Source of the DNA: Staphylothermus hellenicus DSM 12710 | Lineage (GTDB): Archaea; Thermoproteota; Thermoprotei_A; Sulfolobales; Desulfurococcaceae | DNA length: 32,000 bases | NCBI RefSeq assembly: GCF_000092465.1 | Contig: NC_014205.1 | Coordinates: 480,001-512,000, forward strand | Direction: 5' to 3' | Shown here: one piece after another, positions 1-32,000 of the stretch | Numbering within the stretch: the stretch's first letter is position 1 | How the letters are laid out: every line of letters begins with the position of its first letter | The notes under the pieces: generated by a model | Told to the model about the DNA's origin: nothing | Seen by the model: the letters and a program-made list of their open reading frames with translations, nothing else | The model's database searches: none | Program-made: the position numbers and the translations under genes

Positions 1-293
1 CTTCTCCTTCTTCTACGCCTTGTTTTCCTAGGTATCCACTTCATATCTGGTGTTCCAAGGCTTCCATCTGGAAACTCTATGATTGCTCCAAGTGCTAGTA
101 GGTGGTTAACTGCTTTCCTAAGTCTGTCCTCACCAGCTATGCCGCTAAACTCTTTGATTAGTTCGTCGAAGAACATTGGTCGGCCTTTCTCCTTGATGGT
201 TTCTAGCACCATTTCCGGTAATTCTTCGTCTCTGGGGGCTAATGCTACTATTACTTCTTGGTCTTCGTAAACAATTTTTTTAATGCGAGGCAT
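1..293 (-). CDS. hypothetical small protein, N-terminal part only (runs off the window start); possibly winged-helix-like with an Arg-rich segment
   Basis: Absent from the ORF track because the window edge truncates it. Hand translation of the reverse strand from ATG (293..291) gives MPRIKKIVYEDQEVIVALAPRDEELPEMVLETIKEKGRPMFFDELIKEFSGIAGEDRLRKAVNHLLALGAIIEFPDGSLGTPDMKWIPRKTRRRRRR, with no stop down to base 1. A TATAAAA-like box lies on the minus strand at about 323..330. The 79..270 + ORF is its antisense shadow. Confidence 0.6.
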   Translation of the reverse strand, partial: MPRIKKIVYEDQEVIVALAPRDEELPEMVLETIKEKGRPMFFDELIKEFSGIAGEDRLRKAVNHLLALGAIIEFPDGSLGTPDMKWIPRKTRRRRRR

Positions 294-330
294 ATTCTAC
301 CACCTGGAAATATTTTCTCTATGTTTTATA

Positions 331-400
331 GTGGGAACGATTATATATAAATCCTTTGTTGGAACAATCCCACTAAAATGTATTGGAACGATCATATATT
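331..400. promoter_or_regulatory. repeated GGAAC(G/A)AT motifs in the divergent promoter between the small gene and iorA
   Basis: GGGAACGATTATATAT (333..348) and TGGAACGATCATATAT (384..399) are near-identical direct repeats 51 nt apart. A third copy, TGGAACAATC, is at 360..369. AGTGGGA (330..336) and TCCCACT (369..375) form an inverted pair. The ATATAT tails may be TATA boxes. Confidence 0.3.
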
Positions 401-554
401 TTCACGTATTTATAAAGAACAAATAATATGTATCGCCGAATTTATTAAACCTGGTAGTCATCAATTTGTAGTAGCGTAGAATAATTGTTTCTAAGGAGGT
501 GGCTTCACTATTCCAAAAACAGATCTCCTGGCTCGTAAGGGTTCAAAAATATTA

Positions 555-2432
555 TTGATGGGTAATGAAGCAATAGCTCGGGGAGCATTAGAGGCTGGAA
601 TATGTTTTGCATCAGCATATCCGGGAACACCATCAACAGAGATAGTTGAGAGCTTAGCTAGTGTTGCTAAGAAGGCTGGAATATATGTTGAGTGGAGCAC
701 TAATGAGAAAGTCGCTTTTGAAGCCGCATATGCTGCAGCCATCAGCCATGTTAGAAGCTTAGTGGCGATGAAGCATGTTGGTGTAAATGTTGCAGCAGAT
801 ATATTGATGAGCAGCGGATACGCTGGAACAAACGCTGGATTCGTAGTTGTATCAGCAGATGATCCGGGACAGCATAGTAGCCAGAATGAACAAGATAATA
901 GATGGTATGGAATGATATCACATATACCAGTAGTTGAGCCAAGCAGTCCTAGAGAAGCATATAAACTGGTAAAGGAAGCATATAGGTTAAGCGAGAAATA
1001 TAAGCACCCAGTAATCTTTAGATCAACGACGAGGATTAGCCATACCCGTCAACCCGTACTCTTAGAAGAAGATATCCCAGCAGAGAAAAAATGCAGAGGA
1101 AAATTTGAGAGAACCATTGAGAGATGGGTGCTTGTTCCAGCGCATGGTAGGAAACAGAAGCGTAGAATGATGAGTGTATGGAAACAGGTTAGGGAGGAAG
1201 AGGGGCATCCACCATTTATAACAGTATTTAATCCTGGAAGGAGAAAAGTTGTTGTAGCGGATGGAATAGCTTATACACATGTAGCGGAAGCATTGGAGCT
1301 CATGGGTAAAACAGATGAATACACAGTTGTAAAGGTAAATCTACCGGTTCCTCTACCATATAAACCCCTGGTTGAAGCACTACAGGATGCTAAACAGGTA
1401 TTGATAGTTGAGGAGCTTGATCCAGTTGTTGAGATGCAGGTTAAACAAATAATGTATGAGAACGGTTTAGCAGTTGATCTACATGGCAAAGACTTTGTTC
1501 CCGAAAATGGAGAACTAGACCTAGACACAGTTTATAGAAGCATAGCAATGTTTGAGGGAAGAGAACCAGCTGCTCCATGGGAACCCATGAAACCACTAGA
1601 TCTAACCCCTAAAATACCTCCTAGACCACCAGTTATGTGTCCTGGTTGTCCACATAGAAACACATTCTATATTGTAAAAGTAGCAGCTAATAAGGCTCGT
1701 TTAAAGAATCCAATATTTACAGGCGATATTGGATGCTATACTCTGGGTTATCAAAAACCATTCTATACACAAATGACCAGCTTCGAGATGGGTGGAAGCA
1801 TAGGTGTAGCTCATGGGCTCAGCAAAGTTGTTGACGAACCAGTAGTGGCTGTTATTGGTGATTCAACATTTTATCATGCAGGAATACCTGGATCAATAAA
1901 TATTGCCTATAACAAGGGTAAAGCAGTGGTCTTGGTCCTAGACAACTATTATACAGCAATGACTGGCCACCAACCCCATCCTGGAACAGGAAAAACTGCT
2001 ATGGGTGAGGAAACTTATCGTGTACCAATAGAGAAGATATTGGAGACAATAGGGTTTGAAACATACGTGATAAACCCGATGAACGTGAAGGAGTCAATAA
2101 ACAAGGTTGCTGAAGCATTTGAGAAATATAAGGAGGGTAAGCCGGTAGCTATTGTTTCCAAGATGAAATGCGCACTACAAGCAATACGTGATGCTAGACA
2201 TAAGGGCATCAAATTACCGGTCTATACTATACTCCAAGACAAATGTACAGGTTGTATGGTATGTGTTAATCTACTGGGATGCCCAGCAATAGTTGTTCCG
2301 AAGGGATCAAAGAAGCCAGTAATACTGCCTGAACTCTGTGCTGGATGCGGATTATGTGCTCAGGTATGCCCGTTCAACGCTATAGTTTTGAAGGAGAAAG
2401 GCTCGCCTAACTGGTTAGAAGCATGGTTCTAG
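555..2432 (+). CDS. iorA: indolepyruvate:ferredoxin oxidoreductase, alpha subunit
   Basis: 625-aa ORF. It has N-terminal GNEAIARGALEAG, a TPP-binding region (GDIGCYTLG ... GDSTFYHAG) and two C-terminal ferredoxin-type Cys clusters (CTGCMVCVNLLGCP, CAGCGLCAQVCP). The beta subunit follows 17 nt downstream. The start is uncertain: the track uses TTG555/ATG558, but an in-frame GTG at 498 (just after TAA 492..494) would add VGFTIPKTDLLARKGSKILL, which looks like a genuine IorA N-terminus. Confidence 0.9.
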   Translation: MMGNEAIARGALEAGICFASAYPGTPSTEIVESLASVAKKAGIYVEWSTNEKVAFEAAYAAAISHVRSLVAMKHVGVNVAADILMSSGYAGTNAGFVVVSADDPGQHSSQNEQDNRWYGMISHIPVVEPSSPREAYKLVKEAYRLSEKYKHPVIFRSTTRISHTRQPVLLEEDIPAEKKCRGKFERTIERWVLVPAHGRKQKRRMMSVWKQVREEEGHPPFITVFNPGRRKVVVADGIAYTHVAEALELMGKTDEYTVVKVNLPVPLPYKPLVEALQDAKQVLIVEELDPVVEMQVKQIMYENGLAVDLHGKDFVPENGELDLDTVYRSIAMFEGREPAAPWEPMKPLDLTPKIPPRPPVMCPGCPHRNTFYIVKVAANKARLKNPIFTGDIGCYTLGYQKPFYTQMTSFEMGGSIGVAHGLSKVVDEPVVAVIGDSTFYHAGIPGSINIAYNKGKAVVLVLDNYYTAMTGHQPHPGTGKTAMGEETYRVPIEKILETIGFETYVINPMNVKESINKVAEAFEKYKEGKPVAIVSKMKCALQAIRDARHKGIKLPVYTILQDKCTGCMVCVNLLGCPAIVVPKGSKKPVILPELCAGCGLCAQVCPFNAIVLKEKGSPNWLEAWF

Positions 2433-2449
2433 ATTGGAGGTGAACATGT

Positions 2450-3052
2450 ATGCCTAGAAGATACAATATAGTCGTAGCCGGAGTAGGTGGGCAGGGATTA
2501 CTAACTCTTGGAAGAGTATTGGGAAACGCAGCTATAGAAGCTGGAATAGACTTATCAATAGCTGAAACACATGGATTATCACAGCGTGGCGGAAGCTTGA
2601 TTGTCCAGATAAGACTAGGTGAAGGAGAATCACCGATGATTCCTCGAGGAGCAGCAGATCTACTGATAGGATTGGAAGCATTAGAGACAGCTAGGCAGAT
2701 TATATACGCTAATAAAGAAACAAGAATAGTTATGAACAAATTCATATGGCCTCCCCCACTAGAAATATATCCCGACATAGACCAGATAATCGAGAAAATC
2801 AAGGAGAGAAATCTAAGACTATACATCATAGACGCTAATAGGATCTCCGAGGAGATAGCGGGATCAATAATATCTGCAAACATGGCCATCCTAGGATACT
2901 CTTACGCAGTAGATCCTGGTTTACAGGAACGACTAGAATATAAGCACCTAGTAAAAGGGCTTGAAAGAGTATTTCGTGGAAAAGTCTTAGAACTAAATAA
3001 GAAAGTCTTAGAAACAGCATATGATCTCGGGAGAAAACAAGTAGAAAAATAA
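2450..3052 (+). CDS. iorB: indolepyruvate:ferredoxin oxidoreductase, beta subunit
   Basis: 200 aa. The N-terminal IVVAGVGGQGLLTLGRVLG and AETHGLSQRGG motifs are typical of the oxidoreductase gamma-type domain of IorB. GGAGGTG at 2436..2442 lies 7 nt before the ATG. The gene sits immediately downstream of iorA. Confidence 0.88.
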   Translation: MPRRYNIVVAGVGGQGLLTLGRVLGNAAIEAGIDLSIAETHGLSQRGGSLIVQIRLGEGESPMIPRGAADLLIGLEALETARQIIYANKETRIVMNKFIWPPPLEIYPDIDQIIEKIKERNLRLYIIDANRISEEIAGSIISANMAILGYSYAVDPGLQERLEYKHLVKGLERVFRGKVLELNKKVLETAYDLGRKQVEK

Positions 3053-3146
3053 AACTATTAAGACAAGGATTTTTAACCTCTACAATAGATCACCGGGTTA
3101 AACATATTCATTTTTTATTACTAAACAATTTAGATTGGTGGAATAA

Positions 3147-4106
3147 TTGTCTAGTAGAATACTTGTAACTGGTGGAGCTGGTTTTATTGGAAGCCACTTA
3201 GTCGATGAACTTCTCAGACGAGGCTATTATGTTAGAGTATTAGATAATCTAAGCAGTGGTTCATTAAAGAATATACAGCACCATATAGGGGAGAAGAACT
3301 TTGATTTTTTAAGGGGAGACCTGAAAAACATGGATATAATTAATAATTCTCTCAAGGATATTGATACAGTTTTCCACTTAGCCGCTAATCCCGAGGTTAG
3401 ATTAAGCACTACAGATCCCGAGATACATTTTAGAGAAAACATTGTCGCTACATTCAACTTATTAGAGGCAATCCGTAGAAGCGGGGGTGTCGAGGTATTA
3501 GTATTTGCTAGTTCAAGCACGGTATATGGTGATCCACAAATAATACCTACCCCGGAAACACATGAGATAAGACCGATCAGCGTATATGGAGCTTCTAAAG
3601 CCGCATGTGAATCACTAATATGCTCATATGCCCATCTATACGGGTTCAAAGCATTATCGCTGAGATACGCCAATATTGTTGGTCCAAGACTGAACCATGG
3701 AGTAATATATGATTTCATATTGAAGCTGAAAAAGAACCCTGAAATCCTAGAAGTACTCGGTGATGGTACCCAGAAGAAAAGCTACTTATACGTTAAAGAC
3801 GCTGTAGATGCAACACTCCATGTTTATGATAGAATAAGTAAAACATATGATGTATACAATATTGGTAATGAGGACTGGATAACTGTCCGTGAAATAGCTG
3901 AAATAGTTGCTGAAGCAATGGGTGTTTCACCAAGAATAATATATAGCGGGGGAACACCAGATGGTAGAGGATGGCCTGGAGACGTTAAATACATGCTTCT
4001 AAGCATAGATAAGCTGAAAAAACTAGGATGGAAACCAAAATATAGCAGTCGCGAAGCAGTAAAACTCACTGCTGAAGCGTTGGTTAGAGAAATAATAGGT
4101 AAGTGA
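3147..4106 (+). CDS. NAD-dependent nucleotide-sugar epimerase/dehydratase (SDR family, GalE-like)
   Basis: 319 aa. It has the Rossmann motif VTGGAGFIGSHL and the catalytic YGASKAACE (YxxxK). The TTG start is preceded by GGTGG at 3136..3140. Confidence 0.85.
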   Translation: MSSRILVTGGAGFIGSHLVDELLRRGYYVRVLDNLSSGSLKNIQHHIGEKNFDFLRGDLKNMDIINNSLKDIDTVFHLAANPEVRLSTTDPEIHFRENIVATFNLLEAIRRSGGVEVLVFASSSTVYGDPQIIPTPETHEIRPISVYGASKAACESLICSYAHLYGFKALSLRYANIVGPRLNHGVIYDFILKLKKNPEILEVLGDGTQKKSYLYVKDAVDATLHVYDRISKTYDVYNIGNEDWITVREIAEIVAEAMGVSPRIIYSGGTPDGRGWPGDVKYMLLSIDKLKKLGWKPKYSSREAVKLTAEALVREIIGK

Positions 4107-4204
4107 TCAAACACCATATTTGAAAAATAAATGATCTTTGAAAGAATATGTTCCAAAAAAGAAATACACAAGTATGATTATGACCTAAAAAACCCTCTTA
4201 TTTT

Positions 4205-4588
4205 CTACCTATAGGTTGCCTCTCCACCCTGCTTCTTCAGAGTTTCCCTTAGCTCTTTGATTCTCTCCTCTACAGATCTGAGCTCCTCCTGCAACTCCTT
4301 GAGATCCTCTTCCAAAGCTTTCTTATAGTCTTCGAGCATCGCTAATTCTTCTTCAGGGCTCATAGGGAGTGGCGGTGGCGGAAAATATGGTGGAACCGGC
4401 TGATACACTGGTTGTGGTGGTTGAGGGGGCCGCCATTGTTGTTGAGTGGGTTGTTGTACTTGTTGGGTTTGTTGCTGTGGCTGTGTTTGTTGTTGGTATG
4501 GGTATTGGTATGGGTATGGTGGAGCATACCATGGTGGTGGCGGTGGAGGCCTATATCTTTTCATTATTCTATACCACCAATAGCTCAT
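4205..4588 (-). CDS. Pro/Gln/Tyr-rich low-complexity protein with C-terminal coiled coil, DUF5320-like
   Basis: 127 aa. Residues 1-75 are almost only P, Q, Y and W (RPPPPPPWYAPPYPYQYPYQQQTQPQQQTQQVQQPTQQQWRPPQPPQPVYQPVPPYFPPPP). Residues ~76-120 form a charged heptad-like helix (SPEEELAMLEDYKKALEEDLKELQEELRSVEERIKELRETLKK) that matches my memory of the conserved C-terminal helix of DUF5320 proteins. It is the last gene of a 4-gene collinear set, 15 nt after the upstream stop. Confidence 0.65.
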   Translation of the reverse strand: MSYWWYRIMKRYRPPPPPPWYAPPYPYQYPYQQQTQPQQQTQQVQQPTQQQWRPPQPPQPVYQPVPPYFPPPPLPMSPEEELAMLEDYKKALEEDLKELQEELRSVEERIKELRETLKKQGGEATYR

Positions 4589-4603
4589 TGGTAATACACC
4601 ATG

Positions 4604-4858
4604 TTAGCTCTCACTTGTCTTCGTATATGTTTTATATTGTTCAAGGCTCTTAATGAATGTCTCCATAGTTTTTCTCCAAGTATCAAGCATTGTTCTATAG
4701 ATCTCGATTGTCAACATATAGTAGTATGGATATATCATGTACTGGGTCATTACTGCTGTTAAATATTCTGGGTCATAGAATGGATAGCATCCGTAGGGAG
4801 GTATAGGGGCTGGTGGATAAGCATAGTACCATTTAGGTGGAGGCGGATACCAGCTCAT
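4604..4858 (-). CDS. Pro/Tyr/Trp-rich small protein with helical C-terminal half (unknown function)
   Basis: 84 aa: MSWYPPPPKWYYAYPPAPIPPYGCYPFYDPEY followed by a Tyr/Met-rich and then amphipathic segment (TMLDTWRKTMETFIKSLEQYK). The start is 4 nt after the stop of the upstream gene, with GGTGGTGA as a possible ribosome-binding site. The strand is inferred from the operon arrangement. Confidence 0.55.
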   Translation of the reverse strand: MSWYPPPPKWYYAYPPAPIPPYGCYPFYDPEYLTAVMTQYMIYPYYYMLTIEIYRTMLDTWRKTMETFIKSLEQYKTYTKTSES

Positions 4859-4862
4859 GGCT

Positions 4863-5153
4863 TCACCACCAGCCCCACCATGGTCTAAAATAATAATATG
4901 GTGCCGGATAATATGTTGGAGTATACGGTGTTATATATGGAGTAGTATAGTATGGGTAGTAGTACCAGGGATACCAGTAGTATCCGAGCCATGGATAAAA
5001 CCATCTATATGCTCCTCTCCCAAGGATCCATCCTGGCCTCTGCCATGGTGGTAAATAGCTGAAGGGGCCTTTTCCCGGCCATGGTCCGCGCCAGCCTCCT
5101 TTACCTTTACCCCAACCCCATCCTCCAAACCATGGGAACCAAGCCATATACAT
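4863..5153 (-). CDS. extreme Trp/Tyr/Pro/Gly-rich small basic protein (unknown function)
   Basis: 96 aa. Hand count: W16, Y19, F5, P16, G15 (71 of 96 residues), 8 K/R, no D or E. The N-terminus (GGWGWGKGKGGWRGPWPGKGP) resembles the Gly/Arg/Trp tail of the upstream NifX-like protein. GGAGGTG sits directly upstream (reverse complement of 5155..5161). Its spacing favours the second ATG (Met3, 5147) as the true start. Confidence 0.6.
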   Translation of the reverse strand: MYMAWFPWFGGWGWGKGKGGWRGPWPGKGPFSYLPPWQRPGWILGRGAYRWFYPWLGYYWYPWYYYPYYTTPYITPYTPTYYPAPYYYFRPWWGWW

Positions 5154-5225
5154 ACACCTCCTGGAATTGCTTCATTGATAGATATAGTCATAGAGGTTAA
5201 TAAAAAATTGTTCATATGCATAAAA

Positions 5226-5708
5226 TCACCTAATAAGACCCGCCCCTCTAAGAGCATCAACGACCCTAGAACCAGGAGGGACAGAGTAGACACTAATACC
5301 TTGTTGTTGAAGCATAGCTTGTGCATTAGGGCCAATAGTAGATGCTATAACAATTCTCGCACCAGCCCCCGCAACGAACTGGGCAAAGGCGAAACCAGCT
5401 CCTCCACCCCCCATAGCATAGGGGTTCTGCACCGGATATATATTGGCTATGTTACCATTTACTATATCGATGAATAATATAATTGGAGCACGCGCGAAGA
5501 CCGGTGAAACATGCGATTCTAAACCATTATTGTCATCAACACATACAGCTGCTCTAACACCATTAGGTGGGGGCGGCGGTAATTGTGGCTGAATAGGTTG
5601 ATAAGGCTGAAAACCACCGGGGCCTCCGCCTGTCCATCGAGGCCCGCCTCTGCCTCTACCCCATCCCTTACCTCTACCTTTACCCCATCCATAACCTTGC
5701 CAAGCCAT
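5226..5708 (-). CDS. NifX/NifB-C-type (dinitrogenase FeMo-cofactor biosynthesis, Nitro_FeMo-Co) domain protein with Gly/Trp/Arg- and Pro-rich N-terminal tail
   Basis: 160 aa. Residues ~50-160 (RAAVCVDDNNGLESHVSPVFARAPIILFIDIVNG ... GGGGAGFAFAQFVAGAGARIVIASTIGPNAQAMLQQQGISVY) follow the pattern of the Nitro_FeMo-Co domain: HFGxAxxFxIxD ... G.GAG...A..L...G...VI....G..A...L...GI.V. Residues 1-49 are MAWQGYGWGKGRGKGWGRGRGGPRWTGGGPGGFQPYQPIQPQLPPPPPN. Confidence 0.8.
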   Translation of the reverse strand: MAWQGYGWGKGRGKGWGRGRGGPRWTGGGPGGFQPYQPIQPQLPPPPPNGVRAAVCVDDNNGLESHVSPVFARAPIILFIDIVNGNIANIYPVQNPYAMGGGGAGFAFAQFVAGAGARIVIASTIGPNAQAMLQQQGISVYSVPPGSRVVDALRGAGLIR

Positions 5709-5852
5709 ATTAGATCGCCTAATATTTGTGAATTGTGAATAAATAATATGTATTAAGGTATATTAGCATTTTCACATAATGCTAAACAATAATAATCTAA
5801 TATAGTGTTTAAACAAACATATACAAGTAATGAATCGATCAAATAATAAGCA

Positions 5853-6455
5853 ATGGTGACGAGTATGGATATAGATATTTACCAGCTAACATCAGCAATA
5901 CTAATGTTGTTCGTAGTACTTGACGCACCAGGAAATGCTCCACTATTCTACTTCTTCACAAAAGATATGGAGCCGTGGAGGAGAATATATACTATTCGAA
6001 AAAGCATCATTATAGCAACATTTATACTGTTATTGTTTGGTTTGTTCGGGGACTATATACTATTATATTTCGATATAACAGTTAATGATTTCAGAATAGC
6101 TGGTGGAATAATATTATTCATATATGCTGTACTAGGAATACTTGGACACACAACAGCTGAGGAGGTAAGTGGTGAGGAAATAGCAGTAGTACCACTAGCT
6201 ACACCATTATTAGCCGGTCCAGGATCAATAACAGTAGTTATATATCTAAAATATAGTATGGGTCTAGTAATATCTCTACTAAGCATAGCAATCAACATGA
6301 TTATAGCATGGATAATGCTTGAAAATGGAGGAAAACTTTTACAACTCCTAGGAAAACAAGGAAGCACTGTTTTAAGCAAAATACTTGCAATACTATTAGC
6401 AGCATACTCTGTAGCAATGATACGTGAAGGCATAATATCAATAATTAACGTGTGA
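5853..6455 (+). CDS. MarC-family integral membrane protein (UPF0056)
   Basis: 200 aa with about 6 hydrophobic helices. It has the N-terminal LDAPGNAPLFYFFT motif characteristic of MarC/NAAT-type proteins. It is divergent from the low-complexity operon. Confidence 0.75.
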   Translation: MVTSMDIDIYQLTSAILMLFVVLDAPGNAPLFYFFTKDMEPWRRIYTIRKSIIIATFILLLFGLFGDYILLYFDITVNDFRIAGGIILFIYAVLGILGHTTAEEVSGEEIAVVPLATPLLAGPGSITVVIYLKYSMGLVISLLSIAINMIIAWIMLENGGKLLQLLGKQGSTVLSKILAILLAAYSVAMIREGIISIINV

Positions 6456-6597
6456 ACACTGAGTAGTGATTAATGGAAAACTATCCATTAACCCCGTATA
6501 GAAAAATCGAACACATATAAAGTACTTACAAACCCTTATAAGCATATTATTTAATACTATTGTAAACAGTAGAAAACAGCTAAGCCGGTGACCTTTA

Positions 6598-6969
6598 TTG
6601 GCAGAGGAGCTTCCAGATTATCTAAAAATGAAATTAATGAAAAAAATCATGAGCAAAGCTATGAAATCCAGTGAAGAAAAGAAAAAAGCCGGGAAAGAAA
6701 AAACTGATCCAGAAAAGATTGTTTGGGAAAAGCTTAGAGATGAACGGGCTAGAGAACTCATGTATAAAGCAAAAACCCTCTACCCCGATAGATACCCATT
6801 AGTAATCCAAGTCCTCCATACTTTGATCCACCAAGGAAAAATTAAAGAACTCGATGGCTACACAACCCTGCTCCTCCTCCACAGACTAGGTGTTCCAGTA
6901 AAACCCGATCTAAAAATAAGATTTGTAAAACATGGTAAAGAAGTTGATATGAAAGAATATCTCGAATAA
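6598..6969 (+). CDS. PDCD5/TFAR19-related double-stranded-DNA-binding protein
   Basis: 123 aa with a Lys/Glu-rich N-terminus. The segment LRDERARELMYKAKTLYPDRYPLVIQVLHTLIHQGKIKELDGYTTLLLLHRLG aligns by eye to the archaeal dsDNA_bind family (MTH1615-like: LTPEARSRL...RPD..EQIE.QLIQLAQ.G.....ITDEQL..LL). The TTG start is from the track; an ATG at 6628 is an alternative. Confidence 0.6.
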   Translation: MAEELPDYLKMKLMKKIMSKAMKSSEEKKKAGKEKTDPEKIVWEKLRDERARELMYKAKTLYPDRYPLVIQVLHTLIHQGKIKELDGYTTLLLLHRLGVPVKPDLKIRFVKHGKEVDMKEYLE

Positions 6970-7285
6970 CCATACATAGGCTTCCTCGTATTTTCACTAC
7001 TCATATCAATACATGCATAACGAGCAAGGAGAAAAATTGGATTAATTATTTCATCTGCGTTAACACCTATCTCACTATATATGTTCCCAAGCAGTAATCT
7101 ACATGCTACACACCATCATGAACACAGAAGAAATAAATAGAATAATAAACGCTCTAAACACAACACCAATAATAGCATATATCATAAGTAATAACTATAG
7201 GAGGACTAGGAACAATAGGCCTAATACTCAATATAAAATCATTCCCAACACTATACAAATCCCTAGACGCATTCATATAAACAAT

Positions 7286-7578
7286 CCTCCAATTCTTTCT
7301 ATATTGCTACTCAGAATTTACGAGGATTATTAGCAACGGTTTTATTCCCCCTTTCAATTCTTTCTAAGTTGTTACGAGATCAGACTATGAAATATTTTCT
7401 AGACCCAAGCGATTAGCCTTTCAATTCTTTCTACGTTGTTACATGACTAAGGCAGTTAATCTATTAGCAAACACAACAGTATTCCCCTTTCAATTCTTTC
7501 TGTGTTGTTACTTAACAACGGAGTAGTTCATATAGTGTTTAGCTTAAAGGTGGCTTTCAATTCTTTCTGTGTTGTTAC
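7286..7578 (-). CRISPR. orphan mini CRISPR array, 5 repeats / 4 spacers, transcribed on the minus strand
   Basis: The 25-nt repeat is CTTTCAATTCTTTCTGTGTTGTTAC. Copies at 7554..7578 and 7487..7511 are identical. Copies at 7418..7442 (CTACG variant) and 7351..7375 (CTAAG variant) each carry 2 mismatches. The copy at 7286..7310 is degenerate with 5 mismatches. Spacers are 42, 44, 42 and 40 nt and are unrelated to each other. The reverse complement, GTAACAACACAGAAAGAATTGAAAG, ends in ATTGAAAG, the canonical 8-nt crRNA 5' handle. That sets the orientation and places the leader at the high-coordinate end, where the repeats are intact. Confidence 0.85.
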
Positions 7579-7880
7579 TTCAGTTCGAATACGTTGCTAC
7601 ATTTATAGTTTTTATTCGAACCAGATATATATGCTTTTCCATACTTGATCCCTTGGTTGATCCTGTTCGAACAGCTCACTATAGGCTTAATAGTATCTCT
7701 AACCCCTTGATGGGTTTGTATAATGTAAAATATTCGACTAGTTTCTATTGAGGTTTTGTGTTGTTTTTGTGTTTATATTATTTATAATTATTTGTATATT
7801 GTTATAGTAGATATATTGAGTATTTTGTCTGATAATTTGTATAATATTGTTTGGCTTGGTGGGTAAGAAGGAATAATGTT
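7579..7880 (-). promoter_or_regulatory. putative CRISPR leader
   Basis: About 300 nt of AT-rich non-coding sequence lies between the wtpC stop and the best-conserved repeat. It contains near-repeats TTTGTATATTGTT (7791..7803) and TTTGTATAATATTGTT (7836..7851). The 7569..7751 + ORF here starts inside a repeat and is judged spurious. Confidence 0.45.
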
Positions 7881-8600
7881 TTAATATAAATGATTTATTA
7901 TTGGTTTTATTTCTTCGATGTATGGTTTTGCGTATTCTGTGTTTAGGAATTCTTTTATGGTATATTTTCCGATGAGTTTGCCTTTGTTTATATATGCTAT
8001 GTGGTCTCCTAGATCTATTGCTTCGATAATGTCGTGTGTTACGTGTATTGCTGTGAATTTTATTTTCTTTCTTAGTTCTTTGATGAAAGATCTTATTTTA
8101 ACCTTGTTTTCTGGATCAATGTTTGCAAGTGGTTCGTCTAGGAGAATTATTTTGGGTTCAACTATGAGGGCTCTTGCTAGTGCGACTCTTTGTTTTTCTC
8201 CGCCGCTGAGTGTGTCTGGTTTTCTCTCGAGTAAATGCTGGATGCCTAGAATCTTGCTGATCTCATAGATTCTTTTCTCGATAACATCCTTGTCGATACC
8301 TCTGATCATGAGTCCGAAGCCTATGTTTTCCTTAACAGTCATGTGTGGGAATAGGCCGTAGTCTTGAGGTATTAATACGAATCCTCTCTTCTCGGGTGGT
8401 AGCTCGGCTATGTTTTTATTATTTACAAGTATTTCTCCATGGAGGGGTTTATGGAATCCTGCGAGTGTGTGGAGAAATACTGTTTTTCCTACACCGCTTG
8501 GACCCATAACTATTAAGTATTCGTTATCGTTTATGCTGAGATATGGTATGCTTAGTTTAAAACTGCCTATTTCAACGTATAGGTCACGTATCTCTATCAT
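7881..8600 (-). CDS. wtpC: tungstate/molybdate ABC transporter, ATP-binding protein
   Basis: 239 aa with Walker A GPSGVGKT, signature LSGGEKQRVALARAL, Walker B ILLDEP and H-loop VTHD. Its ATG overlaps the upstream stop (ATGA at 8597..8600). Confidence 0.85.
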   Translation of the reverse strand: MIEIRDLYVEIGSFKLSIPYLSINDNEYLIVMGPSGVGKTVFLHTLAGFHKPLHGEILVNNKNIAELPPEKRGFVLIPQDYGLFPHMTVKENIGFGLMIRGIDKDVIEKRIYEISKILGIQHLLERKPDTLSGGEKQRVALARALIVEPKIILLDEPLANIDPENKVKIRSFIKELRKKIKFTAIHVTHDIIEAIDLGDHIAYINKGKLIGKYTIKEFLNTEYAKPYIEEIKPIINHLY

Positions 8601-9397
8601 TTCCTAAACAGCACCCTTATACCTATGAATGCTAGAAGCGATAATAATACGACTATTGATGATAATGCTGTTGTATATTTTAATCCATAAGTATTAAACC
8701 ATTCATAGATCAATACATTTATTGTTTTCGGATAATATGCTACAATAAGTATAGAGCCAACCTCGCTCAACGCCCGGGCCCATGAAAGCAGGAACCCAAC
8801 AATTATATTAGGTAGTAATAGAGGCAGGGTTATCTTTGCAAAAGTTACCCATCTATTTGCACCCAAACTTCTAGCAACAAGCTCTAAAGAAACACTGATC
8901 TTTTCATAACCAAGCTTTAAAGTATCAATCATTATTGGGAAAGAAACAAACAGCATAGCCGCGACAATTCCCCAGAAGCTATTCTCTACAGAAAACCCTA
9001 AAACACGGGGTAGATCATCAAATAATCCATTATGTCCATAAGCTAGTAGAATCATTATTCCAACAATCGTGTGTGGAATCATTAATGGAACATCTATAAG
9101 CCCCTCAACTAATTGTTTCCCCCTAAAACTATAGCGAGCCAATAAATAACCCGTAGGAATACCTATGACTAAAAGTATTAGTGTAGAAGTTATCGATGCT
9201 TGAATAGTCAATAACAATGCTGGATATGCTTGGCGAGAAAACACATTATCTTGTAGCCATACCTGGGAAAATGTTTCTGGATCAACACTTATGAATAAAG
9301 CAATTATTGGTGATAAAATAAGTAAAATACCTAAAGAAGACACAGCTATAAAGACTAATAAAAAACCCTCAATTCTCCTAAGACCCTGAACCAACAA
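8597..9397 (-). CDS. wtpB: tungstate/molybdate ABC transporter, permease
   Basis: 266 aa, a multi-helix BPD-type permease. It contains an EAA-like loop region (ELVARSLGANRWVTFAKITLPLL). It overlaps wtpA by 20 nt and wtpC by 4 nt. Confidence 0.8.
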   Translation of the reverse strand: MLVQGLRRIEGFLLVFIAVSSLGILLILSPIIALFISVDPETFSQVWLQDNVFSRQAYPALLLTIQASITSTLILLVIGIPTGYLLARYSFRGKQLVEGLIDVPLMIPHTIVGIMILLAYGHNGLFDDLPRVLGFSVENSFWGIVAAMLFVSFPIMIDTLKLGYEKISVSLELVARSLGANRWVTFAKITLPLLLPNIIVGFLLSWARALSEVGSILIVAYYPKTINVLIYEWFNTYGLKYTTALSSIVVLLSLLAFIGIRVLFRK

Positions 9398-10418
9398 TGC
9401 TACCTAACTCCTCCGGAACCTCTCCATAAACTATAAACTTCTCGAGATATGGCTGACCATTTTCCTCGAAGATTTCTCTACCAGTATAACCTAGTAGGAA
9501 TTCTAGAAACTTTAAAGCTTCACTCCTATTTGGCGCATTATCGAGAACTGTAACACCATATATTATTGGAGACATTGCCAAAGATTTTTCCTTATCAGTT
9601 CCAACAAGTATTTTTACAATAACTTTTCCATAGAAATCACCATATTCTGGATTACCTAGGTTTATTTGATCAGGTAGCCTAATATATTTTAAGTGATGCT
9701 GGACAGCAACACTTAGATATTCAAATGCGTAATCAATTGTTCCAGCTTCAACAAGCGATATTAAATCAACACTTTTAGATCTAATAATTAAATTACTATT
9801 CTCTCTAACCCTTAGATCAGCTGGGACAATTAAGTCTAAGGTATCATTAACTCTCTCCACTTCAATATTTGTTTTGTTAAGCAGTAAGTTCTCAAGAATG
9901 CTTGTATCATTATAATATATTGATGCCAAACCAATTATGCCTACCGAGCGATAACCGCATGGATCCTTGTTTGGATCAGAAAAGCCCCATTTCACATTGT
10001 TTCTCATCAAGATCCTGTACCATTCACTTGGATTATTTTCTAGTATTTCATGGTATTTTGATTTATCAGTATATATAAGCACTACTTGGTTTGTTGCAAA
10101 TCCTATATACCAACTAGTATGGTTTGGGACTAGGAATTTTGGAATAAGTCTATAATCAGCTACTGCGATAATATCGGCTTCTCTCCCAAGATCGGTTACT
10201 TTACGAATAGCTTCAACACTGCCACTGGCTTCAATATATATGTTTACCCCATACTTTTCCCTATACTTTGAAGCCGTCTCATCTAATGGTATTTTCAGTG
10301 AACCAGCAGTAAATATTATGATTTTAGAGGTATTGGCGGTGTGTGCATAGTAGTAGTATCCGGTGAGCGATGCTATGATTAGAACAATGATTATTATTGA
10401 TGTTTTTAGCTTATCCAT
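9378..10418 (-). CDS. wtpA: tungstate/molybdate-binding protein (extracytoplasmic solute-binding component)
   Basis: 346 aa with an N-terminal membrane anchor. Long stretches match my memory of Pyrococcus furiosus WtpA: FTAGSLKIPLDE, EASGSVEAIRKVTDLGREADIIAVADYRLIP, WGFSDPNKDPCGYRS, PIIYGVTVLDNAPNR. Confidence 0.85.
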   Translation of the reverse strand: MDKLKTSIIIIVLIIASLTGYYYYAHTANTSKIIIFTAGSLKIPLDETASKYREKYGVNIYIEASGSVEAIRKVTDLGREADIIAVADYRLIPKFLVPNHTSWYIGFATNQVVLIYTDKSKYHEILENNPSEWYRILMRNNVKWGFSDPNKDPCGYRSVGIIGLASIYYNDTSILENLLLNKTNIEVERVNDTLDLIVPADLRVRENSNLIIRSKSVDLISLVEAGTIDYAFEYLSVAVQHHLKYIRLPDQINLGNPEYGDFYGKVIVKILVGTDKEKSLAMSPIIYGVTVLDNAPNRSEALKFLEFLLGYTGREIFEENGQPYLEKFIVYGEVPEELGSIVGSGS

Positions 10419-10435
10419 GTAGATCGCCGACTTAT

Positions 10436-10459
10436 TAATTATCGGATATCCGATAATTA
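10436..10459. promoter_or_regulatory. perfect 24-nt palindrome in the wtpA promoter; candidate operator of the adjacent ModE-type regulator
   Basis: TAATTATCGGATATCCGATAATTA is self-complementary over all 24 positions (checked base by base). It lies 18-41 nt upstream of the wtpA ATG (10418). A TATA-like TTTTTATATTTC box (minus strand, 10474..10485) lies between the palindrome and the stop of the upstream regulator gene (10492). Confidence 0.5.
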
Positions 10460-10491
10460 GGCCTACTAATAATGAAATATAAAAATCTTAC

Positions 10492-11550
10492 TTAGAAAAA
10501 CAATACTTCGCCAATGTTCTCAGGTACTTTGTAGCCAGGCATGCTTTTTATTTTTTCAATAAATTCTTTCGACTTAATTGTTTCTGTTAGGTCTTTATAG
10601 AATTTGTTTTCTATCTTGTCCCTTCTAATAACTATGTCGAAGTTCTCCCATTTAATATGTTTGAAGTATAGGTTGTATGCTTTGGCAGCCCATTCAATAC
10701 CTATTCCTATATCTGCTTTACCTGTGGAAACTTGTTCAGCGACTTCTAAGTGAGTATATGCTATGTTCTTGTATCCTTTAATCCTCGACCTAATAATGTC
10801 TATTTTGGTATTCCTTTTCTCAGCTTCACGTTTTAGGATATATTCTAGTAATTGCCTACTACCAGATCCCTCGTTTCTATTTATAAGCCTATATGTTCCG
10901 TTGACGAGTTTTTCGATGATCTCTTCATAAGTAGTTTTAGATCGTGTTATAAAACCTATACTTCTAAGCCAGCCTCTTATCAGTGCTAAACTTGTTGAAC
11001 CACCATATTTCTCTATAAACGATACATTGTATTCGCCAGTATCGGGATCTAGTAGGTGTGTGCCGGAGAAGTCTGCTTCACCAAGTATTATGGATGATAA
11101 ACCCTTTAATGAGCCGATCCAGTGTACTTCGACAACGTATCCTTTATCTCTCAATAAACCCGTTAAATAATTTATTAGGATATCGTGGCTTCCAGCATAC
11201 ACGTATATTTTCTGTAAAGCCCCGGGTTTACGGGGTATTTCTACATGGAACTCCCTATGAAAATATTTTTTATAAGCAGAAATGTATCTCTCCAACAAAT
11301 CCAGGCCAACACTTGTTAGAGTTGCACCGCCTCTAGCACCACGATGCTTTTCAACAACCCGCCTACCCAGGATATTCTCTATTCTCGTCAACATATCCCA
11401 AGCACTACTATATGATAACCCTAATACGCGGCTAGCAGACAATATCGAGCCTAAACGATTAATTAAATATAATAGCTTAGCAGATAACTCATCCAACACC
11501 ACGTATCCATCCAGAACAAGTTTAAGCTCCAAATATTCTCTCAAATCCAT
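10492..11550 (-). CDS. molybdate/tungstate-responsive transcriptional regulator candidate: ModE-type N-terminal HTH fused to a periplasmic-binding-protein-like domain
   Basis: 352 aa. The N-terminus (LINRLGSILSASRVLGLSYSSAWDMLTRIENILGRRVVEKHRGARGGATLTSVGLDLL) closely follows the ModE N-terminal HTH pattern (SxxxAAxxLGxSYxxAWxxI..............GGxxGGGAxLTxxG). The remaining ~250 aa look like a PBP-type ligand-binding fold. It lies directly upstream of wtpABC. Confidence 0.75.
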   Translation of the reverse strand: MDLREYLELKLVLDGYVVLDELSAKLLYLINRLGSILSASRVLGLSYSSAWDMLTRIENILGRRVVEKHRGARGGATLTSVGLDLLERYISAYKKYFHREFHVEIPRKPGALQKIYVYAGSHDILINYLTGLLRDKGYVVEVHWIGSLKGLSSIILGEADFSGTHLLDPDTGEYNVSFIEKYGGSTSLALIRGWLRSIGFITRSKTTYEEIIEKLVNGTYRLINRNEGSGSRQLLEYILKREAEKRNTKIDIIRSRIKGYKNIAYTHLEVAEQVSTGKADIGIGIEWAAKAYNLYFKHIKWENFDIVIRRDKIENKFYKDLTETIKSKEFIEKIKSMPGYKVPENIGEVLFF

Positions 11551-11765
11551 TAGTAAACACCGCTGGTTTTATGGAAAACCATGCGTCGATTACTTTATAT
11601 GGATATTCAAAGTATAAAAAATAAGGAATAAGTGAGAATCTTTAGGTTTTTCAAAACTAGTTATAAGATGTTTGGGATCATTCATTATTATGTATAGTAT
11701 TATAATATTATAAGGAATAATAAATGAAGAAGAAATAGAAAAATAAAAAATAGGTAAAAACTATT

Positions 11766-12821
11766 TTACTTTAATCCATACATTGTTAATGCTAGGACTG
11801 CTGCTTTTGTCCATAACCCGTTTTCTGCTTGTTTATATATTATTGATCTCTTGGGATCATCTATGACGTCATCGTCTGCTTCATAGTTTCTCATTATGGG
11901 TAGTACATGCATTAATACGCCGTGTTTATCCATTTTATCGAATAGTTCGCGTGTTACTTTCCAGTCCTTGTATTTCTCATATATTCTTAGTTCTTCATCT
12001 TTAAACCTGCTATATCCTAGCTGGACTAGTTTTGGCGAAGCCCAGTTTCTCGGGAATACTGCGTGTGCTCCTTCTAGTGCTTCTTTATAGTTGTCTGTGA
12101 ATTCGAGTGATCCACCGTTTTCTTTAGCTAGCTGTTTTGCTTTCTCAACTAGTTTAGGATCTAGGTCGAAGCCTGGTGGGCGAGCAACTACTACGTCTAC
12201 TCCGAATCTTGGGAAGAGGATCATGTCTTCTTGTACACTGCACCATCCACGTATTTCTGGGCTATAAGCCCACATTATAACGTATTTCTTACCTTCAACT
12301 TTCCCGAATCTCTCCTTGAACGTGTATAGGTCTGCTAATCCTTGTGTTGGATGAAACAGGTCGTCAGCCATGTTTATTACGGGGGCATTTGCTGCTTTCG
12401 CTATTTCTCTTATATAGCTGTTTCCGCGTCCATAAATATAATCGATTGCTTTATCAAGTATACGAACACCTATTCCATGACCGTATCTCTCATACATTAC
12501 TGCAACATCCTTTACTGCTTCGCCAACTTTTTCCTCCTTACCCCAAGCCATACGAGTTGTTTTAGCCTCAATATATGCTGCATGTCCTCCTAGATAATGC
12601 ATTGCTGCCTCAAATGCTGCTCTCGTCCTCGTTGATGGCGCGAAGAACAGCATGAAGAACACTTTTCGCTCAAGGATCTTGGGTATAGCTTCTACGCCGT
12701 AATAGTGAGCTGTCCACTTGAGTTCTTCGGCGAGTTTCAATGCGATCTCTAGTTCTTCATTGCTCCAATCCAGTGTAGATATTAGATCCTTTCCACTAAG
12801 ATCTCTTACGAGATGCCTCAA
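11766..12821 (-). CDS. carbamoyltransferase of the ATCase/OTCase superfamily, YgeW-like
   Basis: 351 aa. It has the carbamoyl-phosphate motifs STRTR (FFAPSTRTRAAFE) and HPTQ (FHPTQGLADL), and HVLP in place of HCLP. The central block KKYVIMWAYSPEIRGWCSVQEDMILFPRFGVDVVVARPPGFDL resembles the WAYSP region of E. coli YgeW as I remember it, rather than the canonical OTCase/ATCase second-substrate motifs. Confidence 0.7.
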   Translation of the reverse strand: MRHLVRDLSGKDLISTLDWSNEELEIALKLAEELKWTAHYYGVEAIPKILERKVFFMLFFAPSTRTRAAFEAAMHYLGGHAAYIEAKTTRMAWGKEEKVGEAVKDVAVMYERYGHGIGVRILDKAIDYIYGRGNSYIREIAKAANAPVINMADDLFHPTQGLADLYTFKERFGKVEGKKYVIMWAYSPEIRGWCSVQEDMILFPRFGVDVVVARPPGFDLDPKLVEKAKQLAKENGGSLEFTDNYKEALEGAHAVFPRNWASPKLVQLGYSRFKDEELRIYEKYKDWKVTRELFDKMDKHGVLMHVLPIMRNYEADDDVIDDPKRSIIYKQAENGLWTKAAVLALTMYGLK

Positions 12822-12933
12822 GCACCTATCACCCCTGAAGACTATGTGTTGCGGCTTAAATGTATTATAGGTTGTTCAAGAATAAAAAGGATAGTATCTT
12901 TGTATTAAATGGTATTTGTTCGGATGAATTCTC

Positions 12934-13287
12934 CTATGCTAGCTTTACAGCGGTTGTATATGATCCCAGTATAACTGCTTGGAACCATAGTAGAATAAAT
13001 AAGTAGCCTAGATCAATCATGCCAATATGATCAATGAATAACCATGCTATTCCAATAATGTATGCAACCACGGTGACCACGCCATGCATTATCCCTGCTT
13101 CTCTAGCCCTACTATTTGTAGTTCCACTTATTTTCATCCACTTGGTTGCAAGAGGGAGCCAATCAAAGAATGCAGCTAATATGAATAACCATTTTATATC
13201 GTAGAAGACCGCTGTTATAAATAGTGATCCGGCAACAGCTACACATAACAATGTTTTCAATATATTGGATAGTTCAGATCCGGCCAT
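12934..13287 (-). CDS. small integral membrane protein (unknown function)
   Basis: 117 aa with four hydrophobic helices. It occupies an otherwise empty gap, and no family is recognised. Confidence 0.5.
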   Translation of the reverse strand: MAGSELSNILKTLLCVAVAGSLFITAVFYDIKWLFILAAFFDWLPLATKWMKISGTTNSRAREAGIMHGVVTVVAYIIGIAWLFIDHIGMIDLGYLFILLWFQAVILGSYTTAVKLA

Positions 13288-13417
13288 GGCGTTTTTACCT
13301 TCTTGGAAATAACTTAAAGTATGGTATCCTTAAGATAGGGTAATATAGTAGTATAACTTATATTTTTACGTGTCATGATAGGTTTCTTAGCTATCCATAA
13401 AGATTCGGTGTTCAGGA

Positions 13418-14644
13418 ATGACGTCCCCAACTCTAAAATTCAGAAGCATTATACCCTATATGAGAGGAGAAGGAGGATTCGCATTTATTGCTAGAGGAAG
13501 AGAACTAGCTTCTAAGGGGCATCACGTAGTAAATCTAAGTATTGGACAACCAGATGTTCCCACGCCTGATAATGTTATTGAATCAGCTGTTCACTGGTTA
13601 AGAGATAAAAAATATACTGCTTATACCGAGACACCGGGTATACCGGAGCTTAGACAAGCGGTTGCGGATTATTTGAATGAGAGATATGGTAGTGATGTTG
13701 ATTGGAGAGAAGTAGTAGTGACTCCTGGAACTAAGGGAGCTATTTTCCTATCACTAGCTACTTATCTTGATCCAGGCGATGAAATAATTGTTCCAGAACC
13801 ATCGTATCCCGCTTATCCGGAGGGAGCCAAGATACTTAATGCCAAAGCCAGATTTGTGCCTCTACGCTTCGAGGGAAGTGATAAGGGATTCAAACTAGAC
13901 ATGGAAGCCATAGAGGAAGCTATAACTCCTAAAACAAAAATGATCGTTGTAAATAATCCACATAATCCTAGCGGAGCAGTTTTTACACCTAGAGAAATAG
14001 ATGAACTAGTAGATATTGCTAGAGAACACAAAATAATGATTCTCGCAGACGAGATATATGATAACTACGTATATGATGGAAGCTTTAAATCCTTAATATC
14101 CTATCCTGACTGGAGAGAATTCCTAGTATACACGAATGGTTTCTCAAAAACATTCTCCATGACCGGTTGGCGTCTAGGATACATTGTAGTGCGTAGAGAA
14201 GTTGCTGAAATACTGAGTAAGCTAGCAGTAAATATTTGGGGATGCCCAACAAGTTTCGCGCAAAAAGCAGCGGTTACAGCACTAAAAGACCCTGATACAT
14301 GGAAGTGGGTTGAAAAAATAAGTAAGAGATATGCTGAGATGAGAACACTTCTATATAATGAGCTTCAAGGAATAGAGGGTGTAGAAGCCTGGAAAAGCCG
14401 TGGAGCATTCTATTTATTCCCAAGAATAAGTAGTTTACTGAACAAGGTAAACATGAATGTAGATGAGTTCGTAAACTACATAATAGATAATTATTACTTA
14501 ATAATACTTCCAGGAACAGCCTTCCCGGACACAGCTGGAAAAGACTATGTTAGATTCAGCTTTGCAACAAGCAGAGAGGCAATACTGGAGGGAGCTAAGA
14601 GGTTTAGAGAAGCAGTTGAAGATCTCCTCTCAAAACAGTCTTGA
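13418..14644 (+). CDS. pyridoxal-phosphate-dependent aminotransferase, class I (aspartate aminotransferase-like)
   Basis: 408 aa. It has NPHNPSG, and the PLP-lysine block FSKTFSMTGWRLGY fits the SKxxxMTGWRxGY consensus. It also has the C-terminal VRFSF motif. Confidence 0.85.
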   Translation: MTSPTLKFRSIIPYMRGEGGFAFIARGRELASKGHHVVNLSIGQPDVPTPDNVIESAVHWLRDKKYTAYTETPGIPELRQAVADYLNERYGSDVDWREVVVTPGTKGAIFLSLATYLDPGDEIIVPEPSYPAYPEGAKILNAKARFVPLRFEGSDKGFKLDMEAIEEAITPKTKMIVVNNPHNPSGAVFTPREIDELVDIAREHKIMILADEIYDNYVYDGSFKSLISYPDWREFLVYTNGFSKTFSMTGWRLGYIVVRREVAEILSKLAVNIWGCPTSFAQKAAVTALKDPDTWKWVEKISKRYAEMRTLLYNELQGIEGVEAWKSRGAFYLFPRISSLLNKVNMNVDEFVNYIIDNYYLIILPGTAFPDTAGKDYVRFSFATSREAILEGAKRFREAVEDLLSKQS

Positions 14645-14721
14645 ATAAATTAAAAATTATAATCTATATTTTTGCCGCCAGAATCTTAAGCCTTTAAAAC
14701 ATAGTTATTCAAAACATGTTT

Positions 14722-15609
14722 TTAGCGGTAATTGTGAAAATATGCAACATAGTATTCTTTAATGCCGCCAATAGTTTTAGCGACTGGTTCACATTTAGGA
14801 ATAAGTAGGTGAGCTATTGGTTTTTCTAATTCTATACCGCTTATGTATTCATAGTGAGCCATGCCCTTAGCTATTATTAGATCGGCTTCTTTAAGGTATT
14901 TTTTGAATTGTTCTGATACTTTATTTAGATGTATGCTTGAACCATTATAGCCTGTTGAAATTATTTCATCGAATACTTTATCTAGTCCAGCATAATATGC
15001 ATCGCTCATTGTTAAATCGTTTTGGAAACCAGGATCTTCCTTTGCAACACCTATTACTTTGTTTCCATAGTTCTGCAGTATTTCCACAAGCAATGTATCT
15101 AGAACTGATTCACCCGCATTATCAAATAACCACAGGATCTTCTTTCCTCCTGCCCGTATATAATCATATATTTCACGAGTATGATCTATTATTAATGGTG
15201 TAGAAAGTATTCGATCAACCGAGATCTTATCCGGCGGCTCATATCCTGCTACTCCAGTATCTAATGCATTACCCGCTATGGAGATCTTTGTTGCAAACCT
15301 GAATTTCTCGTATCCCTCGAGTTTTTCGAGGAAAGACTTATACTCTCCAATGTTCTCCCATGCCCTACTTATTGCTTTCTTTTTTAAATCCTTATAATAA
15401 TCTACTATCTCTGGTGCAAGACTTATTAGTTTATTAAATATGTTTGTAGCTATAATGGTTAATTCATTATTTCTAGTAAACTCCTCATATGCCACTTTTA
15501 ATAGTTGTATTTGCAGCTTAATTGTTCTTTCATGATCTCTTATGCTATTCATTATTTCACGTAATCTAACAGATACTATGCATTGAACACATGGGGCATG
15601 TGGCTTCAT
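14722..15609 (-). CDS. DUF89 family protein (ARMT1-like damage-control phosphatase fold)
   Basis: 295 aa. It has N-terminal CVQCI, a central AGNALD, the metal-site block LWLFDNAGESVLD, and AKGMAHYEY plus KCEPVAK near the C-terminus. This is the characteristic motif order of archaeal DUF89 proteins. Confidence 0.75.
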   Translation of the reverse strand: MKPHAPCVQCIVSVRLREIMNSIRDHERTIKLQIQLLKVAYEEFTRNNELTIIATNIFNKLISLAPEIVDYYKDLKKKAISRAWENIGEYKSFLEKLEGYEKFRFATKISIAGNALDTGVAGYEPPDKISVDRILSTPLIIDHTREIYDYIRAGGKKILWLFDNAGESVLDTLLVEILQNYGNKVIGVAKEDPGFQNDLTMSDAYYAGLDKVFDEIISTGYNGSSIHLNKVSEQFKKYLKEADLIIAKGMAHYEYISGIELEKPIAHLLIPKCEPVAKTIGGIKEYYVAYFHNYR

Positions 15610-15772
15610 AGATAAGCACCTGCTTAGTTTTTAATTTTAATTATTCGATAAAATTTTATAGACACTGTACCATATTATGATACAATATATTTAAATTATC
15701 ACCAAGCCCCCATTAAATAGGGGGTGTATGTTTTATGAATAGAAAAGGAAAACCCGTGCAGAAGCTTTAGTT

Positions 15773-15970
15773 ATGCCTGGAATAGTTTATGAGCCCACTC
15801 TACTATGATCCCGGGAAAACGAGTTTACAGCCGCACTTACTAAGTCTTAGGAGGCAAAATAAGAGCCATACTGTTTGGGTTTTTCACTTGAGAAGAGATG
15901 CTAAGTTTCATGATGGAACACATGTTACTGCTAAGCTATAAAATTCGGTTTCCTGCGGAAAAAGCAATAA
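15773..15970 (+). pseudogene. short frameshifted remnant of a family-5 (oligopeptide/dipeptide) ABC solute-binding protein
   Basis: Three pieces lie in three frames. MPGIVYEPTLL* is at 15773..15808. YDPGKTSLQPHLLKSLRRQNKSHTVWVFHLRRDAKFHDGTHVTAKL* is at 15804..15941. AIKFGFLRKKQ* is at 15935..15970. Joined, they reproduce the conserved N-terminal signature of SBP_bac_5 proteins (..YEpLv.YD.....l.P.LAesW......t..F.LR.gvKFHDGtp.TAeDVkFsfer). Only about 70 of an expected several hundred residues survive. Confidence 0.55.
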
Positions 15971-16127
15971 TACTGTATAGAGGAGAAAGAGTTGAGAAAT
16001 CATCAATGTAGTGGAAGTATTTTTCTCTAATTAGATATCATTATTGAGCTGAACCGTGTTTTCTATAATATTTTCGGTTATGTCTCTTGGTTTTATATTG
16101 TTTTATCTATTCTTTGGGTGAAGGTTT

Positions 16128-16799
16128 ATGGTTAAAATCACTGGTTTCTGGTTTATTGATAGGTTTTTTGATGGGATTCCATGGAATAGTGTTTACGAGT
16201 TTTATAGTAGTGATAATAGGTTGTTAGAGCTTTTATTTCATTATGTTATAAGTATTTCTAGTGTTTATGGGAGAGTCTATGTTGTTCTAGTACGTGAATT
16301 CGGTGGTTTAGACCCATATTTTCTTCTCAGACTTACCCGTATGCATAGGGGTGATCCTGATAATGTTTTTGTTTCTCGTTGTTTCCGCGTAGGAGATGTT
16401 GAAACTGTTCTTGAGGATCTTTTAGAGAATAATTTCTCGAAGAAATCATCTGTTCTAATCTATACTCCCTACTCCTTTGTTAGGAACGGTTTAGCGGGTT
16501 ATCACGATATGGGCAGGATTACTGGTTTAATTCATAGGTTGAAGAATCTTGGTTATCGTATTATATTGTTTAATGAGGTTAGTAGGGATGGTTATTATAG
16601 ACCTATGGGTGGTTCTTTTCATCATCATACAGCAGACATTATTCTCCGATTAGATGTTAAGGATGGGAAATGGGGTTATCTCATTGTTGTTAAGCATCCT
16701 CGTTTATCGGAGGGGCTGCGTATAAGTATTCCAATCAATAAGATCAGGGGTGGGAATATATGGGTAGAACAACGATCTCTTATAGAATGGCTCTCCTAA
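16128..16799 (+). CDS. RecA/RadB-like fold protein lacking Walker A and Walker B (predicted inactive ATPase)
   Basis: 223 aa. It is collinear by eye with RadB/KaiC-type RecA-fold proteins. DRFFDGIPWNSVYEFYSSDNRLLELLFHYV corresponds to LDELLGGGI..G.ITEIYGPPGSGKTQLALQL. SSVLIYTPYSFV corresponds to the hhhhDS Walker B strand. RITGLIHRLKNLGYRIILFNEVS and ADIILRLDV...VVKHPRLSEG match the later strands. The GxxxxGKT/S motif and the Walker B Asp are both replaced. Confidence 0.6.
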   Translation: MVKITGFWFIDRFFDGIPWNSVYEFYSSDNRLLELLFHYVISISSVYGRVYVVLVREFGGLDPYFLLRLTRMHRGDPDNVFVSRCFRVGDVETVLEDLLENNFSKKSSVLIYTPYSFVRNGLAGYHDMGRITGLIHRLKNLGYRIILFNEVSRDGYYRPMGGSFHHHTADIILRLDVKDGKWGYLIVVKHPRLSEGLRISIPINKIRGGNIWVEQRSLIEWLS

Positions 16800-16984
16800 G
16801 GGAGCTGGAAAGATTCCGTAGAATAATAGCTAGGCTTCCAAGAGATGAGAAAGCTAGGTGGGAAGAAATACTTGAGGGTATTGAGGATACTATGAGTATC
16901 TACAGCGATGTCCCAATAACTGATCCATTGGAGATCATATATTTCCATATACTACGTAGGCTTTTAAGAGATGATGTTTCTTGA
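16760..16984 (+). CDS. small alpha-helical protein (unknown), translationally coupled between the RecA-like and PolB genes
   Basis: 74 aa in the track. An ATG at 16787 (MALLRELERFRRIIARLPRDEKARWEEILEG...) gives 65 aa and a 13-nt overlap with the upstream stop. Its TGA stop overlaps the TTG start of the polymerase gene (16981..16984). Confidence 0.5.
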   Translation: MGRTTISYRMALLRELERFRRIIARLPRDEKARWEEILEGIEDTMSIYSDVPITDPLEIIYFHILRRLLRDDVS

Positions 16985-18927
16985 ACAATAATATTCTATA
17001 TCTTTTCGACGCCGTCCCCTCCGGTAAGTATACCTTGTTTAAACTATTGGACCGGGATGGAAGAGTATATGTAGTTCCTATAAGTCTTCTATATCGTGGA
17101 TACCTTATGCCACGTATTGATCCAGATGTTTTATTGGAGAATGTTGAGTTAATAAATGGTGTTGAAAAAGTATGGGTTGAGAACTGGTATAAACCACCAT
17201 ACTTTTCTTCTGAGACAGAAGTAGTTGTTTATGAAACACGTGATCCCCGCATAATAAGTACTGTGAATAATTGGGCTATACGTAAAGCTATCGGTGTTCC
17301 AGTTAATACTTTTCCTGAACCATTAATTGAAGCTTTATGGAGAAACAAGATCCCTGTACTAACCCCTTTGAAGAAATATGGGGATAGAATTGTTGCTTTG
17401 GAGAATCCTTTTGATCCAGAATATTCTGAGCCTCCGATCAAGTATTTAATACTACGCTTATTTAGAGGTGGGTATAGATTATATTCTGAAGCAATAGATC
17501 CGGAGAAAGTTGTTGTAGAGGATAATGAGGGCATAGTTTATGAGGGTGGCTTGGATGGAGCTGTTGAAACTATTCGTGAACATAAACCATTAATACTCTA
17601 TACCAGTATTGTAGAGAAAATATATGTTGAGCAAAGATATTCTTGGATTAAGAAATACTATGATGTATGGATAGATGATGCTGAAACACTTGTTGATCAT
17701 ACAGGTATAGTGTATTGGAGCAGGCTATCATATACTCCTCCTAGAATGCTTAACTATGCAACCATAGGCAGAATACTAACTACTATAGAAGCATTAGAAG
17801 CTAGGAAACATAAATACCTAATAATAAATGGTTTTGGACGCAGAGAGTCTTGGAGAAGTCTTCGAAGCCTATTAGAAACTGATCGTGGAGGACTAGTTTA
17901 CTCGCCTAAACCCGGCCTGTACTGGGATATTTGCCAAATAGACTATAACAGTCTTTATCCAAGCATCATTGCTAAATACAATATTAGTGGTGAAACAATT
18001 GATAATCCATATTGTAGGAACAAATATGTAGTGAAGAATTCACCGCATATAATATGCATGGATCGCAGAGGACTTGTATCAATTGTTCTAGATAAACTAG
18101 TAAGGCTACGTGAGAAAACAAAAATGCTTAGGGCACAAACAAATAATGAAGTATATAGTCTTAGAAGCAAAGCTCTTAAATGGATGCTTGTCTCAGGCTT
18201 TGGCTATCTAGGATTCAAGAATAGTTTATTCGGCTCAATAATGGCTCATGAAACAGTTACATGGTATGCTCGCAGAATATTGAGAGAAGCACAATGGTTG
18301 CTGGAGAAGAGAGGCTATAAAGTAGTACATGTAATAATAGATAGCTTATTTGTTCAAGGAGGAGATTGTGAGAAAGCATTGAGAATAGTTGAAGAAACAG
18401 GTATGCCTGCAAAAATAGAAGCTGAATATACATGGCTATATATTCCGGAAACAAAGAATACAGGGCTTGGAGCAGCTAATAAATACTATGGGAGACTAGC
18501 TAGTGGAGAAATGAAGATTAAGGGAGTAATGTGTGTTAGGAAAAACACTCCAATATTCATTAGAGAAACACAGTTAGAAGCAATAAATAAGCTTGGAGAA
18601 GCCGGAAAACCAGAAGAGCTCAAGGAGAAATTAAGAGAAGCACATACAGTTTTCCAATTAGCCGAACAAAAACTTATCAATAGAGAAGTAGAGTCTTGGA
18701 AGCTAGGCATAATAGTTAATGCTAGGAAAAAACCCAAACATAAAACACCATGGTTAAAAGCATCATCAATGATCAGAAAATATACTGGACCCATAGTCTA
18801 CATAATATCCCCTAGCGGAGAACCCGAACCCCTTATAGATACTGACCAAAAATACAGTGCAGAATACTATGTAAAACTACTACATAGCGCATGGGAAGAA
18901 ATACCAAGCATAGATATAATTCAATAA
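16981..18927 (+). CDS. family-B DNA polymerase, PolB2/Dpo2-like: exonuclease motifs absent, motif C altered
   Basis: 648 aa. Motif A is intact: GGLVYSPKPGLYWDICQIDYNSLYPSII (D321..S328, nt 17941..17964). Motif B is divergent: KWMLVSGFGYLG versus KxxxNSxYG. Motif C reads VVHVIIDSLFV where YGDTDS is expected, so only one Asp is left. The KKRY-like NKYYG and the thumb block IKGVMCVRKNTP are present. No DxE or NxxxFD exonuclease motifs occur in the N-terminal 300 aa. Confidence 0.8.
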   Translation: MNNNILYLFDAVPSGKYTLFKLLDRDGRVYVVPISLLYRGYLMPRIDPDVLLENVELINGVEKVWVENWYKPPYFSSETEVVVYETRDPRIISTVNNWAIRKAIGVPVNTFPEPLIEALWRNKIPVLTPLKKYGDRIVALENPFDPEYSEPPIKYLILRLFRGGYRLYSEAIDPEKVVVEDNEGIVYEGGLDGAVETIREHKPLILYTSIVEKIYVEQRYSWIKKYYDVWIDDAETLVDHTGIVYWSRLSYTPPRMLNYATIGRILTTIEALEARKHKYLIINGFGRRESWRSLRSLLETDRGGLVYSPKPGLYWDICQIDYNSLYPSIIAKYNISGETIDNPYCRNKYVVKNSPHIICMDRRGLVSIVLDKLVRLREKTKMLRAQTNNEVYSLRSKALKWMLVSGFGYLGFKNSLFGSIMAHETVTWYARRILREAQWLLEKRGYKVVHVIIDSLFVQGGDCEKALRIVEETGMPAKIEAEYTWLYIPETKNTGLGAANKYYGRLASGEMKIKGVMCVRKNTPIFIRETQLEAINKLGEAGKPEELKEKLREAHTVFQLAEQKLINREVESWKLGIIVNARKKPKHKTPWLKASSMIRKYTGPIVYIISPSGEPEPLIDTDQKYSAEYYVKLLHSAWEEIPSIDIIQ

Positions 18928-19626
18928 TTTCACCTAAGTAAATCATCAATGAATCCAATAGATCATAACTCTATACGGGATTACAGCAACTTTTCACGAC
19001 AAATTTCTCCACTAGAGATACCACTACTAGAACAACAATTTTTGTTCTCAAAGGACTTAGCATAAATGATAACATAAAACTCTTTGATCTTCCTCTCAAA
19101 CCATTCATGAAACATCTAAGAAGTAAAGAACTGAAATGTATATCTAAGAAGCACTCACTAGCTATAATCCAGAGCTTATATCGGATCTACTGATCCTTAC
19201 AATAGAATTGCTGGTTTAACTATAACATCTCATTTTTCACCAAACATATTCATATACATAATCACACTAATCTATCCTATGTCCCCCATTATATTATTGA
19301 TTATACTAGTAATAAAATCTAAAAGTCTCTATGGACATCATCAAACCCACTATTAGAAGCAGTAGATTAAAGCTATGAATTGAACAAATAATTGAAGCAT
19401 AAATTTTTCTTAAAGAAGCTAAAGACCAATGAATTAAGATTTCTTTTAAAGGGTCCATCGCTAAATCACTTCCAGCCATAAAGGATAAGTCATAACATAA
19501 AAAGCTCAAAACCATTATCACCCCTATTAATATTCTCCAAACACTAATAACCCGACCTCTCAACCGAAAAAATAAACAATGAATGTAAAGAAGTTATTAG
19601 GAAAAAACTATAAGGAGTAGATAGGA

Positions 19627-20205
19627 ATGGAAAGACCTATAAAGCTGGTGAGTATATCCCTATCTCTTTTAATAATTATAATCTTGTTAATAATTATAAT
19701 CTTGTCCATCTCTCTAACTCCAGCATCAGCCAGCACTAATATAGAGCCCAATCGCTGGCTAGAGCCAGAATTACTATCAGAGGATCATCGTTCCCATGGA
19801 TACGTGGGTGCATCAACTACATTGAATTTCTCGATCTCCTATGGAGGTGCCACATTTAGAGTAGCAGTTTTTGTTAGTGGGGCAGATGCATATGATGTTG
19901 GTATACTGGCATTAGGAGGACACTACGATGTCCTTAGAGGCTATTATGTAGATTTTGGAGTAAAAGTTGCAACCTATCCCAAGGACTGGACAGGACCCGG
20001 CTGGTTCGAGTCATACCACTTTGATGCAATAAAGGCGACGCATAGTCCTTTATACTTTTACATGAGTTTACCATATGCCAAAGTATGGGTGGAGGGAGAT
20101 ATAAGGTTCAAGGTTACCCACACAACATGGTGGGGAGCATCCTCAAATATATATTGGGATAATTGGACTAATCTCTATGCAGAAGCAATAGTTCGTGTAG
20201 AGTAA
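19627..20205 (+). CDS. secreted or N-terminally anchored beta-rich protein (unknown function)
   Basis: 192 aa. The N-terminal hydrophobic segment LVSISLSLLIIIILLIIIILSISL is followed by TPASAS. The remainder is rich in aromatic/Gly beta-strand-like sequence. An AGGAG box lies upstream (19613..19617). It is the first gene of a 5-gene operon. Confidence 0.6.
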   Translation: MERPIKLVSISLSLLIIIILLIIIILSISLTPASASTNIEPNRWLEPELLSEDHRSHGYVGASTTLNFSISYGGATFRVAVFVSGADAYDVGILALGGHYDVLRGYYVDFGVKVATYPKDWTGPGWFESYHFDAIKATHSPLYFYMSLPYAKVWVEGDIRFKVTHTTWWGASSNIYWDNWTNLYAEAIVRVE

Positions 20206-20260
20206 TGCTCCTCTATACTTATTTTTTAACATTATTTTTATAAAATAATATTAACATATA

Positions 20261-21163
20261 TTGGGAGGTTATGATTACATGGTGGGCTCTCTAAAGCATT
20301 TATTATTCACGCTTGCTTGGATAGGTATTATCATGGCAGTCTTATTGTCTATTGTAGCTGTTGGTTCGGCCACGCCACAACCTCCTTCAGTTCTCACTTA
20401 TCATGGCGACGGCTTTGAATTTGCCTTTAGAAGGGGGGATGTCTTTGTGGGTAATGATACATATCTTTCTGAAGATGTCACTATTACTATTAGTTTTGAA
20501 CCCATTAATTCCACTGCTTCATGGATATATGTGGATATAAGAGCTCCAGCGGTTTATTACTGGCCTCACAGAAACTTTGTATTTCGTGGCATATGGGATG
20601 TTGAGTGCAATGAATCCGCCGACTGGCGTAGTGTGAGAACTATTATGCATAACTACCACTTAAGACTCAAATACCTTGTTAACACAACAAATAACTATGC
20701 ATGGCTTAATGGTGAGTTCATAGGGTTCTTCCCATTCTACATATTCCCAACACTAGGCTATGACAATGTAACTAAGTACACATATGTATACATGGGGAAG
20801 GAGCTGCATGTGGCGATGCTGGAGGGAAAGCCTGGGCCAAGCCGCCTCCATGTGAAGGGGGCTAGTGGTAGAGAATATGAAATAGTAGCGCTTACCCTAT
20901 ATAATAAGTATATTAATATTGGATTCGTATATCACTGGCCAATAAGTGTCACCGGCTTCATACCTATTGGGAACAACACCTACTTACACATCGACTCTGC
21001 AACCATTGATGAAGACTGGATTCCCTATCTAAAAGCTATCGACGACTACCCTGAATGGGTTACAACTATTGATTGGAGCAGACTTATATTATTTATAGCC
21101 ATCATAGGATCCATAATAGCATTGGTCATTATGTTCATCAGGAGGAGGAGGAGGCATAAGTAA
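20261..21163 (+). CDS. surface protein with N-terminal signal/anchor and C-terminal transmembrane anchor (unknown function)
   Basis: 300 aa. The N-terminal helix is LLFTLAWIGIIMAVLLSIVAVGSA. The C-terminal helix LILFIAIIGSIIALVIMFI is followed by RRRRRHK. There are at least six N-x-S/T sequons (NDT, NST, NES, NTT, NVT, NNT). GGGAGGT at 20263..20269 suggests the real start is ATG 20279 rather than TTG 20261. Confidence 0.6.
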   Translation: MGGYDYMVGSLKHLLFTLAWIGIIMAVLLSIVAVGSATPQPPSVLTYHGDGFEFAFRRGDVFVGNDTYLSEDVTITISFEPINSTASWIYVDIRAPAVYYWPHRNFVFRGIWDVECNESADWRSVRTIMHNYHLRLKYLVNTTNNYAWLNGEFIGFFPFYIFPTLGYDNVTKYTYVYMGKELHVAMLEGKPGPSRLHVKGASGREYEIVALTLYNKYINIGFVYHWPISVTGFIPIGNNTYLHIDSATIDEDWIPYLKAIDDYPEWVTTIDWSRLILFIAIIGSIIALVIMFIRRRRRHK

Positions 21164-21931
21164 TTGTTGAAGCTTCCTCTGAGGGAGTCTTTCTCAATCA
21201 CAACTATTGTAATAGCGGCTATCCTAGCATCTTCTCCATTACTAATAGCACTTACAGGCTTCATACCTTACAACTATAGTGTATATGGTGAAATTATTAA
21301 ATCACCTAATGCCACCGTTTCAGGGATGAGTTTTTATAGGGGTTTATGCCGAGCAGCCGGGTCTGTTCATGTTAATAGGACTATGTTACTGCTAACTTAT
21401 CTTAGCTTCTTTGATCTTGTGTCAGCTACATACTTTCTGTTATCAGGAGTGATTGCCGCCTATTTGATCGCTAGGCCTCTTGAATACAAGTATTTCTTCA
21501 TAGAAGCAACATATAGTGGGGGAAGGCTACCTATATTTCTATTAAGACTTGGCTCCGCCTACATGCTGGGAGTGTTTTCCTCAATACTTGGTGCAATGAA
21601 CCTAGCTGGTGTGGTATATGTTTTAAAGCTATATAGTGGAATAAGTGAGGCACTACTATCCTCTATTGAGTTGTTGCTTCTTGAAACACTCATAGCTGTA
21701 TCGGTGTCGTCGCTGATATCGTTGTTTACGAGGAGTTTCCCAACAAGCACACTTGGTGTTCTAGGCATCCTTGTACTAATACTTCTGCTTGGTATGAAAT
21801 ACAGTTTCCTCAACAGCATAGTGCTTGTAGATAGAATTCTTGTAGGGGATGGAAGTATTGAAGCATATCTCGCAGCCTTGCTCGTATCAATTGTAGGTTC
21901 TGTGTGGAGGGCTGATATGATTGAGTATTAG
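21164..21931 (+). CDS. polytopic membrane protein, ABC-2-type permease candidate
   Basis: 255 aa with about six hydrophobic helices. It starts directly after the upstream stop. A TTG start is required to keep the first helix, because the first internal Met is residue 55. It lies two genes upstream of an ABC ATPase. Confidence 0.55.
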   Translation: MLKLPLRESFSITTIVIAAILASSPLLIALTGFIPYNYSVYGEIIKSPNATVSGMSFYRGLCRAAGSVHVNRTMLLLTYLSFFDLVSATYFLLSGVIAAYLIARPLEYKYFFIEATYSGGRLPIFLLRLGSAYMLGVFSSILGAMNLAGVVYVLKLYSGISEALLSSIELLLLETLIAVSVSSLISLFTRSFPTSTLGVLGILVLILLLGMKYSFLNSIVLVDRILVGDGSIEAYLAALLVSIVGSVWRADMIEY

Positions 21932-22304
21932 AGCTAGGATAATTATTGCTGTATCAATACTGGTCATTATAGTCTTTGCTGAATTCCTAGTATTTATGCA
22001 GGGTTTCCTCCCACAGTCACAAGTGTATATAGAGCTTAAAGCACCGCTCTATCCAGGTAGAGCTGTCTACTCTACAAGTATCAACGTATTCCTTGGCAGG
22101 GGAGTATATGAAGTTGTCATCAACCCCTCTACAAAGCTCTCAATATGTATTGTATCAGATAATACTACGCGTGTATTGAATGTATCTAAACCGGTTAAAA
22201 TCCGCATATTTAGCGAGACTGGGTTATCGATAACAGTACTAGCTATTATAGAACAGTATAAAACAAACCTAGGCACGATCAGGGTGGTTAGGCGTTGGAT
22301 ATAG
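21921..22304 (+). CDS. single-pass membrane protein with beta-rich ectodomain (unknown function)
   Basis: 127 aa. The N-terminal helix is IIIAVSILVIIVFAEFLVF. It overlaps the upstream gene by 11 nt and the downstream gene by 10 nt. Confidence 0.5.
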   Translation: MSIRARIIIAVSILVIIVFAEFLVFMQGFLPQSQVYIELKAPLYPGRAVYSTSINVFLGRGVYEVVINPSTKLSICIVSDNTTRVLNVSKPVKIRIFSETGLSITVLAIIEQYKTNLGTIRVVRRWI

Positions 22305-23095
22305 ATAGGATAGTTCTGAAAAATGTTGTTAAGAAGTATAAGAGGTTTACTCTCAAGATAAAACATGCTGAGTTCAGGAAGGGTTTAAACCTCGTAGTTG
22401 GATCTAATGGTAGCGGTAAAACAACCATGTTGAAGATGATTGCAGGCTTTACATGGCCTAGTAATGGAAATATTGAGATCATTGCTGAGGGGAAGAAGTA
22501 TTCTCCGAGACAAGCTATGAAGTTGGTGGGATATGTAGCTGAGGATGTAATCTTTCCCAACTTAAAAGTTAGAGAACTTATCGAATCCTTTTCAAGCGGT
22601 TCAACATGCGAGGAACTTATAAGCAATCTTGATCTTAGAGATCACCTAGATAAGAAGTACCTAGAATTATCAGCAGGACTTAGGAAGAGAGTTCAGATTG
22701 CTATAGCACTGCTTAAGAAGCCGAAGATAATATTGCTTGATGAACCCTTCTCAAACCTTGACATATTCATAATACCCAGGATCAAAGACATTCTTGAGAA
22801 GCTAGGGGAGAAGACTATAATCATAGTTACAAGCCATATAGGAATAGAAGCAGATGTTGAAACAATCACTATACTTGACCAAGGCAGGCTACTCTACCAC
22901 GGAGATCCATCAGTTATAAAACAGAGAATAGTGTTTGAAGCAGATGTTGAAGGCAAGACTGTTTCAATGGATCTAGATGCACTCAATAAAATCATACACC
23001 CCATTAAAATAAGATCTGTGAAGATTAATAGTCAAACCGACGCCATCGTCGACTTCATTAAATCCATCAAAAATAATAAAATAATACACTCATAA
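22295..23095 (+). CDS. ABC transporter ATP-binding protein (ABC-2/exporter type) with extra C-terminal domain
   Basis: 266 aa with Walker A GSNGSGKTT, signature LSAGLRKRVQIAIALL, Walker B ILLDEP and H-loop TSH. A TTG start is required because the next Met lies beyond the Walker A motif. Confidence 0.85.
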   Translation: MDIDRIVLKNVVKKYKRFTLKIKHAEFRKGLNLVVGSNGSGKTTMLKMIAGFTWPSNGNIEIIAEGKKYSPRQAMKLVGYVAEDVIFPNLKVRELIESFSSGSTCEELISNLDLRDHLDKKYLELSAGLRKRVQIAIALLKKPKIILLDEPFSNLDIFIIPRIKDILEKLGEKTIIIVTSHIGIEADVETITILDQGRLLYHGDPSVIKQRIVFEADVEGKTVSMDLDALNKIIHPIKIRSVKINSQTDAIVDFIKSIKNNKIIHS

Positions 23096-23156
23096 GCCTA
23101 TAAGTAGCTATTTTTATAATGACATAGGCTTCTTTGTTGTGTTTTTATTCTAGCTT

Positions 23157-23174
23157 ACATATTATGTTTATTGT
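23157..23174. promoter_or_regulatory. glpK upstream copy of an AT-rich motif shared by three glycerol-gene promoters
   Basis: ACATATTATGTTTATTGT lies 33-50 nt upstream of the glpK GTG. It shares ATTATGTTT with site 30962..30981, and the ACA ... TTTATTGT ends with site 27035..27054. It may simply be the BRE/TATA region. Confidence 0.25.
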
Positions 23175-23206
23175 ATCGGAAATAATAGGATGGGGCAGGA
23201 TAGGGT

Positions 23207-24781
23207 GTGCCTCATTATATCCTCGTTGTTGATCAGGGAACTACTGGTACTAGAGCGGTTCTCTACGATGATAGGGGCGGGGTTATTAATTATAGTTATC
23301 TAGAGCATTGCCAGATCTATCCTCGTCCAGGCTGGGTAGAGCATGATCCATTAGAGATTTGGAGGAATACAGTTTATGTATTGAGAGATGCTGTGAAGCA
23401 TTCAGGAATTGATCCTAGTGATATAGTTGGTGTTGGTGTAACTAATCAGCGGGAAACAACTATTGTATGGGATAAAGCTACAGGTAAGCCCATATATAAT
23501 GCTATTGTGTGGCAAGATACTCGAACCACTAATTACTGTAAGGATCTCATTGAAAAGGGTTTATACAAGCTTGTCCACGAGAAAACAGGGTTAACTATTT
23601 CAACATATTTCTCGGCTACAAAAATAAAATGGATCCTAGATAATTTACCGGGTGCTCGAGAGAGGGCGGAGCGCGGAGAACTATTATTCGGAACTATTGA
23701 TACATGGATTATATGGAACATGACCAGGGGGACAAGGGATCATTTAACCCCTGATCGTGGAGGAGCACATGTTATAGATTATTCTAATGCTTCTAGGACA
23801 ATGTTGTTCGACATAGTTAATCATAGATGGTCAAGTGAATTATTAGAGGAGATGAGGATACCATACGGGATTCTTCCAGTAGTTGTTCCGAGTAGTTCTA
23901 GGAAACCATATGGTTATATGAATAAGGATATACTGGGTGAAGAAATACCTATACATGGGGATCTAGGTGATCAACAAGCCGCACTTGTTGGGCAAACATG
24001 TTTTAGAAGGGGTGAATTAAAATCAACTTATGGTACTGGAACATTTATGTTGTTAAATACTGGAGATAAACCTGTTTATTCATCTAGGGGATTACTTACT
24101 ACGATAGGCTATGTATTTGAAGGATATGATCCAGTATATGCTCTTGAAGGTTCAGTAGCAATTAGTGGTGCGGCTATTCAATGGCTTAGAGATAATCTCA
24201 GAATAATTAGAGATCCTTCCGAAACAGAAAAACTAGCTATGAAGACCGGGAAAATAGGTTCTGGAGGAGTATATTTTGTTCCTGCATTTAGCGGATTGTA
24301 TGCTCCATACTGGGACATGACTGCTAGAGGATTGATAATTGGTCTTACAAGATATACTAGGATAGAACATATTGTTCATGCAGTGCTCGAGGCAACTGCT
24401 TACCAGGTAAGAGACGTATATGAAGCCATGATCAATGATACTGGAATAGTTATAGATAAGTTAAAAGTAGATGGTGGTGCTACTAAAAACAATTATCTTA
24501 TGCAGTTACAAGCCAACATACTCGGAATACCTGTTCTCCGACCTAAAAATATTGAAACAACAAGTTTAGGTGCAGCATTCGCTGCTGGATTGGGAGCTGG
24601 ATTATGGAGGAATATTGAAGAACTACGACAATTATGGGTTTTGGATAAAGAGTTTAAACCTATATGGAATAAGGAGAAAAGAGAGAAGCTATATAGTGGA
24701 TGGAGATCAGCTGTTAAGAGAGCTATGAAATGGTTAGATGAAGTCGGAGAGCTACCCGGTAGTAGTGCTTATAAGGAATAA
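23207..24781 (+). CDS. glpK: glycerol kinase
   Basis: 524 aa. It has the N-terminal YILVVDQGTTGTRAVLYD, plus NQRETTIVWD, GDQQAALVGQ and DGGATKNNYLMQLQANILG, the hallmark FGGY-family/GlpK blocks. It has a GTG start. Confidence 0.92.
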   Translation: MPHYILVVDQGTTGTRAVLYDDRGGVINYSYLEHCQIYPRPGWVEHDPLEIWRNTVYVLRDAVKHSGIDPSDIVGVGVTNQRETTIVWDKATGKPIYNAIVWQDTRTTNYCKDLIEKGLYKLVHEKTGLTISTYFSATKIKWILDNLPGARERAERGELLFGTIDTWIIWNMTRGTRDHLTPDRGGAHVIDYSNASRTMLFDIVNHRWSSELLEEMRIPYGILPVVVPSSSRKPYGYMNKDILGEEIPIHGDLGDQQAALVGQTCFRRGELKSTYGTGTFMLLNTGDKPVYSSRGLLTTIGYVFEGYDPVYALEGSVAISGAAIQWLRDNLRIIRDPSETEKLAMKTGKIGSGGVYFVPAFSGLYAPYWDMTARGLIIGLTRYTRIEHIVHAVLEATAYQVRDVYEAMINDTGIVIDKLKVDGGATKNNYLMQLQANILGIPVLRPKNIETTSLGAAFAAGLGAGLWRNIEELRQLWVLDKEFKPIWNKEKREKLYSGWRSAVKRAMKWLDEVGELPGSSAYKE

Positions 24782-24811
24782 GAACCGGCTATATAAAAAT
24801 AATAATTTTTA

Positions 24812-26107
24812 TTATTGAATCCTATCTCTTGGATATGTTTTACCAATTATGATCCATATTATAAGGCTTATTAACCATAAGGCTTCTATAAGGACTGCAG
24901 AATACATTAATGCTGTTTTCTCCGCTAATCCTGTAGATATATAGTATCCTGTTATTAACCCGTATATGACCGGCCCTATAGCCCATCCACTAGTATTTAA
25001 TATATTGTATAATGAGAAAACTGTTCCTCTATATTCTGGATAGGTGCAGTCGCTAATAACGCTACTAATATTTGGATATGCGAATGTTGTAAACATTAAT
25101 CCCGCTAGTGCAAGGATTACTGGTGGTAACAGGTCTGCAATAGCTGTAGAGCCGTATGGGTAGGGATATATAAACATTCCCAGCATCGCTAGGTAACCTA
25201 TAGCTATGCCAACAACTGATATCTTCACCCTACCATTAATGTCTCCTTTCCTAACTAGGTTATCCGCTAATTTACCTCCTAGAACATGCCCTGTTGCTAT
25301 CGAAAGAGCTGCTATTGCTAATATACCGCTTGCAACAGGTTTGGATAATCCCCATCTCTTCATTATATAGTCCACAGCAAACAATGTTACGAAACCCCAT
25401 GGAATAGACCATGGAATTATTTGGATCATCATGAGCGTTATTGTTTTATTCATAGTTGCACGTAGAGCATCCATAAAACGATATTTCTTCTCAATAGTCT
25501 TCTTCTCAGCAAAACCTATTCTTATACCTCTAGATAGTAAGTATAGTGGAACAGCGAATACTAGAATCATTAATCCAACTAGTAAATAAGCTGTTCTCCA
25601 ATAAAATAGTATTCCACCAATAATCATTCCAACAACGAATCCTAACACGCTTGGCGCATAGTATGCAGCATAACCTAGCCCTCTTTTCTCAGGAGGCATA
25701 ATATCAGGTATGAAAGCATATATTACCGGTCCAATACCAATCTTCGCTATACCGAATATTGTTAGTACGAGTAATAAATAGATATAATTCATAGCAAAGC
25801 CTACCAATGCTAAAGATACCCCCATAGTAATTCCCAGTATAAATAGTAGCCGTGGCCTACCAATCTTATCAGCTAATACTCCCCACACAATTGTTAATGC
25901 AAGACCTACAAATCCTGGAATAGTTTTCAATAAACCAGCATATGTCCTCCACGTTGCAGCGGTTCCAGGTATTATTCCCTCTCGATACATTGGATCAATA
26001 ACTGCTGCTAACATATAGTCTCCGGCAAAATAGCTTAGAACAAGTAATGCTAGAGTTAATAGAATTGTTTTTAAATGTATATTTTTAGTTTCACTCATGT
26101 CAACCAC
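24812..26107 (-). CDS. major facilitator superfamily transporter
   Basis: 431 aa with about 12 hydrophobic helices. It has an MFS-type loop motif GVLADKIGRPRLL between helices 2 and 3. It overlaps the upstream hydrolase gene by 13 nt. Confidence 0.8.
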   Translation of the reverse strand: MVDMSETKNIHLKTILLTLALLVLSYFAGDYMLAAVIDPMYREGIIPGTAATWRTYAGLLKTIPGFVGLALTIVWGVLADKIGRPRLLFILGITMGVSLALVGFAMNYIYLLLVLTIFGIAKIGIGPVIYAFIPDIMPPEKRGLGYAAYYAPSVLGFVVGMIIGGILFYWRTAYLLVGLMILVFAVPLYLLSRGIRIGFAEKKTIEKKYRFMDALRATMNKTITLMMIQIIPWSIPWGFVTLFAVDYIMKRWGLSKPVASGILAIAALSIATGHVLGGKLADNLVRKGDINGRVKISVVGIAIGYLAMLGMFIYPYPYGSTAIADLLPPVILALAGLMFTTFAYPNISSVISDCTYPEYRGTVFSLYNILNTSGWAIGPVIYGLITGYYISTGLAEKTALMYSAVLIEALWLISLIIWIIIGKTYPRDRIQ

Positions 26108-27018
26108 CTCTTAAAGAACCCAACTACTTTCTTCTCATATTCTTCCGGCTTATCAGCAATGCTTCTAACATGTGCTGACTCTGTAATCCATAGTTCAGCG
26201 TTTTCATTATGCTTCTTTAATTCATTATAGAATTTCTTGATCTCCTCTAAGCTTACAAGATCGTCTTTTTCACCAGCAATTATAAGTATTGGTATTTTTA
26301 TTTTGTCAGCATACTTATACATTCTTAGATCATCAATGTTTACATTCATTTTTCTAGACGCTATACTAACTATAAGCGGGTATCCTAGAATTAACAAGTG
26401 TTTCAATAATCCCTTCATCCTATTAATCCATCTCCTACCGGATTCTACAATATCTATGTAGGGGCTATCAGCAACAGCAGCGTTTACGTGATTATCCATT
26501 GCTGACAACATTATAGTTACTGCTCCACCCATAGAATATCCTATAACCCCTATTTTCTCGGATTTATCGGGCTTGTTCTTTTTCAGCCAGTCAATAATTT
26601 TCATGTAATCCCTTACCTCTAAGTATCCTAGAGTAGTTGTTTCTCCCCCGCTTTCACCGTGAGCTCGAAAATCGAATGCTGCAACATTGAATCCGTTCTT
26701 AGCGAGAATATTAATTACTGGTTTCATATAGGTTTCATCCCATTTACTAGAAGTATATCCGTGAATAGCTAGTATTGTAGTATTGCTTCCGCGATCAATA
26801 AACCAGCCCTTCAGTTTTAACCCATCACTTGTTTCAACAACAGCATCCTCATAATCATAGCCGAGATCTTTAGGTGTCCATGAACGCTTATGTCTCGGCG
26901 GCCTAACAAGTTTATTTGCAGCAACAAATGCTAAGCCAATAATTAATAGTGCGAATAAGACTACTAATAGAACAATTATGATGAGAATTATCCCGATCAA
27001 ACCTATCAATTCCAGCAC
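26095..27018 (-). CDS. membrane-anchored alpha/beta hydrolase (esterase/lipase-like)
   Basis: 307 aa. The N-terminal helix is LIGIILIIIVLLVVLFALLIIGLAFV. It has the oxyanion HGYTS, the nucleophile elbow GYSMGG, and a late D..H (GEKDDLV ... SAHV). Confidence 0.75.
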   Translation of the reverse strand: MLELIGLIGIILIIIVLLVVLFALLIIGLAFVAANKLVRPPRHKRSWTPKDLGYDYEDAVVETSDGLKLKGWFIDRGSNTTILAIHGYTSSKWDETYMKPVINILAKNGFNVAAFDFRAHGESGGETTTLGYLEVRDYMKIIDWLKKNKPDKSEKIGVIGYSMGGAVTIMLSAMDNHVNAAVADSPYIDIVESGRRWINRMKGLLKHLLILGYPLIVSIASRKMNVNIDDLRMYKYADKIKIPILIIAGEKDDLVSLEEIKKFYNELKKHNENAELWITESAHVRSIADKPEEYEKKVVGFFKRWLT

Positions 27019-27034
27019 CTAAAATCTTGTCTGG

Positions 27035-27054
27035 AACAATAATTATTTATTGTT
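27035..27054. promoter_or_regulatory. inverted repeat in the divergent hydrolase/GDPD promoter; second copy of the shared glycerol-promoter motif
   Basis: AACAATAA-TTAT-TTATTGTT has 8-nt arms that are perfectly complementary. It lies 17-36 nt upstream of the hydrolase ATG and 49-68 nt upstream of the GDPD TTG. Confidence 0.3.
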
Positions 27055-27102
27055 TCGCCAAATATATAAATAGAAAGTATTTATTGATCGAGGTGTTCAG
27101 AC

Positions 27103-27798
27103 TTGATCATTATAGGTCATCGAGGATATCCAATGAAATATCCTGAAAATACAATTGCTTCATTTCTCGGAGCTCTTCTCTACGGCGCTGACGGTATAGA
27201 GCTTGATGTTTGGCTTAGTGCTGATGGACAAGTTGTAGTAATACATGACCCCGATACTGAGAGAGTATCTAATGTGAAGCTTGTTGTTAAGGAGTCTAGT
27301 TATAGTGATCTTGCAAAAATAGATCTTGGGATGGGTCAGCATATTCCCCTTCTACGTGACGTATTAAAAGCTGTTCCGCGGAGATACATTGTAGCTATTG
27401 AGATAAAAGATATTGATGTAGTTGAAGAAACTGTTAAGATTGTTAATGAAATGAATTGGCATGATAATATAGTATATGTTAGTTTTCTCGATAAAGCATT
27501 AGAGAAGATCAGAGAACTTGATCCTAACGCTAAAATAGGATATAACATTGGCAGTGTAGAGGCGGCAATGAATGCATTTAAACTACATGAAAAACTAAAA
27601 TTGTACTCTATTAATCCCCCTATTCAGGGACTCCAACTATTAGGGTTCGAAAAGTTTAGGGAGTATCTTGTTAATGTGAGGAGAGTTGGTGCAAAAACTG
27701 TGTTATGGACAGTTGATGATCCAGGCTTATTAAAGGGGTTAGAGGAACTTGTTGATGCTGTTATAACTAATAATGTTGAAGCTTTAATAAAGAAATAA
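27103..27798 (+). CDS. glycerophosphodiester phosphodiesterase
   Basis: 231 aa. It has the N-terminal IIGHRGYPMKYPENT and GADGIELDVWLSADGQVVVIHD (GDPD catalytic His/Glu/Asp blocks). The TTG start has GAGGTG 7 nt upstream. Confidence 0.85.
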   Translation: MIIIGHRGYPMKYPENTIASFLGALLYGADGIELDVWLSADGQVVVIHDPDTERVSNVKLVVKESSYSDLAKIDLGMGQHIPLLRDVLKAVPRRYIVAIEIKDIDVVEETVKIVNEMNWHDNIVYVSFLDKALEKIRELDPNAKIGYNIGSVEAAMNAFKLHEKLKLYSINPPIQGLQLLGFEKFREYLVNVRRVGAKTVLWTVDDPGLLKGLEELVDAVITNNVEALIKK

Positions 27799-27819
27799 TA
27801 TTTTTGGTTTCTCTCCAAC

Positions 27820-28212
27820 TCATATTTTTCTACAAGGCCTAGTAGCTACTATGTCTACGTTTAATCCGAGAACATTTCTCACTATAATATCTCCTATTTC
27901 GACAGGTGCGTCGACAACTATGTTTGCTAAGTACTTTGAAACTTCTAATAGTTTATTTTTCGGAATAGGCTTTGATGTTTTAACAGATACTACCGGTAGA
28001 TCTCCTCCCCTACATTTTACAATAGTCATTAAGGTTCTCATAGGCGTTTTCACTTCTTTAACGGCATATTCTTTGCCTCTAGGACATCCGTAGTCTTCGA
28101 CACGTGTTATTTTACCATCTACACTATAGACTTTGATCCGGCATCCTCTAGGACATATAGTACATATAATCTCATCTATTCTAGTATTGCCCATATGGTT
28201 TCGCCTCAACAA
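27820..28212 (-). CDS. DUF1667 domain protein, small subunit associated with archaeal GlpA-type dehydrogenase operons
   Basis: 130 aa. CTICPRGCRIKV...GCPRGKEY is the characteristic Cys pattern of DUF1667. It overlaps the upstream oxidoreductase gene by 32 nt. Confidence 0.75.
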   Translation of the reverse strand: MLRRNHMGNTRIDEIICTICPRGCRIKVYSVDGKITRVEDYGCPRGKEYAVKEVKTPMRTLMTIVKCRGGDLPVVSVKTSKPIPKNKLLEVSKYLANIVVDAPVEIGDIIVRNVLGLNVDIVATRPCRKI

Positions 28213-29443
28213 TTATTTTATTGGTTGTCTTCGAGATTTCTTCTCTCCTAAGCCTTATTCTGAGCATAATTGATGGTAAGGCATGTACCACTGGTATGCT
28301 TTTACCAATTTCTGGAAACATTAATTGAACGTTTTCAAGAGGCTCTGTTACACGAATGTATAGGATAGTATTCTTTTCCCCACCAACATATTGTGGGACA
28401 ATAAGCCTAATATTTTCTCCAGCAACTGCTCTGCGCCATTGTTTTGTCGGTAATCCTTTATATTCAATATGTAAGGCTGTGCTTTCAGCAGCCCATTCTC
28501 CTTGTTCTACTGCGTAGTCTACATAGTCGTTAATTAGTAAAGCATTGCCTGCTACAAATATTCCTGGAACATTCATTGTCTCCAAGTAATCATTAACTAC
28601 TGGCCCATACGTTTTTGGATCAATATCTACACCTATTTCTTTCAACAATTTTACTTTAGGCCTTAGACCAGCAGCAATAATTATAGTATCACACTCTATT
28701 TCTCTCTCAGTTCCAGGTATTGGTTTAAGAGTCTCGTCTACTTTTGAGATAATCGCTCCTGATACCCTTCCATTCTTAGCCTTTATATCTGTAACCATGT
28801 GTTGAAGCATTAATGGTATACTGAAATCTTTTAGGCATTGAACAATGTTTCTGACTAGGCCGCTTGGGTATCTCAGTATTTCTACGACTCCAACAACTTC
28901 TGCTCCTTCGAGAACGAGTCTGCGAGCCATAATTAGGCCTACATCTCCTGATCCTATAATTAATACTTTTTTTCCAGGCATTATACCATACATATCCATC
29001 ATTGTCTGTGCTTCTCCAGCAGTATATATTCCTGCTATATTTGGTCCCGGAATACCTATTTCGTATCTATGGCGTTCACGAGCTCCTGCAGCATATATTA
29101 AAGCTTTACCTTCGAAGACAATGTTTCCATGAGGCGATATAGTTGAGACCTTCTTAGAAACAATGGATTCATTAATTATTTTCTCGACATATGCATTAGT
29201 TATATAGCTTATGCCAAGTTGTTCTACACGGTTAATGAATCTATATATGAATTCTGGCCCTGTAAGGTCCTCGTGGAAATAATGCAGACCAAAACCGGGA
29301 TGAATGCATTGGAGAGGAATACCACCTAACCTATCCCTAGCCTCTATGATGAGGGGGTCATATCCTTTCTCAGCTAATCTAATGGCAGCTGCTAAACCTG
29401 CTGGTCCCCCACCAATTATTAATGCATCATATTCTTTCCTCAC
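28181..29443 (-). CDS. FAD/NAD(P)-dependent pyridine-nucleotide-disulfide-type oxidoreductase (NOX-like partner of GlpA)
   Basis: 420 aa with two Rossmann motifs (IIGGGPAGLAAA and IIGSGDVGLIMARRL). It lies between the glpA-like and DUF1667 genes. Confidence 0.8.
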   Translation of the reverse strand: MRKEYDALIIGGGPAGLAAAIRLAEKGYDPLIIEARDRLGGIPLQCIHPGFGLHYFHEDLTGPEFIYRFINRVEQLGISYITNAYVEKIINESIVSKKVSTISPHGNIVFEGKALIYAAGARERHRYEIGIPGPNIAGIYTAGEAQTMMDMYGIMPGKKVLIIGSGDVGLIMARRLVLEGAEVVGVVEILRYPSGLVRNIVQCLKDFSIPLMLQHMVTDIKAKNGRVSGAIISKVDETLKPIPGTEREIECDTIIIAAGLRPKVKLLKEIGVDIDPKTYGPVVNDYLETMNVPGIFVAGNALLINDYVDYAVEQGEWAAESTALHIEYKGLPTKQWRRAVAGENIRLIVPQYVGGEKNTILYIRVTEPLENVQLMFPEIGKSIPVVHALPSIMLRIRLRREEISKTTNKIIVEAKPYGQY

Positions 29444-29449
29444 AATGGA

Positions 29450-30958
29450 TCACCTCTTCATAAATAATTCCTTGACAAATCCAATACCGTATGTGCTGTT
29501 TCCTCCCTTGAAAGAAACTTTCCAAGGCTCTAAGCCTGTTTCTCTAGAGATTATTAGGGATATTAGGGGTCTACAGAATGTTCCCTGACACCTACCATAC
29601 ATGGAGTGTGTTCTGAACTTGATGCCGTCAAGGGTTATTTCCTTTACTCCTAGTTTTTTCATCCTATTAATTGCCTCTAAGATTTCTGCTTCTGAAACGC
29701 CCATGCATTGGCAAATTATTTTACCATATCTTGGATTCTGTTTTATCAAGTTGTTTCTTTCAATTCTACTTAGACTCTTGATTTTAATGATTCCTCTACG
29801 CATACGTATCCATTTCTTTTTCGGCTTAAGAACTATGTGTTGAGAAATCAGGTTTTTTATATAGTTCGCAATTGCAGGGGCAGCTGTTAAGCCTGGTGAT
29901 CTTATACCTGCTGCTTCAACAAATCCCCATGGTTCTTCATGAAATCTAAGAATATATGATCCATTTGGAGGCTCTGGCCTTATTCCTGCAAATGTTCTAA
30001 TAACCTGATTCATAGGCGGCAGTTTTTCAATTATTTTCTTAGCATTTTCAAGAATATAGCTTATTCCTTCTCTAGTAACAATATTTGCTTCTTTCTCATT
30101 TATGGATAAATCTTCTGCTGTAGGACCTATAAGTAGTGTTTCTTCAATTGTTTTTAATATGTATACTCCTTTTGTTTTGGGTGTTGGTGTTGTATGTATG
30201 ATTTTGTCTGGTTTGGGATGAGCTGTTTTATCAAATAATATGTATTGGCCTCTTCTCGGATGAATAGTATAGTCATTTATGCCTACCATACGAGCTATTT
30301 CATCGGCAAATAGGCCGGCTGTATTAATAACTATGTCTGCTTCGTAAACATTATTGTTTGTAACTACTTCTTTCACTTGTTTATCCCTAGTAACTATATT
30401 AACCACTTTCTCTCCCAGAACAAATCTCACACCATTATCTACGCTGTTCTCAGCTAAGGCTATACATGCTTGGACAGGGTCTATTGAGCCAGCTGATGGA
30501 GCATATAGTCCTGCCACACTATTCTTATTTATACTGGGCTCTAGCTTGAAAAGTTCTTCACCCTCAACAATCCTAACGCCTGGAACACTGTTTCTCCTAG
30601 CTAGTTCGAGATAATGTTTTAATACATGGTATTCTTCCTCATTTGTTGCAACAATTATTTCTCCCGGCCACTTATTCGGTATATCTAGTTCTCGAACCCA
30701 TTCATACCATATATTATGCCCTTCCAGGCAGAGCTTTGTTCTTAAAGGATGCTTATCAGGATCCTCTTCGTGGCATGGATGAATAATTGAAGTATTAGCT
30801 TTACTAACCCCCCATCCAACATCGGGGTTTTTATCAATAACAGTGATTTCTAGGTTTTCGAAACGTGACAGAACCCTTGCAATACTTAACCCTACAATGC
30901 CTGCTCCAATAATTATAACTCTATACACCAAATCTTTACACTCCACTAGGTTTTTCAT
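29450..30958 (-). CDS. glpA: FAD-dependent glycerol-3-phosphate dehydrogenase (GlpA-like) with C-terminal BFD-like [2Fe-2S] domain
   Basis: 502 aa. It has the N-terminal VIIIGAGIVGLSIARVL (DAO-type FAD fold). The C-terminal CQCMGVSEAEILEAI ... GRCQGTFCRP matches the BFD-like Cys pattern. The glpK and GDPD context supports the assignment. Confidence 0.8.
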   Translation of the reverse strand: MKNLVECKDLVYRVIIIGAGIVGLSIARVLSRFENLEITVIDKNPDVGWGVSKANTSIIHPCHEEDPDKHPLRTKLCLEGHNIWYEWVRELDIPNKWPGEIIVATNEEEYHVLKHYLELARRNSVPGVRIVEGEELFKLEPSINKNSVAGLYAPSAGSIDPVQACIALAENSVDNGVRFVLGEKVVNIVTRDKQVKEVVTNNNVYEADIVINTAGLFADEIARMVGINDYTIHPRRGQYILFDKTAHPKPDKIIHTTPTPKTKGVYILKTIEETLLIGPTAEDLSINEKEANIVTREGISYILENAKKIIEKLPPMNQVIRTFAGIRPEPPNGSYILRFHEEPWGFVEAAGIRSPGLTAAPAIANYIKNLISQHIVLKPKKKWIRMRRGIIKIKSLSRIERNNLIKQNPRYGKIICQCMGVSEAEILEAINRMKKLGVKEITLDGIKFRTHSMYGRCQGTFCRPLISLIISRETGLEPWKVSFKGGNSTYGIGFVKELFMKR

Positions 30959-30961
30959 GAA

Positions 30962-30981
30962 GCAATAATTATGTTTTTATT
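30962..30981. promoter_or_regulatory. glpA-proximal copy of the shared glycerol-promoter motif
   Basis: GCAATAATTATGTTTTTATT lies 4-23 nt upstream of the glpA ATG (minus strand). It shares CAATAATTAT with site 27035..27054 and ATTATGTTT with site 23157..23174. Confidence 0.25.
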
Positions 30982-30998
30982 TTGGAAAAAAATTTTAT

Positions 30999-31080
30999 TG
31001 TCGGCCCCGCCGCGCGGACCTGCTCATCCCAACCCCCCATGTGTATGAGGGGTTATTTGCAGGTCCAGAGGCTCGGGGCC
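30999..31080 (-). ncRNA. GC-rich three-segment hairpin with 3' ACA and T-tract; candidate H/ACA-box guide sRNA
   Basis: 53 of the 78 nt in 31003..31080 are G/C (hand count), in an AT-rich intergenic region. Stem 1 pairs 31003..31009 with 31074..31080 (GGCCCCG/CGGGGCC). Stem 2 pairs 31016..31023 with 31059..31066 (GGACCTGC/GCAGGTCC). Stem 3 pairs 31031..31036 with 31049..31054 (AACCCC/GGGGTT). Read on the minus strand, the order is: lower stem, 7+6-nt internal loop, 8-bp upper stem, AUGA next to the upper stem, G, ACA (30999..31001), then T7 (30986..30992). The ACA lies 14 nt from the top of the internal loop. Confidence 0.4.
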
Positions 31081-31194
31081 CCATATAATTAATAATGTAT
31101 ATTGGGTGGATTAGTATTTATTTCATGTTTGATATTTTATTTATGTATAATACGGGAATCGTGACTGAATTGTTTATAGGAGGGGTTATAGTGG

Positions 31195-32000
31195 ATGAGC
31201 CGAGGTAATAATGGTAAATATTATCTACCGAGTAGACAGTACAGAATCGTCGAGGTTCTTTTGAATACTGGGCCGCTCAGTGTTGAAGAACTAGCTAGGG
31301 CTTTGAATGAGAAGCCCGAGAATATAATGAGGGATCTAGCTGAGCTTGAAGCTAAAGGATTGCTCAGAGTAATTCGTAGAATTAAACAAGTACCAGTAAT
31401 TACTGGTGAGGGCCGCGAAGTTCTGATTAAGAGGACGCCGGAGGAGAGAGTTTTTAGGGTAATGTATAGATGTGCTGGTAAGAGTGTCGGGGATTTCCTA
31501 GAATGCGTTGGCAGTGAAGCAGGTATTGATAAGCAAAAGGCTCGAATAGGTTTTCAGTATCTGGTAAGGAATAAATGTTTAAGTGTTATGAATGGAATCG
31601 TTGTTGTCGATGATGAATATGATTGTCATAGAGCTATAGAGGATGCTTCAATTATAAGATCTGCTCTTGAAAAAATAATGCGTGGTGAAACCATAGGGAA
31701 AGACATTGTTAATGTTCTAAAACGTAGACGGATGGTAAGAATCGAGAAAAAGACAATAATAATCGTTGAACCCAGCAAGGTTCTCGAGAAACTATTTAGA
31801 GAAGGATTAATAGCGAGAAGGGAATTATTAACCGTAGTTACCCCTAAGCCGAGGAGTGAATTAGAAAAATATATTATCAAAGAATTCGACTTAACAATTC
31901 CGCCTCCCAAACCAGTTGGTGGAAGACTAAATGCTTATATCGAGTTCCTCGATCTGGTCCGCGACATATTGGTTTCTATGGGTTTTGAAGAAGTTAAAGG
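31195..32000 (+). CDS. pheS: phenylalanine--tRNA ligase alpha subunit, N-terminal part (runs off the window end)
   Basis: Absent from the track because it is truncated. The ATG at 31195 is preceded by AGGAGGGG (31180..31187). Hand translation gives MSRGNNGKYYLPSRQYRIVEVLLNTGPLSVEELARAL... and stays open to base 32000. It ends ...PPPKPVGGRLNAYIEFLDLVRDILVSMGFEEVKG, the conserved entry into the class II catalytic core of archaeal PheS (HP...F...VR.I...MGF.E..G). Confidence 0.8.
   Translation, partial: MSRGNNGKYYLPSRQYRIVEVLLNTGPLSVEELARALNEKPENIMRDLAELEAKGLLRVIRRIKQVPVITGEGREVLIKRTPEERVFRVMYRCAGKSVGDFLECVGSEAGIDKQKARIGFQYLVRNKCLSVMNGIVVVDDEYDCHRAIEDASIIRSALEKIMRGETIGKDIVNVLKRRRMVRIEKKTIIIVEPSKVLEKLFREGLIARRELLTVVTPKPRSELEKYIIKEFDLTIPPPKPVGGRLNAYIEFLDLVRDILVSMGFEEVK

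What the first reader, a model, noticed from the sequence alone, without database searches (positions are those of the whole stretch)
4205..5708. Four-gene operon of aromatic/Pro/Gly/Gln low-complexity proteins anchored by a NifX-like domain and a DUF5320-like coiled coil
Four collinear minus-strand genes have gaps of 72, 4 and 15 nt. They encode, in order:
1. a Nitro_FeMo-Co (NifX/NifB-C-type) domain with a GW/RG/P-rich tail
2. a 96-aa protein that is 74% W/Y/F/P/G
3. an 84-aa P/Y/W-rich protein with a helical tail
4. a 127-aa P/Q/Y-rich protein ending in a DUF5320-like coiled coil

From memory, DUF5320 proteins (Gly/Arg-rich head, coiled-coil tail) are habitual neighbours of Nitro_FeMo-Co and MinD/Mrp-type genes in anaerobes, and neither the neighbourhood nor the family has a known function. 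Here the disordered part is expanded into three separate, extraordinarily aromatic polypeptides. Such sticker-rich, RGG/GW-like sequences are the kind that drive multivalent assembly or condensates, or bind RNA or cofactors. That is an unexplored idea for a hyperthermophile. This is my top candidate for an undescribed system.
Basis: partly seen in the sequence, partly recalled or inferred. Interest (0 to 1): 0.85.

Follow-up and report, generated by a model that had tools for sequence, protein, structure and literature searches.

The report
Split DUF5320 module beside IssA-like NifX
Four real genes in the sulfur-dependent hyperthermophile Staphylothermus hellenicus encode a NifX-type metal-cluster-binding protein with a sticky Gly/Arg/Trp tail plus three tiny, extremely aromatic partner proteins; this partner set is conserved but mostly unannotated across archaea, and it most likely builds a protein matrix around iron-sulfur material, as the known IssA storage protein of Pyrococcus does.

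Summary
Four collinear minus-strand genes exist with the stated gaps and compositions, and codon-position substitution patterns show all four are under purifying selection.

- ORF1 is a Nitro_FeMo-Co protein, but its RGG/GW + poly-Pro segment is N-terminal.
- ORF2 is not just low complexity. It carries the invariant head motif (GPWPGxGPFSYLPPWQRPGW..GRG) of archaeal DUF5320 proteins.
- ORF4 carries the DUF5320 coiled-coil tail (hhalign 98.5%). Together ORF2 and ORF4 are a split DUF5320: 34/38 head-only genes have a separate coiled-coil gene beside them, against 0/4 full-length ones.
- ORF3 is a new family, a Pro/Tyr head plus one long helix. It is present in about 30 related loci but almost never annotated.

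Neighbours elsewhere are NifX, MinD/Mrp-Fer4 and DUF134 genes. Seven natural NifX–DUF5320 fusions pass both Pfam cutoffs.

ORF1 has the same modules in permuted order.

The best explanation is a multi-protein, IssA-like scaffold for anionic Fe-S material. This is inferred, not shown. I rate it a new variant of a known kind, with moderate to high interest.

The parts
5226..5708 (-). ORF1 (160 aa, pI 10.35, 1 Cys): NifX-family protein with an N-terminal low-complexity extension. Annotated as ADI31660/WP_013142858 in Staphylothermus hellenicus.
5559..5708 (-). ORF1 residues 1-50: an RGG/GW-rich cationic segment followed by a poly-Pro linker (G 32%, P 20%, R+K 12%, aromatic 14%, no acidic residues). 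Its composition resembles the IssA tail, but it sits at the N-terminus.
   Evidence: The same type of extension occurs in 19 of 26 extended NifX ORFs of related loci. Those 18 domains form an exclusive NJ clade.
5247..5519 (-). Nitro_FeMo-Co (PF02579 / IPR003731) domain, ORF1 residues 64-154.
   Evidence: 58.8 bits, cutoff 26.3.
4863..5147 (-). ORF2 (94 aa from the second ATG; 96 aa if from 5153): DUF5320-type head followed by a Tyr/Pro/Trp tail, with no coiled coil. Net charge +8, no acidic residues.
   Evidence: The AF2 model has mean pLDDT 47.6, so no autonomous fold is predicted.
5010..5087 (-). Invariant head motif GPWPGKGPFSYLPPWQRPGWILGRGA (ORF2 residues 21-46).
   Evidence: Alignment A1: G21 P22 W23 P24 G25 G27 L32 P33 P34 W35 R37 P38 G39 W40 G43 are invariant in 31 sequences from several archaeal phyla. 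There are 256 matching loci in species-representative genomes.
4866..5009 (-). ORF2 aromatic tail (residues 47-94): 56% W/Y/F and 19% Pro. Composition is conserved among homologues but sequence is not.
4604..4858 (-). ORF3 (84 aa, ADI31658): a new family with a Pro/Tyr/Trp-rich disordered N-terminus (residues 1-29) and one long alpha-helix (residues 30-83). Conserved core: DPxYL..PYYYxLxxExYRxxxxxWRKxxE.
   Evidence: AF2 mean pLDDT is 84, with a helix at 30-83. It is not transmembrane. It is unrelated to DUF5320 and has no relative among solved structures.
4205..4588 (-). ORF4 (127 aa): a W/Y/R head (MSYWWYRIMKRY), poly-Pro, a Gln-rich stretch and a Pro/Tyr stretch, followed by the DUF5320-type coiled coil. 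It is not on record in public protein sets. An automated caller placed a wrong-strand ORF here.
4226..4360 (-). ORF4 coiled coil (residues 77-121, SPEEELAMLEDYKKALEEDLKELQEELRSVEERIKELRETLKK), with a Leu-rich a/d heptad register.
   Evidence: hhalign against full-length archaeal DUF5320 gives 98.5% probability and E 1.9e-15. An ORF4-type coiled coil passes the PF17253 cutoff in the L049 fusion (32.7 bits).
5758..5776 (-). Conserved block TGTGAAAATGCTAA(T)ATAC upstream of ORF1. It may be a promoter or regulator site.
   Evidence: It is invariant in four Staphylothermus-like loci. Its function is inferred only.
5196..5206 (-). TATA-like TTTTTTATTAA in the ORF1-ORF2 gap, about 50 nt upstream of the ORF2 start. 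It may be an internal promoter for ORF2-4.
   Evidence: TTTATWA is conserved in four loci. The sequence was read. Function is inferred.
5155..5161 (-). Shine-Dalgarno-like GGAGGTG, 7 nt upstream of the second ATG of ORF2. Similar elements are GGTGGTGA (4863-4870) before ORF3 and GGTG (4597-4600) before ORF4.
   Evidence: GAGGTG is conserved.
4187..4192 (-). T6 run 12 nt after the ORF4 stop codon, a likely archaeal terminator.
   Evidence: sequence reading; inferred.

Best explanation
What it is (shown). The locus is a conserved archaeal gene module built from the parts of a NifX / low-complexity tail / coiled-coil architecture, spread over four polypeptides.
- ORF1 is a NifX-family (IPR003731) domain preceded by a cationic RGG/GW segment and a poly-Pro linker.
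- ORF2 is the invariant DUF5320-type head followed by a Tyr/Pro/Trp tail.
- ORF4 is a W/Y/R-, Pro- and Gln-rich head followed by the DUF5320 coiled coil. ORF2 and ORF4 are together a split DUF5320.
- ORF3 is a previously unrecognised family: a Pro/Tyr head plus one 54-residue helix.

How it most likely works (inferred by analogy with IssA and from gene fusions).
1. The NifX domain binds an anionic iron-sulfur species, either thioferrate-like (FeS2-)n or an Fe-S cluster or precursor.
2. The net-cationic, acid-free Gly/Arg/Trp segments of ORF1 and ORF2 bind that polyanion electrostatically.
3. The invariant head motif folds on a specific partner, either the NifX domain or the inorganic chain.
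4. The very aromatic, Pro-rich segments of ORF2, ORF3 and ORF4 stick to each other through pi-pi and cation-pi contacts.
5. The ORF3 helix and ORF4 coiled coil oligomerise and so cross-link the network.

The result would be a multi-protein matrix or particle that sequesters, stores or hands on Fe-S material in a sulfide-rich hyperthermophile cytoplasm. In other words, it would be a heteromeric elaboration of the homomeric IssA nanoparticle. In other genomes the same module couples to MinD/Mrp-type Fe-S ATPases and a DUF134 HTH protein.
For: Genes are real and conserved.

ORF2 head homology:
- 135 homologues, many bearing PF17253.
- 15 invariant positions in the head.
- 256 loci in species-representative genomes.

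ORF4 tail homology:
- hhalign 98.5% probability.
- Full-length proteins match PF17253 across both head and tail, for example P0018 residues 7-98 to profile positions 19-99.

Split complementarity: 34/38 head-only genes have a separate coiled-coil gene within 1.2 kb, against 0/4 full-length genes (Fisher p = 6e-4).

Physical coupling to NifX:
- Seven fusion proteins pass both the PF02579 cutoff (80-92 bits) and the PF17253 cutoff (37-54 bits).
- Reverse-order fusions (coiled coil, RGG, poly-Pro, NifX) occur in L049 and L053.
- 30 of 44 NifX genes lie within 1 kb of the head gene.

Fe-S context: the commonest neighbours are MinD/ParA/Mrp with Fer4 domains, and DUF134. Mrp/NBP35 proteins are Fe-S carriers, and the MrpORP NifX-like domain binds an Fe-S cluster (PMC6345978).

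IssA analogy (PMC5524996):
- IssA is an IPR003731 domain, a Pro-rich region and a cationic/aromatic/Gly tail (70 aa: 11 P, 7 cationic, 14 aromatic, 15 G; pI 10.7).
- The tail is proposed to wrap anionic thioferrate, stabilised by aromatic contacts, and gives 20-300 nm particles.
- ORF1's extension has P 0.20, cationic 0.12, aromatic 0.14 and G 0.32, with no acidic residues. The whole protein has pI 10.35 and 1 Cys.
- All low-complexity parts of the operon are net cationic.

Structure predictions:
- ORF2 has no autonomous fold (pLDDT 47.6), as expected for a segment that orders on a ligand.
- ORF3 is a confident single long helix.
- ORF4 has a clean heptad register.

Other support:
- Thioferrate-like particles still form in P. 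furiosus lacking IssA (PMC8219758), so other factors can be involved.
- From my own knowledge, S. hellenicus is an obligately S0-dependent anaerobe.
Against: - There is no experimental datum for any of the four proteins. No expression, localisation or metal-binding data were found.
- IssA particles are homomeric: no other protein co-purifies (PMC5524996). A multi-protein version is therefore an extrapolation.
- ORF1 fails the published C-terminal Gly criterion for the IssA clade (5/40).
- ORF1's domain belongs to a separate clade (18/18 N-RGG type) that is only 31-33% identical to the C-tailed or DUF5320-fused NifX domains. The resemblance may be convergent.
- In the three-gene lineage NifX is often absent within 5 kb (present in only 5/14), so the small proteins may not need it.
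- The window has no MinD/Mrp, Suf or Feo genes. The nearest metal-related genes are a Mo/W-type ABC transporter and a PBP_like/HTH regulator.
- RGG/GW motifs are equally typical of nucleic-acid binders (PMC7565180).
- S. hellenicus ORF2 has lost the near-invariant Cys of the head motif.
Confidence: 0.4

Rival explanations
1. Protein-only adaptor of an ORP-like complex. The split DUF5320 proteins tether or regulate NifX-like cluster carriers and MinD/Mrp-type Fe-S ATPases, as in the Desulfovibrio ORP complex that is implicated in cell division and Fe-S maturation. The head motif would act as a docking peptide and the coiled coil as a dimeriser. No inorganic polymer or particle would be involved.
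For: - The neighbour census is dominated by ParA/CbiA/Mrp with Fer4 domains, and by DUF134.
- NifX-DUF5320 fusions exist.
- The ORP complex contains MinD-Fer4 (Orp3/4), NifX-like (Orp8) and Mrp-NifX (Orp9) proteins (PMC6345978).
- A motif with 15 invariant positions suggests a specific protein partner.
Against: - The window and most three-gene loci lack MinD/Mrp genes.
- This reading does not explain the extreme, compositionally conserved aromatic, Pro and Gln content, which is not needed for a docking adaptor.
- DUF5320-type proteins are not reported as ORP complex members in the papers read (PMC6345978, PMC8359166).
Confidence: 0.2
2. Nucleic-acid-binding or regulatory module. The RGG/GW boxes bind RNA or G-rich DNA. 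The small proteins would then act with the DUF134 HTH protein as regulators that report metal-cluster status, sensed by the NifX domain, to gene expression or RNA metabolism.
For: - RGG/GW segments occur in ORF1 and ORF2.
- DUF134 (sigma-70 region 4-like HTH) lies directly upstream of the three-gene module in L014, L023 and L065 and in 19 of 150 neighbours.
- An RG-rich quadruplex-binding-like motif search flagged both a DUF134 and a DUF5320 protein in M. mazei (PMC7565180).
Against: - The evidence is at motif level only.
- There is no DUF134 gene in the window.
- The most conserved element is Trp/Pro/Gly-rich rather than a classical RGG repeat.
- Tyr/Pro tails and fusion to a cluster-binding NifX domain are not typical of RNA-binding proteins.
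Confidence: 0.12
3. Ligand-independent biomolecular condensate. Arg/Gly-rich and Tyr/Trp/Pro/Gln-rich 'sticker' sequences would phase-separate on their own at high temperature (LCST-type) and recruit NifX as a client.
For: - The compositions resemble an RGG plus Tyr-rich prion-like pairing. This comparison rests on my own knowledge of FUS-family condensates.
- No fold is predicted for ORF2.
- The coiled coil and long helix could supply multivalency.
Against: - The 26-residue head is invariant across phyla, which argues for a specific ligand rather than generic stickiness.
- All low-complexity parts are net cationic with no acidic residues, so a polyanionic partner is expected.
- There are no data on phase behaviour.
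Confidence: 0.1
4. Coat or matrix for another inorganic inclusion or cofactor. The candidates are elemental sulfur or polysulfide, by analogy with the Gly/Tyr-rich sulfur-globule proteins of purple sulfur bacteria, or thiotungstate/thiomolybdate, by analogy with the Mo-Cu-S cluster of the orange protein.
For: - From my own knowledge, the organism is S0-dependent.
- A Mo/W-type ABC transporter and a PBP_like/HTH regulator lie 2-6 kb away.
- In L002 the ORF2/ORF4 pair follows a tungsten-type AFOR gene.
- The ORP NifX-like protein binds a non-covalent Mo-Cu-S cluster (PMC6345978).
- From my own knowledge, Sgp proteins are small and Gly/Tyr-rich.
Against: - AFOR or Mo/W genes are not among the 25 commonest neighbour families, so the link is not general.
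- No signal peptides are present, whereas Sgp proteins are exported.
- No direct evidence was found.
Confidence: 0.06
5. Annotation artefact: the small ORFs are chance reading frames in compositionally odd DNA.
For: - Gene callers disagree. Logan calls a wrong-strand 88-aa ORF over ORF4.
- ORF3 finds only itself in the word-indexed search.
Against: - Differences show third-position excess in all four frames.
- Order and sequence are conserved in dozens of loci from several archaeal orders.
- Shine-Dalgarno-like motifs and a terminator are present.
- Tandem repeats are only short and low-copy, and there is no Rfam match.
Confidence: 0.01

Closest known systems
IssA (PF2025), iron-sulfur storage protein of Pyrococcus furiosus (Vaccaro et al. 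2017, PMC5524996; follow-up PMC8219758)
   Same: - Both have an IPR003731/Nitro_FeMo-Co domain joined through a Pro-rich linker to an unstructured, cationic tail rich in Gly, Trp and Arg.
- Both have high pI (10.35 here, against the criterion of 9 or more) and a single Cys.
- The tail compositions nearly match.
- Both hosts are S0-reducing hyperthermophilic archaea.
- The proposed mechanism, electrostatic wrapping of an anionic Fe-S polymer reinforced by aromatic contacts, fits the chemistry of all four proteins.
   Different: - The tail is N-terminal here and C-terminal in IssA, so the published Gly criterion fails (5/40).
- ORF1's domain lies in its own clade, separate from the C-tailed types in my loci.
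- IssA particles are homomeric, whereas here three extra small proteins are co-encoded.
- Phylogenetic placement relative to PF2025 could not be tested.
- No metal data exist for this locus.
DUF5320 (PF17253), uncharacterised small proteins of anaerobic bacteria and archaea
   Same: - ORF2 shares the head with archaeal proteins that carry PF17253.
- ORF4 shares the coiled-coil tail.
- The neighbourhood is the same: NifX, MinD/Mrp-Fer4 and DUF134.
   Different: - The domain is split over two genes, and neither reaches the Pfam cutoff (ORF4 16.2 bits, ORF2 no hit).
- Each half has gained a long aromatic, Pro or Gln-rich extension.
- A third, unrelated gene (ORF3) is inserted between the two halves.
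ORP (orange protein) complex and gene cluster of Desulfovibrio vulgaris (PMC6345978, PMC8359166, PMC3897727)
   Same: Both are anaerobe-specific clusters that combine NifX-like proteins with MinD-like ATPases carrying 4Fe-4S domains and with Mrp-type carriers. Related archaeal loci have exactly these neighbours.
   Different: - The window has no MinD/Mrp genes.
- ORF1 scores 20.8 bits against the 450-bit cutoff for MrpORP.
- Regulation by sigma-54 and OrpR is bacterial.
- DUF5320-type proteins are not described as ORP components in the papers read.
NifX / NafY / NifB C-terminal domain (nitrogenase cofactor carriers)
   Same: The domain family is the same (PF02579). It binds anionic Fe-S-based clusters non-covalently.
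   Different: - There are no nitrogenase genes in the window.
- ORF1 carries a low-complexity N-extension that is absent from NifX and NafY.
- NCBI names ORF1 only at family level.
Low-complexity assemblers known from my own knowledge: FUS-type RGG/Tyr condensate proteins, amelogenin (a Pro/Gln/Tyr-rich biomineral matrix protein) and sulfur-globule proteins SgpA-C
   Same: Arg/Gly-rich segments are paired with Tyr/Trp-rich segments. ORF4's N-terminus has a Pro/Gln-rich composition. The proteins are small and coat or organise an inorganic phase.
   Different: There is no sequence homology. These are analogies of composition only, and none was tested here.

Membership tests
Nitro_FeMo-Co / IPR003731 (PF02579) | Pfam HMM score at or above the gathering threshold | tested here: met
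   ORF1 scores 58.8 bits against a cutoff of 26.3, over residues 64-154.
NifX/NafY (nitrogenase maturation) | Genomic association with nitrogenase structural or maturation genes | tested here: not met
   No nif genes occur among the window's ORFs.
DUF5320 (PF17253) | Pfam HMM score at or above the gathering threshold (27 bits) | tested here: not met
   ORF4 scores 16.2 bits. ORF2 and ORF3 give no hit at E <= 10.
DUF5320 (PF17253) | Homology of the C-terminal coiled coil to bona fide members | tested here: met
   hhalign of the ORF4 family against full-length archaeal DUF5320 gives 98.5% probability and E 1.9e-15. An ORF4-type coiled coil in the L049 fusion scores 32.7 bits on PF17253.
DUF5320 (PF17253) | Homology of the N-terminal Gly/Arg/Trp head to bona fide members | tested here: met
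   ORF2 hits PF17253-bearing proteins at E 1e-11 to 1e-6. The head is invariant in alignment A1. PF17253 aligns to the head as well as the tail in P0018, with residues 7-98 matching profile positions 19-99.
DUF5320 (PF17253) | Head and coiled coil in one polypeptide | tested here: not met
   The domain is split between ORF2 and ORF4, with ORF3 between them. The same split occurs in 34/38 aromatic-tail loci.
IssA clade (Vaccaro 2017, Supplementary Fig. 7 criteria) | IPR003731 domain, pI >= 9 and fewer than 5 Cys | tested here: met
   The domain is confirmed. The pI is 10.35 and there is 1 Cys.
IssA clade (Vaccaro 2017, Supplementary Fig. 7 criteria) | At least 20% Gly in the C-terminal 40 residues (C-terminal tail) | tested here: not met
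   Gly is 5/40 at the C-terminus. The Gly-rich tail is N-terminal, at 15/40.
IssA clade | Phylogenetic grouping of the domain with PF2025 | not testable with these tools
   The PF2025 sequence could not be fetched. Within my loci the ORF1-type domains form their own clade (18/18) and are 31-33% identical to the C-tailed types.
IssA clade | Binds Fe and S as thioferrate and forms nanoparticles; expression induced by S0 and Fe | not testable with these tools
   This needs biochemistry, TEM and XAS.
ORP complex (Desulfovibrio) | Co-encoded MinD-like ATPases with two [4Fe-4S] motifs (Orp3/4) and an Mrp-NifX fusion (Orp9) | tested here: not met
   None occurs in the window. MrpORP scores 20.8 bits against a 450-bit cutoff. 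These genes are present in many related loci.
ORF3 family (new, defined here) | Pro/Tyr-rich N-terminus plus the helical core DPxYL..PYYYxLxxExYRxxxxxWRKxxE, encoded directly after a head-type gene | tested here: met
   The gene is present in 20/38 aromatic-tail loci.

The most novel reading that the evidence does not exclude
The head / helix / coiled-coil trio, with the RGG-tailed NifX protein, may be a widespread and almost entirely unannotated archaeal scaffold. It would build a heteromeric, intrinsically disordered, aromatic-rich matrix, effectively a protein-organised iron-sulfur mineral body or condensate, in the cytoplasm of anaerobic and mostly thermophilic archaea. DUF5320 proteins in general would then be free-standing IssA-type tails with an oligomerising coiled coil. 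This would give DUF5320 a function. It could also explain why thioferrate-like particles persist in P. furiosus lacking IssA. It would be the first multi-component low-complexity scaffold for an inorganic phase in archaea.
Probability: 0.2. Interest if true: 0.85.

Novelty: new variant of a known kind. Interest (0 to 1): 0.65.

Why it matters
How anaerobes store, detoxify and traffic iron and sulfide is poorly understood. IssA is the only characterised Fe-S storage protein, and it is dispensable for forming thioferrate-like particles (PMC8219758). DUF5320 and the non-nitrogenase NifX-like proteins are abundant in anaerobes, yet their function is unknown.

This locus links the two. The seven fusion proteins and the shared tail chemistry suggest that DUF5320-type proteins are detachable IssA-like tails. 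That gives a concrete, testable hypothesis for the family.

The locus also exposes two small-protein families, ORF3-like and ORF4-like. They are conserved across Thermoproteota and beyond, but gene callers miss them or call them on the wrong strand. This matters for archaeal genome annotation.

If the proteins do co-assemble at 85 C, they would be a natural model for low-complexity-driven assembly at extreme temperature.

Tried and rejected
- **Pfam and NCBIfam on ORF2 and ORF3:** no hits.
- **Word-indexed homologue search with ORF3:** it found only itself, which first suggested an orphan. This was overturned by HMM searches of raw ORFs in related loci and by exhaustive HMMER, which found 11 hits among 1.84e9 proteins.
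- **ORF3 as a diverged DUF5320 coiled coil:** rejected (hhalign 7%).
- **Solved-structure relatives for the ORF3 and ORF2 families:** none found.
- **ORF3 as a membrane protein:** rejected (maximum KD 19-residue window 0.77).
- **Mo/W link:** the nearby Mo/W-type ABC transporter and the AFOR neighbour in L002 are not general, because these families are absent from the top neighbour families.
- **DUF134 regex in my script:** it failed and returned 0 hits. Pfam was used instead.
- **First attempt to list NifX N-extensions by HMM envelope:** uninformative, because my HMM included the extensions. It was redone with domain-only coordinates.
- **Fievet 2011 ORP paper:** not held in the library, so the identity of Orp5 and Orp7 could not be checked.
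- **Literature searches:** those on Orp3/4/8, sulfur-globule proteins and archaeal 'dark matter' gave nothing usable. PMC11484787 (Mo sources in Methanococcus) was not relevant.
- **DNA tandem-repeat expansion or an RNA gene as the explanation:** rejected.
- **Inverted repeat TAGCATT-N8-AATGCTA upstream of ORF1:** only its right half is conserved.

Full report
**Source and observation.** The window comes from Staphylothermus hellenicus DSM 12710. ORF1 is ADI31660/WP_013142858, named 'NifB/NifX family molybdenum-iron cluster-binding protein', and ORF3 is ADI31658, 'hypothetical protein'. Four minus-strand ORFs lie at 5226-5708 (160 aa), 4863-5153 (96 aa), 4604-4858 (84 aa) and 4205-4588 (127 aa), with gaps of 72, 4 and 15 nt. 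For ORF4 it gives only a sub-threshold DUF5320 hit (16.2 bits against 27) among generic coiled-coil matches. It gives nothing for ORF2 and ORF3.

**Are they genes?** Yes. An independent caller (Logan) called ORF2 as 94 aa and ORF3 as 84 aa. It missed ORF4 and put an 88-aa ORF on the opposite strand. Two related contigs settle the question. L003 is about 90% identical and L004 about 75% identical. Both carry the same genes in the same order, including uncalled ORF3 and ORF4 homologues in L004. Nucleotide differences concentrate at third codon positions in the proposed frames: ORF1 19/8/36, ORF2 14/13/39, ORF3 19/14/36, ORF4 26/27/65.

Reading the coding strand shows:
- GGAGGTG 7 nt before the second ATG of ORF2, so ORF2 probably starts at 5147 (94 aa, MAWF...), like its homologues.
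- GGTGGTGA 4 nt before ORF3.
- A T6 run 12 nt after the ORF4 stop.
- A TATA-like TTTTTTATTAA in the ORF1-ORF2 gap. It is conserved as TTTATWA in four loci, which suggests ORF2-4 can be transcribed on their own.

DNA tandem repeats are short and low-copy, and no Rfam family matches.

**What ORF2 is.** ORF2 has 135 homologues, nearly all from archaeal MAGs, and many carry PF17253. The alignment shows a head, GPWPG(R/K)GPFSYLPPWQRPGW(L/I)(F/Y)GRGAC, with 15 invariant positions. The head is followed by one of four tail types:
- A Pro/Thr linker plus coiled coil, which is canonical DUF5320.
- A Tyr/Pro/Trp-rich tail without a coiled coil, which is the ORF2 type.
- A very short tail, seen in Thermococcus.
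- A Cys-containing module.

A scan of species-representative genomes found 256 loci, all archaeal: Desulfurococcales, Thermofilales, Thermoproteales, Bathyarchaeia, Nitrososphaeria, Hadesarchaea, Methanomethylicota/Culexarchaeia, Thermococci, Korarchaeia, Asgard, Thermoplasmata and Methanocellales. AlphaFold2 with this alignment gives no confident fold (mean pLDDT 47.6).

**What ORF4 is.** The word-indexed search found one relative, P0003. HMM searches of raw ORFs in the fetched loci found about 55. They share this architecture: M(S)YWWYRxxRRY, poly-Pro, a Gln-rich stretch, a Pro/Tyr stretch, then TPEEELxMLEDYKKALEEDLxxLQEELKxVEERIKEL. Profile-profile comparison with full-length archaeal DUF5320 proteins aligns ORF4 residues 74-119 to their tails (98.5% probability, E 1.9e-15). 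PF17253 matches both head and tail in the full-length proteins, and it passes its cutoff on an ORF4-type coiled coil in the L049 fusion.

**Split DUF5320.** Among loci with at least 1.2 kb on both sides, 34 of 38 head-only (aromatic-tail) genes have a separate coiled-coil gene within 1.2 kb. Among full-length head-plus-coiled-coil genes the figure is 0 of 4 (Fisher p = 6e-4). ORF2 and ORF4 are therefore the two halves of a DUF5320. They arose either by fission or by duplication with complementary loss. ORF4's W/Y/R start resembles the start of a second, 'type B' head seen in some loci, so I leave the direction open.

**What ORF3 is.** The word-indexed search found only ORF3 itself. My HMM, built from the three Staphylothermus-like copies, found an ORF3-like gene directly downstream of the head gene in about 30 loci from Desulfurococcales, Thermofilales, Thermoproteales, Culexarchaeia and others. 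It is present in 20 of 38 aromatic-tail loci. Exhaustive HMMER found only 11 relatives among 1.84 billion called proteins, so the family is largely unannotated. The conserved core is DPxYL..(Q)W..PYYYxLxxExYRxxxxxWRKxxE. AlphaFold2 predicts a disordered N-terminus and one long helix at residues 30-83 (mean pLDDT 84). The helix is not hydrophobic enough to be transmembrane. ORF3 is unrelated to DUF5320 (hhalign 7%) and has no relative among solved structures.

**Neighbourhood.** A Pfam census of 150 non-module neighbours gives ParA/CbiA (MinD/Mrp-type NTPases) 23, DUF134 (HTH) 19 and 4Fe-4S ferredoxin domains about 18, followed by ArsA, metallo-beta-lactamase, radical SAM and ThiW. DUF134 lies directly upstream of the three-gene module in L014, L023 and L065. 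NifX-like genes lie within 1 kb of the head gene in 27 of 60 loci, and 30 of 44 NifX genes are within 1 kb. This is the gene set of the Desulfovibrio ORP cluster: MinD-Fer4 Orp3/4, NifX-like Orp8 and Mrp-NifX Orp9 (PMC6345978). However, three-gene loci often lack NifX and MinD within 5 kb (NifX in 5 of 14). The window itself has no MinD/Mrp or DUF134 gene. Its neighbours are MarC, a 123-aa unknown, a Mo/W-type ABC transporter and a PBP_like/HTH_1 regulator.

**Link between the NifX domain and the low-complexity modules.** Seven proteins in the fetched loci are natural fusions of a NifX domain, a GMGRG-rich stretch, a Pro-rich stretch and a DUF5320 coiled coil. They pass both Pfam cutoffs, with PF02579 at 80-92 bits and PF17253 at 37-54 bits. 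L049 and L053 have the reverse order: W/Y/R head, coiled coil, RGG/GW, poly-Pro, NifX. Others carry short C-terminal GMGRGGGRGGRW tails. ORF1's own 50-residue extension (RGG/GW followed by poly-Pro) recurs in 19 of 26 extended NifX ORFs. The 18 such domains form an exclusive neighbour-joining clade and are 31-33% identical to the C-tailed or fused types.

**Closest characterised system.** IssA of Pyrococcus furiosus (PMC5524996) is an IPR003731 domain followed by a Pro-rich region and an unstructured cationic/aromatic/Gly tail (70 aa: 11 P, 7 cationic, 14 aromatic, 15 G; pI 10.7). It stores Fe and S as anionic thioferrate in 20-300 nm particles and is induced by S0 and Fe. The tail is proposed to wrap the polyanion, stabilised by aromatic contacts. 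ORF1's extension has nearly the same composition (P 0.20, cationic 0.12, aromatic 0.14, G 0.32, no acidic residues), and the whole protein has pI 10.35 and 1 Cys. Of the published IssA-clade criteria (pI >= 9, fewer than 5 Cys, at least 20% Gly in the last 40 residues), ORF1 meets the first two. It fails the third because its tail is N-terminal: 15/40 Gly at the N-terminus against 5/40 at the C-terminus. A C-terminus-based screen would have missed this type. All low-complexity parts of the operon are net cationic.

The follow-up study shows that thioferrate-like particles still form without IssA and are more crystalline. It also shows that the deletion strain grows worse at high Fe plus sulfide (PMC8219758). 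IssA therefore modulates or sequesters the mineral rather than nucleating it, and other factors are possible. IssA particles are homomeric (PMC5524996), which is a difference from the multi-gene module here.

**Explanation and its status.** The following points are shown:
- The identity of the parts.
- The split DUF5320.
- The new ORF3 family.
- The conserved gene order.
- The NifX/MinD-Fer4/DUF134 context.
- The fusions.

The mechanism is inferred. In this model the NifX domain and the cationic Gly/Arg/Trp segments bind an anionic Fe-S species. The aromatic, Pro-rich segments cohere. The ORF3 helix and ORF4 coiled coil cross-link, giving a heteromeric IssA-like matrix for sequestering, storing or handing on Fe-S material. 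I put this at about 0.4.

The rivals are:
- A protein-only adaptor of an ORP-like complex (0.2).
- A nucleic-acid-binding or regulatory role, suggested by the RGG boxes, the DUF134 neighbours and the motif hits in PMC7565180 (0.12).
- A ligand-independent condensate (0.1).
- A matrix for another inorganic phase such as S0 or thiotungstate (0.06).
- An annotation artefact (0.01; refuted).

**Limits.**
- Only 80 of the 256 loci were examined.
- Gene calls in the loci are my own crude ones.
- The head regex is strict, so few full-length loci were counted.
- Many loci are MAG contigs and some are closely related to one another.
- No expression or biochemical data exist for any of these proteins in the literature I could search. 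DUF5320 appears in two papers, both only incidentally.

**Verdict.** This is a new, multi-protein and largely unannotated variant of known kinds, the IssA-like NifX proteins and DUF5320. It comes with a concrete and testable mechanistic hypothesis. Interest is 0.65.

Noticed in passing
window 4387-4653 (+) versus ORF4 at 4205-4588 (-): A public automated gene call (Logan, P0135, 88 aa) sits on the wrong strand over ORF4. ORF4 itself is not on record under either plausible start. In L004 the ORF3 and ORF4 homologues were likewise not called. Gene callers systematically miss or mis-strand these low-complexity genes.
   Followed up: yes
window 5004-5006 (ORF2 residue 48 in the 94-aa numbering): S. 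hellenicus ORF2 reads GRGAY where the family has a near-invariant Cys (GRGAC). The 91%-identical L003 copy and the 75-82%-identical L004/L006/L007 copies keep the Cys. The change is a single-base TGT to TAT difference, so it may be a real loss or a sequencing error.
   Followed up: partly
window 5758-5776 (-), upstream of ORF1: The block TGTGAAAATGCTAA(T)ATAC is invariant in four Staphylothermus-like loci, while the flanks diverge. In the window it forms the right arm of an inverted repeat TAGCATT-N8-AATGCTA, but the left arm is not conserved. It may be a regulator or promoter element.
   Followed up: partly
window 7881-11550 (-); L002 567-2429: A Mo/W-type ABC transporter (SBP_bac_11, BPD_transp_1, ABC_tran) and a PBP_like + HTH_1 regulator lie 2-6 kb from the operon. 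In the MAG locus L002 the ORF2/ORF4 pair directly follows a tungsten-type aldehyde:ferredoxin oxidoreductase and a ThiS-like/methyltransferase-like gene. This hints at a tungsten link, but it is not general across loci.
   Followed up: partly
L073 233-793; P0073 and P0108 (C-termini): A Cys module (about H.DC.(H/Y)(Y/F).(N)G.C......(14-16 residues)..ACP.F.P) occurs at the C-terminus of a Thermococcus NifX-like protein, after a Pro/Tyr linker. It also occurs at the C-terminus of some head-family proteins. This is another shared accessory module between NifX and DUF5320-head proteins. L073 also has two tandem head-type genes (778-999 and 975-1238).
   Followed up: no
L015 5207-5728, L024 5265-5783, L026 5217-5693, L052 5322-5852, L054 5218-5694, L072 3353-3886: These loci encode a second DUF5320 type with a different head (MGYRWRRMYYLTGLPGWMRFGYSPGW...). 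It carries two coiled coils in tandem, one of the 'TKEQExxMLExQ' type and one of the ORF4 'SPEEELxxLEDY' type. It is encoded next to a head-A gene and NifX-DUF5320 fusions.
   Followed up: no
window 16128-22304 (+): A 648-aa ORF (16981-18927) gives only a weak, partial family-B DNA polymerase match (80 bits). It is surrounded by several ORFs with no Pfam hit (16128-16799, 19627-20205, 20261-21163, 21164-21931, 21921-22304), in a lower-GC stretch (0.35-0.36). This could be an integrated mobile element or a degenerate PolB paralogue.
   Followed up: no
window 6598-6969 (+): A 123-aa Lys/Glu-rich ORF with no Pfam hit lies between MarC and the ABC transporter. It is conserved as a called gene in L001 and L003.
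   Followed up: no
literature (PMC3149612): In Nanoarchaeum equitans, which has a minimal genome and no nitrogenase, the NifX-family protein NEQ386 is among the 30 most abundant proteins. This points to a core, non-nitrogenase role for this domain in archaea.
   Followed up: no
window 27820-30958 (-): Three adjacent genes encode a DUF1667 protein with a weak Molybdop_Fe4S4 match, a pyridine nucleotide-disulphide oxidoreductase, and a DAO/BFD-like [2Fe-2S] oxidoreductase. They sit next to the glycerol kinase (FGGY) and GDPD genes at 23207-27798. This is likely an anaerobic glycerol-3-phosphate dehydrogenase-type cluster and appears ordinary.
   Followed up: no

Follow-up and report, generated by a model that had tools for sequence, protein, structure and literature searches.

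An acid-free, Trp/Tyr-rich small archaeal protein as a candidate accessory subunit of iron-sulfur storage and handling machinery

IssA (SipA, PF2025), the thioferrate storage protein of Pyrococcus furiosus, carries a tail in which a Pro-rich stretch gives way to a cationic, aromatic and Gly-rich one, with a single Cys; this tail has been proposed to wrap the anionic thioferrate (PMC5524996). IssA-type tails have been defined as those on an IPR003731 domain with a pI of at least 9, fewer than five Cys and a tail Gly content of 20% or more (Vaccaro et al. 2017). A P. furiosus strain without IssA still makes thioferrate-like particles (PMC8219758). Among bacteria, the sigma54-regulated Orp complex of Desulfovibrio vulgaris (DVU2103-DVU2109) includes the MinD-like Orp3/4 and the Nitro_FeMo-Co protein Orp8, and is polar with a putative division link (PMC6345978). 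To date, no thioferrate protein besides IssA has been characterised. Several other proteins, all of them small, repetitive, cationic or neutral and combining aromatic residues with Gly and Pro, resemble the one described here by analogy alone, with no sequence kinship expected: the Gly/Tyr-rich sulfur-globule envelope proteins SgpA/B/C of Allochromatium, which coat an inorganic sulfur phase; RGG/Tyr low-complexity condensate proteins, which self-associate through cation-pi contacts; and indolicidin, a Trp/Pro/Arg-rich interface-binding peptide. Both Sgp proteins and antimicrobial peptides carry signal peptides for secretion, and we know of no invariant 22-residue core in Sgp proteins, RGG/Tyr condensate proteins or indolicidin-type peptides.

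The gene examined here, FAM, encodes a Trp/Tyr-rich protein of Staphylothermus hellenicus and lies in a 32-kb window, the whole 32,000-nucleotide stretch of DNA that was analysed. The features discussed below are as follows.

5226..5708, minus strand: Nitro_FeMo-Co (NifB/NifX-family) protein, 160 aa, ADI31660.1, upstream of FAM (PF02579, E = 6.8e-16)
5197..5207, minus strand: TATA-like TTTTTTATTAA, within the 72 nt that separate the NifX-like gene from FAM
5155..5161, minus strand: Shine-Dalgarno-like GGAGGTG, 7 nt from the ATG at 5147 and 1 nt from the ATG at 5153
4863..5147, minus strand: FAM coding sequence; a start at the second ATG gives 94 aa (MAWF...), a start at the ATG at 5153 gives 96 aa
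5094..5147, minus strand: residues 1-18 of FAM, MAWFPWFGGWGWGKGKGG, a cationic N-terminal region of Gly/Trp/Lys(Arg) repeats
5007..5093, minus strand: family core as delimited by family alignments, residues 19-47, WRGPWPGKGPFSYLPPWQRPGWILGRGAY
4866..5006, minus strand: Tyr/Pro/Trp-rich, acid-free tail, residues 48-94, ending in WWGWW
4604..4858, minus strand: YP84, hypothetical protein of 84 aa (ADI31658.1) with a Tyr/Pro-rich N-terminus and a helical C-terminus
4205..4588, minus strand: CC127, 127 aa, aromatic at its N-terminus (MSYWWYR), rich in Pro and Gln in the middle, and bearing a conserved coiled coil, PEEELAMLEDYKKALEEDLKELQEELRSVEERIKELR

The four genes thus follow one another in the order Nitro_FeMo-Co, FAM, YP84 and CC127 with gaps of 72, 4 and 15 nt, and oligo-T runs lie 3' of CC127.

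The original prediction singled out the ORF at 4863..5153 (minus strand) for its composition, and our recount agrees with it in full (W16, Y19, F5, P16, G15, K3 + R5, D+E 0; the translation matches). With the window's 23 long ORFs as reference (W 1.5%, Y 5.1%, D+E 11.5%), binomial probabilities were 1.5e-12 for the Trp content, 1e-6 for the Tyr content and 1e-5 for the absence of acidic residues, and FAM has the highest W+Y content among the 68 six-frame window ORFs of at least 60 aa. The prediction that the Shine-Dalgarno box suits the second ATG was upheld by the 7-nt spacing and by an equivalent box in relatives, where GAGGTG or GGTG is kept 6-9 nt upstream of the start. Because of this spacing, and because homologue N-termini begin with MAW or MGW, the 94-aa product from the ATG at 5147 (11.9 kDa, pI 9.7, net charge +8) is the likely form of the protein. 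The TATA-like TTTTTTATTAA is possibly the gene's own promoter; relatives carry TTTATA boxes at a comparable distance from FAM. With a maximum Kyte-Doolittle 19-residue window of -0.18, FAM contains neither a transmembrane segment nor the h-region of a signal peptide, as had been noted. A search for structured RNA or tRNA in the FAM region found none.

FAM belongs to a large, uncharacterised pan-archaeal family, with relatives in at least 730 protein clusters and encoded by at least 180 archaeal species genomes. In their common layout, a Gly/Trp/Arg N-terminus precedes a core that is almost invariant, and a Tyr/Pro/Trp tail that varies follows. The earlier statement that no characterised family has this composition held up: Pfam (at E <= 1 and at E <= 10) and NCBIfam scans of FAM gave no match, nor did a PDB sequence search with the family profile. 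An exhaustive search with the family-profile HMM returned 93 representatives. Long profile matches made of multiple stretches, such as P0123, were rejected as family members because they are spurious repeats, and SipB (PF2026/TON_0916), annotated as an ATPase C-terminus, was rejected as a FAM orthologue.

FAM is a real gene under purifying selection, as the original prediction had argued from codon usage. Against an 88%-identical relative its dN/dS is 0.10 (17.5 synonymous versus 8.5 non-synonymous differences), falling to 0.03 in the aromatic tail alone, and the two flanking genes give 0.23 and 0.21 in the same comparison, the value for YP84 being 0.21. The dN/dS of FAM is also 0.10 against two more distant relatives. 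When orthologous loci were inspected for disrupted or alternative frames, the FAM frame was the only one open in all 15 (the window and 14 relatives), the others being broken.

In the core, an almost invariant 22-residue motif, WPGxGPFSYLPPWQRPGW..GRGAC, is kept across Thermococci, Thermoproteota, Bathyarchaeia, Hadarchaeota and one Asgard lineage. Residue 47 of FAM is Tyr, at a place occupied by Cys in 208 of 235 relatives; FAM has no Cys at all, and most relatives have one. N-termini of the family average 38% G, 18% W and 14% R, and the first 45 residues of FAM have a pI of 11.7. Among 65 relatives of the aromatic type the composition of the tail is kept (Y 18%, P 15%, W 11%), and 21 of them end in WW. 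Tandem repeats at the DNA level were sought as a source of the tail and rejected, since only a weak 14-nt, two-copy signal was found. AlphaFold2, run on FAM with a 65-sequence alignment, returned a pLDDT of 46 and a pTM of 0.18; values in the tail were below 50 at residues 48-71 and 78-94 and near 50 in between, and the helices predicted there are of low confidence (pLDDT at most 59). FAM is therefore predicted to be a small intrinsically disordered protein with no modelled fold, and the conservation of a 22-residue motif across archaeal lineages is unusual for a disordered protein.

Coiled-coil-bearing relatives of FAM, which carry identical core motifs but end in the coiled coil where FAM has its aromatic tail, bear the NCBI name DUF5320 and score 27.2-30.9 bits against Pfam DUF5320 (PF17253, gathering cut-off 27). 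DUF5320 proteins and FAM relatives keep the same gene company (DUF134, Nitro_FeMo-Co and MinD-ferredoxin ATPases), and DUF5320 proteins fused to Nitro_FeMo-Co exist. FAM differs in having no coiled coil, and it has no DUF5320 match at E <= 10, because the Pfam score comes almost wholly from the coiled coil: of 27.4 bits this contributes 24.8, whereas the core by itself contributes none. The DUF5320 matches of relatives P0026 and P0033 extend to profile position 18-19, with no match from the core by itself. The exhaustive family-profile HMM search retrieved no classical DUF5320 proteins and reached neither bacterial DUF5320 nor Nitro_FeMo-Co fusions. The C-terminal coiled coil (DUF5320 profile positions ~65-99) is absent from FAM, whose tail has no D or E, and CC127 matches DUF5320 weakly at positions 65-98 (E = 0.025). 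CC127 corresponds to the DUF5320 C-terminal half encoded separately, and FAM is putatively the matching N-terminal half, so that a DUF5320-type protein would here be divided between FAM and the coiled-coil gene at 4205..4588. Through fusions, DUF5320 is tied to the IssA tail and to Nitro_FeMo-Co proteins; a literature search on DUF5320 and DUF134 found nothing on their function.

The window's own Nitro_FeMo-Co protein, ADI31660.1, has an N-terminal GWGKGRGKGWGRGRGG tail (pI 11.6, encoded by a 24-nt tandem repeat) and a Pro-rich linker, and is therefore IssA-like with its tail at the opposite end. The N-terminal region of FAM resembles both this tail and the tails of IssA. The echo between FAM and the NifX-like neighbour that was originally predicted is thus present (GGWGWGKGKGGWRG resembles GYGWGKGRGKGWGRGRGG), but it involves the N-terminus of the neighbour rather than its C-terminus. 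Like the IssA tail, the FAM family is cationic, Gly/Trp/Arg-repetitive, aromatic-rich and predicted to be unstructured, usually with a single Cys (replaced by Tyr in the window) and often with WW at the end; Thermococcales IssA tails read (GWGRG)n...C...GWW. FAM shows the IssA-type traits of high pI, few Cys, Gly/Trp/Arg richness and a disordered model. It is a separate polypeptide, however, and has no match to the Nitro_FeMo-Co domain, which resides in 5226..5708, and its invariant PFSYLPPWQRPGW core is missing from IssA tails. When the FAM family was compared with Thermococcales IssA tails by hhalign, the probability was 7.6% and only five columns (GWGRG) aligned, so the resemblance is compositional and not demonstrable homology. 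In composition and layout, FAM can be described as a putative free-standing counterpart of the IssA cationic/aromatic tail.

Gene neighbourhoods were compared in 80 loci (neighbours within 5 kb), 38 of which have full flanks. A coiled-coil partner adjoins or is fused to FAM in 33 of the 38 full-flank loci, followed by DUF134 (28), Nitro_FeMo-Co (21) and MinD/ParA-ferredoxin ATPases (14); across all 80, DUF134 and the coiled-coil protein each occur in 54, the NifX-like protein in 46 and the ATPases in 34, and YP84 homologues occupy the same position in 16. The NifX-like neighbour bears an IssA-type cationic tail. In Thermococcus aggregans, FAM lies within the IssA locus: it overlaps the stop codon of a Nitro_FeMo-Co gene, and the pair has two MinD-ferredoxin ATPases at its side and the IssA orthologue ~5 kb away. 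In another Thermococci genome FAM adjoins feoB and feoA. Loci of relatives recall Orp in having an Orp8-like single-domain Nitro_FeMo-Co protein and paired MinD-like ATPases with two ferredoxin motifs (Orp3/4-like), with DUF134 as the candidate neighbouring regulator where Orp relies on sigma54. We also found proteins that join the FAM core to a coiled coil, a coiled coil to a GWR tail and Nitro_FeMo-Co, and Nitro_FeMo-Co to a GRG tail and coiled coil, and one Cys motif is attached to either FAM or Nitro_FeMo-Co. These predicted proteins show that modules are shuffled between polypeptides, lending support to the module that FAM was originally suggested to share with the NifX-like protein.

Since its gene adjoins Fe-S storage and handling genes across many archaeal phyla, FAM is most likely an unstudied accessory subunit of iron-sulfur storage and handling machinery. 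More specifically, we tentatively propose that it may serve an IssA/Orp-like iron-sulfide assembly as a disordered, cationic and aromatic adaptor or coat subunit, a role that we consider possible, if short of probable. FAM would be co-produced with the IssA-like Nitro_FeMo-Co protein of the adjoining upstream gene. On the Nitro_FeMo-Co domain an anionic, thioferrate-like iron-sulfide polymer or cluster would be assembled, to which the Arg/Lys-Trp repeats of FAM would bind, the lack of acidic residues avoiding repulsion. The core could dock on a conserved protein partner or give a single Cys ligand, and the Tyr/Trp/Pro tail might glue subunits together by pi-pi and cation-pi contacts with YP84 and CC127; this would give a particle for Fe-S storage or hand-over its protein matrix or coat.

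Several observations weigh against the adaptor or coat role. Neither a Nitro_FeMo-Co nor an ATPase gene lies within 4 kb in 17 of the 38 full-flank loci, and no DUF134 gene and no MinD-ferredoxin ATPases occur in the 32-kb window. FAM itself has Tyr47 in place of the near-invariant Cys, and the invariance of the 22-residue core exceeds the needs of non-specific electrostatic binding. The tightest partners of FAM are the coiled-coil protein and the DNA-binding protein DUF134, which fits a regulatory role equally well.

Such a role, in which FAM, with or without its coiled-coil partner, would be a regulatory cofactor of DUF134, strikes us as unlikely. Its RGG/aromatic regions would bind DUF134 or nucleic acid and modulate local transcription of Fe-S genes. 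DUF134 is one of the two commonest neighbours, is often divergently transcribed ~400-900 bp from FAM and bears a W/R-rich GRGRPPK stretch at its own N-terminus; 17 loci have the FAM, coiled-coil and DUF134 genes only, and so invariant a core is what a specific interface between proteins would lead one to expect. A divergent layout is, however, the usual sign that DUF134 merely regulates the operon, FAM is strongly constrained in S. hellenicus although DUF134 is missing from the window, and FAM modules are fused to coiled-coil, Cys-motif and, as tail modules, Nitro_FeMo-Co parts but never to DUF134.

We give still less credence to FAM as a membrane-interface or scaffold protein for MinD-like Fe-S ATPases in an Orp-type complex, where the Trp/Tyr-rich tail would position the complex at the lipid interface or in a condensate, possibly with the link to cell division proposed for Orp. 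The summed Wimley-White interfacial free energy of FAM (-38 kcal/mol), the ATPase pairs of the 34 loci and the shared components of the polar Orp complex favour this placement; but the ATPases are the least constant neighbours and are missing from the window, AlphaFold predicts no amphipathic helix in FAM, and PMC6345978 reports no FAM-like subunit in Orp.

It is very improbable that FAM is a radical SAM-modified precursor or substrate (RiPP-like, or with cofactor-like Trp/Tyr cross-linking) or a secreted Trp/Pro/Arg-rich membrane-active peptide. One radical SAM family is encoded 0.7-5.5 kb from FAM in 16 of 80 loci, with three copies in the T. aggregans locus, FAM combines an invariant core with an aromatic-rich region, and its cationic, acid-free, Trp/Pro-rich composition recalls indolicidin-type peptides. 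Yet the radical SAM gene is never directly adjacent, varies in strand and is missing from the other 64 loci and the window, its product matches no specific maturase family, FAM has no signal peptide and no transporter or protease among its conserved neighbours, and antimicrobial peptides evolve fast whereas the FAM core is invariant across phyla.

That FAM is a chance ORF, or that the true gene lies in another frame or strand, is refuted by its dN/dS and frame conservation: the window's +1 frame (ORF 4931..5335) also has 103 open codons, owing to the lack of stops in TGG/TAT/CCA/GGA-rich DNA, and the exact sequences of FAM, its alternative starts and the alternative-frame ORFs are absent from a 15-billion-protein collection in which both flanking S. 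hellenicus proteins are present, but relatives have interrupted alternative frames (open for at most 36 codons at L005, L006 and L028) and FAM has hundreds of homologues.

The adaptor or coat role may extend further. It is conceivable, though doubtful, that sulfur-reducing archaea contain intracellular storage bodies of thioferrate-like iron sulfide whose protein matrix is formed by the FAM family and its aromatic and coiled-coil neighbours, and in which a heat-stable, sticker-rich disordered protein (up to 26% Trp) would nucleate, cap or solubilise the inorganic Fe-S polymer. If so, this would explain the thioferrate-like particles of cells without IssA, and in the invariant PFSYLPPWQRPGW core Fe-S hand-over would have a docking or ligand motif of a new kind. 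The family, small and extreme in composition, has been overlooked as a candidate, and FAM would be hard to detect by tryptic proteomics because residues 49-89 contain no Lys or Arg. S. hellenicus and T. aggregans are cultured organisms. Because at least 10 archaeal lineages have the gene inside or next to IssA/Orp-like loci, the family is a concrete, testable candidate for a missing component in the storage, detoxification and hand-over of iron sulfide by anaerobic archaea.

The small Trp/Tyr-rich protein FAM (translation MYMAWFPWFGGWGWGKGKGGWRGPWPGKGPFSYLPPWQRPGWILGRGAYRWFYPWLGYYWYPWYYYPYYTTPYITPYTPTYYPAPYYYFRPWWGWW) is encoded in a row of genes separated in turn by 72, 4, and 15 nt, with oligo-T runs beyond the last gene:

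5226..5708, minus strand: Nitro_FeMo-Co gene, encoding the NifX-like protein
4863..5153, minus strand: FAM
4604..4858, minus strand: YP84, an 84-aa Tyr/Pro-rich protein
4205..4588, minus strand: CC127, a separate coiled-coil half of 127 aa with an aromatic N-terminus and a Pro/Gln-rich middle

Genes flanking FAM have exact protein matches (ADI31660.1, ADI31658.1, ADI31661.1); the exact FAM and CC127 sequences were not found in a 15-billion-protein collection that holds their same-genome neighbours. A recount of FAM (W16, Y19, F5, P16, G15, K3, R5, D+E 0) agreed with the Trp/Tyr-rich, acid-free composition originally counted. In a window of 37.8% G+C, this composition is extreme, since binomial probabilities relative to the 23 long ORFs (W 1.5%, Y 5.1%, D+E 11.5%) are 1.5 × 10−12 for W, 1 × 10−6 for Y, and 1 × 10−5 for the lack of acidic residues; by W+Y content FAM ranks first among all 68 window ORFs of ≥60 aa. 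The GGAGGTG box originally noticed lies at 5155..5161, 7 nt ahead of the second ATG (5147), and because homologues start MAW/MGW with a comparable upstream box, the product is probably 94 aa long (11.9 kDa, pI 9.7, net charge +8). We found no hydrophobic segment (maximum 19-residue Kyte-Doolittle window −0.18), in keeping with the originally stated absence of a signal peptide or transmembrane segment.

We then compared the locus with L084, a metagenomic contig whose DNA is 88% identical to the window and whose gene order is conserved. FAM differs at 17.5 synonymous and 8.5 non-synonymous positions, giving a dN/dS of 0.10 (0.03 for the aromatic tail alone), compared with 0.23 for the NifX-like gene and 0.21 for YP84, and the value is again 0.10 against two more distant Staphylothermus/Desulfurococcales loci. 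Across the window and 14 relatives, the FAM frame is the sole frame open throughout 15/15 loci, so that both the selection originally proposed and the conservation of the frame are upheld. An overlapping +1-frame ORF of 134 codons (4931-5335, minus strand), open in the window because the DNA is rich in TGG, TAT, CCA, and GGA, is interrupted in relatives and could mislead gene callers. No RNA family or tRNA was found at the locus. AlphaFold2, run with a 65-sequence alignment, returned a pLDDT of 46 and a pTM of 0.18, and hence FAM lacks an autonomous fold. FAM is thus a real, conserved, and disordered gene product.

Sequence comparison places FAM in a large archaeal family that has no name. Searching with the single sequence returned 18 homologues, a profile search returned 730 clusters, and scanning a single genome for each species gave at least 180 loci; among the matches listed are Desulfurococcales, Thermofilaceae, Thermoproteales, Bathyarchaeia, hot-spring Nitrososphaeria, Hadarchaeota, Methanomethylicota, Methanodesulfokora, Thermococci, Geoarchaeota, Wolframiiraptor, Culexmicrobium, and one Hodarchaeaceae MAG. 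Members share the core W-x-x-P-W-P-G-x-G-P-F-S-Y-L-P-P-W-Q-R-P-G-W-x-x-G-R-G-A-C, with 16 columns invariant in the 65-sequence alignment, preceded by an N-terminus of 38% G, 18% W, and 14% R. After the core, about half carry a Tyr/Pro/Trp-rich tail and the remainder a coiled coil. The aromatic tails (Y 18%, P 15%, W 11%, n = 65) are nearly acid-free, with D/E absent from 47/65 members and a WW terminus in 21/65. The 36% W+Y of FAM is the top of the family range and not unique (a Thermococcus aggregans member reaches 26% Trp); the original observation and its reasoning hold, for a protein that proves far from singular. The Cys following GRGA is kept in 208/235 members, including a 95%-identical relative, and is Tyr in the window. 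Between the window and L084 we observed a reciprocal difference, Tyr versus Cys at FAM residue 47 (5007-5009) and Cys versus Tyr at YP84 residue 24 (~4787-4789). FAM had no match in PDB, Pfam, or NCBIfam, as expected for a protein without a characterised family, and our literature search found no paper on the family and no function given for DUF5320 or DUF134.

Coiled-coil members carry the NCBI name DUF5320 and narrowly pass that Pfam model (27.2-30.9 bits, cut-off 27). In split members, the coiled coil gives 24.8 of 27.4 bits; the isolated core gave no score, and the window FAM falls outside DUF5320. When the family profile was used in an exhaustive HMM search, it retrieved 93 representatives, none of them a classical bacterial DUF5320 protein. 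The window FAM fits best as the N-terminal half in a separate DUF5320-like subfamily of archaea, with CC127 carrying the conserved segment PEEELAMLEDYKKALEEDL...EERIKELR. Bathyarchaeia/Nitrososphaeria loci encode two more small paralogue types having the same coiled coil and different aromatic motifs: RRNMYYLTGIPGWMRFGYSPGW, which is classical DUF5320-like, and GRCRWFPWLPRRWW, which also stands in for GRGAC in some members of the FAM family (L034, L037, and L077).

Small-paralogue loci: L011 6207-6978; L019 6826-7071; L046 6322-7165; L051; L055

To characterize the genomic company of the family, neighbours in 80 loci were labelled by phmmer with window and L001 (a related locus) proteins as queries. 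Within 5 kb of the gene lie DUF134 (54 loci), a coiled-coil protein (54), Nitro_FeMo-Co (46), paired MinD/ParA-ferredoxin ATPases (34), and YP84-type proteins (16). In a stricter set of 38 non-redundant loci with ≥4 kb of flank on each side, the counts are 33 for the coiled coil (separate or fused), 28 for DUF134, 21 for Nitro_FeMo-Co, 14 for the ATPases, and 9 for the YP84 type, with 17/38 having no Nitro_FeMo-Co or ATPase nearby. Nitro_FeMo-Co neighbours combine the modules of the locus in every arrangement: an N-terminal GWGRG tail and Pro-rich linker as in this window, a coiled coil and GWGRG tail ahead of the domain, and a domain followed by a GMGRG tail and a coiled coil. This shuffling supports the module proposed to be shared with the NifX-like neighbour, whose own tail is N-terminal, with a 24-nt tandem repeat coding for it (GWGKGRGK/GWGRGRGG; 2.3 copies, 81% matches; 5647-5701, minus strand). 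FAM is embedded in a conserved Fe-S-related neighbourhood that exchanges modules with it, and it is this exchange that argues most strongly, on computational grounds, for a function in common. A Cys motif, HxxCxH[FY]xNGxC-x12-13-ACxxFxPK, forms a C-terminal extension either of the family core or of Nitro_FeMo-Co proteins (Thermococcus) and is a possible metal or cluster site.

Cys-motif carriers: L014 1926-2357; P0133; P0146; L057 233-793; L085 5001-5588

A conserved element, ATGCACAAAATTTATA, ~30-45 nt ahead of the start in L058, L060, L074, and L081 (window version ATGCATATGAACAATTTTTTATTAA, 5197-5222), resembles a TATA box plus possible operator and is a candidate site for a regulator, DUF134 or other. 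A short array of four CRISPR direct repeats (Rfam CRISPR-DR27, 38-43 bits, spacing ~67 nt) lies ~2 kb away from the cluster. A likely Mo/W uptake operon lies only ~2 kb from the Nitro_FeMo-Co gene, which may be coincidence; Orp8-type proteins bind Mo/Cu-sulfide clusters.

7351-7578, plus strand: CRISPR repeats
7881-11550, minus strand: ABC transporter (ATPase, permease, SBP_bac_11 molybdate/tungstate-type binding protein), then PBP_like + HTH_1 regulator

Among characterised systems, the family has a likeness to IssA, the Pyrococcus furiosus thioferrate storage protein (PF2025), which joins a Nitro_FeMo-Co domain to a 70-residue tail that is predicted unstructured, Pro-rich and then cationic, aromatic, and Gly-rich with one Cys; the tail's proposed role is wrapping anionic thioferrate (FeS2-)n (PMC5524996). 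Thermococcales IssA/SipA tails, (GWGRG)n-ARLGYCPWTGxPSRR-...-GWW, are of the kind found on the window NifX-like protein, where the tail (pI 11.6) is N-terminal. The complete T. aggregans genome shows translational coupling between a Nitro_FeMo-Co gene and the gene for a 68-aa family member; this pair adjoins two MinD-ferredoxin ATPases and a third Nitro_FeMo-Co gene, and lies ~5 kb from an IssA orthologue whose N-terminus is that encoded by the published PF2025 primer. A family gene in another Thermococci genome has as neighbours feoB, feoA, and a large ORF for a flavoprotein-like oxidoreductase (family assigned by eye). The bacterial Orp complex shares the Nitro_FeMo-Co and MinD-ferredoxin components (PMC6345978). 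Profile comparison with IssA tails aligned GWGRG alone (probability 7.6%), and what links the two is composition, architecture, and context, not demonstrated homology. PAP_06520, a Thermococcales IssA/SipA orthologue, is reported to be strongly S0-induced. TON_0914 of T. onnurineus, annotated 'prefoldin subunit alpha', was found exclusively on sulfur, and SipB (TON_0916) and SipA (TON_0919) are encoded nearby (PMC4463584); since the best Pfam match of CC127 is Prefoldin_2, TON_0914 might be a CC127-type protein.

The genomic company of FAM points to iron-sulfur storage or handling, and the family corresponds, as a free-standing protein with a core of its own, to the IssA-type tail or the DUF5320 N-terminal half. 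We tentatively favour, at somewhat less than even odds, the reading that FAM is an adaptor or coat subunit, cationic and aromatic, in an iron-sulfide assembly of the IssA/Orp type. Binding of the anionic Fe-S polymer would fall to the Arg/Lys-Trp repeats, docking on a conserved partner or supply of a Cys ligand to the invariant core, and multivalent self-association involving both aromatic neighbours to the Tyr/Trp/Pro tail. A role as cofactor for the DUF134 regulator appears unlikely, and one as a scaffold or membrane-interface element serving the MinD-like ATPases slightly more so. We consider a radical SAM substrate or secreted peptide very improbable; the radical SAM family (MIAFGPVPSRRLG...CxxxCxxC), which matched no specific NCBIfam model, is a loose neighbour, 0.7-5.5 kb from the gene in 16/80 loci (e.g., L077 7557-8528; L082 6801-7751; also L085 522-1475, 8996-9949). 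With its frame alone open in relatives, FAM has almost no chance of being an artefact. As for the adaptor or coat subunit, cells without IssA still make thioferrate-like particles, which leaves room for further proteins such as FAM (PMC8219758).

Follow-up and report, generated by a model that had tools for sequence, protein, structure and literature searches.

The iRadA-PPB2-PolB2 operon of Staphylothermus hellenicus: a predicted damage-inducible polymerase complex and its candidate promoter element

Results

The locus at positions 16128-18927 (+ strand) of a 32,000-nt stretch of the S. hellenicus DSM 12710 chromosome (NC_014205.1, positions 480,001 to 512,000; hereafter the window) is very probably a chromosomal iRadA-PPB2-PolB2 operon belonging to the described PolB2 mutasome family, which is predicted to encode a damage-inducible, error-prone polymerase complex. 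An earlier note based on the DNA letters had read the first gene as coding for an inactivated RecA/RadA-like protein, the second for a small helical partner and the third for a PolB2/Dpo2-type polymerase whose exonuclease domain is dead; profile searches, fold comparison, a match to PF00136 and the lack of a match to PF03104 confirmed these identities. The three-gene observation is correct but not new. The operon association and a predicted complex were reported by Makarova & Koonin 2013 and Makarova et al. 2014 (PMC4104785). Timinskas et al. 2025 (PMC11791011), who coined the names iRadA and PPB2, modelled a PolB2:iRadA:PPB2(3) heteropentamer in 40 species and explicitly used the term mutasome, as the note did. 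These models uphold the note's suggestion that the three products form a complex, and its statement that the system has not been characterised must be withdrawn. According to a 2026 review (PMC13324097), the complex is still a prediction to be verified, and a biochemical test of the iRadA-PPB2-PolB2 complex was not found in the literature. The analysis contributes three points of its own: the start of PPB2, the coding of the PIP-like iRadA tail and the PPB2 arm by one overlap, and a conserved upstream element resembling the Sulfolobus damage-response site, with enrichment of its motif upstream of PolB2 cassettes.

Gene overlaps and the start of PPB2

All three genes lie on the + strand: ORF1 encodes iRadA (16128-16799, 223 aa, ATG start), ORF2 encodes PPB2 (arCOG07300; 16760-16984, 74 aa, ATG start) and ORF3 encodes PolB2, a Dpo2-type family-B polymerase (16981-18927, 648 aa, TTG start). 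The sequence directly displays an overlap of 40 nt between ORF1 and ORF2 and one of 4 nt between ORF2 and ORF3 (TTGA, combining the PPB2 stop with the PolB2 TTG start), together with Shine-Dalgarno-like sites before the first two starts. The site before iRadA, GGGTGAAGG (16116..16124, +), contains a GGTGA that is invariant in a four-taxon promoter alignment; the one before PPB2, GGGGTGGG (16747..16754, +), precedes the ATG at 16760. The note had given the first overlap as 13-40 nt and the second as 4 nt. The 40-nt and 4-nt values stood, and the 13-nt alternative proved to follow from a wrong 65-aa start. This shorter form, annotated in the database as Shell_0543, was rejected because it drops the MGRT arm. 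The N-terminus read from 16760 is MGRTTISYR, with the arm encoded at 16760-16771. The 74-aa start is favoured because the conserved MGRT N-terminal arm motif (PMC11791011) begins this form, because GGGGTGGG precedes its ATG, and because the architecture and overlaps are identical in three relatives (S. marinus, L083 and L084) despite different flanking genes. On these sequence features, the start giving the 40-nt overlap is the correct one. The 606-aa call for PolB2 (P0008) was likewise rejected for the 648-aa TTG form, since 23 homologues show a conserved N-terminus from about residue 5 onwards.

iRadA is a RadA-like protein that has lost its ATPase site

The ORF1 product, identical (100%) to a hypothetical protein of Staphylothermus hellenicus, belongs to the family arCOG07763/04294/08101. 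A Pfam search with iRadA gave no match. A family profile built from 37 sequences matched P. furiosus RadA (E=1.3e-15, profile positions 5-202) as well as Rad51, DMC1 and RadB, and the best Foldseek matches of the AF2 model (pLDDT 90.7) in the PDB were RAD51, DMC1 and RadA (E 2e-12, TMq ~0.75). Profile search, model and structural matches thus all placed iRadA in the RadA/Rad51 core ATPase fold, as the note had proposed for the first ORF. Its claim that the Walker A motif and the Walker B Asp are gone also held: the Walker A position reads EFYSSDNRLLELL, without GxxxxGK[ST] and with SSDNRLLE aligned to the RecA P-loop, and the Walker B position reads LIYTPYS, in which Thr113 replaces the Asp. 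The family consensus keeps DPY, whereas the Staphylothermus clade has lost the Walker B Asp too. The N-terminal HhH/helical domain of RadA is absent from the 223-aa protein, profile position 5 being aligned to residue 113 of the 349-aa chain 1pzn. Much of the RadA core is kept, including NEV, PMGG and HHH.

The C-terminus of iRadA carries a PIP-box-like motif, QRSLIEWL (Q215-L222; 16770..16793, +), whose codons lie within the PPB2 overlap and which is invariant in the four closest homologues. PIP-like C-termini were found in 23 of 37 iRadA family members and in none of 23 PolB2 proteins, in agreement with a clamp motif on iRadA reported previously (PMC11791011). The overlap between the iRadA and PPB2 genes measures 37-40 nt, so that one stretch of DNA codes for both the PIP-like box and the MGRT arm; in S. 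hellenicus, the 40-nt overlap encodes the iRadA tail and the PPB2 arm together.

PPB2 and PolB2 match the published families

No Y-family or other Pfam match was found for PPB2. Its length of 74 aa lies within the range expected for the small protein of PolB2 operons (about 70-100 aa), and hhalign paired it with S. islandicus PPB2 (92% probability, E 5e-7, 59% identity over 29 residues). An iterated HMM search tied ORF2 to PPB2 proteins adjoining PolB2 in 62 loci, and the S. hellenicus gene itself appears as gi 297526548 in the arCOG07300 alignment of Makarova et al. 2014 (Suppl. Fig. S1, PMC4104785). In published models, PPB2 has a three-helix fold and forms a homotrimer (PMC11791011).

PolB2 contains the palm/fingers domain PF00136 (E 1.8e-22) and can be aligned with Pfu Pol and other archaeal PolBs from residue ~294 onwards; its best NCBIfam model was NF004416 (2.4e-75, below the model's cutoff), and its close homologues are all Thermoprotei proteins of 630-660 aa. 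The exonuclease domain has decayed: PF03104 had no match in PolB2 or 22 relatives (23/23 without), residues 1-290 held no invariant Asp in the 23-sequence alignment, and the N-terminal region is ~90 residues shorter than that of Pfu Pol. Motif A is retained (DYNSLYPS, D321; 17941-17943, +). Motif B reads KWMLVSGFG, with N to V and Y to F changes relative to Pfu Pol, and motif C reads IID (residues 452-454; 18334-18342, +) in place of DTD. The first Asp is also replaced in PolB2 relatives, where motif C is I/L/V-I/V/T-D; S. islandicus PolB2 has 401-IID-403, and this replacement is typical of the group but not universal (PMC11791011). A D(K/R) motif precedes motif A as 301-DR-302 (17881-17886, +), part of a DRGG motif invariant in 23/23 PolB2 sequences, and its spacing to motif C is 151 residues, compared with 148 in S. 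islandicus (253-DK-254, PMC11791011). By likeness to S. islandicus Dpo2, the Staphylothermus PolB2 may well be an active polymerase, although motif B is altered and the first Asp of motif C is missing.

The three families are linked across archaea and bacteria

The PPB2 and PolB2 genes adjoin that of iRadA in S. hellenicus, and the linkage is not confined to this genome, a check that the earlier note had proposed. Archaeal and bacterial genomes supplied 54 PolB2 loci whose flanks extend for at least 1.2 kb; both partners were present at 38 of these and at least one at 46. Relatives of iRadA detected with the family HMM adjoin PolB2 in 51/80 genome loci, and only one of these 51 neighbouring proteins has a Walker A motif. 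For at least one close PolB2, in L085, no partner genes were found within 5 kb. Most of the PolB2 loci examined show this linkage of the three families, an arrangement far beyond chance.

The immediate flanks of the cassette differ between S. hellenicus and S. marinus; the upstream difference corresponds to a deletion of an Opp operon, of which a remnant is left. Wider synteny is retained downstream in both species (FGGY, MFS, S15, GDPD), and G+C content is unremarkable. A CRISPR array is located 9 kb from the cassette.

A DDRE-like element precedes the predicted promoter

A putative TATA box, TTTTATATT (16091..16099, +), lies ~29-37 nt 5' of the iRadA ATG and is kept in the alignment of the S. 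hellenicus, S. marinus, L083 and L084 promoters. Besides this sequence and the Shine-Dalgarno-like site, the only conserved block in the alignment was AATATTTTCGGTTATGTCTC (16067..16086, +), which resembles the DNA-damage-response element (DDRE) of Sulfolobus, the Orc1-2 site. Its ANTTTC core (16070-16075) reads ATTTTC and starts 58 nt 5' of the iRadA ATG. The element agrees with the S. islandicus DDRE consensus AATAGTTTCRGWDTACTCWS (PMC6061795) at 16/20 positions, the consensus being from Sulfolobales and the host a member of the Desulfurococcales. A score of 16 was reached in only 3 of 426 150-nt segments of the sequence, and within the window AATANTTTCGG is matched exactly only at the upstream element.

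Searching 939 kb with the regular expression A.TTTC[AG]G....[CG]TC returned 15 matches (shuffled sequence: mean 6 overall), 10 of which are correctly oriented and sit 50-136 nt 5' of the gene that opens the cassette. In an unbiased k-mer scan covering the promoters of 37 archaeal cassettes, ACTTTC ranked first (15/37 vs 212/5372, p 6e-12), and ANTTTC occurred in 26/39 promoters compared with 18% of background windows. ANTTTC-type motifs are thus enriched 5' of PolB2 cassettes across archaeal phyla. Since the motif is short and AT-rich, single ANTTTC sites are weak evidence; the case for a DDRE is built on where the motif lies, on the extended match and on its enrichment across lineages.

In Sulfolobales, Orc1-2 binds ANTTTC and the induction of dpo2 is Orc1-2-dependent (Sun et al. 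2018, PMC6061795); the iRadA, PPB2 and PolB2 genes are co-induced (PMC11791011). The S. hellenicus locus resembles this regulon in having an ANTTTC element just 5' of the dpo2-operon promoter. The DDRE was defined and tested in Sulfolobales only, whereas the element described here is a predicted one in Desulfurococcales, and other archaeal phyla have related ACTTTC forms. No orc1-2 or orc1/cdc6 gene was found within the 32,000-nt window.

Discussion

The operon shares with the published PolB2 mutasome (type: S. islandicus Dpo2 F0NED6, PPB2 F0NED5 and iRadA F0NED7) the same three families, gene order type '1a' (iRadA-PPB2-PolB2), the MGRT arm on PPB2, the D(K/R) and IID motifs on PolB2, and a Walker-less iRadA from which the N-terminal domain is missing and on which, instead of on PolB2, the clamp motif is found. 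It differs from the Sulfolobales operon, whose consecutive accessions F0NED5-F0NED7 suggest the order PPB2-PolB2-iRadA, as in L015. The comparators used in the literature are Pol V and Pol zeta (PMC11791011). Like E. coli Pol V (UmuD'2C-RecA-ATP), the PolB2 complex is a predicted damage-inducible error-prone polymerase in which one RecA-superfamily subunit would be bound via a mimic of the filament oligomerisation motif and a small oligomeric subunit would put an N-terminal arm near the active site. Unlike PolB2, the Pol V polymerase is of the Y-family and its clamp motif is on UmuC; its RecA is the active housekeeping recombinase rather than a dedicated dead paralogue, and UmuD' is a dimer with a fold different from that of PPB2. 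Pol zeta (Rev3-Rev7(2)-Pol31-Pol32) likewise belongs to family B, has several subunits and an inactive exonuclease, and extends past lesions, but HORMA and B-subunit proteins, unrelated to the PolB2 partners, serve as its accessory subunits, and it has no recombinase homologue.

The earlier note had drawn a parallel with ImuA-ImuB-DnaE2 instead, a convergent mutasome in which the small protein would be an adaptor bridging the inactive RecA-like protein to the polymerase. The parallel is loose: the pairing of a RecA-like protein with an error-prone polymerase stands, and PPB2 as an ImuB-like adaptor does not. Each of the systems compared on this account brings together an error-prone polymerase, a member of the RecA superfamily and a subunit that is small or accessory; the dedicated RecA-like subunit of the damage-inducible ImuABC system is often Walker-less, as in ImuA1 and ImuA2 (PMC12926913), and is encoded with the polymerase; and gene order and coupling in S. 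hellenicus suggest a complex. However, DnaE2 is a C-family and the window polymerase a B-family enzyme. ImuB, which bridges ImuA and DnaE2, is an inactive polymerase of the Y-family that has a beta-barrel C-domain as well as RecA-NT and clamp motifs (PMC12926913); PPB2 is a helical 74-aa protein without a Pfam match and has no counterpart in ImuABC. Published models place the recombinase-binding motif on PolB2, with direct contact to iRadA, and show a PPB2 trimer with an inserted arm, nearer to UmuD' of Pol V; the clamp motif is here on iRadA. According to a 2026 preprint, the ImuA of mycobacteria acts as a helicase-nuclease, so ImuA may be enzymatically active and the 'inactive RecA-like' premise is weakened for ImuA. 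We consider an ImuABC-style organisation highly improbable. It is also very unlikely that the complex has no catalytic activity and is structural or regulatory in function, acting for instance where forks stall or where replication initiates. In 2014, Makarova et al. (PMC4104785) proposed such roles, reading PolB2 as an 'inactivated polymerase' and noting a linkage to arORC2, and IID instead of DTD, the altered motif B and the decayed exonuclease domain are consistent with their reading. S. islandicus Dpo2 nevertheless shares IID and yet has polymerase activity, and induced mutagenesis requires it (PMC11791011, PMC13324097); moreover, motif A, the second Asp of motif C and the Lys of motif B are invariant in 23 homologues, a conservation that one would not expect in a dead active site.

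Another reading has iRadA behave like a Rad51 paralogue that caps RadA filaments or docks onto them, bringing PolB2 to D-loops or RadA-coated gaps, rather than to PCNA, for DNA synthesis associated with recombination. RAD51 filaments and capping complexes of RAD51 paralogues are among the best structural matches of iRadA, which retains much of the RadA core, and Pol V needs RecA from a filament end. We nonetheless regard such a recombination module as unlikely: iRadA lacks the N-terminal domain and an oligomerisation motif of its own, PolB2 fills the iRadA acceptor groove in published models while models of PolB2 with RadA score poorly (0.28; PMC11791011), and the conserved PIP-like C-terminus points to PCNA. 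It is scarcely credible that the cassette, instead of being a repair operon of the cell, is a defence system or serves the replication of an integrated virus or mobile element. Family-B polymerases are known in casposons, archaeal viruses and plasmids (PMC4104785), and both the differing flanks right beside the cassette and the nearby CRISPR array would fit. Yet no integrase, terminal repeats, tRNA or Cas1 were found nearby, the accessory proteins had no PHROG or PADLOC match, the downstream synteny is kept, the upstream change is the Opp deletion with its remnant, and base composition is unexceptional.

Under the PolB2 mutasome reading, one promoter would transcribe the three genes together, and their translation may be coupled through the overlaps and the Shine-Dalgarno-like sequences before the first two starts. 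As suggested by the conserved cis element, an Orc1-2-type regulator would bind at 16067-16086, just 5' of the TATA sequence, and confer damage induction. By analogy with published AlphaFold models of homologues, PolB2 would be the catalytic subunit and bind one iRadA, with a loop just upstream of D301-R302 mimicking the RadA/Rad51 oligomerisation motif; the PPB2 trimer would dock asymmetrically, and one MGRT arm would enter the PolB2/iRadA cleft near DNA. In the Staphylothermus clade it is iRadA rather than PolB2 that carries QRSLIEWL, and this motif would tether the complex to PCNA. S. islandicus PolB2 is active alone in vitro, and polymerase and TLS-extender activities, like the requirement for induced mutagenesis, are known only from S. 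islandicus and S. solfataricus Dpo2 (PMC11791011, PMC13324097). The link between S. islandicus Dpo2 and damage-induced mutagenesis, which the earlier note had mentioned, is described in PMC7390963 and PMC8764526, as summarised in PMC11791011 and PMC13324097. From this genetics and biochemistry, we propose that PolB2, lacking proofreading, would act in translesion synthesis, chiefly through the extension of primer ends that are mismatched or lie opposite a lesion, and would thereby give rise to damage-induced mutations.

Three overlapping genes form a compact operon

ORF calling placed iRadA (ORF1, 223 aa) at 16128-16799, PPB2 (ORF2, arCOG07300, 74 aa) at 16760-16984 and PolB2 (ORF3, 648 aa, TTG start) at 16981-18927, all on the + strand. 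ORF1 and ORF2 overlap by 40 nt, and ORF2 and ORF3 by 4 nt (TTGA). Upstream of the cassette there is a 518-nt intergenic region, and in the approximately 700 nt after it no gene call was convincing. S. marinus and two metagenomic relatives (L083 and L084) share the gene lengths and overlaps of the window despite different immediate flanking genes on either side, indicating that the cassette behaves as a unit. It is a real three-gene operon.

ORF1 is identical (100%) to an S. hellenicus hypothetical protein. Searches with the single sequence returned no match in Pfam and only a sub-threshold RadB match in NCBIfam (E 0.022). A word-indexed homologue search gave four proteins only, indicating that the family is fast-evolving. 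A profile built from these four relatives and run exhaustively against 1.84 billion representatives recovered 44 proteins, and it was only after this search that the relationship to RadA became significant. A 37-sequence alignment of the family compared with solved structures matched Pyrococcus furiosus RadA (E=1.3e-15, profile positions 5-202), followed by Rad51, DMC1, RAD51D and RadB. The AlphaFold2 model built from the same alignment (pLDDT 90.7, pTM 0.87) replaced an unusable model obtained with four sequences (pLDDT 48); its top fold matches in the PDB were RAD51, DMC1 and RadA (E 2e-12, TM ~0.75 on the query). Profile and structure searches settle the assignment: judged by sequence and predicted fold, ORF1 is an inactivated RadA. 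Its start coincides with that of the RadA core, and the protein is therefore devoid of the N-terminal helical domain. The P-loop position reads SSDNRLLE as opposed to GxxxxGKT, and the Walker B aspartate is replaced by Thr113 in the window protein, although the wider family mostly keeps 'DPY' at this position. The C-terminal end (QRSLIEWL-S) is PIP-box-like and invariant among the closest relatives; a similar C-terminus was found in 23 of the 37 family members.

ORF2 matched Shell_0543 of strain DSM 12710, annotated as a 65-aa protein. This annotation starts 27 nt late (16787 versus 16760) and misses the MGRT arm, which is conserved. At 16760, the earlier ATG is preceded at 6 nt by the Shine-Dalgarno-like sequence GGGGTGGG and gives the N-terminus MGRTTISYR; the 74-aa form is called likewise in S. 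marinus and the two metagenomic relatives. Shell_0543 should be re-annotated to begin at 16760. Profile comparison with S. islandicus PPB2, the sequence of which was taken from the machine-read text of a 2014 supplement, gave 92% probability and 59% identity over the first 29 residues. Iterated HMM searches of ORFs from 80 PolB2 loci (the best 80 of 566) expanded the family from 5 to 63 small ORFs; in this set nearly all adjoin PolB2 and the majority begin with MGR[TS]. By these profile criteria, ORF2 is PPB2.

The ORF3 polymerase domain was identified as PF00136 (1.8e-22). No exonuclease domain was detected in ORF3 or in 22 relatives, and the homologue alignment contained no invariant acidic residue in the first 290 residues of PolB2. 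Comparison with Pfu Pol indicated that motif A (DYNSLYPS) is intact and that motif B reads KWMLVSGFG, whilst motif C is IID (452-454) and not DTD; S. islandicus Dpo2 has the equal substitution (401-IID-403). The D(K/R) motif corresponds to 301-DR-302, inside an invariant DRGG. The extra 42 residues encoded from the TTG start are conserved among homologues, and the 4-nt overlap between PPB2 and PolB2 is therefore real. Domain and motif content identify ORF3 as PolB2. The earlier note had described three overlapping ORFs encoding a RecA-like protein with lost Walker motifs, a small helical protein and an exonuclease-dead polymerase of the PolB2/Dpo2 type. Each of these elements held up, the alternative 13-nt overlap being accounted for by the late start of the 65-aa form.

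The overlap at 16760-16799 is read in two frames, each encoding a short interaction motif: the PPB2 MGRT arm (16760-16771, +) and the iRadA PIP-like box (Q215-L222, QRSLIEWL; 16770-16793, +). An overlap of 37-40 nt spanning a PIP-like box was only found in the Staphylothermus clade (the window, L081, L083 and L084). At other archaeal loci, the iRadA and PPB2 genes mostly abut or overlap by ~1 nt; longer overlaps were called in a few archaeal and many bacterial loci. This dual coding is a smaller oddity of the Staphylothermus clade.

The three genes are linked across archaea and bacteria

A scan of one genome per species identified 566 confirmed PolB2 relatives, and the best 80 loci, from many archaeal and bacterial phyla, were kept. 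Linkage was scored using our own ORF calls and iterated HMMs at the 54 of these loci where PolB2 is flanked by 1.2 kb or more on each side. Both partners were encoded within 1.5 kb of PolB2 at 38 of the 54 loci, and at least one partner was nearby at 46; conservation of the linkage beyond this genome, in archaea as well as in bacteria, was thus borne out. The dominant order was iRadA-PPB2-PolB2 (46 of the best 80 loci), and a Walker A motif was present in only 1 of the 51 PolB2-neighbouring iRadA proteins from this set. Other arrangements were found: locus L015 has the order PPB2-PolB2-iRadA, and in Thermosphaera and Ignisphaera iRadA is divergent from PPB2-PolB2 (L088, 2920-3582 (-); L089, 2930-3607 (-)). 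In the intergenic region shared by the divergent genes of these two genera, a site resembling the Sulfolobus DNA-damage-response element (DDRE) faces iRadA. Locus L085 (5001-6833), encoding a 610-aa PolB2 with 45% identity, had neither partner gene within 5 kb and only a PIN fragment upstream. Either this locus is decaying or its partner genes lie elsewhere.

The cassette lies among ordinary metabolic and transport genes

The neighbours of the cassette include genes for an aminotransferase, an ARMT1-like phosphatase, ABC transporters and an FGGY kinase, among others. The cassette has no integrase, tRNA or terminal repeat with it and no signature of phage or defence, and a mobile-element or defence reading was rejected on these grounds. 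PADLOC reported an 'HEase' match to PolB2, but the match covers residues 275-383 of the polymerase region only; we infer that it reflects polymerase sequence embedded in a long model and not a nuclease. The ARMT1-like gene (14722-15609, -) is divergent and upstream of the cassette, and a counterpart lies near the cassette in L084 (7785-8666). A functional link was set aside, this proximity being probably residual synteny. The ARMT1-like family is described as a 'damage-control phosphatase', a name taken here to mean damage to metabolites and not to DNA.

An Opp-type ABC operon is intact upstream of the cassette in S. marinus and L083 and missing at the S. hellenicus position, so S. hellenicus has lost it by deletion. 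A 50-aa ORF at 15789-15941 (containing VWVFHLRRDAKFHDGTHVTA) resembles the 'LRkgvkFhDG' region of SBP_bac_5 proteins and looks like a remnant of an oligopeptide-binding protein of this family. Downstream of the start of the divergent ARMT1-like gene, the long intergenic region contains a G/C-clamped hairpin (cccccattaaataggggg, 15700-15735). Four CRISPR repeats (Rfam RF01339, CRISPR-DR27) at 7351-7578 form a small array ~9 kb upstream of the cassette.

A DDRE-like element is found upstream of the cassette

The DDRE, built on an ANTTTC core, is a binding site of Orc1-2, and induction by NQO depends on it (Sun et al. 2018, PMC6061795). Upstream of iRadA, a DDRE-like element, AATATTTTCGGTTATGTCTC (16067-16086), is followed by the TATA-box-like sequence TTTTATATT (16091-16099) and the Shine-Dalgarno-like sequence GGGTGAAGG (16116-16124). 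When four promoters, the PolB2 proteins of which are down to 54% identical, were aligned, no other blocks were conserved. AATATTTTCGGTTATGTCTC matches the S. islandicus DDRE, AATAGTTTCRGWDTACTCWS, at 16 of 20 positions; this consensus comes from Sulfolobales and the host belongs to Desulfurococcales. Equally good matches occurred in 3 of the 426 150-nt windows of the 32-kb sequence. A second 16/20 match (27927-27946, -) lies inside an ORF and was taken as chance.

Searching all loci (939 kb) with A.TTTC[AG]G....[CG]TC gave 15 sites, versus ~6 overall in shuffled sequence. Ten of the 15 were correctly oriented and located 50-136 nt ahead of the first gene of a cassette; they came from Staphylothermus, Thermogladius, Thermosphaera, a Crenarchaeota MAG, Methanomassiliicoccales, Hadarchaeota and Heimdallarchaeota. 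Sites of the form ANTTTC(R)G-N4-STC were also located ahead of PolB2 cassettes at 5032 in L001, 5155 in L015, ~3623 (-) in L088, 471 in L005, 4064 in L007 and 1548 in L043. The element is conserved upstream of the cassette in Desulfurococcales. When 6-mers were ranked with no prior, the most enriched was ACTTTC, present in 15 of 37 non-redundant archaeal cassette promoters versus 212 of 5372 background windows (p 6e-12); ANTTTC occurred in 26 of 39 promoters versus 18% of background windows. ACTTTC variants were enriched ahead of the PolB2 cassettes of Methanomicrobia, Bathyarchaeia, Methanomassiliicoccales, Hadarchaeota and one Heimdallarchaeote. Bacterial PolB2 cassette promoters (among loci L006-L080) showed no ANTTTC enrichment; their enriched k-mers were instead TCTTGAC and ACATTT.

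The Orc1-2/DDRE circuit has so far been demonstrated in Sulfolobales only (PMC6061795), and the literature searched discusses ANTTTC for this order only. Genes encoding Orc1/Cdc6 were reported to be enriched beside archaeal polB2 (Makarova et al. 2014, PMC4104785; Timinskas et al. 2025, PMC11791011), which the DDRE-like element fits. Within the window, none of the orc1/cdc6, SRAP or DUF72 genes enriched near polB2 elsewhere was found. Based on these sequence patterns, we tentatively propose, at somewhat less than an even chance, that the ANTTTC(R)G element may be a functional damage-response operator; in that case the Orc1-2/DDRE circuit would constitute an SOS-like regulon of pan-archaeal extent, of which the PolB2 mutasome would be the conserved core member.

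The predicted PolB2 complex is an already described mutasome

The earlier note had proposed an uncharacterised, convergent mutasome, an archaeal counterpart of ImuA-ImuB-DnaE2. The general mutasome idea was right, but the system is already described and the S. hellenicus locus itself already catalogued. PolB2, arCOG07300 and inactivated RadA-family genes were predicted to form an operon in archaea and bacteria, and a damage-response complex was proposed (PMC4104785). Supplementary Figure S1 of that study lists 'Staphylothermus_hellenicus_DSM_12710' (gi 297526548) with a truncated start, and an S. marinus entry with MGRT. The partners were later renamed PPB2 and iRadA, and a PolB2:iRadA:PPB2(3) heteropentamer was modelled in 40 species (PMC11791011). 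In these models, PolB2 binds iRadA via a mimic of the Rad51 oligomerisation motif, the PPB2 arm is inserted near DNA and clamp-binding motifs are mostly on iRadA. The authors termed the complex a mutasome and likened it to Pol V and Pol zeta; an operon of Staphylothermus sp. appears in their supplement as type '1a (iRadA-PPB2-PolB2)'. Genetics and biochemistry have established that S. islandicus Dpo2 contributes to damage tolerance, to induced mutagenesis and to the extension of mismatches (PMC11791011, PMC13324097), and the former cites co-induction of all three genes, SiRe_0614-0616. According to a 2026 review, the complex itself still awaits experimental verification (PMC13324097).

The specific parallel with ImuABC is a poor fit. 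ImuB is an inactive Y-family polymerase which links ImuA to DnaE2 and bears the clamp motif (PMC12926913), whereas PPB2 in the window is a 74-aa helical protein and not ImuB-like. The recombinase-binding motif is predicted on PolB2 itself in the published models, and the clamp motif is found on iRadA in the window. A 2026 preprint describes mycobacterial ImuA as an ATP-dependent helicase and nuclease.

The window locus offers nothing categorically new. It is a clean, compact hyperthermophile instance which could suit biochemistry owing to its tight translational coupling, the PIP-like motif of iRadA and, once the start is corrected, an intact MGRT arm. Many bacteria have acquired the PolB2 complex by transfer. 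In archaea, it is the leading candidate for the main mutagenic polymerase induced by damage; the holoenzyme, never yet reconstituted, remains a point of interest. The conserved DDRE-like promoter element outside Sulfolobales is the one lead beyond the literature searched. Whether Orc1-2 proteins of non-Sulfolobales run a damage response is a question that Sun et al. raised and expressly did not settle (PMC6061795); the element makes it directly testable and may widen the archaeal damage regulon beyond Sulfolobales.
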